DNA of 64,000 bases from Lepidodermella squamata. Taxonomy: Eukaryota; Animalia; Gastrotricha. The position numbers and the translations under genes are program-made. The notes beneath the pieces are model-generated. The model was not told the DNA's origin. It was given only the letters and a program-made list of their open reading frames with translations, and searched no databases. Shown here piece after piece: positions 1 to 64,000 of the stretch; position 1 is the stretch's first letter; the number at the start of each line of letters is the position of its first letter. The DNA is taken from the NCBI GenBank assembly GCA_047495785.1, contig JBLDXI010000010.1, positions 1,984,001 through 2,048,000 on the forward strand, written 5' to 3'.

Positions 1-5
1 CTCAC

Positions 6-238
6 CGCAGCTTGGCCGCGGTCGGCGTCGCGAGATGTCAAGTAGACGGTCCAGTTAGGGTTCGATTTAAGCAGGCTTTTGACCACGGCGTAGCCGATGC
101 CTTCGTCAGCGCCGGTGACCACAACCACTCGTTCGCCTTGGAACAGCGACTTGGGGTGAAGAATTTTCTGGATAGTCTGGAGAAGATGGAGAAACGGACA
201 TGAAATAGCCTGATTATAACCAAAATACTCACCTCCAT
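6..238 (-). CDS. Short-chain dehydrogenase/reductase, carbonyl reductase (CBR1-like); 5' part only, runs off the window
   Basis: Exons 238-233 (ATG GAG) and 176-6, joined across a GT-AG intron, read METIQKILHPKSLFQGERVVVVTGADEGIGYAVVKSLLKSNPNWTVYLTSRDADRGQAA. This has the TGxxxGIG Rossmann motif and the CBR1-like VxLTxRDxxRGQAA segment. It is not in the ORF track. Confidence 0.8.
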
Positions 239-1055
239 TTCTGTCGTTAGTAAGAGAAATAAATGTTTAAATTGAGATCGAAACTGTGCGAAAAATGTGT
301 TGGTATTGATTTGAATCGAAACCATCTCTTTTATAGGCGCATATTCTGTGCTAATTAATGATTACGATTCTGGTTGTTAGCCATGTTCGTTTTCATTTCG
401 CTTCGTTCGTTTCATTTTCGCCGACTTGTAATGTTTGCATTTTGCAAATCTCTCTTCACAATTGCACAATGTAAAACAAACTCATGTGGCGACAGTTACA
501 TAAAAGTAGTCAGTCTAAAGTCAGGCCTAGTCAATGGTGGCTATAGTCATGCGATCGTGCCGATTGGAAAAACAGCAAAAACATGGGAAAACCTCAAGAA
601 CTTGGGGCATAATATTTCTCTAATTCCCATAGTAGCGCAACCGAACCCACAAAGACTAGTGACCAGGCCCTGAATCAATCGTAAATAGCTGCAAACTTGT
701 GCATTTTTTAATATCGTTTTGTACCTTGATGGAATTAAAGGACTTTCTCAAAGGACGACTTAATAAAAAGACCATGCTGTCGGGAATATCAGCCGGCAAT
801 CAACGAATTTTTCTAGGCTCTAGATGGCAGGTTTAGTTCCATCCTGGCGAGCATAGCGGGATAAACTGCAGCCAGCTTTCGCCCTATTCACGGAAATCTT
901 GTCTGAGCTCTGAGCTTCATGAGCTAAGGAAACCAAAAAAGCTAAATAGAACGTAAAATCTGAATTTTATTTTGTTCATACAATTTAATGAGAAAAGCAA
1001 TAATGATAATATAAGACCAGAAACCTTGGAAGCACACAATAAATTCAAAAGCACA

Positions 1056-2924
1056 CTAGCATGTCGAAATGTTCGGATCAGTCGGCGCCAAGTTCTCCTG
1101 GCCAGGCGCCACCGGGATCAACGACGGCGTAGTCAGCCAATCCGCAGTAAGCACCTTGCTGCAGAAAAACTGCGCCCCCTCGCCGTGCAGGCGAATTTCC
1201 GAAAAATACTTATCCCTAGTTATGGTCCGTTGGGTCGCGACCTCGAGAAAACCGAAAACGGCCGCGCCAAACCACGTTAAATTTTCACTGGGAACCGGCG
1301 ACAGGGCACATTTGAACGACTTTAAGCTGGTTACACTAGCCGGCAACCGACGCCCGTTGATCTCCCCGGTTTTTACCGCATTCTCCAGTTCGGCACATAG
1401 CCGATTACCGAAACCTGGCAATGACACAACACTTCCGACTAGAACAATGCGATCGGCTAGAATTTTCCGAGCATCAATCGGGCACCGATCTAAGGCGTTT
1501 AGAATCAGTTGGGTTATCGACCCAGTGTCCGAATCTGGGTCGAAAAGTGCCTCGCCCAAACTTTCCCGAACCGACCCGGGTACAACCAGAGGCGCGGATC
1601 TCCCGCCGAACGACGACTGGTAAGTCGAATCGCCAGCTTTCGGGCTCGGTTCTTTGCCCTCCTTCCTCAATTTTGCCCGGTCGAATCTATCAATGAAACA
1701 ATGCGTCTTCGAAATTACGTCATCCATGACTGAATCGTCGAGTTCAGCCCGCGGCCAATTGTGGTTTTCGACTAGATTCGACCGTAGATTATCGACAATT
1801 TGGCGATAACCAATCGCGGCTGATTCAACTGATTTGATTAGGGCGACATTTTCGTAGACTGGGATTACGCTGGTTTCAAACGCGTCGCAGTCTACGACAA
1901 GGCCTGACCGCCAACCGAGGCCGAAAAGTGAGAAAAGCGGGCCTGGCGCGACGAAAACTGACGCGACTTGGATATCGGTGAACAGGACGCTGAGTAGCAT
2001 TTTTCTGAACCATAGCGGGAGGAATAGCGGCTCTGAGATGATGACGGTTTTGTCTTTTGGCGTCAGCAGAATATGGCGGATGAACAGGTGGTTGATGAAA
2101 TCGATCAGTACAAATCGCAGCTGCGCTTCGTTGTCAATGTCCAAAATCTAAGCAAAATAGCACAGTTTTAAATGGAGAAAAGTGTCTTACAAGGTTCCAG
2201 CACAAAAATTAAGCGTCTTAGCCTCACGTCGCTCACCGGTACGAATGCTGCTCTCTCCCGTTAGACAATTTACCTCCACCTCTGATTATTTCACGGCAGC
2301 GTGATAGCAAACGTGCTCGCAAACACAACCCCTTGATGTTGACAAAATCAACAACTTCGACCGAGAGCAGGAAACCCGCGCTAAACCAGTGTGTTTCAAG
2401 GGGTCTAAGAGGTTTAAATTTATACACCAGACTTTTCTTTCATCAAAATTGAGAAAACGGGAGTTTTTCTTCCGCGTTAGTTCGGTTTTATGTGCATTTA
2501 TAGACTACTTTCAAATGGTTTCGGGGCATGAAAACCAGCATGCTGTCTAATAACGCTCTTCTGCAGTTAATTATGGTTAAATAATAAGCAGCAAAATGAA
2601 ATTGCTCACATTTTTGGCATTTTCAATCTGGCCGCCAGTTGGGGAGACAACTTTAGTCGGAAACACGCTTCGAGGCTTCGCTTCCCCTGCAAAACCGACC
2701 CTGAACATGAAAATACGAAAAATTAGTTTCGACTTCGTTTATAGCCTTTTGAGCACAAACTTAGTGAATCGATAACCGAGCTCGATGACAACGGTAGTTT
2801 TCTCAGAGAAACTGAATGTTCGCAGGCGCGAGCTCAGGTCTGAAGTCAATGAAGATGAGCCGAACGTCGTACCGCCAATCACCGAACCGGAACTGGAACC
2901 GGTCGACGAAGTGATAACAGACAT
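1056..2924 (-). CDS. ACTR10: Actin-related protein 10 (Arp10/Arp11, dynactin pointed-end subunit), 3 exons
   Basis: Exons are approximately 2924-2761, 2700-2610 and 2147-1056. EKTTVVIELGYRFTK/VGFAGE, FIRHILLTPKDKTVIISE and IPVYE match ACTR10 motifs. Confidence 0.9.
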
Positions 2925-5298
2925 ATAACTTGATCGCAAAACAAAGTCTAAAACGGAAAACATAATAATAATTCATCAGGTAGAATTATTGCTTAAAATT
3001 GTATTAGGCACCAAAATAATTGAAAAATCACAAAAAATGGGAGTCACCGAACAATAGTCATCTTCATTGACTTCAGACCTGAGGTTAAGAAAGTAGCTCG
3101 ACAAACGCACAGTTCATTGCGGATAGCCAGTAATCGTTCACATTTAAAGATACCTAAAAACAATAATTTCGCAATTAGTCTTGATATACTTAACGACTAT
3201 TCAAATTGCGAGGGTCAATATAGCGATGGACGAAACCATCTTTCGAGTAGGTCCGATGTGTTTTCGCTACGTAAGTATCTACCGATTGCCGAATCCGTGA
3301 TTGTAGACTTCAACGATGACAGAGCTCATGTATTCATATTTAACGATCTTGCGGCTTCGTTTCTGAACAAGATTCAAGTCGGTGACATTAGCCCTATAAC
3401 GGCTGTGAATTTCTGTACGTTTCGATGAGTCATTCACTGACAAAATCATGGAAAATCTGGTGCCGCTTGCTATTGCGGCGTCTATCAAACTTAACGACTA
3501 CGAACACGATTCTGTTTTCGCCCAGTCGCTGCATGGCTTATCGCTGCCTCGGATTCCCGAAACGAGTTTACGGTCCTGCCTGGCTGGCCACAACGACCTT
3601 TGTCAGAATTATACATAATTCGGTAGACACTCTGAATGCTGTCTTCAATTTATCAGCAGTAGACTATGATTCGTTCAATAACTAGTATATCAAGTCATTT
3701 GATTGGTTCCAAGTTTTTCATGGATGTGACGTGGATCTGATTTACACGCCCTTTCTTCCTCTTTTTGGAGGTTATTCACACAGCTGGCTTCACCGACGAG
3801 TGCTTACAACAGAAGTGGGTTGCTCTTGCAATGGATGGCGTGTTTCGATGGGTGCGAAAAACGGCGTTGGTGAGCCAATTTTACGGAATGAAATTTAATT
3901 GCTACGTGTTTCTTGCACGTCAGGGGCGAGCGATTCTGAGGCGAAAGTTTCGCAGGCTCATCGTGTTTCACTGCCTTGACACATTTTGTTGAAGATGCCA
4001 GTTGAAAAAAACTTGTAATTTTTTAATCAGATGTTTTCTCGCCCCCTACCGCTCAGTTCAAGTCGGACCACTGCGTAATTAATTGCCCGTTTCATGACAT
4101 TCACAGTTAACGATAAAATCGCTGAGCAGAGGTTTCTCATGTAAACTCGGAACCAAACAAAATTGAGATGGCAAGTACTGAGTATAAGAGGTTCTATACG
4201 TCCTTGTTGCAAACAATTTTCCTTTCTTGCTGTGATTGGCCGAATAAAATGCCTCGTCGTCGCAAAACTACCTTCTCCATTCATCATTTTTCCTGAATAT
4301 ACTTCGTGAATTAAAGGATTGAGTGAATTATTTGCGTCTTGGCCTCTGATGAATTTAGTTGTACTCATTTTGCTTCAATAATTAAAATTATAGCAATACC
4401 TCGTTGTTATCGATCAGATACAGCTTGAGAACGCCACAGGAGTTATCACCATTTCAACTGTTAAGCCCGAGCTGGAACATCGCTATCATTTGAATCAAAC
4501 AACAAAAGGCCTAGAGAACACAAAGTTGAATAATACAAGCAGTTAAAACCAAAGTTTCTTCGAATTTATTCTCCAGTAACACGAAACACGTTTTATCTTG
4601 TATAACTGTTTTCTAGATTTCAGCAACGATAGGAAGCTCATTTTTATTGTTTCAAATCAGCAGAGAATTACGCGATTTCAGCACAGCGAGCAGAAAAAAT
4701 ACGCAAAAAACACATGCATCAATATAATATGTAATAGCAGTCACCATTTAGTTTTATAGCTTTATCATAATTTAGTCAATATTAGTAAAATCATCCGAGT
4801 TTTTTCAGTTCATCGACCCATAATAAACGCACCCGACATCAAATATACCAGCAAATGAACCAGGAATAAGCCACACGTATTCAACAACCGCGAGAAAAAT
4901 CACACGTCAATTTTTCACATTCAAAAATGGGAAAAATCCCGATCCGGGAAGAAGAAAATACCGCACAGTTCAACGGAAGCAGTCCATAATATATGATAAT
5001 CGGGAAAAATCATCGCAACATTGCAAAATTCACGATAAATTAATCGAGGAAAATCGCGAAAATTTGACCCATAAAACGCTTTGGCCGAATACAATCTTTA
5101 AAACACGAAAATGCCTCACAAATACTGAGGAAATGTCAACCTTTTCATTATTGAATTTTCAAAGTTTCAACAATTTCAACTCAATTTTTGTGGGGCATTT
5201 CAAGGGTTGTTAAAACCGAGTTTTTACATGAGCATGAATTTCCAGCGAAAACGTGAAATATATAAAATCGAGATTGTTTAGTTTTTATTTGTTAGTCA

Positions 5299-8200
5299 TC
5301 ACTGCGAGCCCTCACGAGATGGCGGCGGCGGCGGCTCTCGGTGCGACGAGGCCTGGGGCGGGGTCGGGTACTCGAACCGGGTGACGCCCACCCCGGGTCC
5401 GGTACTAGGACCCGCTGAAGTCGGGCCGCTAGTCGAGGCAGAATACGGTGGGAGCGGCGGTAGAGATCGCGGGGGTAAGGCCGGAGGGGCATTCGAACCA
5501 GCACTCGAACTCGAGTAGCCACTAGAAGCCGAATTTGTCGAAAACGAGGGCGAGGGTAGTGGCCTTGAAGGTAGACCCGGCGGCGGAGGTGGTAGCAGAG
5601 AACTCGCCCCGGCGTGGTCGGCCGGTCTCGGCGGTAACGGCGGCGGGATTTGCCCCGACGGATTTGACGGCGGCAGTTGCGCGAAAAAGTGTTGCAAATG
5701 GCCGATGGAGGCCGAGGAGGGCGGAGTCGGGAATGTGCTGGGGGTGCTGGGCAGCGAGCTGGCGGATGAGGGCCCGCGCGAGTCGGTCGACGAGTCGTGG
5801 TCTTGGTGGTTGAAAGACGCGGCCGGTGCGAGGACTAACGGCACGGCTCGAGCGGCCCGGCGCGTAGCACTGCCCGGGGCTTTGACTGGGTTCGCCAGGT
5901 TCGAGTTGCTGCTCGTGTTCGAGCTGTTACTCGCCAGGGTGTCTCGACTCGCCCGGCGGCCGTTCGTCGCGGCTGCGGCTTGAACGGCTAAAAAATCAAA
6001 GCGAGAAATTATTTTTTCTAGATTTTTTACAGCCAACCAAAAATCAAAAATTTTAATATAAAATGTTGTGTATAAAAATTCAAATATGATAATTTCAGCA
6101 AATATTATAAAAATTAATTTTGAGAATTTTCCAAAAAATTTTGGAATTCGAGTTTGAAGGAATTTGTTTAATTGTTGTCATTTGCTAATGATAGAATTTT
6201 ATACCTGAAATCGCCGGTGGTGCAGCGAGCGGGAAGTCGAATTTGCGCGGGAAAACCGGCGGGCTGCTCGGGTTACCCCTCTGCCGAGGTTCAATTTCAT
6301 ACGACAATTGGTACAGCAACTCATCGAAATCGTCACGTGACATTTCCCGGTCACCTCGCGCGTCCAACCGCTCGAAAAACGCACAAATCTCAGGCTCGAC
6401 CTCCAAGTTGTACGGCGTGTTCTGGTACTGTTGAATCTCCGTCACAAAGTCAGCAGTTCGCCGCCATTTCGTAAAATTTATCACCGGCTTCTCAGCACCT
6501 AAAAAAATGAATTCATCAAATATTATAAAAACTACAATTAATCAAGGAAACTCAATTTTTAAATATTTGTTTAAATAATTGAATATTTTCTTAATTTTGC
6601 AAATTTAAAATTTAAAATTTTTTAATTCAATTTCATTTTAATTTATTTTATTCCTCCATTTGAAAAGCTTACCTTTATCAGTGAGATAATCCCGATTTCC
6701 CTCGTCGACGTGCAGCAACCGTGACAGCCACATTCCAAGAAAAGGCACACAGGGCGGGTTGCACATGCGCAACTTCTGCGCATAGATGCGGTTATGATTC
6801 TCGCCCAGGGCCATCGCCTCCTCGATCAGCGCCCATTTCTCCTTCGCAATCGCCTCCTTCGTCAACGCCAGCCGGCCGACACAGCCGGACGAAAACGTCG
6901 AGGCAACGCAGAATTGCCCGCTGAAATTGTTCAAACGCCGAAATTCGGCTAGAATATCAGCGATCCGCTCGCACACCGCAACCCGCTCCTCCAAATTTTT
7001 CGTCTCAACTATATTTCGCTCGAACCAAAACGTCAGTTCGTTGTGAAATTCAATCGCCTTCATGACGTTGGGCGAATTTTCGTACTTGGCCGCTTTTGTC
7101 CAGGCGGTTGCGATGAGCTCGCAAGGGCGAATTTTCGAGTAAGCGGCAAATTCTAGCAAGGTGACTTGCCGAGCCAGCTCTGCCGGGTGCATGGTCATGA
7201 GGCCGAGGGGCCGGTCTTTCAAATGGTACAAAATAGCGGGAGGGTCTTCGTCGAAAACAACGAGCCGGGTCGTCGCTTCTTCGCCGATTTTTTCTATGTG
7301 CGACAACAGGCGTGAGACCCATCGGCGCAGGTGAGGCGCCCGGATGGCTTTGATGAAGTCGACGAGGTCCTGGCGCAGTTGCGGGTCGTCCGAAAAATCG
7401 TAGGAGTGGTTCAAAATCCAGTGGCGGATGAAATTGAGCACTCTAAAAAGATGAATTCCATATTACTATTCAACCATTTTTGAAATCTCAAAGAATTAGA
7501 AACTAGTTCAAAATTTGAAATTAATAAATAGTGATTTCAAGCCATTGAACACCATTTTTCGATTATTTTCGGAATTTTAGGTCATCTCCTGCAATGGCTC
7601 ACTCAGCAGTAACAGTTACTTTTGGCGAGTCAAATTAGGGGCGCTGCATTAAAATAAACAGTTCTGCAGAGAGTCTTTTGAAAAGCGAAAATCTATTCTG
7701 ATTTTTCGAAACTTTTTCAAGGCCTTTTTGGCACGACGGTGATCATTTTGTCATAATTGGTGACGACGATGACCTCCTGCTTGCATTTCGATTGAACGCG
7801 GGGCCTTTGCATGTTACTGTCTATTTTGGAAAATATCTCGAGGATCTGATGGCATTAAAACCGTCCTAGTCCCAAAAGGTCGAGGATTTGCCAAGAATGA
7901 TTTCAGGCATTTATGAAAATCCCCTCTTCTCATTACTCTTTCTCATTACTACCAAACTCGTTGAACAGCCCGCTATCAGTATCAAAGCTGAAATCTAAGC
8001 GCCGAAGATATGACCTCTTCAACCAAATATATGTCGTGAAGGGCTGGTGCAAGCCCATTATTCGAAGAGGCTTGTCATTCTCTATAACGTCGATCACGTC
8101 GATTTCCATGGCCACCGCCCCATCGACCGCGGTACATGGGTGCGAGATGGGAAAATACCGAATTTCGCTACAAGCCGAATCGGCCTATAAACATCAAGAA

Positions 8201-11200
8201 TATGGCGGCGGTTATAAATTGACAGGAAATGTTATCGGGCCGAGTTTACACACATTTTCTCAAGTAGAATAACTCTATATACATCTTGGCTTGTTCTCGA
8301 AAAAATGGAGCGTCAAAATATTTCCGTCTATCCAATAAACAGCCACAACGAGGTGTTTGTAGCGGCCCGTGATGCACAACGGTTCTAAATATGCTGAATT
8401 CCTTTCACTTGTTCACCTTGTTTTCTGTAGATTAATGTAACCAAAGAAGCCAGCAATAGTTATACTGGTCGGCCAACTGACTATACTAGCGGAGATCAAG
8501 CAAAGGTGCTGCTGGCTCAAGTAGCTCTAGAAAGATATGATTTCCCAGCTAGGGCCTGCTGCTCGGGCATATCAACAACACCAGTTTGCAGCTCGGCAGG
8601 CAGCAGCATTAGTGGCCAATGCCTCACGAAAACGAAAAATCGAGTGTAGATACGTCGCTCTACGCCTTGGTGAATATTACTACCACGGAAACAATGTACT
8701 ATGCTTCGCCAATATGCTGTTACTGTTATCTAGCGAATCGCGAATTTCAGTGCTTTAGAGCCTCACGCAAAGTGTAAACAATATGATTGATGAACTTGAA
8801 TTATCATATTGATGAACGAATAAATGAATTCGGTTCAAATGTGCAGCTTGAATTCGCTCCAACTCAAGAATTGGTCCAAGAGCCATAAGGCTGTGTCCGA
8901 AAGCGAAAATGAGCCTTACGTTATCGATTACTCCATCGAAGAAGACAGCGAACCCACCCAGCAAGGCCCCTGCATTCACTCCACCATCGTCATCATCGTT
9001 TCGCTGAGTGGTCCAGGCCGCCCAGCACTCCTAAGTCGAGCTGAAAGGCCGGGCCTGTATTGGAGGTTTCAGGATCGTCAAACTTCGAAATCAACTCCGA
9101 TGCTGCCGATGTAGCTCGTCGAGTTCGCCGAGGCGCAAAAACGCAAAGCTTTTCGCAATTTGAGTAACTAAACGTGTCGACTAAACTTGTTCTGACTTAA
9201 TTAAACTAATTTTATTATGCTGTTAATGTGTGCGTTCCTCACTTGTAATAGCTCTAGCGGCTTGCAAATAATCTAAATAATAGTAGTTCAGACAATGCCG
9301 GGTAAGGAATAATTTGCTGAAGGTTAAAATATTTCTAATATTTTATATATTTTATATATTTATATATTATATATATATTTCAAATTTCTAAATTTGAATT
9401 AATTCTCACGTAAATGAACCCCTTCTTACCTGAATTGCACTGGTTTGACGTATTCCTTGCGAAATTTGCGAATCTCGGCAATCTGCCGCCGCTCATCGTC
9501 CGACTCGAAAAAGCCCTGCGACACCGACTCCTGCTCGCTGGAATTGACAAATTCCGGCACATTGAACCGGTCGATGAGCAACCGCAACAGATCACGCGGT
9601 TTACAAAACGAGCGGTACGTCGTCGCGAACGCTTTCATAAATTTCGTATCAGAATAATCGTGATAAGTCAGCCGTTCGATGAGTTTAATCAGCGTCGCGC
9701 CTTTAATGACCGGCGGGCCGTTGAATGACACTGAAACCGCGCCATTTTCCGGTGAAATTTCGTCGAAAATAATATTTTCCCTACTATCAGGCTCGGAAAA
9801 TTTGTAACTACTAGGGATGAGTTGTAAATTTAGTGGTTCGTTCAAAATCGTGTCCAAAACTCGGTCGATCGAAGGTTTCGATAACAGCCACAGCAAATTG
9901 TATAGCCATTGTTGTTTTTCGTGTTGAGACGAAGTTAGTAGGATAAACGACCCCTTTGAATGGCCGACAGATAGCAGCGAGTTCATGGTTGATGAAGAGG
10001 ACACGGATGAGGCGAGGGATATCGTGTCTGACGTTGAGTCTGTCATGGCGGTTGGCGAGGCGGAAGAGCCGGACGACGATTCGGATATCGAGTAGTTTTC
10101 GACTTGAAACGCATTCGCGTACTCGGCACAATCGGCGAGATCAACCAGGCGAACGTTCGCATTTCGAAGCGTCAGTTTTTCTTTAACCTGAAAATAGCAA
10201 AAATCATCAAATTTTCATTACAAATTTTGTTATAAAAAGTTAACAAATAAAATAAAATATGTTTCTCGAAGTTGAAATTCATTTTTTGACAGTTCCATGA
10301 CAAAACAATAGACCACCCGCTTATATTATGCCCTCTAGCCTTACATTTTCGGTCTAATGAAAATTCAAAACTTTTTTCGAGTACACTTTTCGAGTCACTT
10401 TTCGAATAATTTTAGGAATTTGAGGCAAAGCTTGATTTCAGGATTGAACACTACGTCTCAGGCAGAAAGTTACGCTGAATTCAATGAATATTCATTTAGA
10501 ATTATATTGGTCAGCATTAGGACCCTTAAGGTTCCCAAAGAGTGGCTTCAGGCCCATTGAACATTCCAAACTTTGGTTCCGCTGAAGCAGATTAGGTTCC
10601 GCTTACCGCACATTTGGTTCATGTAAAAGGAGGACCCATTTAAAAAATTTGAACAAAACACTGACTCGAAGCAAAAATTCGAGGATAGGCTCGAATATTT
10701 TCCCAGTTAGTAGTTGATTTTACGCTATTTTACCTTGTAAGTATAGCCCAGATTAGCCGGCGTGGCCGAGGCTCCAGAAACCGAACTGAGTCGTGCGATG
10801 CCCGACCGTGAAATCGACCCGGAGCCGCTTGCAACAGGCGAGCGTTTACACAACAGCAGCAGCGTATCAAACAGCAGGACATACCGCTCGGACGGTGGCC
10901 GTCGCGATCGATCAGCATGATGCTTGAAAACCGGACCCTCATGCACGAGCTCCGTACAACAATTCTCCAACGGCTTGTCCCTGCTCCACGATTCCAGTTG
11001 CTTACCCAATTTCGCAACTTCTTCCAACGCTTCTTGCCTCGTTTTTTTGCGGGGTCGCTGCAAAATTTTCTGGTACGGATTGAGCCGAGCCCGAAGTGGG
11101 TGTAGCACTGAAATAGCTTGATGCAGGAGATTTCGATCTTCCGGCGTGTTTTGAACACCCTCCGCCGGCTCTTCTGAACTCAATTTCTCCAAATGATCAA

Positions 11201-14200
11201 AAAACTGCCAAACATGCTGTAGTGGCCGTATGAGCAGCTTCGGCAGCACATACCGGCAGCAATCCGCGTAATTTCGAATTCGATTACTAAAATTCGACCC
11301 AACTTCTAATCGCTGATAATTTTCGGATTTAGCCAGAAAACTCAGGAGTAAATTCAGCGAGGCTGGCGATAGCACTGTCTCGGCATAGGTTCGATACGCG
11401 TCTAGAACAGCCTCGCCCGCCAGCTCGAGCAGCGCCTCGCCTATCAGTGGCGTATTCGACTCTTCAGCGGCTTCGATCGTGTCTTCAAGGGTCGACAGCA
11501 CGGTATCAGCCGCGGCTAGCACTTCGTCGATGTTGCCGAAAATCGCTTCGATCGATTTCGGGTCATTTGCGATGACGCTGATTGGCTGTTTGAACAGCCG
11601 GATTGTTGTGTGAAGATCGCGCACGTTCGTATTTTCTTCCGTGTACAGCCGGCGCACTTGTTCAGCGTAGTCCAACTGCGGTTCATACGATTGACATTGA
11701 CCTAAAAATAAAATAAGGAACATTATAGGAAATCCGGATTTTTAATCTCAAAAATCGTTATTAAATTCAATATCATCAAATTAAATCAAATTAAATCAAA
11801 TCTCGAAATTTCTTGCGGGTCAAGATTGTTGACAATAATTATAAAAAAAACCACCAATAAATTCAGCGTAAGATTCTCTCTAAGACAGAGTGTTCAATTC
11901 AGAATTCATGGTAAGCCTAAAATTCATAGAAATTTTCAAAAAATTAATTTTTGCATATTGCAAATTTGGTTCCGCTACAGCAAATTAGGTTCCGATCACC
12001 GTAAATTTGGTTCCGCTATAAGATATTCTGTTAAATAAATTCTCTCGCTAGAATTTAGGATTCATATAAAAATCAAGTTTTCAGATTTAAAAACGCAACT
12101 TGCAAATTTTGAATTAATGATAATTTTCAACCTTGTCCCGGAGTCATAGTGACCATAGAAATCGTGTCGCATAGCGTGCTCGGGCCAATCGTCGGTATTG
12201 ATACCACGGATGAGTTGTCCTCGTTCAACAGCAAATTCTCCGGCGACGTGTCATCTTCCGACTGCGATCGTGATTTGCCTTGAATCAACGCTGCGCTGTC
12301 GGCACTCGCGAAGATAGACAAGAAACACCGATCGGCTGATATCGCTGTTTTCACCTCCGATTCGCCAATCACTTCAACGGCGAGTTCGATAACGTATCGC
12401 CGCGCGAATACCAAAATATCCGAGACAATTACCTAGATATTAAAAATTAAAATATTAAAATCAAAGTTGTGTAATGTGTTGCGGTTGAAGCCGAATTTTG
12501 AAAAATGCGCTGTTTTTGTTGGTTAATAAAAATAATTTCGATGTAAATCAGATCCTGCGGTTAGACAGGTTAACACTATTCATCTCTTTCCTAGCGTTTA
12601 CGACGGTGAAGTAATCGGTCTAGTCTCTTCTATTCATTGGCTGACCAGGATATCGGCTTTGCATGTCTCAACGCAGCCCAGAAATTCAGACAGGAGACGC
12701 GTCCCTCTTTAAAGACTCCTTTAAACAAATCTCTGGCTGAAAGAGGATGGTAGTTTTGCTCGAATGATGGCCCCATTCAATTATTCATGTCCTTAGTTAT
12801 TTTAGTTGCGTTGCTTTTGTTTACAACGAAAATAAGCAGTATACAGCAATTTATTCATATTCAACATTTCACTGAGTTTCATCAGGATTGCATTGTGGAC
12901 TCGGTAGAAAAATTAATCAAATAATTCTTAATTTCGATATTCCTATTTCCTATTGATACAACTCTGTTTTTGCGCATGTATTTCGACGGCACACTAATAA
13001 AACGCTACTGGCTTAGCCGTCTGGTGTGCGACAAAACGTCTTCTTTGCCCTAGAGATCGATATGCTGTTAACTTTAACCGACTTTTTAACCGATCTATGT
13101 ATCGGCCTCTACACGTGGAAAATGCTTCTCTGGCTGATCTCTGATTCTGCCATCTAATTATCAAAGTGTTGTAAAATCTAACGAAAATCCGGATCTTCTA
13201 CTGAATCGACGTGACGTCGATGGAAAAACTTGAATTTATAATTTTAAGGTGGTTTTTCGGCCGCTTGAGGAGAAGCGAATGACAATTACAGTGAACAAGC
13301 CTGATCTCACCGATGATCGTATTATAGCCGAAAGATGCGCGAACTTTACAACCCAATTTATCGAGGATCTATACTACCTGTCGGCTCGAACAATGGATCG
13401 CAAGTCATCGCAATGGACCCTTTTGAAGCAGCGCTAAATAATTTCGATGTCTGTTATCGCTATAGCATAACAGTCAATACGCCGTCGCCGCAGATTGTGT
13501 CCAATCTTGGCGTAACGTCCGATCGCGCGAGCACAAACGTGCCCACTACGATCCAACTAACGGAAGCCGGAGCTACGAAACGCCGTAGTACAGATGCTGT
13601 CAACAACGACTATAACCAGAAGCAACAGCGAACCGAAAAACTCGACTGTGCAGTGGAGCCTGAAAATGACAGTCCCGATTTGCTGAACATTTCGTCCCAT
13701 GTTTTGTTCAACAACTTCTTAACCCTAGAAATCAAAGAAACTCTTGAGAATCGTTCAGTTGTCATAGCTATATGGCAGTTTGCAACCATCACGCTCAACT
13801 CTCGTTACAGAATTTGGTCATGACTGGCCGGCCTGGTGCTTATTCTTCTCGGCCCATTGATCGCAAACCAGGGGGCTGTCTGGGCCTAATAACTTCAGTC
13901 ATATCATTTTTGTTCATCGTTTGGAAATTTTCCTCTTCAGTGTTGAAAAAGTCACCCATCATTCTGGCAGGCACCTTATTAATAACATGGCTAATATTTC
14001 CATTCCTTATTTGAATAGGCTTTATTGTTAATTGACATGGAGCAATTTTTAGCCGGTTTGCTTTCCGGCGCTGCCTTCACTGCTGCTGCTACGGGTGCAT
14101 ACCACTTAATATCGCGACATCGCCGGGCTGGCAACGACAACGCCGTGGAACTGGGGCAACTTCTGAACACCACTACTGTCAGCTCGACGGCGTCGACCGC

Positions 14201-15329
14201 CATAGAAAACTTAATAACACCCATTATCGTGCGCTTTCCAAAGCTGCCCGAAGCTGGTACAAAGCTGCCTGAAGCCGATGGCACGGCGTACAACACGCGG
14301 GGGTGGCTCGACGCCTCTGACGAATTAACGAGTTGAGAATATCGGAGAGATATAAAAGAAGAAAGTGGCAATGGAAAATTTGTTTTTGTCATATTCATCA
14401 GAAAGGGTCGGCATTATCAGGTAACGGCTCTAGAATTTCTCAAGCTTATAGCGCTTCCTTGCATGAGCTCACGGCTCAACTAAATTTTCACCATGCTTCT
14501 GTTACTGTAGATACCCCGTTTAGCCTGAAGATGGGCTCGAAACGTCGCTAACAGTACCAATTAACGGAGACTCGTGGCTGTAAAAACGCCTCAATTTGTC
14601 ATGTTTTGATTCAAATTATTTATATGTCCAACTTTCTCAAGTCGCAAACCTCGAGCTGTAAATATCCTAATACTAGTACTATTAACTTCTCTCTAATAGC
14701 AATTGAAACCAAATTATTTTTGGGTCTTCCTTTCGATTTGCTAGGCCTCGACCAAATTCTTGAATAGGCTGAATCTTTGATGGTTTCTCAATTTCCCTGT
14801 TGTAATATTTCTGAAAAAAATGTCAGCAAACCTGTAGCAGTGCGGCTAGAAATTCAGCAACTGGCCGATTAACCCGCGGCGGCAGTACGTCTTTCGCCAA
14901 CATTCGCTGAATTTTATCAACCGGCAGCACCAGAGCCGAATTCGCACTACTCGAACTCGAGGATGAAGATAAACTGATTTTCCGGCTGAAAAACGTAGTC
15001 GCACTGGAATTAGCGCTGGAACTCGTCGCGGTTGAGAACAACTCGATAACCGACTCGGCATATCGCATGCGAAGCGGATCCGGAAAATTTAGCACAATAT
15101 ACGACGATAAATCATCGGCACTGGCCGGTTTCACGCGGCCGCACACTTTGAGAATGAAATCGAATAGAACCAGTTCGATGAAAGCAGCCGCGCCGTAGTC
15201 GAGGAGCAGTTTCGATGAGACACCCTGTGATTGAAGGCGGTCGAGTAGCTCGAAAATAGCCGGTTGCAACGTGCCGCGGTACCGCTCGACAAACGGCGAT
15301 TGAGGGTCGATTTCGAATGGGAACGACAT
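5299..15329 (-). CDS. SOS: Son of sevenless Ras-GEF (histone fold, DH, PH, REM, CDC25, Pro-rich tail), about 7 exons
   Basis: N-terminal histone-fold exon (14832-15329); DH/PH exon (about 10732-11701); REM (IKGATLIKLIERLTYH); CDC25 (HPAELARQVTLLEF, NPPCVPFLG, INFTKWR); PPPLPPR SH3-binding motifs in the last exon. Confidence 0.95.
8824..9170 (+). pseudogene. Internally deleted MULE-transposase-like remnant in a SOS intron
   Basis: LKNWSKSHKAVSESENEPYVIDYSI...IVIIVS resembles the pre-DDE segment of the MULE transposase at 39386 (LRHFAEEHSKE...DDPFVVSSYF). A frameshifted RRG..KRKA tail resembles that protein's C-terminus. No catalytic core is present. Confidence 0.35.
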
Positions 15330-15753
15330 TGTTGAAGAGCGATGATAGGTCACAAATAAATTATAACAAATACGTAAAAAAATTACCCGACCATCTATAC
15401 AAGGAAGAAAAAATTAATTTAAAATTAGGCTATCAAATTCAAATGGATTTTTTCATTTTTTTCTTCATATTTTTGATGGAATTATTTGAGACGGTTTGCA
15501 ATAATAATGGCCTGAAAAATGAAATTTCCCTTCAAAATTGACAATTTATTTCCAAATTACAGAATTTCGAACAATTGATCACAAAAATTTCGAAAATTTG
15601 AAAAATAATCTCCCTTGGTTTTCGAAATTTATATTTTATGAAAATTTCAAAGAGATTTTGGTCATTTTCTATCATTTTTCAAGCCATTTCCTCGCATTTA
15701 GAAATGACTATCAATTTTCTCGAGGCATATTTTCTCTACACAACTCTTTGATT

Positions 15754-18700
15754 TTATTTATGACGCTCGGCCTTAGTGCCGTATAGAATGTAACCCGAAG
15801 GCCCGGGCATCATTATCACAGGGTGAGTACGGCCGGGTAGGACCTGCATTTCGCGGCACAGATTCGAAACCATTGACGCCATGACGCAACGGCCCGTGTT
15901 GACTAGCCACGTGAAACAGGGCGCGAGCAGCTCGCGGCTCTGATGGAACACAACGATAGGCCGGCTGTGGGCGACGCAGTCGAAATAGGCTTGCAGCACG
16001 GGCAGCGGGTTGTTTCTCGTCGCGATTATCAGCCTAATTTTGGGCAAAACAAACAGAATTAATCGATTATACTAAATAATAATAATACTAATTTTCAGTG
16101 ATTATCAATATGTTCAACGTGGATTTATGGTTCGATCATTTCGAAGTGAAAATCGAATATCCAGGAAAAGTTGGTCCGTACTTCTCACACTTCTCACAGA
16201 AGATTGATTGCCACTCGATAATTTCTTATAGGCTTTAAAGATCTCAAGGTCTCAAATAGCATAACCCCATGGGTGCTTTCGCTACGTCACTCTTGATGAT
16301 GAGCTGATCAGCTTGTATTCAGAATACATTGAAAAATATCGCCCTGAGGCCCAAAATTCTGAAAATGAACCTTAATTAGTTCTTCGTTGTGACGGCATTA
16401 AGTTCGAAATGTGACGCAGGAGTCCAAGTCCAAACGCCTCCCTACGGATGAGCGAATTGCTGATGCCATTAGAGGCCATTGGCTTTTCATATGATAATTC
16501 CTTACTTGTCTTTGATGATTAAAAGCCTGGCCCCAATTTCGAAAACAATCGCCGAATATTTCCAAGCTTGGCACGGACCACGCCGGCGGAAAATGCTACA
16601 GCCAGCGTATTCTGCCCTATTTTAAAAAGCTACCCCCCATACGGCGTCGAGCACTTGCTCCTTGCTCCCAGTCGCCAGGTCAATATATATGACAACGGCT
16701 TCAGATCATGTGATTCTCATGAGGCGGCTGAACCTATTATATTTACATCAGAAGGCCAGCCTTTCAGACTTGCTATCAAAGCCCTTACCCAGGCCAAACG
16801 AACCGCGTTTGAATCAAGCGACGACGATAACGAAGGTTCCAAAAAGAAATCACGAACATCTAATCATTTCCCATCCAGTGAATGATCGACTGTCGACCGC
16901 GTTAATCAACTGACTAGGCGTATCGGCATCGTCCATTCACTTCTTACGTCGTGTCCAATAAGTTTTTACTATATTTTTTAACCTTTAATTTGCCGTTTCA
17001 ATTTTCCGCGAGTTTTGAGACTCTTCGCAAGTATCCTCAAAAATGAAAATAAGCGCTGTCGGTGGCAATTTGAACCTCGAAGAAACGACAGCTTGACCAA
17101 CAATTAGAATCCCGTGATACCGTTCGCAGGGCGCGGCAATTCCGATCTTTGTCCCATCTTCGACATCAACGGAATCATTCGCTATCTTGTTGGTTACGTT
17201 TCGAAGGGAGAAATTATGTCTACTATTCGACCAGATACTGGCTGTCGAGAAATCGCTCAATTCCGACGTCTCCCGAGTTGTTCGCCGAATTTTCCAAAAA
17301 TTCATCGGCGACCGCGACTACTCGGCACAAGAAGTGATGCCCCAGCTGATCGGGTTGCCTTTGCGCAATTGCACCCGAAAATGTGCCCCCGAAAAATTAA
17401 CTTTTACCCGGCTGAAAAACGTCTGATGGCTCGTGTATTCAAGAAGAATCTGCGTCTCAATGACACGGCTGATAACGAACAGCAGAATCGCATAGACGAA
17501 GAATCGTGTTTCGTTGACGAGTCGACGAAGACAAGCGATGTCGTGGAGCTATATAAAACTCGCAAAACGGACCATGAATCGGTCACCCTGTTCAAATTTG
17601 CATCGGAGCTTGGATGGAAGAAGAACGTATCCACGGGCAATAATTACCGGCTTTGCTAAATTTCTCTGCGTTTTTTATACAATAGAGGCGATTTAAATTG
17701 CGAAACTCATGGCATTTGGAGCTTTTCCGACCCCTTATACTTTCTGTTCCTTTAATTACCGTACTGCCCGAAAATAATGTCAGGTCAGTGGCGTGGGCAA
17801 TAGTAAAGGCCTAGCCCTAAATGAGGTCATTTTAGCCGTCATTCTGATTGGATATAATTTCTACTCTTGGCACTTAAAATGGTCAAGGACCACTTTTTGA
17901 GTCAAAATATGTAGAATCTCAGGGAAATGTATGCCATTTTGGTTATCTAGCCAATGTGATTCATACCGAAAATTCAGCTTTTGTGCGTGTATCGTGGCTG
18001 TACAAGGAAATTCATGTAACAAACAAATAATCGCCCACACATCAAATAAGCCTCTTTTGTTCTGCCTTCTAATCGAGAATTTACAACCGAAAAACTATCT
18101 GAAAAGTTTTAAAGAGGTCAAGAATTACGAAGAAAAATTAGAATTTCGAATAAATTGAGAATTCTAAGCTCAGGATAGTAATTGATACCTAGTTAGCTAT
18201 AATATAATCCGGAAAATTTTCACTCACCCGTCAAAATTGCCTTCTTTCAAAACGGTCCAGAGCGATTTCAGTTTCTCAAACCGCGCTTTTCTTCGCTCCA
18301 ACTTCTCCGCAACCTCCGTCGGACTGTCATTTTTGCCAACAATCACGCCCGAAGCGTCATCTCCAGGCACGCAGGGCAGGTCCAAAAACTCGGTCTGCGC
18401 CACGCTCTCGCTGTACTGCATCGGAAACGACTCGATAATGCCGTAATCCGACTCAGGCAACTGAATCGCGTCGAAAATTTTGCGAAACACCTCGCGCGTT
18501 GGCTGCGTTGACGTGTGAAGATCGAAAATCTGCCCGCCCCCAGCCATTCGACTGACCATAGACAGCAGCACCAGGCCGCCGCAGTTGTCGAAAACAATGA
18601 ACCGACCGCCGTGAGACACATTGCCATGGCACATAATTCCGGCTAGAATGTCAGAACTCAGCCCGCCAATGCGCTGCTTGCCCCTCTGGGCCATCCAATC

Positions 18701-19213
18701 CATCAAATTTCTCACAGATGGCTTGAGCAATCGAATGATAATTCGGTGCTTTTTGTGTTTCCGCTTCAGATATTTCTCCTTAGAAAACACTGTTTTTTCT
18801 TTGAATGTCGAAGAATTTTCAACCAGCCTCGACACGACTTCAGAACCTTTAAACCCGGTCCGTTTCAACTCTTTAATTTCGTCTTCAGTCAATTTTTGAT
18901 TTTCAGGATTTTCAATTAAATTTCGATTATCGCCCGCAATTTCGCAGGGGTTATTAGCCGAGGTCGTTTCATCCTCGCCATCCATACCGTGAAATGCGAG
19001 ATTGTGAAAATGTTGCTCCTTAATTTCGTGAATTTCACTATCGACAACTTCTAGCAGTGTGCCGAATCGCAGGCCGACAACTTTTGCGGCGCTGAATTTC
19101 GCGTGGTGGATTTTGATTTTGCGACTCGAGTAGACGCGGTCGAGGAATACGTGGATGTTGTTGCATTCGATGAGGACAAAATCATTCTCGCGAATTATTC
19201 CAATTTCACTCAT
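15754..19213 (-). CDS. TRMT6: tRNA m1A58 methyltransferase non-catalytic subunit TRM6/GCD10, 2 exons
   Basis: Exon 1 (19213-18228) has DNRNL, ENSSTFKEKTVFSKEKYLKRKHKKH. Exon 2 (about 16033-15754) has SRPIVVF and QVLPGRTHPVIMMPGPSGYIL. Confidence 0.93.
17100..17660 (+). mobile_element. Degenerate Helitron2/Helentron Rep-domain fragment in the TRMT6 intron
   Basis: Frameshifted NSDLCPIFDINGIIRYLVGYVSKGE...RRIFQKFIGDRDYSAQEVMPQLIGLPLRNCTRK resembles the Helentron Rep motif-3 region (YxxxYxxK, then RxxSAQE, LxGLPL). Confidence 0.7.
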
Positions 19214-19600
19214 AATTCGATCGATTGAAAAATCAACAAATAGCAATCACAACAATTAAGATTAAAATTCTATTGGAAAATAAATAGATAAATTAAAAAG
19301 AAATTGAGCAATTAATTTTTCAAATATTTTTTCAAAGGTATAAAATGAGGTGTAAAAATTTGCGAATTTCTAGCGAAAAAGCTTAGAAAAATCACATTTT
19401 TCGCAATTTCTCAACAAATTAGGAAATTCGGTCGAATTATGTGCATTATTCAAAATTTAATTCGACTTTAAAATTTATTTTAACCCAAGAAATGATGGAT
19501 TGAAAATTAGGGAATACTTGGATTTTTTGAAGCTTTTTGGCTAGAAAACATCGCATTCCAATGATGAATCGTTTTAGTATCACTTTTTTAGAAACTTTTT

Positions 19601-22600
19601 TCACCAGTTTGGCACACCGGGAAACGTGTCCAGTTCATCGACCAGAGTACATAGTCTCAAGCCCTTTTCAACAACCATATCAACGGCGTCCTGCAGTTTC
19701 GCTTGGCTGGTCTGCGTCCTCGCCAGTGCCATGTACATCTCTTTAGCCCAGGGGCAAGCTTGCAACGCTCGAAACAGCACATTTTCCAGCTTTTTCGACC
19801 CAATTTTCGACTCGAACGCGATGTAAAACGCCCAGATAACGCAACTTCTCAACGAATTTGGAGAAACTAGAGATTTTTCGAAGTAGGACCGGATCATATT
19901 TTCAGCACCGCCAATCGAGCTCGGGTCGATTTTTGCGATTAAAGCGGTTAAAATCGAAAGCCAAGCGCTGGGTTGGTTGATTTTATGCGACATTGATCGC
20001 GTGAATTTGACGAAACTCGACGACATGAACGCCGGCTCTCGGATAGCGATTAGGCCTTGTAAAAACGCCGGGTTAGACGGGAAATCGTTCAAAGCGATCA
20101 AAACAATCTCTCTCAGGTGAGTTATCGATTTTATACTCGTTCGATAGTCGAAATTCGCGATGGAAACACGCGACCAGTGAAGACGTAGCGTGACTTGTTC
20201 CAAAAATCTCCGCACCGTCGAGTAAGGATTTAGCGAAGATTTCGACTTCGCAACCACATCGACTTGATTTAGCAGGGATGTTAGGACGAAATCGGCACTT
20301 GGTAGAGGGTTTTCGTTTTTCAAACGAGATACGAGGTACGTGAAGAGGGCGTAGCATTCGGCGACTTGGCAAATCAGCGGCTGGACCGGCATTAGGTGTT
20401 GTTCTGGCTGCTGGTCATCGCTGCCCGGAATGTTCGAGAATTTCAAAAATGGCACCAGTTGCTGGTCAACTTCAGCTTTGACCTAAGAGGTTAAAGGATA
20501 GAAGAATGAATTTAAAATCAAATTAGGTTAGCAAACTAAACAATTTCTCAACTCTTTTACATAATGATGAGGTAATAGGCGGTTTTATTGACGCGGAGAC
20601 CCAATTTCTTTCAAAGCACCTTAGTGCAACTCGTTCACGTCGCGGAAGAACCCCCCTTCGGTGTTTTTTTCTGATTACTGTACTGGAAGTTTTCCGAAGT
20701 GCGAGTTCTTCCGCGACGTGAACGAACTTAGTGCAACTAGAGTAGTTCGAGTAATTGGACTTGTTTCCATTTCATGTTTATAGACGACGAGCACGAGGAC
20801 CAAGAGCAATCAATCAGAAATGTCTTCCTGTACACGGTACAGTTTTGTCAAACTGGGGTGAGTCATCTGAATTTTCGGTCACATCGGTTTCTCCTTCTTC
20901 TTCTGATTTTGCAGACATGTCAGGGTCGTACTCCCATCGAGGCGCGGATCTGTCCGTGGAGCGGGGCAATGTAGTCGCGGACCGTAGTTTTCGGCGATCT
21001 TACGCTTTGGTAGCACCAGGAGTACTTAGGAAGCCTGAGAAAGTTTCTGGCGAGAAGTTCAAGCCGTGCCTGGCTGACCTACGGGACGGGTGGTGCCGAA
21101 CTGTCCCCAACTAGCTTGAACTACTAGAACGACCAGGTCACGGTAATAGACTGTTTTAGACCCTAAAAGCCAAAGGCTACTCACGAGGTAAGGCCATCAT
21201 GGTTACATTTTCAACTTCAATTTTTGAATTTCCTATTGGTTCGATTTTAATTGTTAACAGCCTTCCTTCATCTCTTAACTCTTAACTAAACTAAATAGGC
21301 ATGCAACTTACTTGATCAACATCGCCAATATCACCGCTGATTGCTCTTCGCAGCAAACACGACGCCAACAGCTTCAAAACCGGCCGAGTCACGCCTGGAT
21401 CGTCCACATTCGCGTCGACAACGCGGGAAACGTCAATGTAACCAGGCTCTGGCGCGGATTTCATGAACGTAAAATAGGCAGTTTGACTCGCCAAATGGCA
21501 TAGAGCACCCCAACTTGCGTACAGCTTCAATTGATGCGACATTGCAATCGCGGTTTCAGCCATTTTCAACGCCGAATTCAAGTTTTTCCCCAATTTCAAC
21601 TCAGCCTCACTGCATAACGCCCAAATTGCGAGATTATTGCGATTAGCCGGCTCTTTCAACACGTCTCGAATGAGATTTTTCACCCTTTTCGACCTCGAGT
21701 CGAAATTACTGGAATTTTCCTCCGATACACAGCATTTTATCTCTTTTTTCACGTAGCAACAAATCAAATGAGTTCGAAACGGTTCGTTCAAAATTCCGGC
21801 GATTTGGTTGAATGAATTATTGACGATTTCTCGAAATAAACCACGGTCATATTGGACCAATTTCGGCCGAGAATCAGCGTCGAAATTCATCGATCGGCAC
21901 GTAAAACTTGTTGAAAATGCGTCATTTTTCAGGTATGTATCCAACGGGTTCGCGATATCCAGGCCGAAAAATTCGAAAAACAGAAGCAAAATTCGATATT
22001 TATTTTCGGGCGCGGCGATTTTGATCAGGAATCGCGAAATATCGTCGAAAACCACCTGCCGTTCCGGGTCGTCGGTGTGGGGTGAATTTTCGGGTAGCGG
22101 TAAAATTCGCCGAGCTGTTCGAGATTCTTCAAGGTACGCCCAAATCATCGACCTTGAACTACCCTGGGGCGATTTTTCAATGACTAATCGATCAATTTCG
22201 TCTTCCAGCTCGAGATTTGATACGAAATTTTGGTTTTCAGTGCGATCTTTCGGGTCGTTTATGATTGCCGGGTTCCATTTCGCCCAGCCACAGGCGTTTC
22301 GAAGGCCGAACAGCGGAGCATTTGAGCTGAAATACAGCTCTAGCTCGTCGATAGCTTGAGTTCTTGGCATCGATTGAACAGGCTGGGGTGCGAAATACGT
22401 CAGTTCGATTTGGCACTGGAATAGGAGGACGGCTCGTTCTGTGAAACCAGCTTCTCGCAACATGTAGACCAGTGCGACAAAAATGTCTAAAATTCAAGAA
22501 AAACGCGCGGATTAACCTCAATTTTCGTAAGAAACAAATAATTTAAGCCGGGAAATTAACAATTGTGGGCTAATTTGTTAAAATTCATCGAAAGTTTACA

Positions 22601-23882
22601 TTTTAAACTTTTAAATTTTGCGAAACCGCGTTGATTTTTTCTAAATTCAATTGAATGACTTACATATCATTTGTTCCTCCAGATTTGGCCCAGCTTTATG
22701 CGATTTGATCGTGCCATCCAATATGTTCGAAATCGTACTTAGACACCTCGAGAAAGTCATCATTAGCTTATCGAACGAGAAACCAGCAAACCGCCGGCAA
22801 TGCGCCATAATACACTCCCACCACACGTCCGCATTATTCGGATGAACAAAGGCAATGTTTCGCCATTCTTCAGCCACAGCATCTTGATTAGCCATCGAAT
22901 TTCCCTTCAATTTTATTTTTTCAACCAGCAACCTCACATTGCCAGGATTTTGCGACAGCGCGCGGTCTAAAATCGCCAGCTTTTTCTCTAGCAACGCCGA
23001 TTCAGTCATTTGATCGCCAAATTTTGACAAATCGTTCTGAAAATCGACGAAATCAAGCCATAGCTGAACATTTTGGGGTTCGAAGCCAAGTCTTTTGTTG
23101 AAATCTTCAGTTTTCTGACGAATCGACGCTTTTTTCAACTCATCGTACGGCAAATCCAGGTTTTCAGTCGTAGTTTTCGTTGGCAAATCGTCGTGAATTG
23201 GCCGTAATCTCAAAACAGGAGGCAGGTCCAAAATCGATATTGGCGATTTTCGAATTCGAGCCGTCACGTCTTGAATTTTCATCAATTTTCGCAGTTGATT
23301 TCGGTCGAAATACCGCTTTTCCTTCGCCTTTTGCGCTTTTTTCTTGTCATTTTTTGCTAAAATTTGCTCCTTCTTCCGGTACATCAACTCGCCCTTTTTC
23401 GAATTTGACAGCGCGAATTGGGGAGATATATTGTAATATCGCGATAGATGGCCGTCGAAAATCGACCCGTATTTGACTAACGAGTGATTTGAAGCACGGT
23501 CGATTCGAAATGGAACAGGTTTATCCGCTGATTTTAGGCTAGCAATCGATATATCTTCCAGAAATAACGCACCTAGTGGAGCTTTTTGACCCGAAATTCC
23601 AGCATTTTTCGCTTGAACTTCAGCCTCGTCACGCTTGAGTAGCTTTCGCGGAATTTCTTCATCAGAATCGGCAAGATCGATCACTTCCTCCACGCCAATG
23701 CTGGACTCTGAATCTGAAGAGATGGCAACGACTTCTTTTTTCGGGACTGGAATGGTGAAACTGTCATTTTTCAGCCAATCTATTGCTGTTTGACTAGAAT
23801 TTCCAACTGCAGTCGCATCAAATTTTTCAATTCGAGTCTCATCGGGTTTACTTAGCCCGGAATAGGCCGGAAATAAACTCAT
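19601..23882 (-). CDS. NRDE2: Nuclear exosome regulator NRDE2, 3 exons
   Basis: Starts MSLFPAY. Contains LWLDFVDFQ, LREAGFTERAV, DDPERQVVFDDI and the C-terminal RALQACPWAK...GLRL. Exons are approximately 23882-22664, 22486-21313 and 20482-19601. Confidence 0.93.
20620..20738. mobile_element. Tiny hairpin insertion (MITE-like) in an NRDE2 intron
   Basis: Inverted repeat CGTTCACGTCGCGGAAGAAC / GTTCTTCCGCGACGTGAACG, bracketed by direct repeat CTTAGTGCAACT at 20620-20631 and 20727-20738. Confidence 0.7.
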
Positions 23883-24179
23883 TAAAAATCTAAGAATAAA
23901 ACAAATATTTGATTCAACAAAACATTTTAATAAATTTTTAACATCCCTTCGGGATCTTTGCAAATAAGACCAGAATGAAACTAAACAAGAGATAGTGTTG
24001 AATTTTTTCGTTGGCATGTGAAAAATTAGAGGAGAAAAGCCGGATAAATATCACCACAGAACGCTGTAAAAATGTTGCTCAAATAATTCCAGATCATTCG
24101 ACGCGTTAACACAGGAACGAATTGGGACAAGCTCGAAACAATTAATTTGAGATTTTTTTCGATCGAAATAAAGATGAGG

Positions 24180-24938
24180 TTAGAAGTAGGAATTTTGCAA
24201 TTCAAGTGATAGAATGTAGTATTTAGCGCCGCGTTCGCCGATTTGCCACGGCGACGATTCATCGACATGGAAGCCTAGTTTTTTCGTATAAAACGAAACA
24301 GCCGCCGTATTATGCGGAAATACTGTGAGCAATATCTTGTCCATTTGAGCCTTCAAAGCGATCAACTCGAGACTTTTCAGAATATAGCTACCAAGACCGC
24401 CTCGTTGAAATTGCCTTGAAACTTGCAACTCATAACTGGAAAACAAAAATATTGAAAATTTACAAAAATTCAGAATTTTGCGCTCAAATAAATTTCGAGC
24501 CGTTTCCGTTTAAAAAAAATCGAAATAATTTGCCTTACCAATATAAAACAGCTTGCGAGCCTTCGAGTTCGAAGCGAAAATGAGCAAAAGCGACTAGTCG
24601 TTTTGATTCCGATTCTTGAACGAGCAGAAATCTGGCCGTGTCATCTGTTAATTCGGCCAATTTTTTCGGTCGATCCCAGCCCCATGAAGACGACTCGTAG
24701 AGTTCTCGCATATTTTCTTCGACAAGCTTCATCGCTTCTTCTGCTACATTATTAGGCAGATCTTTCCGGGCTACGACAGTAACCTCAACAACACTTCTAA
24801 AAAAATTTAAAAATTAATGAATCGAATTATAAAAAATTGAACTAACCCTCGAAGTTTGAAGAATGTTTCGTTGAGATATTCAGCAAGATTTCGCCCGTTT
24901 GCATTGCGAACACGCACCTCAGGAGCAAAAAATGACAT
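24180..24938 (-). CDS. NAA40: N-alpha-acetyltransferase 40 (NatD), 3 exons
   Basis: LVEENMRELYESSSWGWD, AFAHFRFE, LY-YELQV, GLGSYIL, LTVFPHN, DESSP, YYILS are NAA40 GNAT motifs. Confidence 0.9.
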
Positions 24939-25498
24939 TTCAAATCCTAAAAATTACAAAAAAAATCATAATAAATTCCGTAGAAAAAATAGCGAAAATT
25001 TATTCATCTTTCCTCGAATTTTCCATCAATATAGTCAATGAAGGGCCGTTTTTCCGGCCCGGTTTTTCATTTGCTGTACAGGAGAAGAAGAAGACGGCAA
25101 CGACATATAAAACAACAACGATTAAACGACATGAACAATGAACAGTTTTTCACCATATATTTTAGTCGAATTATTTTTCCCACGACATATCTACATCGTT
25201 TTAATAGCTGACGTAACGGAAGAAATTCCACACTTCAATTTGAGTTGCTGCTGTATTCCGGGAATGAGAGACTTGCAAGTCAAGTAGCTTCCATTTATCA
25301 TTGAAGCAACAATCTGAGTGTCTTGCGCACATATTTCAGTCCAAAAAAATCAGGGATGGAAAGAACAAAAAACTGGTTCTCGTCATTTCTTATAAAATAT
25401 TCAAATATTTTTCCGAAATTATACGAAAAAAACGTAACAGGAGAGAGTGAGAGATATTAGCCTGGCACATGCGCGATTTTTTTTCCGGTATAACTTAA

Positions 25499-27189
<1,691 letters not shown>

Positions 27190-28331
27190 GAGGAAGATAG
27201 CACAACTTGCCCAAATACGTATTCAATGTCTAGTAAATAACAAGATTGAGACTCGCAACTACAATGAAAAATGATATTAGTATCAACAAGCGACAGGAGC
27301 TTTGAAATAAGACCAAATAAGACATTTTAAATTCTTGAGGTATTCCTCTGGAGAATGGGAGTCAAAAAACCTCAAAACTTCATAGCTCATAGCTATCTAA
27401 TATCAGAACCTATAACCTATAGTTAAACACTCAATTCCTACTGACGCCTGGATCCTCAACTTAGAAATGCTCGTAGCAAGAGTGTAGAGTGTAGATTGCA
27501 TTGTAAGTAAAATTAAAATGATAGCGAACAAGCTATTAACTTAGAAAAGATACAGCGGTTAAGCGAGAGTAAAGGGTAACATGCGAAAAGTAAAGATGCC
27601 TTTTTTCTTGCGTCCTCGGATGAATGAACTAAGGAGTCGATGAACTCCGAACTCAGCGTCACAGGTAAGAACGATGACCCGCTTGAAGTCCCGCCCCAAA
27701 CTGTACTATAACCCTGCATAACAGAATGAATTGGTATAAAAAAAATTTAAATGCAAACCTTAATAAACTATTTATAAAATGAGAAAAGTTGCTACTACAA
27801 TAATTCCATTTTTAAATAGGTCATATATTAATGAAAAACTGAGGCTGCAGATGGCACTTTGCGATTGATTGATGGGTTTGGGCTCATCGGACTGTTGCAG
27901 CTTACCGCTTACCTCGATCTTTCTCTCGCGACATTCTCACCAACCACCGTCTGTAACCCATGAAAGTTGAAGAATTGGCGGTCACTTCCCCTTCAATATC
28001 GAATATCGCAATTTCACCATGCTCCAGACGGGGTCTGACGTACAACGGGGCCATATTTTGCCGTGGACGTTTTGGTAGTTAATAGTAATGGCGCTTGGCG
28101 TTCGTAGTTAGATTAAGACGCTGTACAAGAATAAAGTGATCAATTGAGTGAAATATGATCTGCGGCCATCTTTTTCCTTCAATTTTTAATTATATTGTGA
28201 GCACCCTTTCAGAATTTAGCACTGATGTTAGTTGCTACTGCTAGTCGCATCCATATAATTTGTTTATTAATTGCGTTGGGTTTTTTTATGGCTTCATCTA
28301 GACAATTTGACAGTATTATTATTGAGGAAAC

Positions 28332-29456
28332 ATGGATGTCCTCGCTAATCAGCCCATTGTACTGGACAACGGGTCAGGCATGATCAAAGCAGGCTTTGCT
28401 GGTGACCAAATTCCCAAGTATATCTTTCCAAACTACGTTGGCCGACCCAAACACGTTCGTGTCATGGCCGGTGGACTAGAAGGTGACACTTTCATTGGAC
28501 CACGTGCTGAGGAGCACCGCGGCTTGCTTAGAATAAATTATCCGATGGAACATGGAATCGTCACTGACTGGGACGACATGGAACGCATTTGGCACTTTCT
28601 ACTTTGCTCCAAAGATCAAATGTACATAAAACCGGAAGAGCATCCGGTTCTGCTCACCGAAGCTCCACTGAACCCGGCTCGCAATCGCGAGCGCGCTGCT
28701 CAGATTTTCTTTGAAACATTCGGAACGCCGGCTCTTTTCATGTCAATTCAAGCTGTTCTTAGCTTGTATTCAACTGGTCGAACAACAGGCATTGTTTTAG
28801 ACAGTGGTGATGGTGTCACTCATGCCGTGCCAATCTACGAGGGCTATGCCCTCACTCACAGCATTCAGCGGGCTGATATTGCCGGGCGTGACGTGACCAA
28901 CTATTTGCGTCTCCTTTTAAGAAAAGAGGCGCGTCATTTTAAAACCAGTGCCGAATTTGAGGTTGTACGTCAAATCAAAGAACGCGCCTGCTTTGTATCT
29001 TCGAACATTCAAAAGGACGAAATCAATCCGCCGGAGAAGATGGCCTATACCCTGCCCGACGGCAGTCAATTCGAGTTAGGTATGAGCCGTTTCCGCGCTC
29101 CGGAAGTTCTCTTCCGCCCTGATCTCATCGGCGATGAATCGCCTGGAATTCACGAGTTGCTAACTTTCGGCATTCAACGCGCTGATCTTGAACTGCGAAA
29201 GGTGCTGTATTCGAACATTATTTTATCAGGAGGTTGCACCCTACTGAAAGGATTCGGCGAACGAATTCTAGGCGAGGTGAAAAAGTTGGCGCCTAAGGAT
29301 ATTAAAATCAAAATTTCCGCGCCCGCTGAACGGTTGTACTCGACGTGGATGGGCGGGTCAATTTTGGCCTCGCTGGACACTTTCAAACGCATGTGGGTTT
29401 CGAAAAAGGAATATGATTCCGAAGGTGCTCGCATTCTCCACAAAAAGTTTTTCTAG
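28332..29456 (+). CDS. ACTR1: Centractin / actin-related protein 1 (dynactin filament), intronless
   Basis: 374-aa ORF with Arp1-specific motifs [28 protein letters not shown] and [17 protein letters not shown]. Confidence 0.96.
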
Positions 29457-29621
29457 GTCTTCTGCAAACCGCAATTGTGTGTCTTAATTATCCGATTTAA
29501 TCTGCTTTTTCTCTGTCTGCAATTCCTGGTGCGGCTGCTGCTCTTTGATTTTGTTTATTATAATAGTAATTATTAAAGTGAAATTTGCTAATTATGTTTT
29601 GTTATTTTAGGGTATTTTAAG

Positions 29622-32056
29622 ATGACTAGTCGCCATAACATAAGAGCCCGTGTTTATGTCGGGCGTCTCCCCCATCGAGCTCAGGAGCGAGATGTGATGA
29701 AGTTTTTCAAGTCCTACGGTCGCATCATCGACATTCAGCTGAAAAACGGTTACGGATTTGTCGAGTTCGACGACGCCCGTGATGCGGATGACGCCGTCCA
29801 TGACATGAATGGGAAGGAAATGTGTGGCGAACGCGTGACTATCGAGCATGCTAAGGGACCACCGCGTCGTGTCGTCGAGCGCGAACGCTTCGGCGGCCGC
29901 AGGGGAGGCCGTCGTTCCCGCTCCAGGTCCCGATCTCGATCCCGTGGTCGCCGCGATCGCCGCCGGTCAAAGTCTCGTTCCCGATCCCGATCCCGGTCTC
30001 CCCGCCGTCGCGATTCGCCACCCGCCCGCCACCGAACTCGCAGTCGATCGACCTCGGCTCGCAAGGATTCAAAGAAATCAGCGACCCGCTCGCCTGCTAA
30101 GATCTACCGAGTTGAAATTGAAAACCTGCCGGCTGATGCTGGTCGCAAGGTAAGATTACTGAAAATTTCATTTATAGCTAAATGTCAAAGTAAATTCAGC
30201 TGAGAACAAGTTGAGCGGAGCAACCAATCACTTGGCGCTCGATTTTTGACCAATTTTTTCAATCAAATGTACATCTGTGATTAAAATTTGAATAAATTTC
30301 ATTCGTAAAAAATCTTCTAGAAACAAAGCTATTTTTTTGAGAAATTCGAAAATTTTTGATTATTTTTGATTGATTTTCCTTGAAAAGCTAAATTCTCGTC
30401 TGCCTTGCGTCCGTTATGGATGATGATGATATTGGTGGCCTAACGCGTTCGTTTCGTTTCGCTCGCTCGCTCGCGATTTGATGCCAAAGTCGTGCCACCG
30501 CCATGACCACTACCTCTACCACTACACTCGTGCATGTTCGTGCGTAAACGTAAAAATCCAAATTCGTACGTACCAGCGCTGTCCTAACGTGCGGCTTTGA
30601 TGTTCTACGTAAGTAAACATGATGTTCATGATGATGATAACAACATTTGGCACAGACTACCAACTAGCCCGTGATTGATCATGATTTTAATGATGTAAGT
30701 ACGCCATTGATTTCCGACCTCTGGGCGCTTTTTACTCGACAAATCCGTGCGATTGTTTCCTTTCCATTCCATTCGTACGATTTTCACCGAAACCACCGAG
30801 CTGACGCGCTTTTCCGGCGGAACGAGCGACGCCTGAATTTAATTTAATTTTTTTCGATCAGTTTTGTTCAGCTCATGTTTTTTAAAATGATTTTCTGACC
30901 TGCCTTTAAACAATCCATGTTTTTCAGGAAGTGGAAGAGTTTATGAGTGCGGCTGGAAAGGTTGTTGGTTGCGAAGTTCACGACGATGGCAAAGGGTAAG
31001 CTCATTGATTTTTCAATTTTCAAGCTACTTTCTAGCTCGGCTGGACCATATTTTGAATTTTTTCAAATTCAGTTATGCGAAAACGGGTCTTGGTTTTAGC
31101 GGAACTAAACATTGAATACTTGATTCGTCCAACTATTTTAAAAATTTTCGGAATTTCACGATAAATTTACTCAATTCAAAAATTATTTCGACATCACGAC
31201 GTGATAAAAAATTCCTTTTAAACTTTGCTCCGACACGATATCCTGTCTCGAAAAATTACCAGAAGGAGAGTAGTAAACCACATCTTGAATACTTCAACAA
31301 TCGAGTAGTCTAGAAGTTTGATATGTTTGGTCAGGCTGAGCTTCAAGACCACTCGATGTATTTTTGCAAAATATGTAAAATTATTCGAAAATTCCTAAAT
31401 CTGGTCTGATCTTCAGGGAAACTATGTATATGTTTCGTTTGATTTCTCAGGTTAAAGTCGATTTTTTTTAAATTTCGTTTAACCAAGAATTATAATTTAT
31501 TGTAAATTAATTTTTTGTACCGAGTACTTAATTTAAGGCTAAATAATGTAAAATCTCAAATTTATTTGTTGAACAATTTCCTCAATATTTTTAAGCTTTA
31601 TACCGCCAAATTAGGCTGAAATATCAAAAAATAATGCCTAATCCTGTTTGTTTTTCTCTATATAGGTATGTTGAGTTCGACAGCGAGAAATCTGTGGCCA
31701 CTGCTCTTGAGACGCTAACCGAGTTCAAAGACGCGAAGCTGATTCTAACGAAAGCCGCCGCGAAGAACGGAGCGGCTAAAGCGTCGCGATCGCGCTCGGC
31801 CTCGCGCAGCCGCAGCCGCTCACTGAGTGGCTCGCGTTCGCGCTCTCGCTCTCACAGCCCCGGCAATGGCAAAAACGGCAATGGCAAGGCGGCGAACGGC
31901 GAGGCGAACGGCAAGGCTCGAAGCCGATCGCGCAGCGGCTCGCGTTCGAGTCGATCGCGGTCTCGCAGCGCCTCGCCGCCGGCCCGCAACGGCAACGGCG
32001 CCGCGGCTGTTGCGCCCAACGAAGACGATTCGCGAAGCAGCGCCAGCGATTCTTGA
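29622..32056 (+). CDS. SR splicing factor, SRSF4/5/6 (B52)-like, 3 coding exons
   Basis: Exons 29622-30148, 30928-30995 and 31666-32056. RRM1 (RVYVGRLP, KNGYGFVEFDDARDADDAV, ERVTIEHAKG), RS repeats, a degenerate second RRM and a C-terminal RS region. Confidence 0.9.
30388..30608 (+). other. Candidate poison (PTC) cassette exon in the SR gene intron
   Basis: Acceptor AG at 30386-30387; in-frame TGA TGA TGA at 30421-30429; consensus donors GTAAGT at 30609 and 30695. The segment is GC-richer than the flanking intron. Confidence 0.6.
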
Positions 32057-32496
32057 ACGATCGGTGTGAATACATGAAATAACCACGAAAATTGCTCAGA
32101 GAAAGTAGTTGCGGTTGCCCATTTTGTCTTCGTCTTCTTCTTCTTTTCATACGCGTACAACAATTTTTCGTCCTGTCTCAATCATCATCTTACAATTTTG
32201 TCCTTCGGGTTTGATTCTTGTATATCAATCTTCAATCGCTTGGGACGAATTTTGAAGTAAATAAACAAAGCATCGTCATGAGCAGTCACGGTGTAAATAA
32301 CTAAATATATAGTCAGTACCATCGTGATTATTTCTCTCTCTTCTGTATCTTTCGAATGAATTTAGGCGCTTCGTGTCATATACACACTTACTTGTACGTC
32401 ATTGGATACTGTAAAACCGCAATTTTCGAAGTATGACTGATTTTTTGTTCCAATTTTAGGTGGTTGAGGTTATTTTCTAATTTGAAACTTTGAAAC

Positions 32497-33850
32497 ATGC
32501 GGTTCGGTCCGGCCGTTCGTCTGCTCATCCATCAGCACAACCTCAACCCGACGCTTATCAAAGCTACAGGTAATTCGATTTCTTCAACTTGGGGAAGACT
32601 TCTTGAATTTTTTCGATTTTTCAAATGTTCATTGAAATTGAAAAAAATTTAAGAAATTGAAATCATTTCTGAAAAAATGAGTAGTTCTTAGTGTATCGTA
32701 TGAAACCTCAAACCTTGAAGCCTGTTTTCTTATGAATTTAAAACTACGAGGTCTATCTATACTCGATCGTCCGATGATACCGTATCAATCGGAGTTGAAT
32801 TTCAAATACAAGGGATTTTCAACACTGATTGCTTGATGATGGAATTTATCCCGAGCAAACCCGAAATTTGCCGATTTTTATTCTTTCGCTAATTTTTGCA
32901 TTATATTTTCAAAAGTTTCAGATTTTTTGAATTAACGAGTTTCAAATTTTTTTGCAATATTATGAATTACTGCTGCTCATATATTTTAGCGAATTTTTCC
33001 ATGATCAAGTGTACTCTCAAAACTGATTCGTGATTTTTGAAAATTTTTGACAATTTCAGGACCTCATGGAACTTTGATGAAGAGCGATGTATTAGCCGCG
33101 CTTGCCTCTGGTCTGAAACCAGGCGCCGCAGCCACATCTCAAACCGCCTCGAAACCAGCTGCATCGCCGCAGAAGCCCGGCGCTATCCCAGGCGCATCGC
33201 CATTCTCGGATCTGGCGCTGAACGCAAGCCAGAAACAGCTCGGCTCACTGCTAGCCACTGCCAAATTCACCGCTCCCCACGCCTATCAAACAATCGACGT
33301 GAACCTATCCCGCGTCGATTCAGTCCTGAAGTCACTTGTATCAAAGCAGAGCCCACCGAATTTCCTACACCATTTACGGGTCGCAACTCTACTGAAAACA
33401 ACGGCTAAAGTTTTAGCCAGAATCCACCTGAGTAATGAGCAGTTGAATGCCGCAGATATCGCGGTTTCATTCAGACAACCCGATGGCGCAGAGGTCCAGG
33501 CCGTGTTGAGAAAAGTCCTGTCGATGAGTGTCGTCGATGTCGCGTCGTTTCTGCAGGCCGAGAAGCCCTCAGGCCTAGAGGCGAGTGGAAGCGCGGCTTC
33601 GGTAGCTTTCCACGCCTCGGCTGGCGTGTTGCGTCGCGTTTCGGCCGTTGTAAAACCGCCGCAGGTTGCTGCTGTGGCTGTGACTCAGCTTCCACTGGCG
33701 CTGGTGCCGCGAAATGACGGGAAGAAGGGCGCGACTCTTGCGCCGTTTTACTCGGTGACGCTGTCTTACGATTGCGCCCGCATTGACGACTCGGCCGCGG
33801 CTGCGTTTCTCAACGCGATGGCCGAGGCTTTGGCTGCGCCTGGGCTTTGA
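32497..33850 (+). CDS. Pyruvate dehydrogenase E3-binding protein (PDHX-like), lacking a lipoyl domain, 2 exons
   Basis: Exon 32497-32569 plus about 33059-33850. E3-binding domain GPAVRLL...ATGPHGTLMKSDV, then a degenerate acyltransferase fold ending VTLSYDCARIDD with no catalytic His. Confidence 0.75.
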
Positions 33851-34114
33851 AAAAACTCGCTATTGTAGCCGATTATTTTTTTTGCTGTCTAAAAATCCCC
33901 GTGCCTTGTTATTTTTCGTTTCTCCTCCCTGTCTCATCGTAGAACCAAGAGATTGAGGCTGATCGCTTTTTATATAATATTATTTGTGAGAGTCAGCCGT
34001 ATTAACTGTAAATTACGAATAATGAGGACAATAAAACAATGATGACCGTTCTGAGCTGTTCATTATTTTGTCAAAAACATCAAGTTTGTTTGAACGCCGT
34101 ATTTCTCGAAAATA

Positions 34115-34313
34115 CAGTGTGGTCTGATATTAGTGCAGGGGGCGAAGTTCATTCATCTTTTTAATGAGGAGCTTGGAAAAATTGAAGAGTTACATGAATT
34201 GCGACATCGATCCTTTCAATGGAAAAGCAACTCTTGATATCTTCAATTTTTCCAAGCTCCTCATTAAAAAGATGAATGAACTTCGCCCCCTGCACTAGTA
34301 TCAGACCACACTG
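34115..34313. mobile_element. Tc1/mariner-type MITE, 199 bp
   Basis: Near-perfect TIRs of about 75 bp beginning CAGTGTGGTCTGATA; TA on both sides. Confidence 0.9.
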
Positions 34314-34642
34314 TATACCACGGGCGCCATAAATAAAATCAAAGTTGTGTAAAAAATGTGCCTCAAAAAATTATCGTCATTTCTTAATGCGACAAAGTGG
34401 CTTGAAAAATGATGAAAAATGACTGAAAATTTTGAAAAATAGATAATTCAATTTTCGAATCTTTCTGTGATAATTTGGTTCTATGTCAATTGAGCAAACG
34501 AAAACTGAGCAACGAAAATTGAGCAAGGGCTTTTGAGCGACGAAATAAGAGCAAAACGAAATCAGAGCAAACGAATTTAGAGCAAAACGACTTATGGGCA
34601 AAATGAGTTGAGCGCAAAACGACACCAGAGTTGCGTTTTTTA

Positions 34643-35771
34643 GGTACCATGACATAAGGGCGCGGATAAAAGCGCGAAAGACATAAGGGCGAAAGGCAAA
34701 AGAGCGCCGGACAAAAGGGCGAAAGACCGAAGAGCGCAGACAAAAGGGCGCCGAGACAAAAGGGCGCCTGGACAAAAGGGCGCCTGGACAAAAGGGCGCC
34801 TGGACAAAAGGGCGCCGGGACAAAAGGGCGCCTGATTTTTATGTATAACGAAGGCCTATTAGTTATTATTTTTTAAAACGATGGCTTTGCGACGCTTTTA
34901 GAGGAAACTAATTGTTTTACAATGCGGAGTGTTGGCAAATATTATAACCCCTTCGCGAACCAGGTTCATCCCCAGGTCGATTTACCGGCTGATCGACGAG
35001 CGCCTTAGAGCCCTAGTCCCATTACAGGATAACCTGTTTGACTTTGAAAACCTATTCCCTAATTTAGACGCCATTTGGCATGTGCTAGATAATTAATTTT
35101 CAATTCGAATGACCTTGTGCTAAATGATTTAATTTATTCAGTCATTGATTGAAAATGGTTTGCTTCTCTTGCATGATAATAAATCTCAATCACGTAGATT
35201 TTAGGGTTTTATCATAACTTATTTTGCTTATTTTGCCTTCGGAAACCTTATAAAATCTTATAAAACTCACAATCGCATCAATTTCCGATTGCAGCATTAC
35301 TATAAAGTTTTACAACTGTGTTACTATAGGTATTTTCAATTTTCATGAACAAATCTATAATGAGTATAACAAAAATGACAAATAAGTGAACTGAATTCAT
35401 CAAAAAGTTCAACCTGCCCCAGTCAATCCTACCTGACATTGTCATCTCAGTAATTAAGGACTCATGCAACATAATTAATAACCACCTGTACAACAAATAA
35501 TTGTTAAACGTAAATACCCGTGTCTTTAGGCAATCTGATACTTAGTATTGGACGGAACATTGATTTTTAAATAACCTACTACTAAAAGTAATTGGTAATT
35601 TTATCTGGCGCCCTTATGTCCTGCGCCCTTTTGTCCAGGCGCCCTTTTGTCTCGGCGCCCTTTTGTCTCGGCGCCCTTTTGTCTTGATGTAGCGCCCTTA
35701 TGCCTTCGCGCCCTTTTGTCCGGCGCCCTTACGTCTGCGCGCTTATGTCTGCGCCCTTATGTCCTACCACG
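34643..35771. mobile_element. Foldback-like element with minisatellite arms, inserted in the TIR of the previous element
   Basis: Arms built of approximately 16-bp GGACAAAAGGGCGCCT units and their complement; perfect 8-bp TSD GTTTTTTA at 34635-34642 and 35772-35779. Confidence 0.85.
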
Positions 35772-37496
35772 GTTTTTTATGGTGTCCGGAAAGCAATTGT
35801 TCGACGTTGTGATCAATTCTTCGAACACCTCCGCAACACAGAAATAACAATAAAGTAATTAGCCTCGAGCTGTTCGAGCTCGAGAGGCGGGCAGCTAAGA
35901 CAAATCACCCTCCGACTTGATTAGATTAAGCCTTGACAAATCGAGACATGGTGGTAATTAATTTACTACATAGCGCCATCTGACCCTCGTTAATTTCTGA
36001 CGACGTGCCACGCGGTCAATTTTCAGCCAAACGTCGTGGCGAAGCCTTTTTTATTTTGTTGGCACGATCCGCGAAAATCGAGAGAAATATTGATTTTTGG
36101 AAATTTTTGGAAATTTACCGAAAATTCTCCATTTCAACTGTCAACAGGCGATTATTTTGAATCCAAACTTATCAAATAACCCGAGGCGCGTTTTTCAATG
36201 TTCTTTTCACTTAATTACAAGCTCTTTAACGAGGGCCATGATGCTCTGTTGCGTAATTAGAGTTACACAATCATCTCTATATTATCATTTTACGCTACCG
36301 ATGCGGTGGAAGTGAATTTTGATCGAAATTATTAATTTTTCGCAGTAATTCGGTTTCATTTATTTAGTTTCGCATAATATGGACACCGTTCACTGTACAA
36401 GTCAGTCATCAACCATTTACAATATTTTTGACGTTTTAGAAGTCGGAAAATTGATGTAGTGCGCGTGCGCTTTATTTGAATCGAAATGATGATCGAAATA
36501 GTCGACCGCTATTAAAAAATATGCAAAATTTGAAAAAATTCGAACAATCTTAATAACCAGTTGAACTACCTGGTTGCTTGCATCAATAACTAGAATGCGT
36601 TGGAACATGTGGTATGGCAAAGTTGGAAAAGTTGGAAAATATGAGAACATCTAAATTCTAAATATTCATGTCAAACCGTTTTATAGAATCTGGATCAAGT
36701 TTTTTGTCGTAATTCGTAATATAGTTTTGGATGAATTATCTATCATTCTTTTTTCTACCATTCTATACCATTCTACGCCATTTTCCATATTATTCTATGA
36801 GAATTCTGTTTTACGATGGCGTGGTCAAGCGGAATTTCATATATAAAACCGAATAAATTTACAGAGCGCGGTGAATTAACGAGGTGGCTTAAGTTGGATA
36901 AGTTTCTGATTCTTCTTATCGAGTCTTGAATGCCAAGGTCACGGACTGCCATCAAATCGATCAAGGCCATAAATTTCCTGATTTTTATTGATTTGATAAA
37001 TCCATTAAAAAATAGAATTAGGAGTCGGTCAAAAGTTGGCCAATAAATCATAAAATTGTGGATGTAATTCCTTGATCTTCACCTTGAACCACTACCTCTC
37101 GCCTATCGAAATGATTAGGCTGGATAATTTTGAAATTTATTTTAAGGTGGAAAATGGGAAAAATTTAATGGTTCACCACAGTTTTTAACCGACCGTGAAG
37201 CGATGTTAAAATCTTATTTACCATGGTTTTATTCAAGTGTTATTGCGCAATTATTCACATGATGCGAGTCTCTTTTCGGGCTTGAGAAAGGGACGAGACG
37301 TCACATGGCACCATTGTTCGAGCCACGGAGTTCGCTTCGAGACCCTAATCAAATTTAGGCACCTCGAGAGCCGCCTAAATTGGGTGATTGTGCTCGGACA
37401 TCTTTTCTGTGATCAACGGGAAAAGTTAATCTTTAAACTGTGATCAAGTCAATTTTTTTGAAAAACGCAGCTCCGTAGTTCAATTTTTCTGAATTT

Positions 37497-38738
37497 AGCC
37501 CCTTTTACACTACTACTATGCGAATGGTAAATGATGGTAATTGATGGTAATTACTTAATTGTTGAATAACAAGGATTAGCTTGTTTTTGCTCATTTTCAC
37601 GCTTTTATCGTGATTTTTAGAGAACTAAAATGAATGAAAACCAGCTGATGTAGGTATTTTTGCGAGTCATTTACAACCTGATCAATTTTCCGTCAACTGG
37701 ATAGGATGCCTGAGCTTTATTCAGTGCCTGGCCAATTTAATCGCCATTAAAAAAATTATCGTCAAAATTCCGCAAATTTTCCGTGATTCCGCAAAGCGTG
37801 TATCTGAATTTTTTTCTACCAAATTGCATCACCTTGAACTTGGCTTCTCGCGTTGGGAATATGTCGAGATGCCAATTTTGGGGTATTTTTTTAGTTATTT
37901 TTCATGGTATTTCTGGACAGCTTCCACACAAAATTGCTGTAAAATTATTTATTGACCGATTAAAAATCGCCGGGGTTCACCAATTCTTTTCAAGAAATAA
38001 TTCCTAACTTCGAATTATCGAAGGCGAAAACACGCCTTAAAACAACACCGAGGCTCTAGAATAAAATTGTTTTAAATTATTGTTATCGATAATTATTATC
38101 ACGTCTTTTCTTAAAGCGATGGCCATGTCTTTTACTGAAAACCACGTGGAATTTTGCGACCAATTTTTATTGGAATTTATTGGAATTTTATTGGAATTTA
38201 TATTTTATTGGAAATTAATCGTGAATTTTTTAAAAAGTAATTTGTATGAATACGTTTACCATAAATTTGCTGGCTCCGCAACAGGCGACTAAACGTATGA
38301 CTCTCTTGAGATTTTTAAGGCAAATTTTACTGCAATAAACACCTTGAGAAATATTCAAAAGTGACAATTTTCTGACGCGAAATTCCTCGACGAAGCAAGG
38401 GTTATACAAATAATTTTACCAAAATAATTTCGCAAAAACAATTTAAAAATACTTGGCGGCTATTGTTCGATGTGTTTAATTATGCAAAGGCGAGAAATTG
38501 TTGTTTGGGTGCTGATATAAAGCCCAGGAATCATATACAGTTTCACGGGTAAATGGGCATGCTGTAATACCTTTTGAAATTAGTCACAAAAAAATCAGAA
38601 TGTTTTTATTCCTATTTAGTTCTCTCATAGCAGCGATAAAAAACGTTAAAATAAAATGAAATCAAGCTGATCACTGTTATTTAACAATGGAGTAATTACC
38701 ATCATTTACCATTCGAATAGTGTGGTGTAAAAGGGGCT
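37497..38738. mobile_element. PIF/Harbinger-like non-autonomous element
   Basis: TIR AGCCCCTTTTACAC...GTGTAAAAGGGGCT, extending about 100 bp imperfectly; TTT on both flanks. Confidence 0.65.
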
Positions 38739-39134
38739 TTTAAAGTTTAACGATTGCATGAAAAGCATAAGCTAAGTTATTATGTGTCTCATCTGGTCTT
38801 AATTGATATAATTAGCCCGTGGACACCATAAAAAACGCAACTCAGAGCAAATTTAATAATTAATTTTAGCTCTTATTTAACAAAACAAAATTTGCTCTGG
38901 TGTCATTTGCTCTAAATTCGTTTGCTCTTATTTCGTTGCTCAAAAGCCCTTGCTGTATTTTCGTTACTCAGTTTTCGTTTGCTCAATTGACATAGAACCG
39001 ATCATTTTTCCCAATTTCGAGATATAATCATGAACATTGAAATTAGAACTGTTCATTGCTCAGCTGGATTTTGGCTAAAACTTTCGCAGCTGTTTTCAGT
39101 AGAATTGCGACTCGCAAAAAATGGTGTAGGAAAT

Positions 39135-41730
39135 GGGTCTAAATAAGTGCACCACCTAAAATGAGGTTCCAGCACTAAATTTGTGAGTGCGTCCACCTAA
39201 AATGCAAACAGGCGGCACTAAATCTTCGCGCCACCTAAATAATGAATCCAGCACTAAATAATCGGTGTGGCACTAAATAATAGCTTAGGCGCGCCGCCGA
39301 GCAATATTTAAGGCGGCTCAGTCATCATATCATCAACTGCATCATCATCATCTCGTCATTATTATTTCTTGGTTATTATTCTGAAATGGAGGAAGTGCCC
39401 CTCTTAATCATCGATACGGCCGAAAATCTGCCGCCGCCGCAACCAGCCAGTCGTCGACGCGGCAAGGAGCAGGTCTGGACGTGTGTTCAACAGTTTGAGG
39501 ACGAGGAGGCTGCCGACGATCACGTCGCGGACACCGGCACAGCTTGGTGGTGGAATAACGGCCGCTCGTACCTCACCAACCGCGGCATGATGCACTACTT
39601 CGACTGCTCACACCCTGGTTGCGAAAGTAAGCTCCGAAAGGTTATTCATGCCGATTCGCTGTACGTGTCGCTGGAAGAAAACGACGTCAACCATGATCAT
39701 TCGCAACCGAAGAAAGAAAAACAACGCGGTTTGCCCCCAGCAACTCGGCGCATCATCGATAAGCTTTTCCTTGACGGTAAAACAAAGCCTCTCTCGATTT
39801 TAATGGCGTTCAGGGAAAAAGGAATTCCAGAGCCGAAGGATTCGCAACTCTCGAGTTACTTGGCCACCCTTCGGAAGAAACACCACGGCCCGACGAAGGT
39901 CAGCATCGCCGCGCTACGCCATTTTGCTGAGGAGCACTCCAAGGAGTCTACAACGTCAAGGGATGACCCTTTCGTAGTGTCCTCCTACTTCAACTATGAT
40001 CAAATTGATGAGAAGAAAAGCGTGTGTCGAATCGCACTAACGACGCGCCGGCTCAGTAAATACGCCAAGAAGGTCGGCGCACACGACCTTCACATCGACG
40101 CGACGTACAAGACCAACGTCAACGGTTACCCGGTCATCTTGGTTGGCTTCAGTGACAAGGTTCGTATTGCTGTCGATTCTTATCAATTTTTTTTAATTTT
40201 TTACAATTTCCTCATTAGGACCGACATTTTCACCCGATTATGGTGGCGGTGTGCACCGGCGAGGCTGAGGACGACTACGAGTTCGTGCTGAGAGCGGTCA
40301 AAGACCACTTGTCCGAATGGCTTCCGGCGCTCGCCGTCTCAGACGCTGCTAAGGCGATTAAGAGGGCGATCCGAGCAGTGTTTGCCGAAGTGAAGCACGC
40401 CATCTGCTGGTTTCATGTCACGAAAAATCTCAAGCAAGAGTATCTACCAACGATCAAAGACCCCAAGCTGCGCGATCAATTCAAGGACGACGTCTACTCC
40501 ATGCAACTGTGCTGGTCGCCTGCTGTGTTCCAGGTCGTGTCTCAGTTGTTTGTCAGCAAATGGGAGGCGGTGCCGGAAGCGGCGGCGTGTTTGGCGGCTT
40601 TCAAGAAGCAGTACCTGGAAAAGAACAACACGTGGTACCAAGGCTACGCTATCGGCTCAATGGTCAACAACAACGGCCAAGAAGGCAAGAACGGCCGCAT
40701 CAAGACCGATTACACCTTTCGGAGTCGTCTGCCCGTCATGCAGCTGCTTGAAGTTGCGAAAAAGATGCTCGGTCGCTGGTCGTGGGAGCGGAACAAGAAG
40801 TGCGTCAACTACAAGAAGTTCTTCACAGCGCCAACAATCAAGGACGAAGTTTGGGAAAAGGCGCGTGTCTGGGCTCGAGATGTTGGCACTGGTCTTCGAT
40901 CGCAGCCGAGCGGCAATGGAACTCTGTACGTGTGGACGAAGCAGTCAGCTTTGGCAGAAGGTGTTGCTGCTACTGCTGCTGCTGCCGCTGTCCCGAAGGG
41001 ACCCCCGCCAGCGAAGCGAGCCCGTGGTCGACCGCCGAAGTCGAATCCACCGAAGGACGAGCTGTCTCAAGCTGTCTGGGAAGCTCTCTTGGCAAGAAAC
41101 AAGCCTCTAGACAAAGATGTTGGCCCTCAGGTGGCTGAAATATTCTCGAAATTCTCGTGGCCTGATTTCGACTCGTTCTCCAAGTTCAATAAGCGTTTCG
41201 GGTGAGAATTCTTTCAAGTTTTTATGGCGTATTAATAGGTTATTTGTATTAATAGGATGGTTTTGATCGACGGTGAGCAGCAAGTGTGCAATTGCTGGAA
41301 TTTTCTCAAAACATACCACTGTTACCACGTCCTTGGTATACAGATGCGCCTGGGCGACGTTTCTTTCCCGGTCGAACTTGCCGAGCAGCTACCGCTTGGG
41401 CCTAAAGCTAAGCGAGGCCGCAAACGAAAAGCTCAACCCGCCCTGGTGGTCCAAGACTGAGCTATTTATTTTTAATTGTTTAATGAGCCATTCATCCGTA
41501 GCGAGTCGGATTGCTCAGCTGTAAAAGAAAGCAATGATTTCGTAATTTTGTAAACTAATAAATGATGATCTCTTGATGGTATATTCTCAGTTCTAATTAA
41601 AGCAAAATTAGGTGGTGGCTACGCATTTTTAGTGCTGGAGTTGTTGATTTAGTCGCAAATAGGATTAGTGCGAGTGACTTTCAAATTTAGTGCTGGAACC
41701 TTATTTTTAGTAGGTGCAGTTGGCACACCC
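39135..41730 (+). mobile_element. Full-length Mutator-like (MULE) DNA transposon
   Basis: Perfect 9-bp TSD GTAGGAAAT at 39126-39134 and 41731-41739; GGGT...ACCC termini; imperfect TIRs with repeated GCACTAAA motifs. Confidence 0.93.
39386..41460 (+). CDS. MULE transposase, 3 exons, apparently intact
   Basis: Exons 39386-40159, 40219-41201 and 41256-41460 splice in frame. LHIDATYK (D), VSDAAKAI (D), CWFH, NNGQEGKN (E), N-terminal C-x4-C...HxH finger, C-terminal SWIM CNC...CYH, AT-hook-like RGRPP. Confidence 0.92.
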
Positions 41731-42275
41731 GTAGGAAATTGGGCGGGCTCTGCTCTGATACAAGTGATTCCTCACTTCAGATAAGTCCTCAAATCTCGAC
41801 TGTGCATGAGAAAATAACATCAGAATTTATTGCGCATCGAATTATTGATTGATTCAATCAAAAACCTAATTTTTTAGGAGCGCATTTTCCGAAATTTACA
41901 ATTTCATACTTCAACATTTTCTTAGCAACCTTGACCAGCATTTCTTTATATCGTTAGACCCCTCGTTCATTGATTCTTTAAGCGGCATCAAAATCTCACG
42001 ATGTCAACCTGTTAGCGGTCATAATTTATGCAGTATTTAAGTTTGATTTTTATGTAATGTTAAAAAGGGCTCTATGTGATGTCAAAATTGTTGGAACCCC
42101 ATTTCAAATTACATGCTGAAGTTTAAATACCGATATAAATATCTATCTACTTTATTAAACTAAACAAGAATCACGTAGGAATGCCATATATTGTTAGCGA
42201 ATCACGGGCACCGGAAGAGGAGATACTTAACAGGCAAGTCATTTTCGCTATACTATGCAGCAGTTGTTGATTTCT

Positions 42276-44018
42276 TCATTCGCAGAGCATTGGGTAATTT
42301 TCGCCACAATGAGCATCGAAAATTTCGCCGCTTGGATCCATTGCGACACCTGAAAAATCAATATAGCATGACAATAATGAGTAATTCATTTTCGACTTGG
42401 TGGCCCGTAGTATTTACATTGCAGAGCGGACTGTTTCTTCGGAAAGCCTTGCTTCCATTTTGGAATCGTGCTTTGATCATCGAACTTATCCCATGTGTCT
42501 CTCCATGTGAATACGTTGTTATCTTCGCGCCTGCCATCGATGAGAATTAACTCGCCGGGTTGAAGGAGATTATAATTCAAACTGCCAACAATATTCCGAT
42601 AATCATATCCCAATCCCCCAACGTGAAGATTTTGATAGCAATAGGTATTGGCTTGATCGCGAGTGAGCGCCGGGGAGGTTATCACTGTCAAACCAATACA
42701 AACGAATCCAAACGCACTATTGCAGTTCACATCAACCAGCCTCCTCAGCGTGGCACTTATTGCTGCACCTGATGGTAACAGAAACAGTAACAGCCGTTAG
42801 ATTGAAATTACAGTTTCGAATTTCTAGTGAAGTTTCATCCAAATCACTCCAAAATCATGGTTTTTCGCCAATGCCATTCAAATCGCATAAAATATACCCA
42901 ATCTCAAAGAAAATTTTATTTCTTTTACGAAACTTTGTAACCACCACATATGCCCCACACACAACCACCACCTGCATTTTTGGTTCATGAAGTAACTGGA
43001 ACCTTTCGACAAGGTCAGGAAGCTCAAGATTCAGTTGTAATGATAAAAACAAACAAAAAAAGCTTTTCACAGCAAATATGATAAGGCCAGAACGTGTTTT
43101 TAAACCTGGTGGTGTATAAGCCTTACCCAGTTTCACACGTAGAATATTTTTGGCACATACTTTTCAGGTATCCTCTGCTGGAACCCCTAAGTACGAATAG
43201 GCAGAACTGCGTACTTATCTATGCGCGATTATACCGACCCAACCTATCAACTTTCACCTAACTTTCATTCAACTTACAATCACCGGTGCCATTCGGGTAA
43301 CCAGGTGCCCAATATAAATTGTAATCTCCGTTATTCCAAAACTCGAATGTTTCCGAGGACAACATCCGGAATTTAGCCATCGCGCCGATCCAGACCGTTT
43401 TGCCGGCTACATTCGTGATGGCGGTTTGAACAGCTGCATCGCTTTTAATCTTCGCGGGTGCGTAGTTGTTAGCCTTGCAGTACGCCAAACCCTGGCTAAA
43501 ATGACCGGCTGTCGGGCTGACGAGGGGCGCGCGGGTCCCACAGTTGGCGCCTAACCATCCTGCGCGGCAACTACAAAACGTATCGTTGAACAGCACACCG
43601 CCGTTCAAGCAAACGATGAGAGGCGTTCCTGCCAGATGTCAAAATTTACTGTTGAAGAATTCTAATCAAATATGGCTCGAGTACCTATTTGGCAAAGCGC
43701 GCCAGATGTCCCTTTCGGGCACATACAGGACTCGGTGATCCCAACGTAAATGCCACCATTCAAACAGTTCAACTGCGGGGAATAAAAATCAAGAAAGATG
43801 GTTAAGAAAACGATGGCGGTACCGGAACAGGCACATCGGTCAAGCAATTGTTATGATTGTCGGCAAACTTTTTCGAATTCGAAAACAGCTTCAACTAGAG
43901 GAAGTGTGGAAAATGTATAGCGAAGCTCGCGTGTAATTCGAAAACTTACTCGAAGGGAGTCGCGCGGACAATGGCTGTAGCAATACTTAACACCTCCCCT
44001 GAGACATTTCAAAGCATT
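42276..44018 (-). CDS. EGF-like plus two C-type lectin domain protein; 5' end uncertain
   Basis: Spliced exons give CLNGG..CxCxxG..G..C EGF repeats, CTL1 (VWIG, WAPGYP, DVNCNSAFGFVC) and CTL2 (WKQGFP, CVAM, DAHCGENYPMLCE*). No clear signal-peptide exon found. Confidence 0.75.
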
Positions 44019-44494
44019 CTGAAATGTGGTAAACCAAATCACAATGTTATTATCAGAATTTCCACATTAATGAGAGCGGAGGTGATATATTCACATTTAC
44101 TCGAGCATTCGTAGCTTGAGCTTTCACAATTACTTGACAGAAGGAGGGGCGGCAAATAGCATTTTTCCAGCCAAAATATTGAAAATCCTTTCCGATTTGT
44201 AAAGATCGAGCCTGAACATTTTTTTATTTACTCAAGCCCTAGAGCATACGTGCGCGCCTTGTTACAAGGTAACATTGGTAAGAAATGCGGGTGGCTTGGT
44301 CTCATAATTGATACAATCAAGCCGAGGACAACGAGCAGGCAATGAGAGCAGATGAGTGCCTTGAAAATAACTCGTTTACCAACGGCAGTTCAATCACGTA
44401 AAACGGCAAAATTTGCTGTAGTTACGCAGTGGCGACTGGAAAGGGTGATTTTTGGCCCCAGGCTGTTCCCTAACCGCCGCGCGGATTGTCGATT

Positions 44495-44690
44495 ATTTTA
44501 TGGCGCTAGACAGTATAGAATATCCGGGTGGGTATCATAATGGGGTGGTTAGCACGATGGATATCGGCCTGAAGGTTAGCTATGTAGGCCCGACGCGCAG
44601 CCGAAGGCCGTAATAGAGGCCTGAAGGACGAATATCCATCGCTGTCCACCGATTACACCCGGATATAGTTGTTATCCGGCGTCAAAAATC
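44495..44690. repeat. Degenerate palindromic MITE-like element
   Basis: ATATCCGGGTG / CACCCGGATAT and CGATGGATAT / ATATCCATCG inverted pairs around a central GC-rich core. Confidence 0.5.
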
Positions 44691-46169
44691 ATCAAATCCA
44701 TACAACCTGATCTAGAAGGAAAACTACAAGCGTTAATAAATAGCCAACTTTGCCGTAGTTACGCAGTGGCGACCTGGATGAGTGATTTTTTAGCCCTGGG
44801 CTTCTCACAGGTGAGAGCTTATTTGGGTATAAAGCCGCTTTCTCCTTAATCGCTAGTGTGCACAAAAGTTTTGAATAGCAGCTTAACATTAGGTTGCGGT
44901 CAACATATATTTGTGCGGCTCGATCTTTACAAATCGTCAAAATGGCTCGACCCCTAGGGGGTACGCGGAGCCGCCATACCCATGCCATACCCTGCCCCCT
45001 CACCCTCCTCCGCGCAGTCGGACCACTGGCTGGAAATCTAGCGAGTTTCATCTGCACAGTTATGACTCACCCATTTCAAGCATGTATTCTTGTTGATGAA
45101 GGCGAAAGGTGAGTATTGGCCCGTTTCGTTAGCGGCAAAACAACCCGAGCTGACCGGCCGGCAATCGGTGAATTTCCGATTCGCAGTGCCAAAGCATCGA
45201 ATGTGCGGCTTTTCATCGGCCGGAACTTTAACTATATAATTGGAAACGAGAAGCAAAATGATTTATGACCTTGAACTATTATTTTTATGATAAAATCTCA
45301 CTTTGGCCATCAACACATTTCTCGAAATCCTCATAGTAAGGTCCAGCGATCTAGAAAACGTGTTGCCACATGTTCAATTTTTCAAATTAATCTTTCGTCT
45401 GAAAACTTTGGAAAAACTGAGCCACCTTGAGGTGAAGATTCTTGATCAACAGGTACATTTAAAATAAATTTCGGAGCTCACATAGATTTTTAAGAAATAG
45501 GTGAGCTAAAAATTTCAGCCCCAACCGTTCACAGGTGAGCGTTTGGCAAGGGGGTGCCAAAACACCTTTCTGAGTGATCGAGCTTCAACGATTTTTCCCA
45601 AATCCATGTTATATGAAAGTATCTTGGCAAGTTTGGTACCGCTGAAAAGTCGAAGCGGCGAGCTATTTTTCAGTGAAATTCGCCACTTTTTATCAATTGT
45701 GCCCAAATAGATTTTCAAGGCCAAAGCTGAAAGTGTCCAAATTTAGGGGACCGGTCAGGTAAAAATGCTTTCGATTTTCCAAAAATCAGTTGGAACCTTG
45801 ACCGATAATTCGGCGATCGCCTAACACACCTTTGTAGCCAAAATCGTCGATTGCTGAATTAGGACTGATTTTTATCCTCAAAAACATGGATTTTCCAAAA
45901 ATACCCTCCCCTGCGGTATCACTCAACGTAACATTTTAATTACTTTTCTAAATAATACCTCAGTGTCTAAGATGTTCTCATTAATCTCCCAGCAACTTTG
46001 CGCATAAGGTGACTATACGGCTGCTATCATGATGGCCTGATAATCTAATCTAGCGAAAACGGCTTCAAGAAACTGTATTTCCAATTTTCCTCGAAATGAG
46101 CATATCGCCTGCTGAAAATGCGAATAATTTACAGTATTTGTAATAAATTTATTCTTAAATATTGATGTC

Positions 46170-47433
46170 TTAGGGAAGCATGGCGCAATCGGGGCTCACC
46201 GTATTTGCCGGGCACAATTTGCCGAATTGGAGTGGATCCGGGGTGGGTACGCAAGTGACCAGTTGGCCTTGAGCATTGCGGCAAGGTGTGAAAAATTGAT
46301 ACTGTAATGAAAAAAAGTCACGCAAAACTTATAGGGCTATACAAACAGAAAACTCGCGAAATTCACCGGAAAAGACGCATTAATTGCATTGCGGCATGCT
46401 CGCAGGTTTTCACCCACGAAATCAGAGCCTTGAAACACCCCGACTTCCTATATGGGACAAATATGAGCTGATAACAAAATTGCGATGGCTTATAATAGGA
46501 ACTCACGATCTCGCCGGTTTTGCAGTCGTACCAGCCTGGCTTGCACACGGGCGTCAACGCGGCGTATTTGTAGCACATCCGAGCGTACTGTTAAAGGCAA
46601 ATGTTACTATTCATCAAGCGAAATACAAGATTTTAACCCCCTGGATGCAAGATGTCACGTCTGAAAACGGCGCACCGTCCTGTATAGTATCGGTAGAATA
46701 TAAAACAACAATAATATAAGTATAAAACATTAAATAGTAAACAAAAATATAGTTGATAATAGAAATAATAATTTATTCCCTTCAATTCCAGCCCAGATTA
46801 ACAAGGTCTAAAAAAATTTAATAAAAAAATACAAACTTTCATACATATTTTTTTCCATTTAATTCGAGCTGGAAACGTAAAAAAAATTACAGCGGACTAG
46901 TTTGCGGTTATTTTAAACAAAAACGGGATTCTAAAAACGTAGCCGATCCTTTCTACTTGAAAATATTTATTGGTGAAGTGCAAGGGCCTTAAAATCTAAC
47001 CTTGGATTTGGAAGAACTTGAAAAACGACATAAACATAACCCTAGCCTTAACCCTGATACTAAACCAAGCCCCAAGCCCTAAAACTAACCCTAACCCTAA
47101 CTCCTATTCGTCGTTTTGGTGAAAAACACAGTTTTATTATAAAAATATGTACGAAGAACGCTTCGTAAAAAAAATGCACATGAATATCGATCATTTTAAT
47201 AAAAGAATTGCAAAATAGAAAATACATAAAATGGGGTAAAAAATTGTAGAAAATAAATTTGAAGAGCTGAAATGAATAATTTGGAAATATACCTGAAATT
47301 CGCGTAATTCGTGGCAACCTTTGCTAGTCTTACGGCATCGGACAAAGGAGTTGTCGAATTGCGAGAAGCAGCGGATCCATTGCGAACACGTTGCCAAGTT
47401 GATGAGCACAAGAAGAGTTAACAAGCGAATCAT
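46170..47433 (-). CDS. Orphan small secreted cysteine-rich protein (about 145 aa, 4 exons)
   Basis: Signal-like MIRLLTLLVLINLATCS. Phase-0 GT-AG exons read QWIRCFSQFDNSFVRCRKTSKGCHELREFQ / YARMCYKYAALTPVCKPGWYDCKTGEI / EVGVFQGSDFVGENLRACRNAINASFP / YQFFTPCRNAQGQLVTCVPTPDPLQFGKLCPANTVSPDCAMLP*. Confidence 0.7.
47037..47102. repeat. Degenerate (CCCTAA)n tract in an intron
   Basis: TAACCCTAGCCTTAACCCTG...CTAACCCTAACCCTAAC. Confidence 0.6.
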
Positions 47434-47913
47434 TTTCGCTATAGCAAAAGATGATAATTGACCAGTTTTTTCCTATTATAAAAGCGGTTGATGAAGTAAA
47501 GCGCATAAAGTAAAATCCGACTTTTAGAAGGCACTGCCCTATATTTGAAACAATTGAGCCAGAACCTCAATATTAACGAGACCTGCCCTGTATTTCGGGT
47601 CTGCCCTATATTTTTACACTAATTTTAACTGGTGTTATCGACGAGAAATGGCTTCACAAGTATAAATAATATTAATTTTCCTAATAAATTAAGTTGAAAT
47701 CGAAGCAGTTTTTTTATGGTCTATTGACCCGCATCGTGGTGAACATTCCTATACTTGGAGCGAGCTTGGCCGATTTATGACTGATTTTCCAGGAATTTTC
47801 TAAATATCGCCAAGCGGAATTAGCATTAAATTTGAACAAAAGCAGGGAATATAGTGAATTCATTACCAAATTATTCCAAACAGTTCCAAGTCCCCAATTT
47901 TAAGACCTAGCAT

Positions 47914-47975
47914 CTAACCCTAACCTAACCCCCAACCTAACCCTAACCCTAACCCTAACAATAAACTAACCTTAA
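47914..47975. repeat. Degenerate (CCCTAA)n tract inside an old foldback element (about 47665-48300)
   Basis: CTAACCCTAACCTAACCCCCAACCTAACCCTAACCCTAACCCTAAC, between degenerate inverted arms at about 47665-47765 and 48205-48300. Confidence 0.65.
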
Positions 47976-48889
47976 ACAAGAAATAAGTTGAATAACCGAA
48001 TAAAATAGTTAGGTATTGAATTGAATTAAATTTGGTACCGCGGTAAGATTTTTCCAAAGCCTAATCATGATATTTTCCAGCTACGCAATGCAGGTATTAT
48101 GGTGCGCGTGCTGTCAACGAAGATTCTAGAATGAAACCTGCAATTTTTGGGCAGCTGAATGTTGAGATTTCTAATCTGAAAGTCCTGCAAAAAATCAGTA
48201 AAAAATCGTCTCCAAGTACGGAAACGTAGACGAAGATGCGGGCTATATGGACCATTGAGAGCTGCTTTAATTTACACTTAATTATTGGTTTTAATTACGT
48301 TTATTTGACGAGCGACGTCTTATTTCGTTGCCTCAATTTGTTTATATGGATCTGAAAAATTTCGAAAAAATAACCATCGTGTTCCTCGTGACGCCCTATT
48401 TCCGAATCTATCGACCAGTATTGAGAGGAAATAATAATTAGCGAGGAACCAGCTAAAAACCAATGGAATATTTTACCTCCAAGCACTGATGAATCAGCTG
48501 ACCCTCAGGCGCCAATGGCGTAGTACCCTTTTTCTCGTGAGTAAGCAGTCTATAGTAGATTATGTCTATGGCTAAACGTTATCGAAGGGAAAAAATAAAA
48601 AATCCGGAGATGCATTTTAGCAGGGCATCGACCCGATTTCCATTAAAATGTTTCCTCATAATTTTGAAACACACAAAGGCATAGGTATGAGTGTTCAAAA
48701 TTACGACCTTAGTGTACACATTTTGATTTGCCAAAAACGAGGTCAAAATTCCAAAAATTTGCAGGAAAATCAGAAATCACATGTCCCAATTTTTTAAAAT
48801 TTAAAAATTTGGTTCGAGATTTTTAACGTGCGGCAGGTTTCATCCGAATAAAACTTGAAAATGAACGAATGAAGTTTGGATTAGGAACC

Positions 48890-49038
48890 AGAAATTCTCC
48901 TAGTTGGTGGCAACCTTTGCTGGTCTTGTGGCATCTAACAAAGGCGGAGAGCCTATAATAATAATAAAACTACAACGAGAAGCAGCGGATCCATTGCGAA
49001 CACACCGCCAAGTCGATCAACGCAAGAAGAAATATCAT
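48890..49038 (-). pseudogene. Defective duplicate of exon 1 of the secreted Cys-rich gene
   Basis: MIFLLALIDLAVCSQWIRCFSL* followed by FVRCHKTSKGCHQLGEF; in-frame TAG; downstream exons not seen. Confidence 0.75.
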
Positions 49039-51966
49039 TTTTTATATTAATATTGAATTGAAAAAAGTGAATTAAAGCCCAGAGTCAATTTTGAACGTGC
49101 GCTGAGGTCAACGCGCCGATACATAGACCAATGAGTGTTACGTGGCACTGGCCACACGGTCTGTACCGACAGGAAGCTGCTTTTGAGTGGACGCGTGTGC
49201 CACTTTGCGATGAAGAAAATCGCGAATTAAAAACGCACACGCGATGAAACGTCAATGTCAGCTCTTTTGGCACAGGGCGAGGGTGAAGCGATTTGACGCA
49301 GCCCAGTTTTTCTAAATCTAATATTTCATTCTGGGTACGAAAATAGCACAGCTGTTGACGCTGATGAATTCGGATCGCAGAAGGAAATTTTGCAGGCAAG
49401 GCAAGGCCCATTGGAGCAATACTTAATAAGTAAAAATATCATTGGAACGGCGCGCGGTTTCGGAGGCACACTTTGTTTCTTATCATTTTGGTTCGAAATT
49501 TGACATGGCCATTCATAAAACATCGTACTCCAAGCAGTAATCGAAAGAAATCTAACGATTGGTTTTTGCGTCACAGGGTTCAGGTGAAAATCGGGTAATT
49601 TGGGTTTAGGATGCGGCTGCGCAGTGTGAACATTCGAATTTCAGAGTTAGGGAAAATTGTAGCCTCAATTTTTGTCAGGCGGGGTAATTTCTGGCACTTC
49701 ATTGAAAATCCCTAGCAAAAATAGGATTGAACTAAACTTACAATATTATAGTAGAGGGATAAGAAAGTCTGAGCGGAATAGTTATATCTCATGGCTAGAA
49801 AAATCTTAGAAAAATCTGATATGCCGTAAGAATAGTATTGAAAAATGTCTTTTGTGAATGATATAAGAATGGGATAACCGAAAATCTGGATATGAAATTG
49901 AAACATGGGTCAAACAATATCCAACGGAAAAAATGATGAGAGCTTGAAATCGTGGGAATTTAATTGGCGAAATCGAACGGGAATTTTAAAAAAATTTCCG
50001 CACGGCGGGGTAATTGAGGAGAAAAAGAAATTATAGCCGTAATATAAATTCGATAATATAAATGTAATTTCCTATTTCTCTGCAAATTTGGCGATTTTAT
50101 ACTAAATTTTTCGCAATCCTGCTTAAAATTGTAGACGCAAAAAAGGAATTTCGCAATTTTATATTTTAAGGTCTGAATGATTAGAAAATTAACAGCGTGT
50201 CCCATAAGTAACGCAAAGAAAAGAAAAGGAAAAGGAAGTACAGAGAAAGTTTTCTTAACCGGAATCGGGTCGCGCCAGGCAAAATCGCCCGGTTTAGACA
50301 AAGTCAGGATTATTTTATACCGATCAGAGTCCGGATAAGGAAATATATGGGAAATATATATATTTCACATTTCACGAACTGCGAAGTCATTCAAGTCATA
50401 CCTTTTGATATAAAAAATTGAACTGCAAAGACCGTAGATGCTACATCCGGGCCGATTGAAAATTTTCAAAATTTCGAAGTGTCTCATGCCAGGCAGGTGC
50501 CTGAATTTTCCCCCAAAAGCTCTACATAATTGACCTTTTTCATGCGTTAACCGTCCGGTTTATACCACCAGTCCGGTTTAGACAACCGTCACTGTAGTAT
50601 CTCATTGCAAGAAAAAATCTTAGAAAAATCCAACATGTCATATGGTTATAGTTATATCGTTATAGTAGGGTATAGTAATAGCTATAGAATGATCTGTCGA
50701 CTGATGCACAAGGTGCTATCTCAGCTAATAGCTGCCGCCAACAAACTTACCTGGAACTCCTGAAAAAACCATTCGCTTTTTCTAATAATTCAAAAATCAT
50801 TAAATAATTCACCGGAAATCTGAAACGGAACTGATACTATCATGGCACTCTGACTACTCTACTGCGGCTGCACTTTCTTTTTTCACTATCGAGCTTCCTT
50901 CCTGGATATCATGCTCATTAAATAAATAAATAAATAAATAGTCAGGGTCAAAGTTCAAATTATGGAGCGAGGTGAAATTTTAGCCGCAATTTTGTCATTT
51001 CTGGCTGGGTAATTTCTGACCCTTTCGCTGAAACGCCGCGCCTTAGCGAAGATATCCCTGAGCTATCATGAAGGGTTCGAATTCCTAAACTTTTGTTTTT
51101 CGTTAAATATTTTTCTCCTAATTTACGCTAAAATCTAAAATTGATTTTATCTGAACTTTGACACTAATTTAAAAATTGATATTGAACTGTGTGAAAAAAC
51201 AGAATTTTAGAATTTTTTTTACAAATATTCAAGAATTCAGGAATGATTCCTCGAGTTTTCTAATCAGCCGGGTACCAAAGTTGAGACCAGTGATACCTGC
51301 CGGAATGCAAATAAGCCAGAGATTATCGAAACTCTCGGTCTCAATTTATTTAACTCACTAAGCGGCGAATCATTTCGCCAAATGGTCCGATGAATCATCA
51401 ATGACCCCAGCGAAATTGGATACACCAGTTTTTTTACGGTCATCGTGGTCAGTTTCTAAAAATACACTGGTGACCTTTTGAAACCAAAAAATATGGTCGC
51501 AATTCGTTAGTTGGCCAAGTCCTCATTTCATACAATATTGATCTTTTGCTTCACAGAAAATGAGGCGCACCAAAAGTATAAAATGGGTCAAAATATTTAC
51601 ACAGAAGTTCACCATTCTCAGCACTACATTCGAATGTATCGGCAATAAAAGTTTTCGATTCTTTGCGATTTGGGCTTTTTCTGTTTCTCGGCTGATATAC
51701 TAACCTGGAACTCAGCGACTAATAGTGGTATAACAATAAGCCCCAAGAATGCTAATGTCCCCAGGACCCTAGGCTTTTTTGTTTTCAAGCATTTTCGAAG
51801 GTGGCGTCCGATGTATGGGAAAAATCAGTGATTTGTGAAATCGATACTTGAAATCGAAAATAGCTGAAGTAAACTCGTTAACTGGCCGATCATAGCGCAA
51901 AACTGTTAGAACTATTCAAATAAATTCTTTATTCAGAGCTATTCACGTCGTCTCTTTTACTTTCGA

Positions 51967-54900
51967 TCACAAAACGTAGCGAACGAATGGCATGGCCATC
52001 ATCGAGCCATCATCGCCGACACACGCCATGTCGAGGCGGATTGATTTCTTGTTACCCACCAAAGCCGAAATCTTGGGATGATGCGTCTCTATCAGTTGGC
52101 GAATGGATAAATCCAACTGCTGCTGACTCTTCTCCTGTGACATCCGCGCCTTGTTGTAGATTACGTAATTGCCAATCGCAACCATACCAACTACGACGCC
52201 ATCCCGATTGAGTCTCTTCAGAATCTCACCCAGTGTAACTCCGGGATTTTCAAAGTTGAAACGGGTCCAAATCGTCCAACTCGGAGCTTTGGGAGCATAG
52301 GGTGGTTTCAACGTGGCATCACGAGGATTGCTCATAATCACAACAGGTTTGCTCAGGTCGAAATGGGTGTTTCTGAACTTGGATAACTGCGAATGGCCCT
52401 AGACGAATTTGATAAGTTCCAAGCAAACCAGACCAGCTACAATCGCTGTTGTAGTTGCAATAGCTGGCGTTATCTGTAACAACTTCAATCAACAATGAAT
52501 GACAAAAAAGATCGAACGAACCTTTCCAGCGATAAGTTTACTCTTCTGCCGATTTGCAGGTTCGATGAAGTAGTTCTCAGCCCGGCAGTTTGAAGCTGCG
52601 ACAATGAAGTCGAGGTGAAAATTGGAATCGTCATCCTTCTCGAATTCAATCGGGGTAATCGAACTGCCATCGATTTCAGCCTGCTCTGGAAGCTTCGCTT
52701 GTAACTCCGCGACCTTCGCCTTCATTTGCTCAGCTCGCTCTTCTTTCAAAATTTGCAAATCACGGTCATTTTCGGCAATCAAGGAATTGCCACGAGGTTC
52801 GAATTTCAGTTCAACCTTAGAAGCGATGGCTTGAATTTTCGACTTGTCCCGAATCTGGGTGATACCGAACAAGCTAGCGTAAAGATTGGCTGCTGAACTG
52901 ACGAAATCGACATGAAGCTCCTGTAAGAAAAGGTTCGAGAAACCTTAGAACTAGAGATTCAAACTCACATTGTCCAAATCAAAGTTCAAAGCTCGCGGGA
53001 ATCTTTTGGCATTGTCCCAAAATGGCTGCCCATCGGATCCAAGTTGATCCTGGGGGAACCTTTCGGTCAACTCAGCAATTTCCGAGTGAAATAACTCTTG
53101 AAATTTCGAGCAAGCCCAGCTGACGCACTGTTCGAAGTTGGTTGGTCGATTTTCTGCGGCGAGAAACTGCACCAAGCTCTCGACGGCTTCCAATCGTTCA
53201 ACTTGCTGGAGATTCGCCAGGAATTGCTCGCCCTCTGCCGCGTATCTTTTGACGTATTGAGCTGGCGAGACGAACAAATCGTGAAATTGTTCACGGGCCC
53301 AGTGAAGCGTATGCTCGATGGCGTTTGGGAAGCTTTTGATCGTACACTGGGCGTAGGACGTTTCGTCAGAAGCCGACAGGCCAGTCGAATAAGGCTCGGT
53401 CAAAGATTGCAATATTACCTAAAGAAAAAGGTTCCAGAACTTGATTTGAGGTTCAAAATCGAACCTAGAAAATCGAGTACTAAAACGCTTCAATTTAGCG
53501 CTACAAAGTTCCGAAGTTCCAAATTAGGATATATCGAAAAAGAAACCTTTGTGGATCCGGTTTCGCCCTTCGTCGCAGATTCGAACATTGGCTTCAAATG
53601 GTAGATGCAACGCTTGTCCAAGTACTCCCTAGCCTGGAGATTATCCAACGCGTTGACAACCGCATCCAAAACGTCGAAAAAATCTTCGTCGTAGATATCT
53701 TCGGTTTCGGGCCCAACTTTGTTCAAATGATACTCGATATTCAAATCGCGGTTAATTGCCTTGACCGCAGCAGCGGCAACCTTCGATTTAGGCTCTTTCA
53801 AATCGTTTTGCCGGAATAGGAATTGGCGGTTGAGATTCGATCGTTCGATGACGTCCATGTCGGTTGTAAGGAGCTTGCCAGCTTTCGAACAAGCCACGCC
53901 CATCATCGCAAAGTTTTTGAGTAACTCGCAGCCGATTGCGCCGGTGCCAACAACAAACAATTTGAGCTTTTCAAGCTTCTCCTGAAATTGCTGGCCGAAA
54001 ATTGCGATTTGGCTGGCGTAGCGACTAGGTTCAGATGGGAAGTCGATGAGTTTTTGCGTTTCAGGTAGACATTCCAAGGCGTCAAAGTACATGAATTGAT
54101 GTAGCGGGACAAATTTCCCAGATACAGCTTTGAAGACTTCTTGAGCCGCGAATCCTCCGATAACAGCGTTCATCGGGCACAAGTTACCGGTTGCTTGAAG
54201 AGCGAAGGCCTTAGCGATTTGCTTTTCGCTTTCTTTTTCGAAACGTTCAGAGAATCTTCGAGCAAATTCTTCGTTTCTAGCAGTTGGCGAGTCGCCGAAT
54301 TCGCCGAGCAAGCAGAAGGCGCGGTGGATCGTAGATTCCCGGCCCATTTTTCCGAAATCGGTGATTAGGAACCTAGGTTCAGCTACGGCTTCAGCTAGTG
54401 GCTTGAATGACATAGATTTGCTGGTTTTGACCTGCAAATAGAAAATTCATACAGGACCGACAATCCAACAATCCAAATTACCTGGGTAACTATGCATTTA
54501 TTGCTTGGTGGCATCTCGCAATCGGCCTCAATAGAGAAAATATCAGCGGTTATCGAAGCAGAGATGCGAAAAGGTCCCCAAGTTCGCCGATCCCCTTCCG
54601 CCCCAGAAACCGATCGATCTAGGGCGAATGTTACCAGATTGCCCTGAGCAAAACCCCTCGAACCCGTTTGCTCGACCAGCTTGACCAAATGAGGCGATGA
54701 CGGGTCGCTGCTACGGTTGATTGAACCGACAAGGCGAGACAGAGGCTCGCCAGCTGTTGGATCGATAACTTCGAATCTGTCGCCGAAATCGCAGAAGAGC
54801 TGGCCGAATAAACCGCGAGTTGACGCTAGAATGAACTTGACCCCGTTCAAGTGACACCATTTGCCAATTTCCTTTGTTTTTTCGTCAATCACGTGATCGC

Positions 54901-55371
54901 AGAGAACCACAACCTGAGCAAGTATAAATGTCCAGCAATTAAATTTCTATAAATATTGGAAATTTACGTGGAATTTGGAGACGAAATCCACGGTAAGGCT
55001 CTCGTCAGCCGCTTCCACGCGAACATAAGGGTTCAGCTCAGCAAATCGATTCCTGCTCGCTTCGGCTCGATTTTTGTTCAGGTCATTAGCGGTCAAATAG
55101 AACTTGAAAGATGCGAAATAAAATTTTGAAATAAAATTTATTAGATTTTTACCTGGGTTCCAAGATCCGAAATTTGCGTCGCTTTTGTGTCGTGAAGCGT
55201 GACAGAGCGAACGCCGCCTAAAATGACGTTTTTCGCGATTTCGGCGCCCAAGCCATTGAGTCCGCTGATGAGAACATCCGCGCCAGCCATTTTACGCATC
55301 GTTGACTCGCCGAGAGTGTAAAGCTGTCGCGAATACAAAGACTCGTCGATTGCGCTATTATTCTTAGTCAT
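51967..55371 (-). CDS. Divergent UBA1-type ubiquitin-like activating enzyme E1, 7 exons, about 1000 aa
   Basis: [42 protein letters not shown], catalytic [18 protein letters not shown] (Cys at 53344-53346), [25 protein letters not shown] and a C-terminal UFD. Exons splice in frame. Confidence 0.95.
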
Positions 55372-55677
55372 AGCCGCCGAGATTTACAAGAAAATTCGCA
55401 AATTCTGTCTAAAATTTGAAAATTCATATGATTTACTCGTGAGTAATGGAGATGGAGAGATGAATCGGCAGTTCTGAAATCTGAAATATCAGGTTGTAGG
55501 ATTTCAGAAAGGTCGAAGCCAAGGTCAATGAGAGTAATAAAATCCAGAAAAAAAACGAAATAGGAAAACTACCGAATCATTTATCGACTCTGTTTTTATG
55601 TTTTGGTAGCAAAATTATAAAATCTATAGCTTCGTAATTTAAAAAATTCAAAAATTTCAAAAAAATGTGCAGAGAAT

Positions 55678-56286
55678 ATCTTTTAGCGGAACCAAATTTG
55701 ACTGTTGCGGAATCTAATTTTAGATGGGCAATAGGTCGCTTTTCAAATATTTCCATAAAATATTTAAGGCAAGATAAATGAAGAAAGCGTCTTATAGATA
55801 TAATTACACGCTGATGAATAGGTTCTATGCTAGATAATTGAGCAGACAAAAAGTGAGCAACGAAAATTGAGCAAGGGCTTTTTAGCAACGATATGAGAGC
55901 AAACGAAATTAGAGCAAATTTAATAATTAATTGTAGCTCTTATTTGGCAGACCGTCATAACAGCAAATACCCAAAACAGCAAACGCGACAGAACAGCAGA
56001 AACACGATGCATCTTTTACATAGTAAGTTTTCGCTGTTTTGTCGCGAAATAAAAAATTTGCTGTTTTGTCGCATTTGCTGTTCTGCGAAGCTGCTGTTTT
56101 GTCGCCGTTTTGTCGCGGCATTATTTATTGTAAACACAATTTGTTCTAAAGTCGTTTTGCTCTAATTTCGTTTGCTCTTATATCGCTGCTCAAAAGCCCT
56201 TGCTCTATTTTCGTTGCTCAATAAGCATAGAACCTTGAAAGTTTCAAAAAGTGAAAATTCCAAATTTTGGCTCCGCTAAAAGATAG
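55678..56286. mobile_element. MITE with ATCTTTTAGCGGAACCAAA termini, containing a nested GGTTCTATG-family MITE (55821-56234) that itself carries an insertion
   Basis: Inverted ends; the inner element shares TIR and GAGCAA subrepeats with 34477/38999. Confidence 0.7.
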
Positions 56287-56923
56287 GCATTCTGGAAAAA
56301 CATTTAAACTTGAAAACATTTAAATTTTAAAATTCGAATTAAATTCTTTTGAATTTTGAATCGAAAATTCGAAATTATTTAATCGATTTAAATGAAAGTC
56401 GTCGATTTGTCACGTCTTTCCCAATACTATTTACAATTGGCCTCTCTGTGACAATTTTAGGCTTCAGAAGATGCCGATCTGAAACTCCGGGTAAAATAAT
56501 TTGTACTCTAGTTGACGGTCTAAAAGGTATAGGGGAACTGAAATAACAAGGTGCCCAATTATCGATAAAAAAGAAAATGTCTATAATTTTCGAAACATTG
56601 GAAAGATTTAGCACTGGAACCTTGTGCCAATAATCCAAACTAAAATTGAATAAAAATTATTCAATATTTCCGCTCTTCAATGCGAATTTTTTGCAAATCA
56701 GAATCATTATTATCGAAAAAAGGGAACACGTGCGCTAAGTGTTACGATTCAACTTTCACGCGGCCTCATCGCCAAGCACGTGCGACGTTGGCCGAGCCGT
56801 TTCAAATCTACTAAATAATATAAAAGTCAATAACGAATCTTGAATTCACTGTAAATCGATATATTCATTTCACGCAAAGATTTGATAGATCAATCAACAT
56901 TGTGTTCTAATCGAAAATAAATC

Positions 56924-57184
56924 ATGTCCGACCGCTTCGACATCACGTTCAACATATTCGGCCACGGTGAGCTGTACAGGTTGAACGTATCGCCTAAAGA
57001 CACGGTGCGTGACGTTATTCGAATGCTGCGATCAGTGGCTGGCGAGCAAGCCATTACGGACAGCGTCAACATTATGCATGGCAATGAACAGCTCGATGAA
57101 AATATGACGCTGGCTCAGTACGGCATCCAACCGCGCCACACCATCCACGTTATTCCGCGCATTCAAGGCGGCCGTCACGCTTGA
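56924..57184 (+). CDS. Novel ubiquitin-like protein precursor, 86 aa, ending GG-RHA
   Basis: Beta-grasp pattern aligns with ubiquitin: LNVSPKDTV, QLDENMTLAQYGIQ, TIHVIPRIQGG. TATA-like TATAAAA near 56819; intronless. Confidence 0.9.
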   Translation: MSDRFDITFNIFGHGELYRLNVSPKDTVRDVIRMLRSVAGEQAITDSVNIMHGNEQLDENMTLAQYGIQPRHTIHVIPRIQGGRHA

Positions 57185-58411
57185 ACGAACTCGCCGCGCG
57201 GTTTCGTCTCGCTGTCAAATTAAAACGGCTGCCTTTTTGTAAAAAAACCGAAATAATTGATAAACTTAAAATTCAAAATTTATTCAGTGGTTTTTTCGAA
57301 AATAAAAACTGTGACCAATTTTCCTACTTTGCTATAAATTAGAGTCGAACCACTATTTTTTCCAATTTGTTTTGAAACGCAAATCTGTTCATGCGGCGTG
57401 TCCTGTACCGTTTACTCATTTTATTATTTTTTTTTAGGGAATTTAAACTAATTTTTGAAATTAATCACACTGGGGACTCCACGATTTCACCGAAGAAATT
57501 TGTTCGGTAATTTTCGGTTTTTACTTGGTTGGACCAAATTTCTTCTTATTTTTTAATCCCATTCATAAGAGACATTTTTGATTACTGTTCTTATGACATT
57601 TTAGATTTTTCTATGATTTTTCTTGCCTTGAGATATTCAGTAAAATCGGAAATAATTAGTTCGCAATTTAGCCGCTAATTAACCGATATTTACTCGGGCA
57701 TTTAGGACCCTGGAACCTCCTATTCAGCCTAACATTTTCCATTGAAGCTTCCAATTACCGAAAAATGAAATTCAATGCGATAAATGCCACATTTTTGGTA
57801 AAAAGTATAAAAGGCGGGCTTTCTTGAAAATTATCGATATTGAAAAATGGCAATTATTCGTCCGATGTGACCTGAGTTGGTTGCCTCTCTTGCCAGAAGC
57901 TTCACGGTTTTTTGAGAGATGGTCCTTAAAATGGATCGAATTCACCGATTCCTGAAAAAAACATTGCACGACTATCTGAAACTCAAGGTTCTGTAATATT
58001 GGCACAAATCAATCGAAAATTCCGCAAAATCATTTCGGATCGCGGTTATAGCGGGACCTTCTCCGTAGGCGCGTTATTGACCTGATTCCCGGGCAAGAAA
58101 AATTTCCTATAAAGCCTTTTCACAGGATGGTGCCATGCAACCTCAAATCCTGTAAAATGCCAATTTCAAAACTGAGAATTTTTAATAAATTAGAGGACAG
58201 CATTATCATCATCCATTTTTTTTGATCTCGAACCGAATTGTAACGAAAATTTGAGAAATATTTCCCCCAGGCAAGATCTATATCGATTGGCAAAAATCGC
58301 TTCAAAAATTACTCATGTTTTATGAAAAAGTGCTGGGCAAAATTATTACACATAAGTACGTCATTATAATTATCCGAATTACGACTATAATTTTTATTTC
58401 CTAAATCGGAA

Positions 58412-58650
58412 TATCTTTTAGCGAAACCAAATATGCTTTTTGCGGAACCAAACTCGAAATATGCTAAAAGTCATTTTTTGAATATTTCTAAGACTTTTAG
58501 GCTGAGCATGAATTCTGAATTGAACACTGCACCTTATGGAGAATTTTGCGCTGAATTTTCTAGAATTATTGTGGCCAATCTTCGATTCAGCTAGAAAAGT
58601 CTAAAATGTGGTTCCGCTCACCGTAAATTTGGTTCCGCTAACAAGAGGAT
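58412..58650. mobile_element. MITE of the GCGGAACCAAA family (related copies at about 10420-10620 and 11850-12030)
   Basis: Inverted GCGGAACCAAA / TTTGGTTCCGCT repeats; internal GAATTCTGAATTGAACACT shared with the SOS intron copy near 11890. Confidence 0.65.
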
Positions 58651-58951
58651 CCTTTCCTGAATTCCATTCGGTTTTTTTTCATTTTTTCAAATTCCTCTTC
58701 GATTTCGCCGATTATTCTATATTTTTCAAGCGATTTTAATCACGCCATGTTTTCCTTTACACCGTGTCATGGCATAAAAAAAATGTGATTTAATCTGTTG
58801 ACTCATCTTGACATCTTGACAATCGCGTGTCATCATTATGGCGCCACTTGGCAAGCAAACGGTTCTTCAAGCACGCGCCTTCTTTCATTTTCGATTTTTC
58901 CACAACAGGTTCATTCAGTTTTCGCCTTACATCTTAGAAATTTTTCTCGCA

Positions 58952-59747
58952 ATGGCTTGTAATTTAACCGGCGCTCTTCGACTGCAACACGATTTGAACA
59001 AGTAAATACAACAATTTTAACACAAATTATTGTATAATCGAATTGTTTCCAATTTTAGGGTGCTTACGAATCCGCACTCATGCGGAACTGCGGCGCCGGT
59101 CGATGACAATTTATTCCAGTGGCGAGGCTTCATCTTTGGGCCGGCTAAATCGCCCTATGCTATGGGCATTTTTCGCGTTCAACTCGATTTCCCGCTAAAC
59201 TACCCTGCCTCGCCGCCTATCGTCAAGTTTCTCGACAACATGTTCCACCCTAATAGTAATAATTATCTTCATAGCATTTTTGAAAAAATTCCTAGACTTT
59301 TTTATAGATATTTTGAATAAATTTTAGATTTTTATATAAATTGGTAATTTCAAAAATTTAATTTTTTTAATTTTTCTATATTTTTTTATTCTTAATTTTA
59401 ATTTTAGTGAAATTTTGAAAATGTTTCAATAATTTATTAGAGAATAAATAAATTAAAAAAATTCAACTTTTTCGAACTGTTTTAATTTTTTTCAATGCTC
59501 GCCCGATTCTTCTACCTTAGTTAATTCAAGCGGTGGCGTTTGCGTCAGTCACTTGAAGCAAGGAAATTGGGATCCTAGCATGGATGTCGCCGCTATTTTG
59601 GAGTGTCTAGCTTCACTTTTGCTGAACCCGAATCCAAATAGCCACATTAATCGCGACGCTGCCGACTTGCTGCTGAAAAATCCCGCCGAGTACGAATCTC
59701 GCTGCCGCGAAATCGCCCGTCAAACCAGCCAACGGCCAAGGAGCTAA
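58952..59747 (+). CDS. Ubiquitin-conjugating enzyme E2, divergent RAD6/UBE2D-like, 3 exons
   Basis: Exons 58952-59001, 59059-59255 and 59521-59747. W..IFGPAKSPY..GIF, FPLNYPASPP, MFHPNINSSGGVCVSHL (HPN and catalytic Cys), SLLLNPNPNS. Confidence 0.93.
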
Positions 59748-59848
59748 ACTTGAACTTTGAACGATTGAGGAAAATACATGATTATGCAAGCTACTGTGAA
59801 TTTCTTCACGCATTTTAGGTACTTTTAAAATCGTTTTTACTGATCGAA

Positions 59849-62638
59849 ATGGGAAAAGACAAGAAGAAGAGCAAGAAGACCAAGGCCGGTGCGGAGGCAG
59901 CGCCTGATTCCAAGCTACAACCGGCTCCGATTGAAGAAAATCCGGCTAATAACTTGCCAGAAACTTTGGTTGCTTTGTCCAATGCGAAAGATGGAGAAAC
60001 TCCGAATCAGCCATCTTTGGTTCCAGGTTCTGAGCTCCCAGTTGAGAGCAAACCCGAAGCTCTTTGCCAAGTGGAACAAATGGTGGTTAAAGAGAATCCT
60101 GTTAATCACGAACTTGAAAGTTCGGCAGCCATGACTGACGCGATACCGTCTTCAGTTACCGAAGCTCTAGCACAAGGCGAGAGCAAGGCCGAAGCTCCTC
60201 GCCAAATCAAAGTTCATGAACCTGCTTTTCATGAAAGCATCGACTCACCCGAAAATTCAGCAACTATATCCTCTGCGAAAGATGAGAAAAAGTCACTTGA
60301 ACCTTGTTTTGTTGGCGATGCTGAGATCAAATATTCAGCTGTTGGCCAAGCCGAACCAATGGAACAAGAAGTAGAGAGCGCTCCGATAAGTTTCCAAGCT
60401 GAGAATCCGATCCAAGTTGGGGAGAACGTCGAAGCTCCTATTCACGAAGAGAACGTCGAAGCTCCTGTTCACGAATCTGCAACCACCAGTGAGCTGAATT
60501 CGGAAGTCGAAAAGGTTCCAGACGCAACTGTTTCGGAAAATGTTAGCACACGCGATTCTACGGTTGAGGAATCCCCGCAGGAACTTGGACAGGAACCTTC
60601 AGAGATTGTAAGCCAGCCTCGATTCGGCCAGTTGTCACAATCGGTTTACCACAATTCGCCCAAAGCTGTTCAAGATTCCGAGCCGAAGACGGAAGCTGGA
60701 AAGCAATCTGGCACTCCTTCGTCCCTTCACAGTAAAAAATCCGCGAAGTCCGCCTTTCAACCGAAAGATAACTCAGACCAATCGCCAGCTGAGCTGCCAA
60801 GCCCTGTTAACAAGAAACCGCACTTGGATATCGGCAAATCGCAGATGGATATCGAAAACCTCGCGAGCCCTGATCAGAAGAGCCACAAGCATCATCGCAA
60901 GGGCAGGAAGAACCAAGCGTCCGCGCCCCCGCACGATCCTGATGATGTCGAGTGGGCTGATGATAGCAGGAGCAAGTCTTCGTCGAGGAACGATAAGGCA
61001 ACCCGTCGCAAGGCGAACCAACGATCGAGCGACGACGAACCGCCTGCCAAGGCGAAGCTACCGGCTGCGTCCAATCAGGAAGCTGAGGAAAGGTTCAAGC
61101 AAAAGCTTGCCGAGTTTCAATACCGCGGCATGGCGATCAAGCCTGCTATCCGGCTTCAGAACGTTGGCAATACCGTAAGTTTTTTCTTACTTAATTTCTT
61201 AATTTAATTCATAGATTTCAGTGCTACGTCAACAGCGCTCTTCAGGCAATCCTGCCGATTGAAGAGTTGTATCGATACGTCACAAGCCATCCTTCTTCCC
61301 AACCTATAACTCGAACCGTTACCAAGTTCGTGAAGCTGGCCTATGAAACCCCAGGATCTTACCACGATCCAACCGATATCCGATCGGCAGTTTCGTCTCG
61401 CGTACGAACCTTCCAGATTGGCCGGCAAGATGACGCCATGAATTTTCTGGCGTTGGTTCTTCAAAAACTGCATGCAGAGTGGAACGAAATCGGCGAGCAG
61501 CCTCCTTTTCAAATCATTCAAGCTGTTGGCCAGGAATCTTGCCGCGACGTTGCCCAAAGTAAGCTAAATTTACATATGAAACTTCGTAACAAATTCTTCG
61601 AAAAAACAACAGAACATTGGCGTTACGATTCGAGTTGCCACATGTCTGAGATAACTCGGCTGTTGCGGTTCCAAGAAATCACGATCGCTAAATGCTCCAA
61701 GTGTCGCAAAGTCATTCCAGCATATTCGGCGTTTCAGTGCTTCAACATTTTGATTCTCGCGTTCAAAGAAGAAGATCGCAAACGGTCGCTCACGTTGAAC
61801 GACCTGCTCGAGCAACACTTTGCTGAGAAGGCTCGAAATTTCAAGGATGACCCTTGCCCGTTCTGCTATGAAAATGCTTTCAACCTGGAGGAGCGTGGTA
61901 TTGCTTCGTGCCCGCCGTATCTCATCGTTCAGCTGGCCAGGATTGAAGAGAATCTGATGACCGGGCGTCGGTCGAAGATCGATAGCCACGTCACTTATCC
62001 GAAGAGGTAGGATGATTGACCTTACGAAGTTGCTTTTTAATCTTTTTCCTAGGCTTGAGATTCCCGATAGCTCCACGAATCTTGCTGCTTACGAGCTCAT
62101 TTCCGTTATCAATCACTCCGGCTCACTGGAACACGGCCATTACTTCACCTATTCGAAGCGTGGCGAAGATTGGTTCGTCTTCAACGATTCCAGCATCGAA
62201 AAGCTGACGAGTAGCAATCACTTCTCAAACAACTCGAACGCGTGCCTGTTTGTCTATCGAAAAGTTGACCAGCAAATGGTTGAATCCAAGCCAGAACTCA
62301 CCGCAGATCTCGACCAGCCTGGCATTGAACCTCGCGCAAAATTTGACGAACCTATCACTGTTGAACAGCCTGTTTTACCCTCGCCAAGTGAGCCACCTTC
62401 TTTTTCTGATTATCGCCCTCTTAGCTACGGGTCTATCGAAGATGAGACCAACGAACCTGCGAATCATGATTGCAGCATTAACGCTCGATTACTCAACGAA
62501 GACGCCGAGAAGAAGCGACGAATCTCAAAAAAGGCTACGCTGATAGCTGTTGGCTTGGTTACGACCATTGGCTGCGGTGTTTTGCTGTGGTACTTCTTAT
62601 CTCGCTCTGACAACAAAGTTCCTGCGCAAAGCCCTTAA
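59849..62638 (+). CDS. USP-family deubiquitinase with acidic disordered N-terminus and C-terminal transmembrane anchor, 3 exons
   Basis: Exons 59849-61174, 61222-62006 and 62053-62638. Cys box LQNVGNT|CYVNSALQ, QDDAMNFL, His box HSGSLEHGHY...WFVFNDS; terminal hydrophobic LIAVGLVTTIGCGVLLWYFL. Confidence 0.92.
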
Positions 62639-62718
62639 AGAACTGATTCTCAAAATAAAGGACATTCACGTTTCGAATTTAAGAATTAAGCTTTGAATTT
62701 CCATAGGGTTTACATAGA

Positions 62719-63897
62719 ATGGCGGCTTACGTAATACCATGTGACAAGTTCGAGCCTGTATCGTATTCTGATTCTGATTTGTGCCATTTATGCGATTGTG
62801 AAATGTACTATCATACTGGGGGTAAGATTTACAGATTGAATCCTAAAATACGTTTTCCTTGTCTGAAATCTGAAACAGGGTTGTTTGGTAAATGTACGTG
62901 TTGCAACTGCCAGAAATATCTGCCTAGAAGCTTCAATTGCAAGAACTGTAATTTAATACTCGGCAATCATTCAAAGGAAGCAGGTGGGTGTTTCCAACTT
63001 TTTCCGATTTGAATTACTTTTGTATTGTTACAGTCATATCTTTCACGGCCGAGATGGACGGCTCGAATAAGCAGGTCTCAATCGCTCAACCCCAAGTTTG
63101 CTCTCGACCTGAGCCAGATGATATGGAATGGGACCGTTACGAGACGAAAGTTGTCAAGAAACGCCCTCCTGTTAAACCACCTGGTAAAAATTTGCCAGTC
63201 ACGTCCGGCCAAGTACTTGCGAACAATCAGAATGCTAAGGCGCTTGCAAAGCGCGGAAACCCAACCAAAGCTCCGAAGCCCTATGTCGAGGTGAAGCCGC
63301 CGCAAGAAGTCATTCATCTTGGTGTAACTGGCCTCAGGAATGTTGAGAACAACGTAGGGATCAACTGGCTTTTAATTGTCAAAGTTTTGCTGTCAGTGCT
63401 ATCTTAACAGCTTGTTGCAATGTCTAAGCCACGCGGAGGGTTTCAAACGCATATGCCTGGCAGAGTGTACCAAGAAGCGCGGCCCGCTGTTCAGCTCGAT
63501 CGCTAAGACCATTGAGGCTCTATGGTCTCAGGAAAAGGTGACTGATTCGTCGCTAGTGAAGCGGCAACTGGCGCGAATCGACAATAGATTCTCGACGAAT
63601 GAACACCACGATTTGCTCGATGTCATGATGGTCTTACTTCGACAGCTTCATGCCGAATTGAACGAGGGCGATACGGAAGCGTACCGAATTATCAATGAAA
63701 CCGACCTTCGGCGGATGTGTACAGGTGAGGAAAATAGAAGATTCGAGGCGCATTTTGTCGAAGGTTTAAGCTGCTATGTCGATCTTGAATTGCTGACCCT
63801 TACCAGTCGTCTGAGCGAAATTTCCGACGCAGACAATGTTTTTATAGCGTGGAATATTTTTCGATGCCCTTTTAGCTATTTCTCAATCCCCTCTTGA
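62719..63897 (+). CDS. Second USP deubiquitinase, probably with an N-terminal Cys/His Zn-binding module; 3' part unresolved or beyond the window
   Basis: Introns 62822-62878, 62984-63033 and 63354-63396 join the Cys-rich ORF in frame to GLRNVENN|CYLNSLLQCL...EHHDLLDVM. His box not in the window. Confidence 0.75.
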
Positions 63898-64000
63898 TGA
63901 AGCTATGCGTGAAAATATCGAAAAAATTGAAAAAGGGCTGAGTTATGGGAACAATTTGTGGTGCCACTACTTTTGGTGAGCGTGGGTGGTTTGCCACCCG

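Follow-up and report, generated by a model that had tools for sequence, protein, structure and literature searches.

Does a group of ubiquitin-pathway genes lying side by side in an animal genome constitute a protein modification pathway of its own? This question is raised by the DNA analysed here, a window of 64,000 nt on one contig (C10) of the gastrotrich Lepidodermella squamata, in which a UBA1-type E1 gene on the minus strand stands head-to-head with genes for a ubiquitin-like protein (Ubl), an E2 and two USP proteases (USPa and USPb) on the plus strand. The five genes look like an undescribed, lineage-specific tagging pathway that combines a divergent tag with its own enzymes. We judge it moderately probable that the cluster represents a lineage-restricted Ubl conjugation module, of which the genome has two paralogous copies and which derives from duplicated host ubiquitin genes. 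The features of the cluster are as follows.

51967 to 55371, minus strand: cluster E1, UBA1-type, 7 exons and 1000 codons, from Pfam and PDB matches and an exon model (exons 55371-55153, 55102-54992, 54913-54482, 54431-53547, 53418-52969, 52920-52522 and 52473-51967)
52399 to 52401, minus strand: in-frame TAG in E1 exon 7, codon 857 of 1000, read directly as the single internal stop in the model translation
55372 to 56923, no strand: 1.55 kb separating the divergent start codons of E1 and Ubl, from the gene coordinates
56924 to 57184, plus strand: Ubl, a single exon encoding 86 aa, Pfam ubiquitin/Rad60-SLD
58952 to 59747, plus strand: E2, 157 aa, 3 exons (58952-59001, 59059-59255 and 59521-59747), Pfam UQ_con in two exons
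59849 to 62638, plus strand: USPa, 898 aa, 3 exons (59849-61174, 61222-62006 and 62053-62638), Pfam UCH
62719 to 63012, plus strand: candidate Cys-rich ORF, 97 aa, directly 5' of USPb
63054 to 64000, plus strand: 5' part of USPb, exons 63054-63353 and 63397 to about 63724 (Cys box)

An earlier note on this DNA had named the five neighbouring genes as E1, Ubl, E2 and two USPs, with E1 divergent from the other four and the catalytic Cys residues of E1, E2 and both USPs intact, and these statements were borne out by the Pfam identities, the strands and the motifs read directly in the sequence. Its statements that no unrelated gene separates the members, and that the window holds no E3, also stood: ORF inspection revealed no sizeable unrelated ORF among the five cluster genes, and an E3 gene was found neither within the window nor in the following 20 kb. 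Two points required correction, in that the E1 described as full-length is interrupted by the TAG, and USPb, given an end at 63897, runs about 2.1 kb beyond the window.

The plus-strand genes are tightly spaced, with 101 nt between the E2 stop codon and the USPa ATG and 80 nt between the USPa stop and the Cys-rich ORF, which had no Pfam match. The interval between the E1 and Ubl starts may act as a shared promoter region, and could not be aligned with its counterpart in the second copy by blastn. Clustering of the five genes by chance appears negligible by a rough estimate (about 1e-8, with the genome assumed to have approximately 15,000 genes, some 6 UBA1-like and some 35-40 USP loci).

Pfam analysis of the E1 exons identified ThiF, E1_4HB, a second ThiF, two UBA_E1_SCCH matches (E-values 4.9e-38 and 3.3e-27) and E1_UFD (3e-10), and the GxGxxGCE and NALDN motifs were read together with the catalytic Cys in AQ-C-TIKSFP, so that these features of a canonical multidomain E1 (two ThiF repeats, GxGxxG, NALDN/Asp, and SCCH with its Cys) are present. 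The best PDB match was human UBA1 (323 bits), followed by UBA7 (259) and UBA6 (243). In the E1 tree the cluster E1, whose branch is as long as 1.02 changes per column, was placed as sister to the UBA1 paralogues of the host itself (SH-aLRT 99), inside the Metazoa clade. These paralogues are three tandem genes on another contig (C54), and a UBA1 tandem pair is kept in a metagenomic relative; the cluster E1 is thus not the sole UBA1 of this genome, which also has separate canonical polyubiquitin and ubiquitin-fusion genes on contigs C19, C17, C2 and C135. The proposal in the earlier note that the cassette was built from duplicated host ubiquitin machinery agrees with this nesting of E1 among the host UBA1s and with an E2 that is nearest to RAD6/UBC4.

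As this lineage triplicated its ordinary UBA1, additional E1 genes are not necessarily the sign of a new modifier. The five genes could instead be specialised paralogues of the ubiquitin pathway, in which E1 continues to activate ubiquitin to serve one particular E2, tissue or compartment, the USPs act as ubiquitin proteases, the Ubl is not an E1 substrate (for example, being non-conjugated or separately handled), and the clustering reflects co-expression. UBA6, a second E1 that serves ubiquitin with its own E2, provides a precedent for this explanation (PMC12355090), which we nevertheless consider unlikely for the present locus. The comparison of E1 domains with crayfish UBA1 bears directly on it, and gave the following identities for the cluster E1 and for one host UBA1 (C54a).

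IAD: cluster E1 54%, host UBA1 55%
AAD-N: cluster E1 60%, host UBA1 63%
SCCH: cluster E1 44%, host UBA1 44%
FCCH: cluster E1 26%, host UBA1 47%
Crossover loop: cluster E1 43%, host UBA1 61%
UFD: cluster E1 23%, host UBA1 40%

The divergence of the cluster E1 is concentrated in the partner-recognition modules (FCCH, crossover loop and UFD), whereas the modules of its chemistry are normal. The strong divergence of FCCH, which contacts ubiquitin, and of the crossover loop argues against an E1 that merely continues to activate ubiquitin. However, among 138 columns with a conservation of at least 90% across 61 UBA1s, the cluster E1 changed 8, the two pocket substitutions given below among them (7 in its second copy, as compared to 1-3 in the host UBA1s), and the 130 that it retains fit the paralogue explanation. 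A canonical UFD acidic stretch, ESGEDVEV, has become DDGSMMAM, and the net charge of this domain, which ranges from -1 to -9 in canonical UBA1s, has turned positive in both cluster E1s (+6 and +2).

The pocket for ubiquitin Arg72, which in yeast Uba1 comprises N574, Q576, Y586 and D591 (PMC3731359), is altered in the following segment.

53547 to 53570, minus strand: Arg72-pocket segment at the end of E1 exon 4, reading G-S-T-K-V where the UBA1 consensus is G-N-(V/T)-Q-V

The two changes, N574 to S and Q576 to K in yeast Uba1 numbering, are common to both copies, and a basic residue thereby occupies the position at which Arg190 of NAE rejects ubiquitin Arg72. This would speak against ubiquitin as the substrate, but the Ubl keeps the Arg72 equivalent just as ubiquitin does, and the gain of Lys in the pocket is therefore not obviously matched to the Ubl, as the paralogue explanation would have it. 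Assignment of the cluster E1 as the UBA1 orthologue was rejected on the pocket substitutions and on the FCCH and UFD identities, the three C54 genes being better candidates.

The Ubl is approximately 31-33% identical to ubiquitin, and 33% identical to the ubiquitin of this genome. An AlphaFold2 model (pLDDT 86) with a ββαββ order and a flexible GG tail was superimposed on ubiquitin by Foldseek with a TM of about 0.8 and an rmsd of 1.3-2.0 Å, and a β-grasp fold can be predicted with confidence. The tail reads H-V-I-P-R-I-Q-G-G followed by R-H-A, and in the second copy PRIQGG followed by SRHA, so that GG is kept in both while the residues after it vary; the fold and the C-terminal GG behind a short propeptide are two features of type I modifiers. 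From this GG and short tail the Ubl is predicted to be conjugation-ready, and its position beside E1 in both cassettes favours a dedicated module over a set of ubiquitin paralogues. The C10 protein has one Lys and, through a three-residue deletion, a shortened β1-β2 (Leu8) loop. Its identification as ubiquitin was rejected, given the 33% identity, one Lys versus seven, PRIQGG versus LRLRGG, and the Leu8-loop deletion. No relative of the Ubl was found in 2.9 million viral contigs. Two sequencing runs, X1 and X3, contained 91% of the Ubl coding words and about 30% of those in the 3 kb Ubl–E2 stretch, a pattern expected of transcript-derived contigs, and in these two small datasets the Ubl coverage looks transcript-like.

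The E2 reads HPN-I-NSSGGV-C-VSHL across the junction of exons 2 and 3, and HPN with a catalytic Cys about 8 residues after it is a core feature of UBC proteins. Its C-terminal half matched RAD6/UBC-1 and its N-terminal half fission-yeast Ubc4 in the PDB, each at 48-61 bits, and the next-best E2 loci of the genome were 44-49% identical to it. Helix 1, which reads ACNLTGALRLQHDLNK, is poor in basic residues. Orthology of this E2 to RAD6/UBE2A was rejected because of the low scores of the matches and the lack of basic character in helix 1.

Both USPs have the Cys and His boxes of the USP (peptidase C19) family, and both are orphans. In USPa the Cys box (GNT-CYVNSALQ) and His box (GSLEHGHYFTY) are intact; the N-terminal segment of about 440 aa, which is rich in Ser, Pro, Glu and Lys and had no Pfam match, is taken to be disordered, and a C-terminal hydrophobic stretch was read by eye as a putative transmembrane tail anchor. 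The USPb Cys box (ENN-CYLNSLLQ) lies inside the window, whereas the His box is located 1.4-2.0 kb past the window end, in an exon at 65.4-66.0 kb that follows a 1.7 kb intron and leads to a stop at about 66103 (extended coordinates). Pfam UCH matched USPb at 63376-63897 and at 1362-2036 of the sequence following the window.

If the five genes do act together, one of the two USPs would trim the 86-aa Ubl precursor after GG, and the UBA1-derived E1, with its adenylation and thioester chemistry normal and its FCCH, crossover loop and UFD remodelled, would adenylate the Ubl and form a thioester with it. The E1 would then pass the Ubl to the RAD6-like neighbouring E2 through the less acidic UFD and the less basic helix 1, and the E2 would modify its targets either with no E3 or with the help of an unlinked E3. 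Reversal of the modification would fall to the USPs, with USPa probably working at a membrane should the hydrophobic stretch indeed be a tail anchor. As it has one or two lysines only, the Ubl would probably be mainly a mono-modifier.

The whole cassette is present a second time, in the same order and orientation, on contig C48, within a duplicated block that stays colinear over at least 400 kb. The genome has only two of each cassette gene, the Ubl, E2 and USPa types included. A partial third copy of E1 on contig C31 is a pseudogene fragment broken by an 8-nt deletion. No orthologous cassette was found in other organisms, nor any relative among billions of public proteins, and thus the evidence for conservation comes from two paralogous copies within one genome. 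The C48 E1 is intact over 1000 codons, and at the site of the C10 TAG the C48 gene and the C31 fragment both read CAG; the C10 stop precedes the last adenylation-domain helix and the entire E2-docking UFD, which is consequently in frame with the rest of E1 in C48 but not in C10. As the C10 E1 carries this nonsense codon, the C10 cassette may be incomplete by itself, its intact version being the C48 twin.

These observations raise the explanation that the cassette is a redundant duplicate undergoing decay, with one or both copies becoming pseudogenes and no present function, at least in C10. The broken E1 on C31 is in keeping with such decay, as are the frame of the Cys-rich ORF, disrupted at differing sites in the two copies (by three-frame comparison), and dN values of 0.06-0.17 in the cassette versus 0.006-0.04 in most flanking genes. 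Between C10 and C48, dN/dS was 0.64 for the Ubl, a value that, for a gene of 85 compared codons, probably lies too near 1 for neutrality to be excluded. Against this, dN/dS for the four enzymes was only 0.22 (E1), 0.14 (E2), 0.30 (USPa) and 0.40 (USPb); the single TAG is the sole interruption of the approximately 2,300 codons of the five genes in either copy, and all catalytic motifs are kept. Furthermore, the 157 nt 3' of the TAG contain 14 private changes in C10 and 13 in C48, indicating no extra decay of C10, which suggests that the stop is either recent or a base-calling error. Taken with the Ubl coverage described above, this makes decay a quite improbable account of the locus. Should the base call be right, the C10 cassette would rely on the intact C48 E1, or would be beginning to decay.

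Among known systems, the canonical UBA1/ubiquitin/RAD6/UBC4 set is evidently the evolutionary source of the cassette, having the same IAD, FCCH, 4HB, AAD, SCCH and UFD domains and catalytic motifs, an E2 core with HPN and Cys, and proteases of the USP fold. The cassette differs from this set in a Ubl that lacks the seven lysines and the Leu8 loop of ubiquitin and in the remodelling of E1 and of E2 helix 1, and the genome keeps its separate canonical genes. The UBA6/FAT10/UBE2Z system similarly has a second UBA1-like E1, its own E2 and a non-ubiquitin modifier without an Ile44-type patch. However, its genes are not physically clustered, and UBA6 gave the lowest of the three E1 scores. UBA6 occurs only in chordates and echinoderms, and the modifier FAT10 consists of two domains (PMC12355090).

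The ISG15 system (UBA7, ISG15, UBE2L6 and USP18) shares with the cassette a dedicated E1 derived from UBA1, its own E2, a dedicated USP-family protease, and a fast-evolving modifier whose precursor extends beyond GG. ISG15 nevertheless has two Ubl domains, an LRLRGG tail and dispersed genes, unlike the single-domain Ubl with PRIQGG. Membership in the ISG15 system was rejected in view of this single domain, the better match of E1 to UBA1 than to UBA7, and its grouping with the host UBA1s. A complete private system, comprising a new modifier, a charge-remodelled pairing of the UBA1-derived E1 with E2, and two dedicated USPs (one possibly membrane-anchored), all linked and possibly co-transcribed, might function in immunity or in genetic conflict and be an invertebrate counterpart of ISG15 with an independent origin; we regard this fuller proposal as possible but doubtful. 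If it is true, two rapidly diverging copies in a divergence hot-spot would suit such a role.

Physical linkage of modifier, E1, E2 and deconjugating protease, together with the short gaps on the plus strand, recalls the operons of archaea (Caldiarchaeum, PMC5654768) and bacteria. The E1-like proteins of such operons are small, with a single repeat and neither FCCH nor SCCH, and their proteases are of JAB/Rpn11 type, whereas the parts of the cluster are all of eukaryotic UBA1/UBC/USP type, with spliceosomal introns in the enzyme genes and an E1 of animal descent. A prokaryote-type or virus-borne operon was rejected on the introns, the full UBA1-type E1 of animal descent, the USPs and the failure to find a Ubl relative in the 2.9 million viral contigs.

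Delivery of the cassette by a giant virus or mobile element, rather than derivation from the host, is an explanation to which long ORFs lying 8.5-11 kb beyond the window end (first read as giant-virus-like RNA-repair/primase genes, putatively), a MULE transposase at 39.4-41.2 kb, and the stretch at 34-65 kb, over which the two copies differ far more than they do in its flanks, all lend something. It is nonetheless highly improbable: the E1 groups with the host UBA1s inside Metazoa, the search of viral contigs returned no relative of the Ubl, the short GT-AG introns of E1, E2 and both USPs resemble those of neighbouring genes, and these neighbours are by Pfam ordinary animal genes (actin, RasGEF, RhoGEF, TRM6, NRDE-2 and membralin). 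The two genes just downstream appear, from ORF translations read by eye, to be family C GPCR-like and neprilysin-type peptidase-like.

We scanned the open reading frames at 51.9–64 kb of the window (G000:C10:1984001–2048000) against Pfam, in an assembly of 121 Mb and 151 contigs, and fixed the exon structures by reading the junctions by hand. This identified five adjacent genes:

Genes of the cassette in order, with strand and Pfam matches
E1, minus strand: ThiF, E1_4HB, ThiF, UBA_E1_SCCH (two matches), E1_UFD
Ubl (86 aa), plus strand: ubiquitin / Rad60-SLD
E2, plus strand: UQ_con, two exons
USPa, plus strand: UCH
USPb, plus strand: UCH

The adjacency of the five genes and the head-to-head arrangement of E1 and Ubl, both described in an earlier note, were borne out by the Pfam matches and the junctions; an uninterrupted, full-length E1 and the end coordinate given for USPb were not. 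The E1 and Ubl start codons are 1.55 kb apart. The genome holds roughly 6 UBA1-like and 35–40 USP loci, and by a rough estimate that assumes about 15,000 genes, the chance of a run of E1, Ubl, E2, USP and USP is about 1e-8. Only 101 nt separate E2 from USPa (window 59748–59848) and 80 nt separate USPa from USPb (window 62639–62718). Both gaps contain an AG acceptor-like site 12–30 nt ahead of the next ATG, and the second also contains AAATAAA, an operon-like layout of E2, USPa and USPb. Searching with the SL1 spliced leader of nematodes gave no match, and the control was uninformative.

The entire cassette is repeated, in the same order and orientation, on a second contig of the assembly (C48, at about 358.9–369.5 kb), and the two copies are 59–91% identical in amino acid sequence, piece by piece. 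They lie within a colinear, inverted block that covered all 84 kb examined, and one further matching point (C48 at 20 kb with C10, the window's contig, at 2.40 Mb) suggests that the block extends over at least 400 kb. Since neither C48 at 900 kb nor C10 at 1.70 Mb has a partner, the twin is unlikely to be a leftover haplotype contig, and a segmental duplication is more likely. In blastn comparisons of C10 with C48 the flanks were 91–95% identical, whereas window 34000–65400 (31 kb), which includes the cassette, was only 73–88% identical or could not be aligned. Synonymous divergence differed less than this (about 0.3 in the cassette versus 0.07–0.33 in the flanks), and we therefore did not take the hyper-divergent island as evidence of balancing selection. 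At nonsynonymous sites, dN was 0.06–0.17 in the cassette versus 0.006–0.04 in most neighbours, and dN/dS was 0.22 for E1, 0.14 for E2, 0.30 for USPa, 0.40 for USPb and 0.64 for Ubl. The diverged stretch also holds ORFs that look like C-type lectin/EGF sequences by eye (42.4–43.6 kb; no Pfam match) and, at window 39386–41205 on the plus strand, two overlapping long ORFs with a MULE/Mutator transposase domain (Pfam 3.7e-09), for which blastn detected nothing equivalent at the corresponding position of C48.

The E1 of the window was modelled as 1000 codons in seven exons. However, the earlier description of this gene as full-length is contradicted by exon 7, which reads AAA TTC GTC TAG GGC CAT and thus places an in-frame TAG (52401–52399, codon 857) before the last adenylation-domain helix and the entire UFD. 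The C48 E1 is an intact 1000-codon gene, and CAG occupies the TAG site in this twin, in a pseudogene fragment on C31 and in the UBA1 consensus. As the reading frame 3' of the TAG remains open, and as private changes over 157 nt of it (with C31 as outgroup) were similar in number in the C10 lineage (14) and in C48 (13), the stop would be recent, or a base-calling error. That the cassette is a decaying duplicate seems to us quite unlikely. The C31 sequence (G000:C31:1389000–1389600) is a partial third cluster E1 with about 84% amino acid identity that extends from within exon 6 across the following intron into the first part of exon 7; its 8-nt deletion, and a homology that ends soon afterwards, mark it as a pseudogene fragment.

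The cluster E2 is a single-domain UBC protein of 157 aa encoded in three exons, with the HPN motif closing exon 2 and the catalytic Cys in exon 3. Its best PDB matches were RAD6/UBE2A for the C-terminal half and fission-yeast Ubc4 for the N-terminal half, at 48–61 bits per half. Window 59355–59392 consists of AT-rich, low-complexity sequence within the second E2 intron rather than conserved coding sequence. USPa (898 aa, three exons) has a Cys box split by an intron (GNT/CYVNSALQ) and the His box GSLEHGHYFTY; its N-terminal 440 or so residues, without Pfam match, are taken to be disordered, and a C-terminal hydrophobic stretch reads, by eye, as a putative transmembrane tail anchor. USPb begins at about 63054 with its Cys box (ENN/CYLNSLLQ) inside the window, and the end first reported for it cuts the gene in half, as the His box (65.4–66.0 kb) and the stop (about 66103) both lie outside the window. 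The exon with the Cys box is followed by an intron (63730 to extended 65420; positions 1–1420 of L020, the DNA directly past the window end) that measures about 1.7 kb in C10 versus about 180 nt in C48, a difference implying that about 1.5 kb was inserted. Both USPs weakly match solved USPs (about 35 bits to USP15, USP28, USP8 and USP18). Just 5' of USPb, at window 62719–63012 on the plus strand, is a Cys-rich ORF of 97 aa in which several Cys pairs are CxxC-like. C10 keeps this ORF open, whereas its C48 counterpart is broken by a frameshift and a stop codon, and C48 reads straight into USPb where C10 shifts frame; possible readings are a zinc-finger N-terminus in decay or an exon structure that the present model does not capture.

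The Ubl is 31–33% identical to ubiquitin, including the genome's own. AlphaFold2 predicted a confident β-grasp fold (pLDDT 86) in which the last four residues are disordered, and the best Foldseek matches of this model were ubiquitin chains (TM about 0.8, rmsd 1.3–2.0 Å). The tail in both copies is H-V-(I/V)-P-R-I-Q-G-G followed by RHA or SRHA; modifiers that become conjugated are typically made as precursors of this form. Ubiquitin's seven lysines are missing, with one Lys in the C10 protein and two in that of C48, and the Leu8 loop has a three-residue deletion; because of these few lysines and the shortened loop, long homotypic Ubl chains and normal recognition of a Leu8-Ile44 patch seem unlikely.

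Three datasets hold sequence words of the cassette region: X1 (2015), X2 (2024) and X3 (2014, 22 million letters). X2, probably the source assembly, has 91% of the sampled words of a 3 kb Ubl–E2 stretch. X1, which we guess to be an RNA dataset, and X3 have about 30% of this stretch, yet for the Ubl coding sequence both reach 91%. This pattern would be expected of transcript-derived contigs, and is no more than suggestive of Ubl expression.

The cassette is separate from the canonical ubiquitin pathway. A genome-wide search with the SCCH model detected three tandem UBA1 genes on contig C54, the C31 fragment and distant matches on C1 and C74; against human UBA1, the C54 genes scored 674 bits over 544 aa and the cluster E1 323 bits over 315 aa. 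C19 carries canonical polyubiquitin arrays, and C17, C2 and C135 carry ubiquitin-fusion genes. The cluster E1 is not the genome's sole UBA1, so the first of the outcomes that the earlier note had said would refute a dedicated pathway, a sole UBA1, did not occur. The Ubl type was found on C10 and C48 only, the cluster E2 and USPa types have two copies each in the genome, and the next-best E2 loci are 44–49% identical to the cluster E2. The UBA1 trio lies at G000:C54:3100800–3116000, where genes a and b are 63% identical and c is probably similar, and a tandem UBA1a-UBA1b is kept in an uncultured relative (ENA metagenome assemblies ERZ23486787 and ERZ23486764; L047 and L049). Expansion of a housekeeping E1 is unusual in itself. 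The polyubiquitin arrays, at G000:C19:1152931–1154301 (at least 6 repeats) and 1431937–1433280 (at least 7 repeats), have a repeat unit reading TIDSVKQKIQ where animal ubiquitin has TIENVKAKIQ.

In a maximum-likelihood tree of 83 E1 sequences, the two cluster E1s formed a pair on a long branch (1.02 changes per column), sister (SH-aLRT 99) to a clade that unites the C54 trio with three proteins from ENA metagenome assemblies, and this whole group fell inside the animal clade (SH-aLRT 95). From this placement, the cluster E1 arose by an old duplication of UBA1 within the lineage and has evolved fast; it is not a UBA6, a UBA7 or a foreign gene. Its exact position is less certain because of the long branch. 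When this genome's own records were excluded, no orthologue of the cluster E1 was detected among 1.84 billion representatives (best about 48% over the whole exon; partial matches were at most 56% identical, and those looked up were ordinary UBA1s), nor among exon-sized ORFs of 5.8 billion proteins (best about 53%), which, with those records left out, is weak evidence of absence elsewhere. Likewise, no relatives of the Ubl were detected by word-indexed search, by exact look-up or among viral contigs, again excluding this genome's records. A viral or mobile origin of a cassette whose E1 lies inside the animal clade is very improbable.

We then asked where the cluster E1 has changed, using 138 alignment columns that are at least 90% conserved in 61 UBA1-type sequences. 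Eight of these columns are changed in the C10 E1 and seven in the C48 E1 (six in common), versus 1–3 in host UBA1s. The motif G-N-(V/T)-Q-V has become G-S-T-K-V in the cluster E1s, which alters Asn574 and Gln576 in yeast Uba1 numbering. In yeast Uba1 these residues form the ubiquitin Arg72 pocket together with Tyr586 and Asp591, and the counterpart of Gln576 in the NEDD8 E1, Arg190, rejects ubiquitin (PMC3731359; see also PMC12355090). Comparison by domain gave the following identities.

Identity to crayfish UBA1, by domain
Inactive adenylation domain: cluster E1 54%, host UBA1 (C54a) 55%
Active adenylation domain, N-terminal part: cluster E1 60%, C54a 63%
SCCH: cluster E1 44%, C54a 44%
FCCH: cluster E1 26%, C54a 47%
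Crossover loop: cluster E1 43%, C54a 61%
UFD: cluster E1 23%, C54a 40%

The UFD no longer carries its usual negative charge: the cluster copies have net values of +6 and +2, where canonical UBA1s range from −1 to −9, and the stretch that is normally ESGEDVEV has become DDGSMMAM. The first helix of an E2 normally presents basic residues to the acidic surface of the UFD; that of the cluster E2 reads ACNLTGALRLQHDLNK. Divergence of the E1 is thus concentrated in its modifier- and E2-recognition modules, with catalytic modules conserved as usual. This distribution fits a change of partners better than it fits decay, or a ubiquitin E1 that is redundant. The Gln-to-Lys change in the pocket is not enough to account for an E1 that prefers the neighbouring Ubl, because the Ubl retains Arg at the position of ubiquitin Arg72. 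It is possible, though unlikely, that the cassette is instead a specialised set of paralogues still directed at ubiquitin, a reading with which this retained Arg would agree and the altered FCCH, crossover loop and UFD less so. The reading we favour, and consider reasonably probable, is that the cassette and its C48 twin are paralogous copies of a module for Ubl conjugation and deconjugation that is restricted to this lineage and was built from duplicated host genes, with an E1 whose specificity was rewired to a new modifier and a private E2.

Dedicated ubiquitin branches with a UBA1-derived E1 are few; ISG15 with UBA7 and FAT10 with UBA6 are deuterostome inventions, and their genes are dispersed. 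The closest analogues of the cassette are the ISG15/UBA7/UBE2L6/USP18 and FAT10/UBA6/UBE2Z branches, but it belongs to neither, differing from the ISG15 branch and from the FAT10 branch alike in modifier architecture, descent and the tight linkage of all parts. No comparable animal cassette was described in the literature searched. If our reading is correct, a new modifier with its own UBA1-derived E1, E2 and proteases would represent an independent origin of a dedicated branch, and, as the FCCH, crossover loop and UFD have changed with the catalytic chemistry untouched, a natural experiment in rewiring E1–Ubl and E1–E2 specificity. The linkage of all parts, unusual for an animal, would make the system easy to clone and reconstitute, and the Ubl tail predicts a distinctive Lys-ε-IQGG tryptic remnant, so that conjugation could be tested directly by mass spectrometry.

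The absence of a nearby E3 was confirmed, as neither the window nor the next 20 kb contains RING, HECT or RBR genes. Pfam matches among the neighbours point to ordinary animal genes (actins, RasGEF, RhoGEF, TRM6, NRDE-2, membralin and a 2-oxoacid dehydrogenase component). Just 3' of USPb are ORFs that, by eye, resemble a family C GPCR, a peptidase of neprilysin type and arrestin-domain proteins. Farther on, 8.5–11.6 kb past the window (extended coordinates 72507–75603, in L020/L021) and beyond two ordinary-looking host genes, two ORFs are present in both duplicated blocks. These ORFs, first read as a putative RNA-repair enzyme (long and intron-less) followed by a putative primase, are strongly constrained (dN/dS 0.03 and 0.13).

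Follow-up and report, generated by a model that had tools for sequence, protein, structure and literature searches.

The E1 gene cluster

We analysed a window of 64,000 nt from Lepidodermella squamata (Gastrotricha; GCA_047495785.1, contig JBLDXI010000010.1, positions 1,984,001-2,048,000 of the forward strand). Genes for an E1, a ubiquitin-like protein (Ubl), an E2 and two USPs are clustered there within 12 kb. The main features are the following, in window positions.

51967..55371, minus strand: UBA1-type E1 gene, putative paralogue, 7 exons and 1008 codons (from the ORF map and a reading of the junctions)
55371-55153, 55102-54968, 54913-54482, 54431-53547, 53418-52969, 52920-52522 and 52473-51970 plus the stop codon, minus strand: E1 exons
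53419..53546, minus strand: intron 4 of the E1, 128 nt, GT..AG
52399..52401, minus strand: in-frame TAG, codon 865, aligned with human Q914 and shortly before the UFD
55677..56285, no strand assigned: foldback (MITE-like) repeat in the E1-Ubl spacer, with inverted repeats of 23 nt (terminal) and 65 nt (inner)
56924..57184, plus strand: ubiquitin-like gene, presumed cognate Ubl, 86 residues, divergent from the E1
59030..59747, plus strand: exons of the E2 (UBC fold), closest among solved structures to Ubc4/UBE2D and Rad6/UBE2A rather than to UBE2L6

The six E1 introns measure 50, 54, 50, 128, 48 and 48 nt, and all are of the GT-AG type and in phase 0. Pfam searches with the exons matched ThiF (1e-47), E1_4HB, UBA_E1_SCCH (in two pieces) and, with weak similarity (E about 1e-3), E1_UFD; the FCCH exon had no match in Pfam. 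Exon 4 aligned to human UBA1 with E = 7e-95. The protein has the single-chain layout of the UBA1 family, with both ThiF halves, the 4HB, an SCCH domain carrying the catalytic Cys and, at the C-terminus, a UFD, and HMMER alignments were collinear with the structures of UBA1, UBA6 and UBA7.

All six predicted introns were skipped in RNA-type contigs (run X2). The junction 53547/53418, which had been proposed in an earlier, sequence-only reading and on which the pocket finding described below depends, is exactly the one used by the X2 transcript contigs: they omit 53419-53546 precisely (joint 53416->53545, 128 nt skipped, cut placed +2). A search near intron 4 for another donor or acceptor that would restore Gln at this place yielded none.

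The Ubl lies 1.5 kb from the E1 on the opposite strand. It is a single-domain protein with matches to the Pfam families Rad60-SLD and ubiquitin, and its processable Gly-Gly tail reads HVIPRIQGG, followed by RHA. HMMER aligned it to ubiquitin with E = 3e-6 and confirmed the exchanges R42->N and R74->Q as well as the retention of R72, all of which had been read from the sequence before.

Relationship to other E1 enzymes

Identity between the E1 and the other E1s found did not exceed 47%. In a careful phylogenetic tree, computed from a set without named vertebrate UBA1, it fell outside the UBA6 clade, as the sister of five vertebrate sequences from the UBA7 clade (support 96/98) and on a long branch (1.36). 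An AU test rejected its placement with arthropod UBA1 (p = 0.018). The long branch and the low identity argue for a paralogue and not for the housekeeping UBA1. Orthology with UBA7 is unproven, as only three of ten UBA7 signature columns are present and the branch is long.

With exon 4 as query, HMMER run over the full set of 1.84 billion representatives gave no orthologue of the E1 (best match 48% identical), nor did a word search with the same exon (best about 52%) or a JGI metagenome scan, which returned 67 loci, all of them ordinary UBA1s with 42-45% full-length identity. Word search and exact look-up likewise gave no orthologue of the Ubl. ENA metagenome contigs of a related species encode an ARP1 with 96% protein identity and are collinear with the window from 18.7 to 33.9 kb; the synteny with these contigs stops before the E1-Ubl cluster. 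The literature was searched for a paralogue or a cluster of this kind, without any relevant result.

Two candidate origins were considered and dismissed. A viral one was rejected since IMG/VR contains no relative of either the E1 or the Ubl, the gene contains spliceosomal introns and the E1 groups with animal E1s. A homologue of the ISG15 pathway was rejected on account of the E2, which is not UBE2L6, and of the Ubl, which is single-domain and ends in RIQGG.

Residue exchanges in the groove for the Ubl tail

Residue equivalences were established by aligning the E1 with human UBA1 (9mc4_A, in its native numbering) in HMMER. The part of the gene concerned comprises the following elements.

53344..53588, minus strand: strand and crossover loop of the Ubl-tail groove, codons 544-582, split by intron 4 and ending at the catalytic Cys582; aligned to human UBA1 residues 595-632
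53553..53555, minus strand: Ser555 codon TCC, human N606 (yeast N574) position, in the Arg72 pocket
53547..53549, minus strand: Lys557 codon AAG, closing exon 4 and aligned with human Q608, yeast Q576 and UBA3 R190
53374..53382, minus strand: Gly570-Leu571-Ser572 codons, with Gly570 at the S621 and Ser572 at the D623 position
53362..53367, minus strand: Asp575-Glu576 codons, an acidic pair at Cys-7/Cys-6; Glu592-Asp593 of human UBA7 are equally far from Cys599

The alignment equates S555 with N606, K557 with Q608, Y567 with Y618, G570 with S621, S572 with D623 and C582 with C632. The exchanges Q608->K, S621->G and D623->S, which had been proposed in the sequence-only reading, were thus borne out, and N606->S was found besides, as were G599A and P612Q. 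Of the Arg72 pocket, formed by N606, Q608, Y618 and D623, only the tyrosine is kept; the E1 has Ser/Lys/Tyr/Ser at these positions, so that three of four are replaced. The alignment is unambiguous as far as Y618. Beyond it the crossover loop is longer by one residue, inserted after P624, and anchoring on the Cys side puts Ala instead of Ser at the D623 position; by either anchoring the acidic residue is lost.

The functional weight that the sequence-only reading had given to these positions agrees with the literature. R42 and R72 of ubiquitin engage Q576, S589 and D591 of yeast Uba1, which correspond to Q608, S621 and D623 of the human enzyme, and the triple-Arg mutant xUba1, engineered at these positions, activates wild-type ubiquitin about 1,500-fold worse (PMC5290280). 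The Arg72 pocket of the yeast enzyme consists of N574, Q576, Y586 and D591, and Arg190 of UBA3, which corresponds to Gln576, has been assigned the role of rejecting Arg72 of ubiquitin (PMC3731359); this is the basic residue that the sequence-only reading had named as excluding ubiquitin. Pocket and xUba1 are also treated in PMC12355090.

Conservation of the pocket among E1s

As near-invariant we took the 126 columns that are conserved to at least 90% among 105 full-length E1 relatives. The E1 keeps 118 of these and deviates at eight, compared with a median of four deviating columns among the 105 full-length E1s and 9-28 in UBA7s. Five of the eight deviations fall among the nine near-invariant columns of residues 544-572 (hypergeometric P = 2.7e-5). 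Other full-length E1s have at most three of those nine columns changed, and two of the three that reach this number belong to the UBA7 clade. Near-invariant columns are intact at residues 351-500 (38/38) and 801-850 (20/20), and the catalytic Cys582 is retained. Judged by these counts, the change of the pocket is specific and is not a general decay of the E1.

When the 150 nearest E1 representatives were aligned with MAFFT, the Q608 column showed Q in 135 cases, L in five, E in three and H, A and S in one each; the D623 column has D in 135. Neither this alignment nor a wider motif count (248 proteins and 44 loci) contained Lys or Arg at the Q608 column, so these residues were absent there from about 290 other E1s. 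Human UBA7 has S570, T572 and S587 at the positions of N606, Q608 and D623, and E592/D593 at Cys-7/-6. On this comparison, UBA7, the enzyme of ISG15, is the only E1 that has lost a comparable set of residues.

The in-frame stop codon and a second gene copy

The reading frame of the E1 is interrupted once, by the TAG at codon 865, and stays open for 143 codons beyond it. The sequence-only reading had overlooked this stop and likewise the existence of a second copy. Excision of the TAG as part of a small intron was considered and rejected: the only GT..AG options either delete conserved residues or span 18 nt.

The E1 transcripts seen derive from a second copy that is about 90% identical. The depth of X2 over the E1 in several bins equals the depth of second-copy contigs alone, so the E1 copy of the window may be silent or degraded. 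Most X2 bins contain E1 contigs of the second copy only, yet one Ubl contig in X2 matches the window exactly (100% over 56850-57150). In X1, word depth is about 40 for exact-copy contigs and about 60-74 for second-copy contigs. The E1-Ubl adjacency is common to both copies, and one X1 contig runs from exon 1 of the E1 to the Ubl. The spacer between the two genes measures 1563 nt in the window compared with 828 nt in the second copy, which is without the repeat insertion; X1 word depth over the foldback repeat reaches 2,000-27,000, against about 40-150 elsewhere. With a TAG before the UFD and a repeat in the spacer, the gene in the window is probably an allele or copy that is defective or weakly expressed.

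This raises the question of whether Lys557 and the other exchanges are mere decay of a pseudogene or null allele, devoid of functional meaning. The stop codon, the spacer insertion that the second copy lacks, the restriction of most X2 bins to second-copy E1 contigs while the Ubl contig matches the window and the lower X1 depth of the exact copy would all fit such decay. We nevertheless regard it as quite unlikely, because the deviations are concentrated in one functional segment of a protein that otherwise keeps its near-invariant columns, with canonical splice sites, exons in phase and an open frame past the TAG. Moreover, in the conserved codons 796-815 the listed differences between the copies are eight synonymous and no nonsynonymous changes, a pattern that in this comparison is the mark of past purifying selection. 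None of the 40 best-supported differences between the copies lies inside 53340-53590.

Proposed function

E1 enzymes determine which modifier goes into which cascade. Since the tail pocket is altered, the E1 probably serves the adjoining Ubl instead of ubiquitin. Our preferred reading, with a probability of roughly 0.55, is that it is a pocket-rewired E1 dedicated to this Ubl and poor on ubiquitin, and that the working enzyme is the expressed second copy, about 90% identical to the one in the window. The E1 would activate the divergent Ubl encoded 1.5 kb away and hand it to the clustered E2, and the two USPs would process and remove it. With the Gln/Asp pocket gone and Lys in its place, ubiquitin would be charged poorly, and the enzyme would be a natural parallel to UBA7, to the engineered xUba1 and to the gate that Arg190 provides in UBA3.

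The sequence-only reading had suggested that the E1 disfavours ubiquitin and suits a less basic Ubl. It is plausible that the E1 charges ubiquitin poorly and that it serves the adjoining Ubl, the E2 and the two USPs. The match of charges is not clean: the local charges are reshuffled without net change compared with UBA1 (K604->T, T603->E, L601->K, Q608->K, D623->S, P625->D). Arg72 of the Ubl would face Lys557. By analogy with UBA3, Lys557 should repel this arginine, which counts against our preferred reading. The tail Pro71-Arg72-Ile73-Gln74-Gly-Gly would then depend on different contacts for its binding, perhaps including Asp575/Glu576, since the equivalent Glu592 of UBA7 contacts the tail arginine of ISG15 (PMC10409785). 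UBA7 activates the LRLRGG tail of ISG15, and according to PMC10409785 the interface with the tail is unlikely to determine its specificity. The rewiring of the gastrotrich E1 may therefore have followed from a private partnership without acting as its gate. As an analogy, ISG15 with UBA7 is a precedent for a partner that keeps Arg at position 72.

The same observations can be taken to mean that ubiquitin remains a substrate of the E1, either its only one or alongside the Ubl in the manner of UBA6 and FAT10, the pocket changes being tolerated or compensated and not gating. All adenylation and catalytic residues are intact, the pocket tyrosine equivalent to Tyr618 is retained and acidic residues remain in the loop. 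The Ubl has kept both Arg72 and Gly-Gly, so Arg72 must still be accommodated by a pocket, and UBA7 binds its LRLRGG tail without Gln608 or Asp623. On the other hand, the known dual enzyme UBA6 retains the Asp, Arg at the three positions costs about 1,500-fold in ubiquitin activation (PMC5290280), and no sampled E1 with a ubiquitin-type pocket has a basic residue at the Q608 column. We consider continued activation of ubiquitin unlikely.

The predicted clash between Lys557 and Arg72 of the Ubl could also indicate that the E1 is dedicated to some other non-ubiquitin modifier, one without a basic residue 72, and that its adjacency to the Ubl is coincidental. This appears improbable in view of the divergent E1-Ubl pair in both copies, the E2 and two USPs alongside and the processable Gly-Gly tail of the adjoining Ubl.

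A bolder version of the dedicated E1-Ubl partnership, which we put forward tentatively and with the odds against it, is a naturally orthogonal cascade. Here an invertebrate sister of UBA7 would exclude ubiquitin through Lys557 and the loss of Gln and Asp and would grip Pro-Arg-Ile-Gln-Gly-Gly through relocated acidic residues; its selectivity would be unlike that of UBA1, UBA3 and UBA7, and UBA7-like dedicated E1s would predate vertebrates.

To our knowledge, only a handful of animal E1-Ubl pairs are known. If the pocket excludes ubiquitin, the E1 is a natural version of the orthogonal pairs engineered at the same three positions and a new case for the division of selectivity between recognition of the tail and of the body. 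If the sister relationship to UBA7 is true, dedicated UBA1-derived E1s are older than vertebrates. The system is compact, with E1, Ubl, E2 and two USPs in 12 kb, and is directly amenable to standard charging assays.

Comparison with known systems

The E1 resembles human UBA1 and yeast Uba1 in domain order, ATP-binding motifs, the CT(I/L) context of the catalytic Cys and length. It differs from them in its identity (at most 47%), the pocket exchanges N606S, Q608K and D623S together with S621G, G599A and P612Q, the longer loop and the in-frame stop. UBA6, the E1 of ubiquitin and FAT10, is likewise an additional member of the UBA1 family that differs at the Q608 position (E601) and has an E2 of its own, but it retains the Asp (E601/H614/D616) and still activates ubiquitin (PMC5290280).

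The NEDD8 E1 (APPBP1-UBA3) shares the basic residue at the Gln576/Gln608 column, Arg190 in UBA3 and Lys557 here. However, that enzyme is heterodimeric and belongs to another branch, and NEDD8 has Ala72 whereas the Ubl has Arg72. In the engineered xUba1/xUB pair the same three positions (Q608, S621, D623) were altered and a basic residue was introduced; xUB carries R42E and R72E, in contrast to R42N, R74Q and a retained R72 in the Ubl, so that the charge swap is not the same.

The closest parallel is UBA7/UBE1L, which the careful tree places as sister to the E1 (96/98). It too is a UBA1-derived E1 for a non-ubiquitin modifier, with lost pocket residues, a longer crossover loop and the acidic pair at Cys-7/-6, and its partner ISG15 retains Arg at the position-72 equivalent, as does the Ubl. 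The two systems differ in the partner, a single-domain Ubl ending in RIQGG as opposed to the two-domain ISG15 ending in LRLRGG, in the E2, which is Ubc4/Rad6-like here and UBE2L6 there, and in the Lys at the Q608 column.

Gene model and residues of the tail groove

The UBA1-type E1 gene was read from open reading frames and splice junctions. Its introns (50, 54, 50, 128, 48 and 48 nt) are GT-AG and phase 0 throughout.

55371-51967, minus strand: E1 gene, seven exons, 1008 codons
53546-53419, minus strand: intron 4, 128 nt, GT..AG, within the tail-groove segment

Pfam recognized ThiF, E1_4HB, UBA_E1_SCCH and E1_UFD on the exons, and exon 4 matched human UBA1 with E = 7e-95, UBA7 and UBA6 scoring behind. 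The gene is thus a single-chain E1 of canonical type. The FCCH region in exon 3 (54482-54913) gave no Pfam match at E = 0.01 despite strong scores of the flanking domains; this domain, which contacts the ubiquitin body, may have diverged as much as the tail groove.

The tail groove comprises the strand and crossover loop that line the Ubl-tail site (residues 544-582). On the minus strand, 53340-53590 translates into 13 residues, the intron and 36 further residues. A HMMER alignment to human UBA1 (9mc4_A, native numbering) bore out the substitutions Q608 to K, S621 to G and D623 to S proposed by the sequence-only reading.

Residue equivalences in the HMMER alignment (window E1, human UBA1)
S555, N606
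K557, Q608
Y567, Y618
G570, S621
S572, D623
C582, C632

The crossover loop contains one extra residue after P624, and counting from the Cys side places Ala at the D623 position. As the residue is either Ser (HMMER) or Ala, the acidic residue is lost under both anchorings. Three of the four residues of the Arg72 pocket, defined in yeast as N574/Q576/Y586/D591 (PMC3731359), are replaced.

Lys557 is the final codon of exon 4, so the position of the splice site decides whether it is read. The X2 contigs, ~88-91% identical to the window E1, skip exactly intron 53546-53419, and the five remaining introns likewise. X2 was taken to be a transcriptome because its depth in intergenic DNA is almost nil. 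No alternative splice site giving Gln was present in the window sequence around intron 4.

Conservation of the groove among E1 enzymes

Of the 150 E1 sequences nearest to the window E1, each standing for one 50%-identity cluster in the entire library, 135 carry Q at the Q608 column, five L, three E and one each H, A and S; none carries K or R. D occupies the D623 column in 135. K/R was again absent at the Q608 column in a wider motif count of 248 proteins and 44 metagenomic loci. The substitutions are confirmed and statistically unusual.

Across 126 columns at least 90% conserved in 105 full-length E1s, the window E1 departs at eight (median of other E1s, four; UBA7-clade members, 9-28). Residues 544-572, which contain nine of the conserved columns, account for five of the eight departures (L544M, G548A, Q557K, P561Q and D572S; hypergeometric P = 2.7e-5). 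Other full-length E1s change at most three of the nine, and two of the three E1s changing three belong to the UBA7 clade. One of the three departures beyond this segment is at codon 879 (52355-52357, minus strand), where the FLNLALP motif, otherwise near-invariant, has Asp in place of its Asn (N928 in human UBA1; 91% conservation).

No near-invariant column is altered in the ATP-binding and active adenylation regions. This is the pattern of a targeted remodelling of the groove and not of general decay.

State of the window copy

The gene also carries features that bear on a rival reading, in which the copy is dying and the changes are meaningless decay.

52399-52401, minus strand: in-frame TAG, codon 865, within a 15-residue segment at the human UBA1 Q914 position, just before the UFD
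55677-56285: foldback, MITE-like element in the E1-Ubl spacer, its inverted repeats measuring 23 nt (terminal) and 65 nt (inner)

Beyond the TAG the reading frame continues uninterrupted for 143 codons, and no credible intron removing the TAG was found. It may reflect a null allele, a fault in the assembly or a site of read-through. It speaks for decay, against which stand the retained adenylation columns, the concentration of departures in 544-572 and a comparison with the ~90%-identical second version of this region. Among the differences listed, those in the conserved codons 796-815 are all synonymous (eight, none nonsynonymous), which argues against long-standing decay; those in the variable linker (codons 746-793) are mostly nonsynonymous. 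We consider meaningless decay distinctly unlikely.

The window copy itself is possibly defective. X2 contigs over the E1 are just ~88-91% identical to it, and X2 depth in several bins equals that of the second-version contigs alone; this copy of the E1 may accordingly be null or weakly expressed. Over the Ubl, X2 includes a contig that matches the window exactly. In the DNA run X1, word depth over 51900-57300 is ~40 for window-identical contigs and ~60-74 for second-version contigs, a ratio near 1:2, which may point to the presence of three copies of the region or to unequal haplotypes. X1 word depth over the foldback element reaches 2,000-27,000. Since the spacer measures 1563 nt in the window and 828 nt in the second version (about 735 nt shorter), the element appears to be an insertion private to the window copy.

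Fit between the groove and the neighbouring Ubl

56924-57184, plus strand: Ubl gene, aligning to ubiquitin with E = 3e-6

Relative to ubiquitin, the Ubl has R42 to N, L71 to P, L73 to I and R74 to Q, keeps R72, and ends in Gly-Gly followed by RHA, in agreement with the R42N, R74Q and retained Arg72 noted earlier. Ubiquitin R42 and R72 indeed contact the positions that are rewired here, as had been stated (yeast Q576/S589/D591, human Q608/S621/D623; PMC5290280). Arg at these positions lowers activation of wild-type ubiquitin ~1,500-fold, and UBA6 has E601/H614/D616 there (PMC5290280). The claim that a basic residue at the UBA3 Q608 position excludes ubiquitin also holds: Arg190, the Q576 counterpart, has been assigned the role of rejecting Arg72, and the NEDD8 E1 disfavours a tail whose residue 72 is Arg, Lys or His (PMC3731359). 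A 2025 review regards Arg72 and a negatively charged crossover-loop pocket as pivotal to ubiquitin specificity (PMC12355090).

The further proposal, that this E1 disfavours ubiquitin and suits a less basic Ubl, was upheld in part. The pocket residues are replaced, but the groove changes (L601 to K, T603 to E, K604 to T, Q608 to K, D623 to S, P625 to D) leave the net charge unchanged, and the retained Arg72 of the Ubl would lie opposite Lys557, so that there is no simple charge swap. Continued charging of ubiquitin seems unlikely, and a Ubl partner other than the neighbouring one very unlikely.

Distribution and relation to known E1 systems

For neither the E1 nor the Ubl was an orthologue found in any sequence collection searched. 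ENA metagenome contigs from a related species (L001-L004) are collinear with window positions 18720-33850 (about 15 kb; ARP1 96% identical in protein, 77% in DNA). Synteny ends before the E1-Ubl-E2 cluster; GBP-type genes follow in the contigs and other content in the window, hence the surroundings of the cluster are not conserved. Two long ORFs (301 and 321 residues) at 39386-41205 on the plus strand, in a stretch not collinear with the related species, look by eye like a transposase-type gene.

Crayfish (P0001), leech (P0030) and tick (P0083) likewise have diverged UBA1-like paralogues in which the crossover loop is altered; no description of any of these was found. Asp623 is lost in the crayfish and leech proteins; in a MAFFT alignment the tick protein reads ...VPADAIKHFP at the catalytic-Cys motif position.

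In an IQ-TREE analysis (LG+C20 PMSF, 30 sequences), the window E1 was sister to five vertebrate UBA7-clade sequences (support 96/98), the joint group nesting within animal UBA1. An AU test rejected its grouping with arthropod UBA1-like sequences (p = 0.018). This placement is only suggestive, because the branch is long (1.36), three of ten UBA7 signature columns are present (four in a nematode UBA1) and the E2 of the cluster resembles Ubc4/UBE2D and Rad6, unlike UBE2L6 of the UBA7 pathway.

Most likely, at a probability of roughly 0.55, the E1 is a UBA1-derived, UBA7-like paralogue whose groove was remodelled for the adjoining private Ubl system and which charges ubiquitin poorly. The closest analogue is human UBA7 (8se9_A), which has S570, T572, Y582 and S587 where the window E1 has S555, K557, Y567 and S572 (N606, Q608, Y618 and D623 positions). 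The UBA7 crossover loop is longer, and both enzymes have an acidic pair at Cys-7/Cys-6 (E592/D593 in UBA7, D575/E576 here). ISG15 retains the LRLRGG tail, and UBA7 Glu592 bonds tail Arg155, its mutation lowering transfer; in the authors' view, specificity is unlikely to be determined by the tail interface (PMC10409785). Loss of Gln608 and Asp623 is therefore compatible with a retained Arg72, and by analogy with UBA7-ISG15 the rewired groove may accompany a private partnership rather than be its only gate.

Follow-up and report, generated by a model that had tools for sequence, protein, structure and literature searches.

Dedicated E1-E2 pairs, such as those serving ISG15, FAT10, NEDD8, and SUMO, are how cells separate parallel tagging systems, and to our knowledge the UBA1-derived dedicated pairs described so far are all vertebrate. 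The positions at which the E1 UFD docks with E2 helix A have been shown experimentally and are those changed at the locus described here (PMC6656757, PMC12355090). In yeast Uba1, D1014 and E1016 form salt bridges with helix A arginines, with rescue by charge swap (PMC6656757); on the E2 side, the helix A basic motif, (K/R)Rxx(K/R) (defined also in PMC6656757), is described as conserved (PMC12355090). Mutating UFD and helix A residues abolishes transfer (PMC6656757, PMC5738348), and orthogonal E1-E2 pairs have been built by mutating E1004, D1014, and E1016 together with E2 positions 5, 6, and 9 (PMC5738348). The UFD is also plastic: canonical Uba1 charges E2s with incomplete basic motifs, namely Cdc34 and Ubc15, and it binds helix A in several ways that offset lost contacts (PMC6656757).

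We analyzed a 64,000-nt stretch of the Lepidodermella squamata genome (contig JBLDXI010000010.1, positions 1,984,001 to 2,048,000), hereafter the window, which carries a cassette of a UBA1-type E1 and an E2 that adjoin a GG-ended ubiquitin-like gene (Ubl) and USP genes. The whole cassette recurs in synteny on contig C48, and C31 carries 600 bp of the same E1 gene with a broken frame. The features of the cassette, in window coordinates, are as follows.

55153 to 55371, minus strand: E1 exon 1, with the start codon and the start of the inactive adenylation domain (Pfam ThiF; GT-AG splice model)
54968 to 55102, minus strand: E1 exon 2 (weak Pfam ThiF; splice model)
54482 to 54913, minus strand: E1 exon 3, FCCH region (splice model; 90% identity to the C48 copy)
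53547 to 54431, minus strand: E1 exon 4, four-helix bundle and active adenylation domain (Pfam E1_4HB and ThiF; PDB match; alignment)
53547 to 53549, minus strand: Lys at the human Q608 position, in E1 exon 4 (alignment)
52969 to 53418, minus strand: E1 exon 5, SCCH (Pfam UBA_E1_SCCH; CTIKSFPN motif)
53344 to 53346, minus strand: E1 catalytic Cys582, within CTIKSFPN
52522 to 52920, minus strand: E1 exon 6, second half of the SCCH (Pfam UBA_E1_SCCH; splice model)
51967 to 52473, minus strand: E1 exon 7, end of the adenylation domain, linker, and UFD (Pfam E1_UFD; splice model)
52399 to 52401, minus strand: in-frame TAG at E1 codon 865 (CAG, Gln, in the C48 copy and the C31 fragment)
51988 to 52035, minus strand: UFD segment corresponding to yeast Uba1 1003 to 1018, the acidic patch, with D1008V, D1014M, and E1016A (profile alignment; 101-tail survey)
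56924 to 57184, plus strand: Ubl ORF ending RIQGG-RHA, between E1 and E2 (Pfam Rad60-SLD and ubiquitin; conserved on C48)
58952 to 59001, plus strand: E2 exon 1, N-terminus MACNLTGALRLQHDLNK, with helix A residues L9, R10, H13, N16, and K17
59059 to 59255, plus strand: E2 exon 2, UBC core through HPN (Pfam UQ_con; PDB Ubc4/RAD6 matches)
59521 to 59747, plus strand: E2 exon 3, C-terminal helices and catalytic Cys90 (Pfam UQ_con; PDB RAD6/UBE2A matches)
59541 to 59555, plus strand: CVSHL active-site string, in E2 exon 3

The E1 encodes two ThiF domains, E1_4HB, UBA_E1_SCCH, and E1_UFD on consecutive exons, which is the canonical UBA1-type domain plan, and its catalytic motifs and ATP-binding residues are intact; the full set of canonical-E1 catalytic hallmarks is present. 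The ubiquitin-reading residues expected of a UBA1 ortholog (human Q608, S621, and D623) are instead K, G, and S in alignment with host and other UBA1s. The gene arose by lineage-specific duplication of the UBA1 of the host itself: in our tree, the two cassette E1s and the host UBA1 trio are sister groups with 99% SH-aLRT support, and in homology searches run exon by exon, exon 4 scored 323 bits against human UBA1 in the PDB, ahead of UBA7 (259) and UBA6 (243). These lower scores, along with the grouping of the E1 with the host UBA1 trio, led us to reject orthology to UBA6 or UBA7. Viral-derived genes were observed near the cassette. They prompted consideration of a giant-virus origin, which we also rejected, given that the E1 branches with host UBA1s and has host-type introns of ~50 nt. 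In collections that may lack close relatives of this genome, a word search with E2 exon 2 for orthologs gave no match, and the same search with E1 exon 4 gave no ortholog, the best match having about 53% identity at full coverage. HMMER against 1.84 billion representatives, whose clustering at 50% could hide an ortholog, gave a best match of 48% and no ortholog; JGI metagenomes yielded canonical UBA1s only, IMG/VR gave no match, and literature searches found no such cassette described.

A first-pass annotation of this DNA had proposed that the E1 UFD and E2 helix 1 show matching loss of charge, with human UBA1 D1047 and E1049 replaced by Met and Ala. The UFD tail that it quoted ends the minus-strand ORF at 51967 to 52341, which matches Pfam E1_UFD, and both substitutions are recovered by profile alignment to UBA1-family UFDs, where the two sites correspond to yeast D1014 and E1016. 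The same alignment places Val at D1008 and retains Asp at 1004, 1010, and 1011 (yeast numbering here and below), so that the acidic patch of UBA1 orthologs, E1004/D1008/D1014/E1016, reads D, V, M, A. Among 101 distinct UBA1-family tails, the D1014 position is acidic in 90% and the E1016 position in 82%; the double loss is beyond chance, both being non-acidic in only 4 of the 101. The host's three canonical UBA1 copies retain the acidic patch, with GEDVEVP-like tails. No part of the UFD is better conserved between the window and C48 copies than the tail, with 26 of the last 28 residues identical versus 84 of 123 for the remaining UFD (Fisher p = 0.009).

The E2 is a core-only protein of 157 amino acids with the marks of the UBC fold (Pfam UQ_con across exons 2 and 3, HPN at residue 80, Cys at residue 90). 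Its exon 2 half best matches Ubc4/RAD6 in the PDB and its exon 3 half RAD6/UBE2A, and the nearest host paralog outside the cassette is at most 49% identical to it. The helix 1 string quoted in the first-pass annotation is the exon 1 N-terminus, and the CVSHL that it reported in place of CLDIL at the active site is present in exon 3; the end that it gave, 59001, takes in only exon 1 of an E2 that continues to 59747. In an ungapped helix A alignment, K4, R5, and R8 of Ubc4 correspond to L9, R10, and H13. The basic motif thus reads L9-R10-x-x-H13 in the window, with N13 on C48; its first and third basic residues are lost, and R10 and K17 are kept. The host RAD6-like E2 retains ARRRLMRDFKR, and in another host E2 (L097) the third motif position is Met.

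Charge has been lost on both sides of the contact (L9 and H13 on the E2, Met and Ala on the E1), though incompletely, as R10, K17, and Asp 1004, 1010, and 1011 stay. The proposed shift to a more hydrophobic interface is not supported: opposite the lost D1014 and E1016, the E2 has H or N at position 13 and N at position 16, all of them polar, and "charge loss" is the better description. A private E1-E2 pair is plausible, in that the docking residues are altered, the alterations are kept on C48, and the host's UBA1 and RAD6 remain charged. The changes may be compensatory and might insulate the pair from ordinary partners, yet charge loss alone is no proof of insulation, because Uba1 tolerates the incomplete motifs of Cdc34 and Ubc15, and with R10, K17, and the three Asp residues kept, the two enzymes may still dock electrostatically, to some degree, with ordinary partners. 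We consider it unlikely, however, that there is no insulation at all and that the charge loss is tolerated drift on a plastic interface, with UBA1 still charging this E2 through R10, K17, and the N-terminal extension, or with this E1 serving ordinary E2s. The versatile binding of helix A by Uba1 and its acceptance of E2s without part of the motif (PMC6656757), the retained charges, and the Met of L097 all fit such drift, whereas the third motif residue, which even Cdc34 and Ubc15 keep, is His or Asn here, the D1014 and E1016 double loss is rare, mutation of the docking residues abolishes transfer (PMC6656757, PMC5738348), and the changed tail is the very part of the UFD best conserved between the two copies.

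The first-pass annotation did not mention the in-frame TAG at 52399 to 52401, which falls at codon 865 of 1008 in the last E1 exon, upstream of the UFD and 143 codons before the end, so that the UFD string it quoted lies 3′ of a stop. An uninterrupted frame through the UFD, as in canonical E1s, is found in the C48 copy and not in the window copy. The change from CAG to TAG is derived. With the TAG in the last exon, the most that the window copy would yield is an E1 of 864 residues that lacks the UFD, and the window E1 is probably truncated. Apart from the TAG, neither E1 copy and neither E2 copy has a further stop or frameshift, and past the stop the window and C48 copies have equal numbers of derived changes (9 versus 9), which indicates that the TAG is recent. 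Two routes around it were rejected: an 18-nt GT...AG stretch spanning the TAG falls well below intron length here and is coding on C48, and an alternative acceptor would remove IxPAIATTT, a conserved segment. No readthrough motif known to us fits the context TAG GGC CAT. If the TAG stemmed from misassembly or were one allele at a polymorphic site, the window E1 would be full-length in the animal; we regard this as distinctly unlikely, since no sequence sign marks the TAG as an error and we found no haplotig in the assembly that carries CAG at C10-level identity, even though the TAG is a single C-to-T change relative to the CAG of two other copies and the 143 codons 3′ of it are open, without an excess of derived changes.

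Between the window and C48 copies, dS is about 0.3 to 0.4 for E1 and E2, and dN/dS is 0.21 for E1 overall (0.34 in the UFD/post-stop region versus 0.18 in the rest), 0.14 for E2, and 0.64 for the Ubl. E1 and E2 are under purifying selection. Both charge-loss features are kept on C48, where the E1 is intact; with two copies from one genome only, this conservation speaks to constraint, not to covariation. Parts of the system are being lost, as the stop codon and the decayed C31 fragment show. That the window E1 is a pseudogene in a decaying cassette, its odd interface residues reflecting relaxed constraint and not new function, is quite unlikely: the in-frame TAG, the frame-broken C31 fragment, the faster UFD region, and the Ubl dN/dS of 0.64 that suggest it are set against E1 and E2 dN/dS well below 1 over this dS, the lack of any second stop or frameshift in either copy of E1 or E2, the symmetric post-stop changes that mark the TAG as recent, and intact catalytic motifs.

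The explanation that we favor, tentatively and at a little under even confidence, is a dedicated, co-adapted E1-Ubl-E2 pair in which the window E1 has been cut by the TAG and the intact C48 copy would be the working E1, the window copy being at best a UFD-less enzyme of 864 residues. In our view the UFD and helix A surfaces have most likely co-adapted. The ubiquitin-reading residues of the E1 (Q608/S621/D623) are changed as well as D1008, D1014, and E1016 of the UFD, and the E1 would pass the neighboring Ubl to the neighboring E2 by UFD-helix A docking that is poor in charge, while cross-talk of this pair with the ubiquitin E1 and E2s would be slight. It is possible, though more doubtful, that the locus is a naturally orthogonal invertebrate Ubl cascade, drawn from the animal's own UBA1 and a RAD6/UBC4-like E2, with its docking surface and Ubl pocket recoded at the residues that engineers chose and with E1, Ubl, E2, and USPs linked. 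If true, this would be an independent invertebrate dedicated pair, a recent UBA1 derivative with specificity changes at a few known contact residues, and hence a compact natural experiment on the evolution of E1-E2 orthogonality. Engineered "orthogonal ubiquitin transfer" pairs would then have a counterpart in nature, one that is also a ready template for building orthogonal cascades by charge removal, not reversal. The premature stop in one copy shows that the duplicated cassettes have already begun to lose their redundancy.

Compared with UBA1 and its E2s (the Uba1-Ubc4, Uba1-Cdc34, and Uba1-Ubc15 structures), the window E1 is alike in its IAD, AAD, FCCH, SCCH, 4HB, and UFD, its catalytic Cys, and its ATP-binding residues, and the window E2 is alike in its UBC fold, HPN, and active-site Cys. 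Unlike UBA1, however, the E1 has largely lost the acidic patch and has K/G/S at Q608/S621/D623; unlike the E2s of UBA1, the E2 has the motif L-R-x-x-H/N, and the two genes lie in a cluster with a Ubl of their own. The class I E2s RAD6/UBE2A-B and UBC4/UBE2D are the best sequence matches of both E2 halves, but the window helix A lacks two of their three basic residues and CVSHL stands for CLDIL. UBA7-UBE2L6-ISG15 and UBA6-UBE2Z-FAT10 each combine a UBA1-type E1 with its own E2 (via the UFD and helix A/beta1-beta2) and its own Ubl, as proposed here; the window E1 is nonetheless not orthologous to either E1, the tail of UBA7 is still acidic, UBA6-like tails retain one acid or more, and in vertebrates the genes do not form an E1-Ubl-E2 cluster. 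The sites altered are those of the engineered xUba1-xUbc1/xUbcH7 pairs (PMC5738348), namely D1014/E1016, helix A positions 5 and 9 (UbcH7 numbering), and Q608/S621/D623. Orthogonality has been demonstrated for those pairs, whereas for the gastrotrich pair we infer it, and the E1004 position stays acidic here. In the engineered pairs the charges are reversed on both sides of the interface, whereas in L. squamata they have been removed, by Met and Ala on the E1 and by Leu and His or Asn on the E2.

DNA across the window is intron-bearing animal DNA, and the divergent E1 gene on its minus strand is modeled as a UBA1-type gene of 1008 codons in seven exons, with GT-AG introns of 48 to 128 nt. Spliced E1 and E2 models were assembled in scripts and searched exon by exon; successive E1 exons match the Pfam domains ThiF (twice), E1_4HB, UBA_E1_SCCH, and E1_UFD. 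On the plus strand, a Ubl ORF is followed downstream by a three-exon E2 with a UBC fold (157 residues; HPN at residue 80, active-site Cys at residue 90). The first-pass annotation ended this E2 at 59001, but it extends to 59747. Two further ORFs, one low-complexity and one USP-like, complete the cassette.

Features of the cassette in the window (E1 exons from the splice model)
55371-55153, minus strand, E1 exon 1
55102-54968, minus strand, E1 exon 2
54913-54482, minus strand, E1 exon 3
54431-53547, minus strand, E1 exon 4
53418-52969, minus strand, E1 exon 5
52920-52522, minus strand, E1 exon 6
52473-51967, minus strand, E1 exon 7
56924-57184, plus strand, Ubl ORF, 86 codons, ending RIQGG-RHA
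58952-59001, 59059-59255, and 59521-59747, plus strand, E2 exons
59849-61207, plus strand, low-complexity acidic/Ser-rich ORF, 452 codons
61267-62010 onward, plus strand, USP-like ORF

All three strings on which a private E1-E2 pair had been proposed (the end of the UFD, the E2 start, and the active-site string CVSHL) are present in the window, where the E2 N-terminus reads MACNLTGALRLQHDLNK. The E1 tail was placed in a UBA1 UFD profile alignment alongside the canonical host copies and a set of 101 different UBA1-family tails taken from metagenome contigs and a protein library. In yeast Uba1 numbering, the window E1 carries D1004, V1008, D1010, D1011, M1014, and A1016. Of the 101 tails, 90% have an acidic residue at 1014 and 82% at 1016; in 4/101 neither residue is acidic, and some of these four are doubtfully aligned. 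Two alignments set the register of E2 helix A, one of exon 2 with Ubc4 from the PDB and one with host E2s; they equate Ubc4 K4, R5, R8, and A11 with L9, R10, H13, and N16. Two of the three basic-motif residues are therefore gone, including the third, which is kept even in the atypical E2s Cdc34 and Ubc15 (PMC6656757); R10 and K17 are kept. The proposed matching charge loss is thus accurate, but the proposed hydrophobic interface is only partly right, since the E2 residues facing the lost acids are polar.

The whole cassette is repeated in the 121-Mb, 151-contig host genome on another contig, C48, with its order unchanged (USP, low-complexity ORF, E2, Ubl, E1). The E1 gene on C48 has an uninterrupted frame of 1008 codons and the same splice sites, and the C48 E2 begins MACNLTGALRLQNDLNK and also has CVSHL. 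Between the two copies, dS is about 0.3 to 0.4, and dN/dS is 0.14 for E2 and 0.21 for E1 (0.18 before and 0.34 after an in-frame stop codon in the window copy). Past that stop, identity is 26/28 over the final 28 residues and 84/123 over the remainder (Fisher p = 0.009); E2 exon 1 is 16/17 identical. The low-complexity and USP-like ORFs are syntenic on C48 at 72% and about 80% identity. Ubl dN/dS, at 0.64, is well above that of E1 and E2, and the residues after its GG are SRHA (four) on C48 versus RHA in the window.

The stop, overlooked by the first-pass annotation, is a TAG at E1 codon 865 (52401-52399, minus strand). It precedes both linker and UFD and lies 143 codons ahead of the normal termination codon. 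Gln is the residue of canonical UBA1s at this position and also of the C48 copy and a fragment on contig C31, both with CAG, which makes TAG a derived state that arose by one C-to-T change. Polarizing the differences with other UBA1s as reference assigns 9 changes to each copy, which argues that the window tail has not drifted for long and that the TAG is recent. Because it sits in the last exon, exon-junction-dependent mRNA decay would not be expected, and a predicted 864-residue product without the UFD might be made. A search for a plausible bypass of the TAG at the window E1 found none. The TAG may be an assembly error or a polymorphism; the window E1 is probably truncated. The C31 fragment (600 bp; locus L103, about 1180-1771; host assembly G000:C31, about 1389014-1389604) is 89% identical to window 52235-52827, and spans the end of exon 6, intron 6, and the start of exon 7. 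Beyond this its reading frame is broken, and it resembles a third E1 tail in decay.

By sequence comparison, the E1 is a lineage-specific, fast-diverging UBA1 duplicate. Three tandem canonical UBA1 genes lie on host contig C54 (loci L009 and L011; G000:C54:3098001-3118000), with tails NDSTGEDVEVP, EDADGNDQYEMP, and NEDEDVEVP, and are 53 to 60% identical to the window E1 in exon 4. Maximum-likelihood phylogeny places both divergent E1 copies on a long stem as sister to this trio (99% SH-aLRT). Exon 4 scores highest against human UBA1 (323 bits, versus 259 for UBA7 and 243 for UBA6), which together with the tree rejects UBA6/UBA7 orthology. Giant-virus origin is likewise rejected by the grouping with host UBA1s, despite virus-derived genes just beyond the window. 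The tail of the middle C54 gene is itself partly divergent (EDADGNDQYEMPQVHY). The window E2 has its C48 twin as sole close relative, the next host E2s being ≤49% identical; in the PDB it matches Ubc4 and RAD6/UBE2A best, and the host RAD6-like gene retains the complete basic helix ARRRLMRDFKR. A further divergent RAD6-like E2 exon (L098; G000:C38:194272-197436) is 44% identical to E2 exon 2. No search route found orthologues outside the host genome, in collections that may lack close relatives.

Changes extend to the adenylation side. At human UBA1 Q608, S621, and D623, which read ubiquitin R42/R72, the aligned window E1 has K, G, and S (53547-53549 and 53370-53420, minus strand), suggesting that it no longer reads ubiquitin. 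By manual alignment, ubiquitin residues R42, R72, and R74 correspond to N, R, and Q in the Ubl. The conserved ESGTLG motif is ESATKG in the window E1.

These sequences are best read as a candidate E1-E2 pair that has co-adapted and is insulated at least in part. This reading is supported by a rare E1 loss and a matching E2 loss, both conserved, by retention of the charges in canonical paralogues, by linkage to a private Ubl and USPs, and by experimental precedent at the same residues. Against insulation, residual charges persist on E1 and E2 alike, and the Uba1 UFD is known to be plastic. The private-pair interpretation is thus partly supported, as a candidate dedicated E1-E2 of canonical type, itself a known category. 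The stop codon tempers its significance: with the window E1 probably truncated, a functional pair, if there is one, would join the E1 on C48 to either of the two E2s.

A literature search found no published description of such a cassette. The yeast Uba1 acidic patch comprises E1004, D1008, D1014, and E1016, of which D1014/E1016 form salt bridges with E2 helix A arginines; one-sided charge reversal abolishes transfer, whereas two-sided reversal restores it (PMC6656757). The (K/R)Rxx(K/R) motif is highly conserved, and E2 choice is set by the UFD (reviewed in PMC12355090). Orthogonal cascades have been engineered with UFD E1004K/D1014K/E1016K and mutated E2 positions 5, 6, and 9, along with adenylation-domain Q576R/S589R/D591R (human Q608/S621/D623), which accepts mutant ubiquitin (PMC5738348), providing an experimental precedent for the window pair at the same residues.

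Follow-up and report, generated by a model that had tools for sequence, protein, structure and literature searches.

A lysine-poor ubiquitin-like protein encoded beside divergent E1, E2 and USP genes in the gastrotrich Lepidodermella squamata

Genes at the locus

We report the analysis of a 64,000-nucleotide stretch of DNA from the gastrotrich Lepidodermella squamata (GenBank assembly GCA_047495785.1, contig JBLDXI010000010.1, positions 1,984,001 to 2,048,000), referred to here as the window, which has the character of an animal genome with small introns and carries genes for actin, membralin, NRDE-2 and a RhoGEF. Genes for a ubiquitin-activating-type enzyme (E1), a small ubiquitin-like protein (Ubl), an E2 and two USPs are packed within 12 kb of this window and their catalytic residues are intact; no E3 gene was seen within the window. 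The features of the cluster, in window coordinates, are:

51967..55371, minus strand: UBA1-type E1, at least seven exons; Pfam ThiF, E1_4HB, SCCH and UFD domains; catalytic Cys kept
56819..56826, plus strand: TATA-box-like motif TATAAAAG, about 100 nt 5' of the Ubl ATG; a candidate, read from the sequence
56924..57184, plus strand: coding sequence of the Ubl precursor, a single exon of 86 codons and a stop; from the open reading frame, Pfam, structural model and composition
56924..57172, plus strand: residues 1-83, the predicted mature form of the modifier, with RIQGG at its end; the tail aligns with LRLRGG of ubiquitin and the processing is predicted
57173..57181, plus strand: R-H-A C-terminal extension, read from the sequence and disordered in the model; probably removed, by analogy with other Ubl precursors
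57219-57224, plus strand: candidate polyadenylation signal ATTAAA, 35 nt 3' of the Ubl reading frame; read from the sequence
57301-57306, plus strand: candidate polyadenylation signal AATAAA, 117 nt 3' of the Ubl reading frame; read from the sequence
58952..59747, plus strand: divergent E2, three exons; HPN and catalytic Cys; Pfam UQ_con at 69.6 and 37.9 bits
59849..62638, plus strand: USP 1; intact Cys and His boxes, from Pfam UCH and translation
62988..64000, plus strand: USP 2; Cys box; Pfam UCH at 63376-63897; the gene continues past the end of the window

The reading frame of the Ubl terminates in GGC GGC CGT CAC GCT TGA, which encodes ...RIQGG-RHA-stop and, as the first-pass annotation of this DNA had described, the Gly-Gly pair and the three-residue tail behind it are read directly from the sequence. 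An in-frame TAA lies two codons 5' of the ATG and no AG acceptor precedes the ATG, so that the frame is a stand-alone first and only exon. The open reading frame is intact and its coding signature is strong: its GC content is 0.54, and 0.66 at third codon positions (GC3), against 0.32-0.35 for the flanks. Three sequencing runs from three studies, none recorded as RNA, contain the Ubl stretch; two of the three hold about 92% of the sampled words within 56900-57260 and about 70% over 56800-57400, a difference that fits either transcript-limited contigs or diverged flanks.

Upstream of the gene, the octamer CACGTGCG, which contains an E-box, occurs twice, at 56727-56734 and 56777-56784, 50 nt apart and 140-200 nt 5' of the Ubl ATG, and the window holds just these two copies. 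It was considered as a shared promoter motif and rejected, the count being not above chance (29 of 100 shuffles of the window reach it). Nested inverted repeats occupy 55677-56285, in the intergenic region between the start of the E1 gene and the Ubl; the arms at 55854-55918 and 56156-56220 are 65 nt long and 94% complementary and are flanked by a further pair at 55677-55699 and 56263-56285. The arrangement is suggestive of a MITE-like or palindromic element.

The E2 has its catalytic Cys in GGVCVSHL and finds its best PDB match in Ubc4/UBE2D, at about 66 bits; a search of 5.8 billion clusters revealed no protein with three 5-residue words in common with the main (first large) exon of this E2. 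The first-pass annotation had also placed a USP beside the Ubl, and Pfam UCH matches and the translations reveal two intact USPs next door. In USP 1 the Cys box is interrupted by an intron between GLQNVGNT and CYVNSALQ, and the His box, HSGSLEHGHYFTY, is intact. The N-terminal region of this enzyme, of about 450 residues, is without a Pfam match and its composition suggests that it is disordered. A hydrophobic helix, ATLIAVGLVTTIGCGVLLWYFL (about 62534-62599), ends 12 residues before the C-terminus, which suggests, on sequence grounds, a tail-anchored, membrane-bound deconjugase.

Alignment of the Ubl with ubiquitin

HMMER aligns residues 15-83 of the Ubl with residues 10-76 of ubiquitin, with a single two-residue insertion after G40. 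A manual alignment in the first-pass annotation, anchored on the Gly-Gly pair, had listed six substitutions, and all of these are correct in the HMMER alignment: K48 is replaced by E55, K63 by P70, R42 by N49, I44 by M51, L71 by P78 and R74 by Q81. The same alignment bears out the retention of R72 and H68, as R79 and H75 respectively, and the absence of all seven ubiquitin lysines, since K11 becomes E16, K27 becomes I32, K29 becomes M34 and K33 becomes V38; K6 is matched by I11 or by N10, according to the register chosen for strand 1. The sole lysine of the protein, which had been assigned to the sequence SPKD, is indeed there, as K25, and lies opposite S20 in the EPSD of ubiquitin; therefore none of ubiquitin's seven lysine positions can hold a lysine in any register. 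Lysine makes up 1 of the 86 residues here and 6.1% of the window's other coding sequence (P=0.029), such that the depletion is real and of moderate significance.

Extensions beyond the Gly-Gly pair are normal in Ubl precursors. Because of this, and because FUBI is already a single-lysine Ubl with a Gly-Gly end, the combination of the RHA extension with a single lysine is less exceptional than it might seem. The main interest of the protein is as the centre of a clustered and, to judge from the sequences of its neighbours, apparently private E1-E2-USP system.

Of the three arginines that contact the crossover loop of the E1, the Ubl is without two (R42 to N, R74 to Q) and retains R72. The positions of the I44 patch are hydrophobic (M51 and I77). 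Relative to ubiquitin, the Ubl shares the beta-grasp fold (TM 0.84), the C-terminal Gly-Gly, R72, H68 and hydrophobic positions 44 and 70, but its N-terminus is longer by 5 residues and 2 residues are inserted behind the helix; unlike ubiquitin, it is encoded neither as a polyubiquitin nor as a ribosomal fusion.

Fold and family assignment

Single-sequence AlphaFold2 modelling of the Ubl gives a beta-grasp with a mean pLDDT of 85.6, comprising strands at 5-11, 17-22, 48-52 and 73-78 and a helix at 28-39; the tail, residues 82-86, is disordered in the model, with pLDDT below 50. Ubiquitin accounts for all the top Foldseek matches of this model in the PDB, at TM 0.84, and the identities over the structural alignments are 26-28% for ubiquitin, 17% for NEDD8 and 18-19% for ISG15. 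Structure prediction had been proposed as a check in the first-pass annotation and the ubiquitin-type beta-grasp was what it returned; as modelled, the Ubl is a ubiquitin-fold protein with a flexible C-terminal Gly-Gly tail.

A profile search against Ubl families, proposed in the same place, gave no clear orthology to a known Ubl in either Pfam or phmmer. The best Pfam match is Rad60-SLD (PF11976; E=1e-7, 32.1 bits, cut-off 23.8), followed by ubiquitin (PF00240) at E=1.3e-5 and 25.3 bits, 0.1 bit short of its cut-off of 25.4. The match to the Rad60-SLD/SUMO profile is not discriminating, because its score is only slightly above that of the ubiquitin model. At E<=10 the Pfam scan returned only Rad60-SLD, ubiquitin, TmoB and Ubiquitin_2; URM1, UFM1, ATG8, ATG12 and UBL5 were absent. 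The first-pass opinion that the protein does not resemble these families, or NEDD8 or SUMO, agrees with the Pfam scan and the structural identities, neither of which yields a close match.

Orthology to a known Ubl, for example a detached FUBI, NEDD8 or SUMO, obscured by extreme divergence, was examined against the features that define each family. The Ubl is set apart from ubiquitin proper by an identity of about 31%, the replacement of all seven lysines and the tail PRIQGG, the defining features of ubiquitin being absent. At position 72 it has Arg79, where NEDD8 has Ala and where SUMO has Gln or Glu as its specificity determinant (PMC9378703, PMC12355090), and it consists of one domain of 86 residues rather than the tandem pair of ISG15 and FAT10. 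SUMO and Rad60-SLD proteins share with it the PF11976 match, which is the best Pfam match of the Ubl, and a Gly-Gly tail with a short extension, but SUMO has a long N-terminal arm and is served by SAE1/UBA2, UBC9 and SENPs, whereas the Ubl has no arm and lies beside a single-chain UBA1-type E1 and USPs. FUBI provides the closest parallel to the tail and the single lysine: it ends in Gly-Gly, has a single Lys, has no reported chains and is processed by USP36 (PMC8354635). It is, however, fused to eS30 and has its Lys at the K27 equivalent, whereas the Ubl is stand-alone, stops after GG-RHA, has I32 at the K27 site and Lys at the S20 site, a distinction drawn from the described features of FUBI. 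No eS30 or other Pfam domain was found in the reading frames 3' of the Ubl. Given these differences, the 17% identity to NEDD8, and neighbours that are UBA1-type and UBC4-like rather than SAE/UBC9 or NAE/UBC12, we consider orthology to a known Ubl such as FUBI, NEDD8 or SUMO very improbable.

Search for relatives of the Ubl

No match to the Ubl came from a word-based search across 5.8 billion clusters of proteins. When 1.84 billion representatives were searched exhaustively with phmmer, the best 150 matches were all multi-repeat polyubiquitins, which mask any single-domain relative scoring below about 71 bits; the best single polyubiquitin repeat scores 26-28 bits against the Ubl. No single-domain protein at about 71 bits was found among the 1.84 billion and therefore the phmmer library holds no close orthologue. 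Exact look-ups of the Ubl sequence returned no record, scans of metagenome and viral contigs with the back-translated Ubl returned no match, no viral ubiquitin-like structure was closer than 29% identity, and tblastn with the Ubl and with ubiquitin found no relative near the E1 genes at 88 loci. A feature search of the ESM Atlas yielded generic small ubiquitin-fold clusters alone. Among the collections searched, then, the nearest relative of the Ubl appears by sequence to be ubiquitin itself, at about 31% identity. We found no published description of such a cluster or such a Ubl; this is an absence of matches and not proof of novelty.

The best single-repeat match is to the divergent first repeat (residues 1-76) of a polyubiquitin-like protein, the tail of which reads CRIQGG. 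Its likeness to the PRIQGG of the Ubl is probably convergence.

Ubiquitin is among the most conserved proteins known, and a protein only about 31% identical to it, with no homologue elsewhere in the collections searched, might be a decaying or neutral duplicate of it, that is, a young relic whose reading frame is open by chance and whose neighbours are unrelated divergent paralogues. At 69% divergence from ubiquitin, however, stops, frameshifts and a lost fold would be expected of such a relic, whereas the frame is intact, the single-sequence model is a confident beta-grasp, the Gly-Gly pair is kept and GC3, at 0.66, is above the flanks. We regard a neutral relic as improbable.

The Arg72 pocket of the adjacent E1

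The best PDB match of the window E1 is human UBA1, at 323 bits, with UBA7 at 259 and UBA6 at 243. In human UBA1 the pocket for Arg72 of ubiquitin is formed by N606, Q608, S621 and D623, and UBA6 alters this pocket to H599, E601 and H614, so that it accepts FAT10 (PMC9378703). Canonical enzymes read GN.QVV.P.LTESYSSSQDPPEKSIPIC in this region; the spliced window E1 reads GSTK, followed by an intron and a rewritten stretch, such that N606 is replaced by Ser and Q608 by Lys. The crossover loop is also rewritten, at the place where canonical enzymes have SSSQDPPEKSIPIC. Contacts with this loop are made in ubiquitin by R42, R72 and R74 (review, PMC12355090).

Among the nearest cellular E1 fragments, 72 span this site and 71 of them have the N..Q form of the pocket, as does every one of the 13 giant-virus E1s in which the motif could be located. 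More broadly, over 96 columns with conservation of 95% or more among 120 relatives, the window E1 deviates at 12; in the other sequences the median number of deviations is 0 and the largest is 7. Judged by its sequence, the enzyme departs from the standard ubiquitin E1. With the arginines of the Ubl and the pocket of the E1 both altered, the pair matches what would be predicted of a private E1-Ubl couple. The pairing is not a simple one, for the Arg at position 72 of the Ubl faces a Lys at the Q608 site of the E1, a seemingly repulsive and non-complementary arrangement. In the E1 of NEDD8, an Arg at the place equivalent to Q608 rejects ubiquitin.

The Lys at the Q608 site may disfavour activation of the Ubl and, together with the hydrophobic I44 patch (M51, I77) and H75, which could engage ubiquitin-binding surfaces, it lends some plausibility to the Ubl being real but not conjugated; it would then act as a binding partner, regulator or decoy of the E1, E2, USPs or ubiquitin receptors, its Gly-Gly serving as a protease or recognition site. 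A free Gly-Gly with a short removable extension is nevertheless a hallmark of conjugated Ubls, and mere binding would have no need of the catalytic Cys residues in the E1, E2 and USPs. We judge a non-conjugated role unlikely, while giving it some weight.

The first-pass annotation had gone further in the other direction and proposed a mono-conjugated or chain-capping modifier. That role goes beyond what the analysis supports and the capping in particular is speculation, made less likely by the loss of R42 and R74. On a capping model the Ubl would receive its charge from the E1 and E2s of general ubiquitin metabolism and would terminate ubiquitin chains, the clustered enzymes not being specific to it; the retained R72, H68 and Gly-Gly, and the chain positions without Lys, are as such a cap would have them. 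Capping requires cross-talk with the ubiquitin machinery, however, and the lost crossover-loop contacts R42 and R74 (PMC12355090), together with the rewritten E1 pocket, argue against cross-talk; L71 is also replaced by Pro, and the altered pocket of the adjacent E1 suggests a private route. We give capping through the general machinery only a slim chance.

Origin of the cluster

The window E1 is 51-52% identical to fragments of cellular UBA1 and at most 46% identical to giant-virus E1s. Both the E1 and the E2 contain spliceosomal introns, and that at 53419-53548 on the minus strand falls directly after the Q608-position codon of the E1. Several unrelated eukaryotic E1 fragments leave conserved sequence at this same point, which suggests, from the sequences compared, that the intron position is old and shared; a position common to cellular fragments points to descent from a cellular UBA1.

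These observations bear on a further possibility, that the genes form a cassette within, or derived from, a mobile or giant-virus host-manipulation toolkit that is now resident in the genome. Metagenome-assembled genomes of giant viruses do encode UBA1-type E1s, and a MULE transposase is present at 40 kb of the window. The introns in the E1 and E2, however, and the cellular position of the post-Q608 intron, stand against the toolkit, as does the closer identity of the E1 to cellular enzymes. The viral E1 loci, moreover, are without the Ubl, E2 and USP cluster and have the canonical pocket, and none of the viral Ubls is closer than the 29% given above. A viral origin of the cluster was accordingly set aside as unsupported by the viral scans, viral Ubl structures and viral E1 loci, and the mobile or viral toolkit as a whole is, in our estimation, quite improbable.

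Some side observations may be recorded here. The MULE/Mutator transposase-domain reading frames lie at 39386-41205 of the window, about 11 kb from the cluster. Seventeen giant-virus metagenome-assembled contigs in IMG/VR encode UBA1-type E1s with 35-46% identity to the window E1. Nine metagenome contigs carry a UBA1-type E1, of 40-45% identity, with an E2-like reading frame within 1-3 kb, and no ubiquitin-like reading frame was found alongside on these contigs. On the contigs of the nearest E1 fragments (about 52%) the E1 has an SNF2 helicase as its neighbour; neither a Ubl nor an E2 or USP was found there.

A proposed conjugation system

The reading that we favour, with a confidence a little better than even, is that the Ubl is a modifier derived from ubiquitin and confined to one lineage, synthesized as a precursor and handled by the E1, E2 and USPs encoded next to it, a proposal drawn from the sequences of these genes. 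The Ubl would be translated as the 86-residue precursor, from which a protease, most plausibly one of the adjacent USPs, would remove R-H-A and expose Gly83. The adjacent divergent UBA1-type E1 would then adenylate the mature Ubl, form a thioester with it and hand it to the adjacent divergent E2, which would attach it to targets, and the USPs would detach it again. We infer the processing, the activation by the neighbouring E1, the conjugation and the mono-modification; the adjacency of the Ubl to the E1, E2 and USP genes is circumstantial support for a joint function.

The Ubl may act mainly as a single tag, without K48- or K63-type chains, because Lys is absent at every chain-forming position of ubiquitin. 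The first-pass annotation had held that such chains cannot be built, and for K48 and K63 linkages this stands, trivially, from the sequence; it does not extend to chains in general, as K25, Met1 or non-lysine residues could in principle provide linkages.

By analogy, the cluster resembles the ISG15/UBA7 or FAT10/UBA6 systems in its logic and would be a member of neither. The vertebrate ISG15/UBA7/UBE2L6/USP18 system likewise comprises a lineage-restricted Ubl with a C-terminally extended precursor, an E1 that is a paralogue of UBA1, and an E2 and USP of its own; ISG15, however, is a tandem di-Ubl with the tail LRLRGG and the genes of its system are dispersed, whereas the Ubl described here is a single domain ending PRIQGG, with its genes adjacent. 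In the FAT10/UBA6/USE1 system the E1 pocket is changed with respect to UBA1 at the same positions as in the window E1, which here carries Ser and Lys and a rewritten loop; FAT10 differs in having two Ubl domains and in ending in CYCIGG without an extension, and UBA6 in still activating ubiquitin and in the identity of its pocket residues. The physical arrangement finds its parallel in prokaryotic and archaeal Ubl operons (Caldiarchaeum Ub/E1/E2/E3/Rpn11 and bacterial Bil), in which Ubl, E1, E2 and deconjugase genes are clustered (PMC11354881). The genes of the present cluster are similarly side by side, but the operons encode small MoeB/Uba3-like E1s and JAB-type proteases, in place of the UBA1-type E1 with 4HB, SCCH and UFD domains, the introns and the USPs found here.

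The single-chain E1s of the UBA1 type are, to our knowledge, UBA1, UBA6 and UBA7 only, and we know of no change in the set of ubiquitin-like conjugation systems of animals for some two decades. We propose tentatively, at somewhat less than an even chance, that the cluster represents a fourth animal conjugation system on a UBA1-type E1, of independent origin in poorly sampled invertebrates, encoded as a compact cluster and without ubiquitin-type lysine chains. In such a system an E1 with an altered Arg72 pocket, an E2 and two USPs, all of them private, would be joined to a modifier poor in lysine, and the whole would amount to an independent natural experiment in the re-coding of E1-Ubl specificity. 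Its encoding in a single compact gene cluster would be unusual in an animal and would bear on the question of how functionally linked genes become neighbours in an animal genome, and the cassette could serve laboratories for orthogonal tagging. From the sequence, trypsin is predicted to leave an IQGG remnant of the Ubl, with a calculated mass of about 355.19 Da, in place of GG; the targets of the Ubl would therefore be mappable apart from those of ubiquitin.
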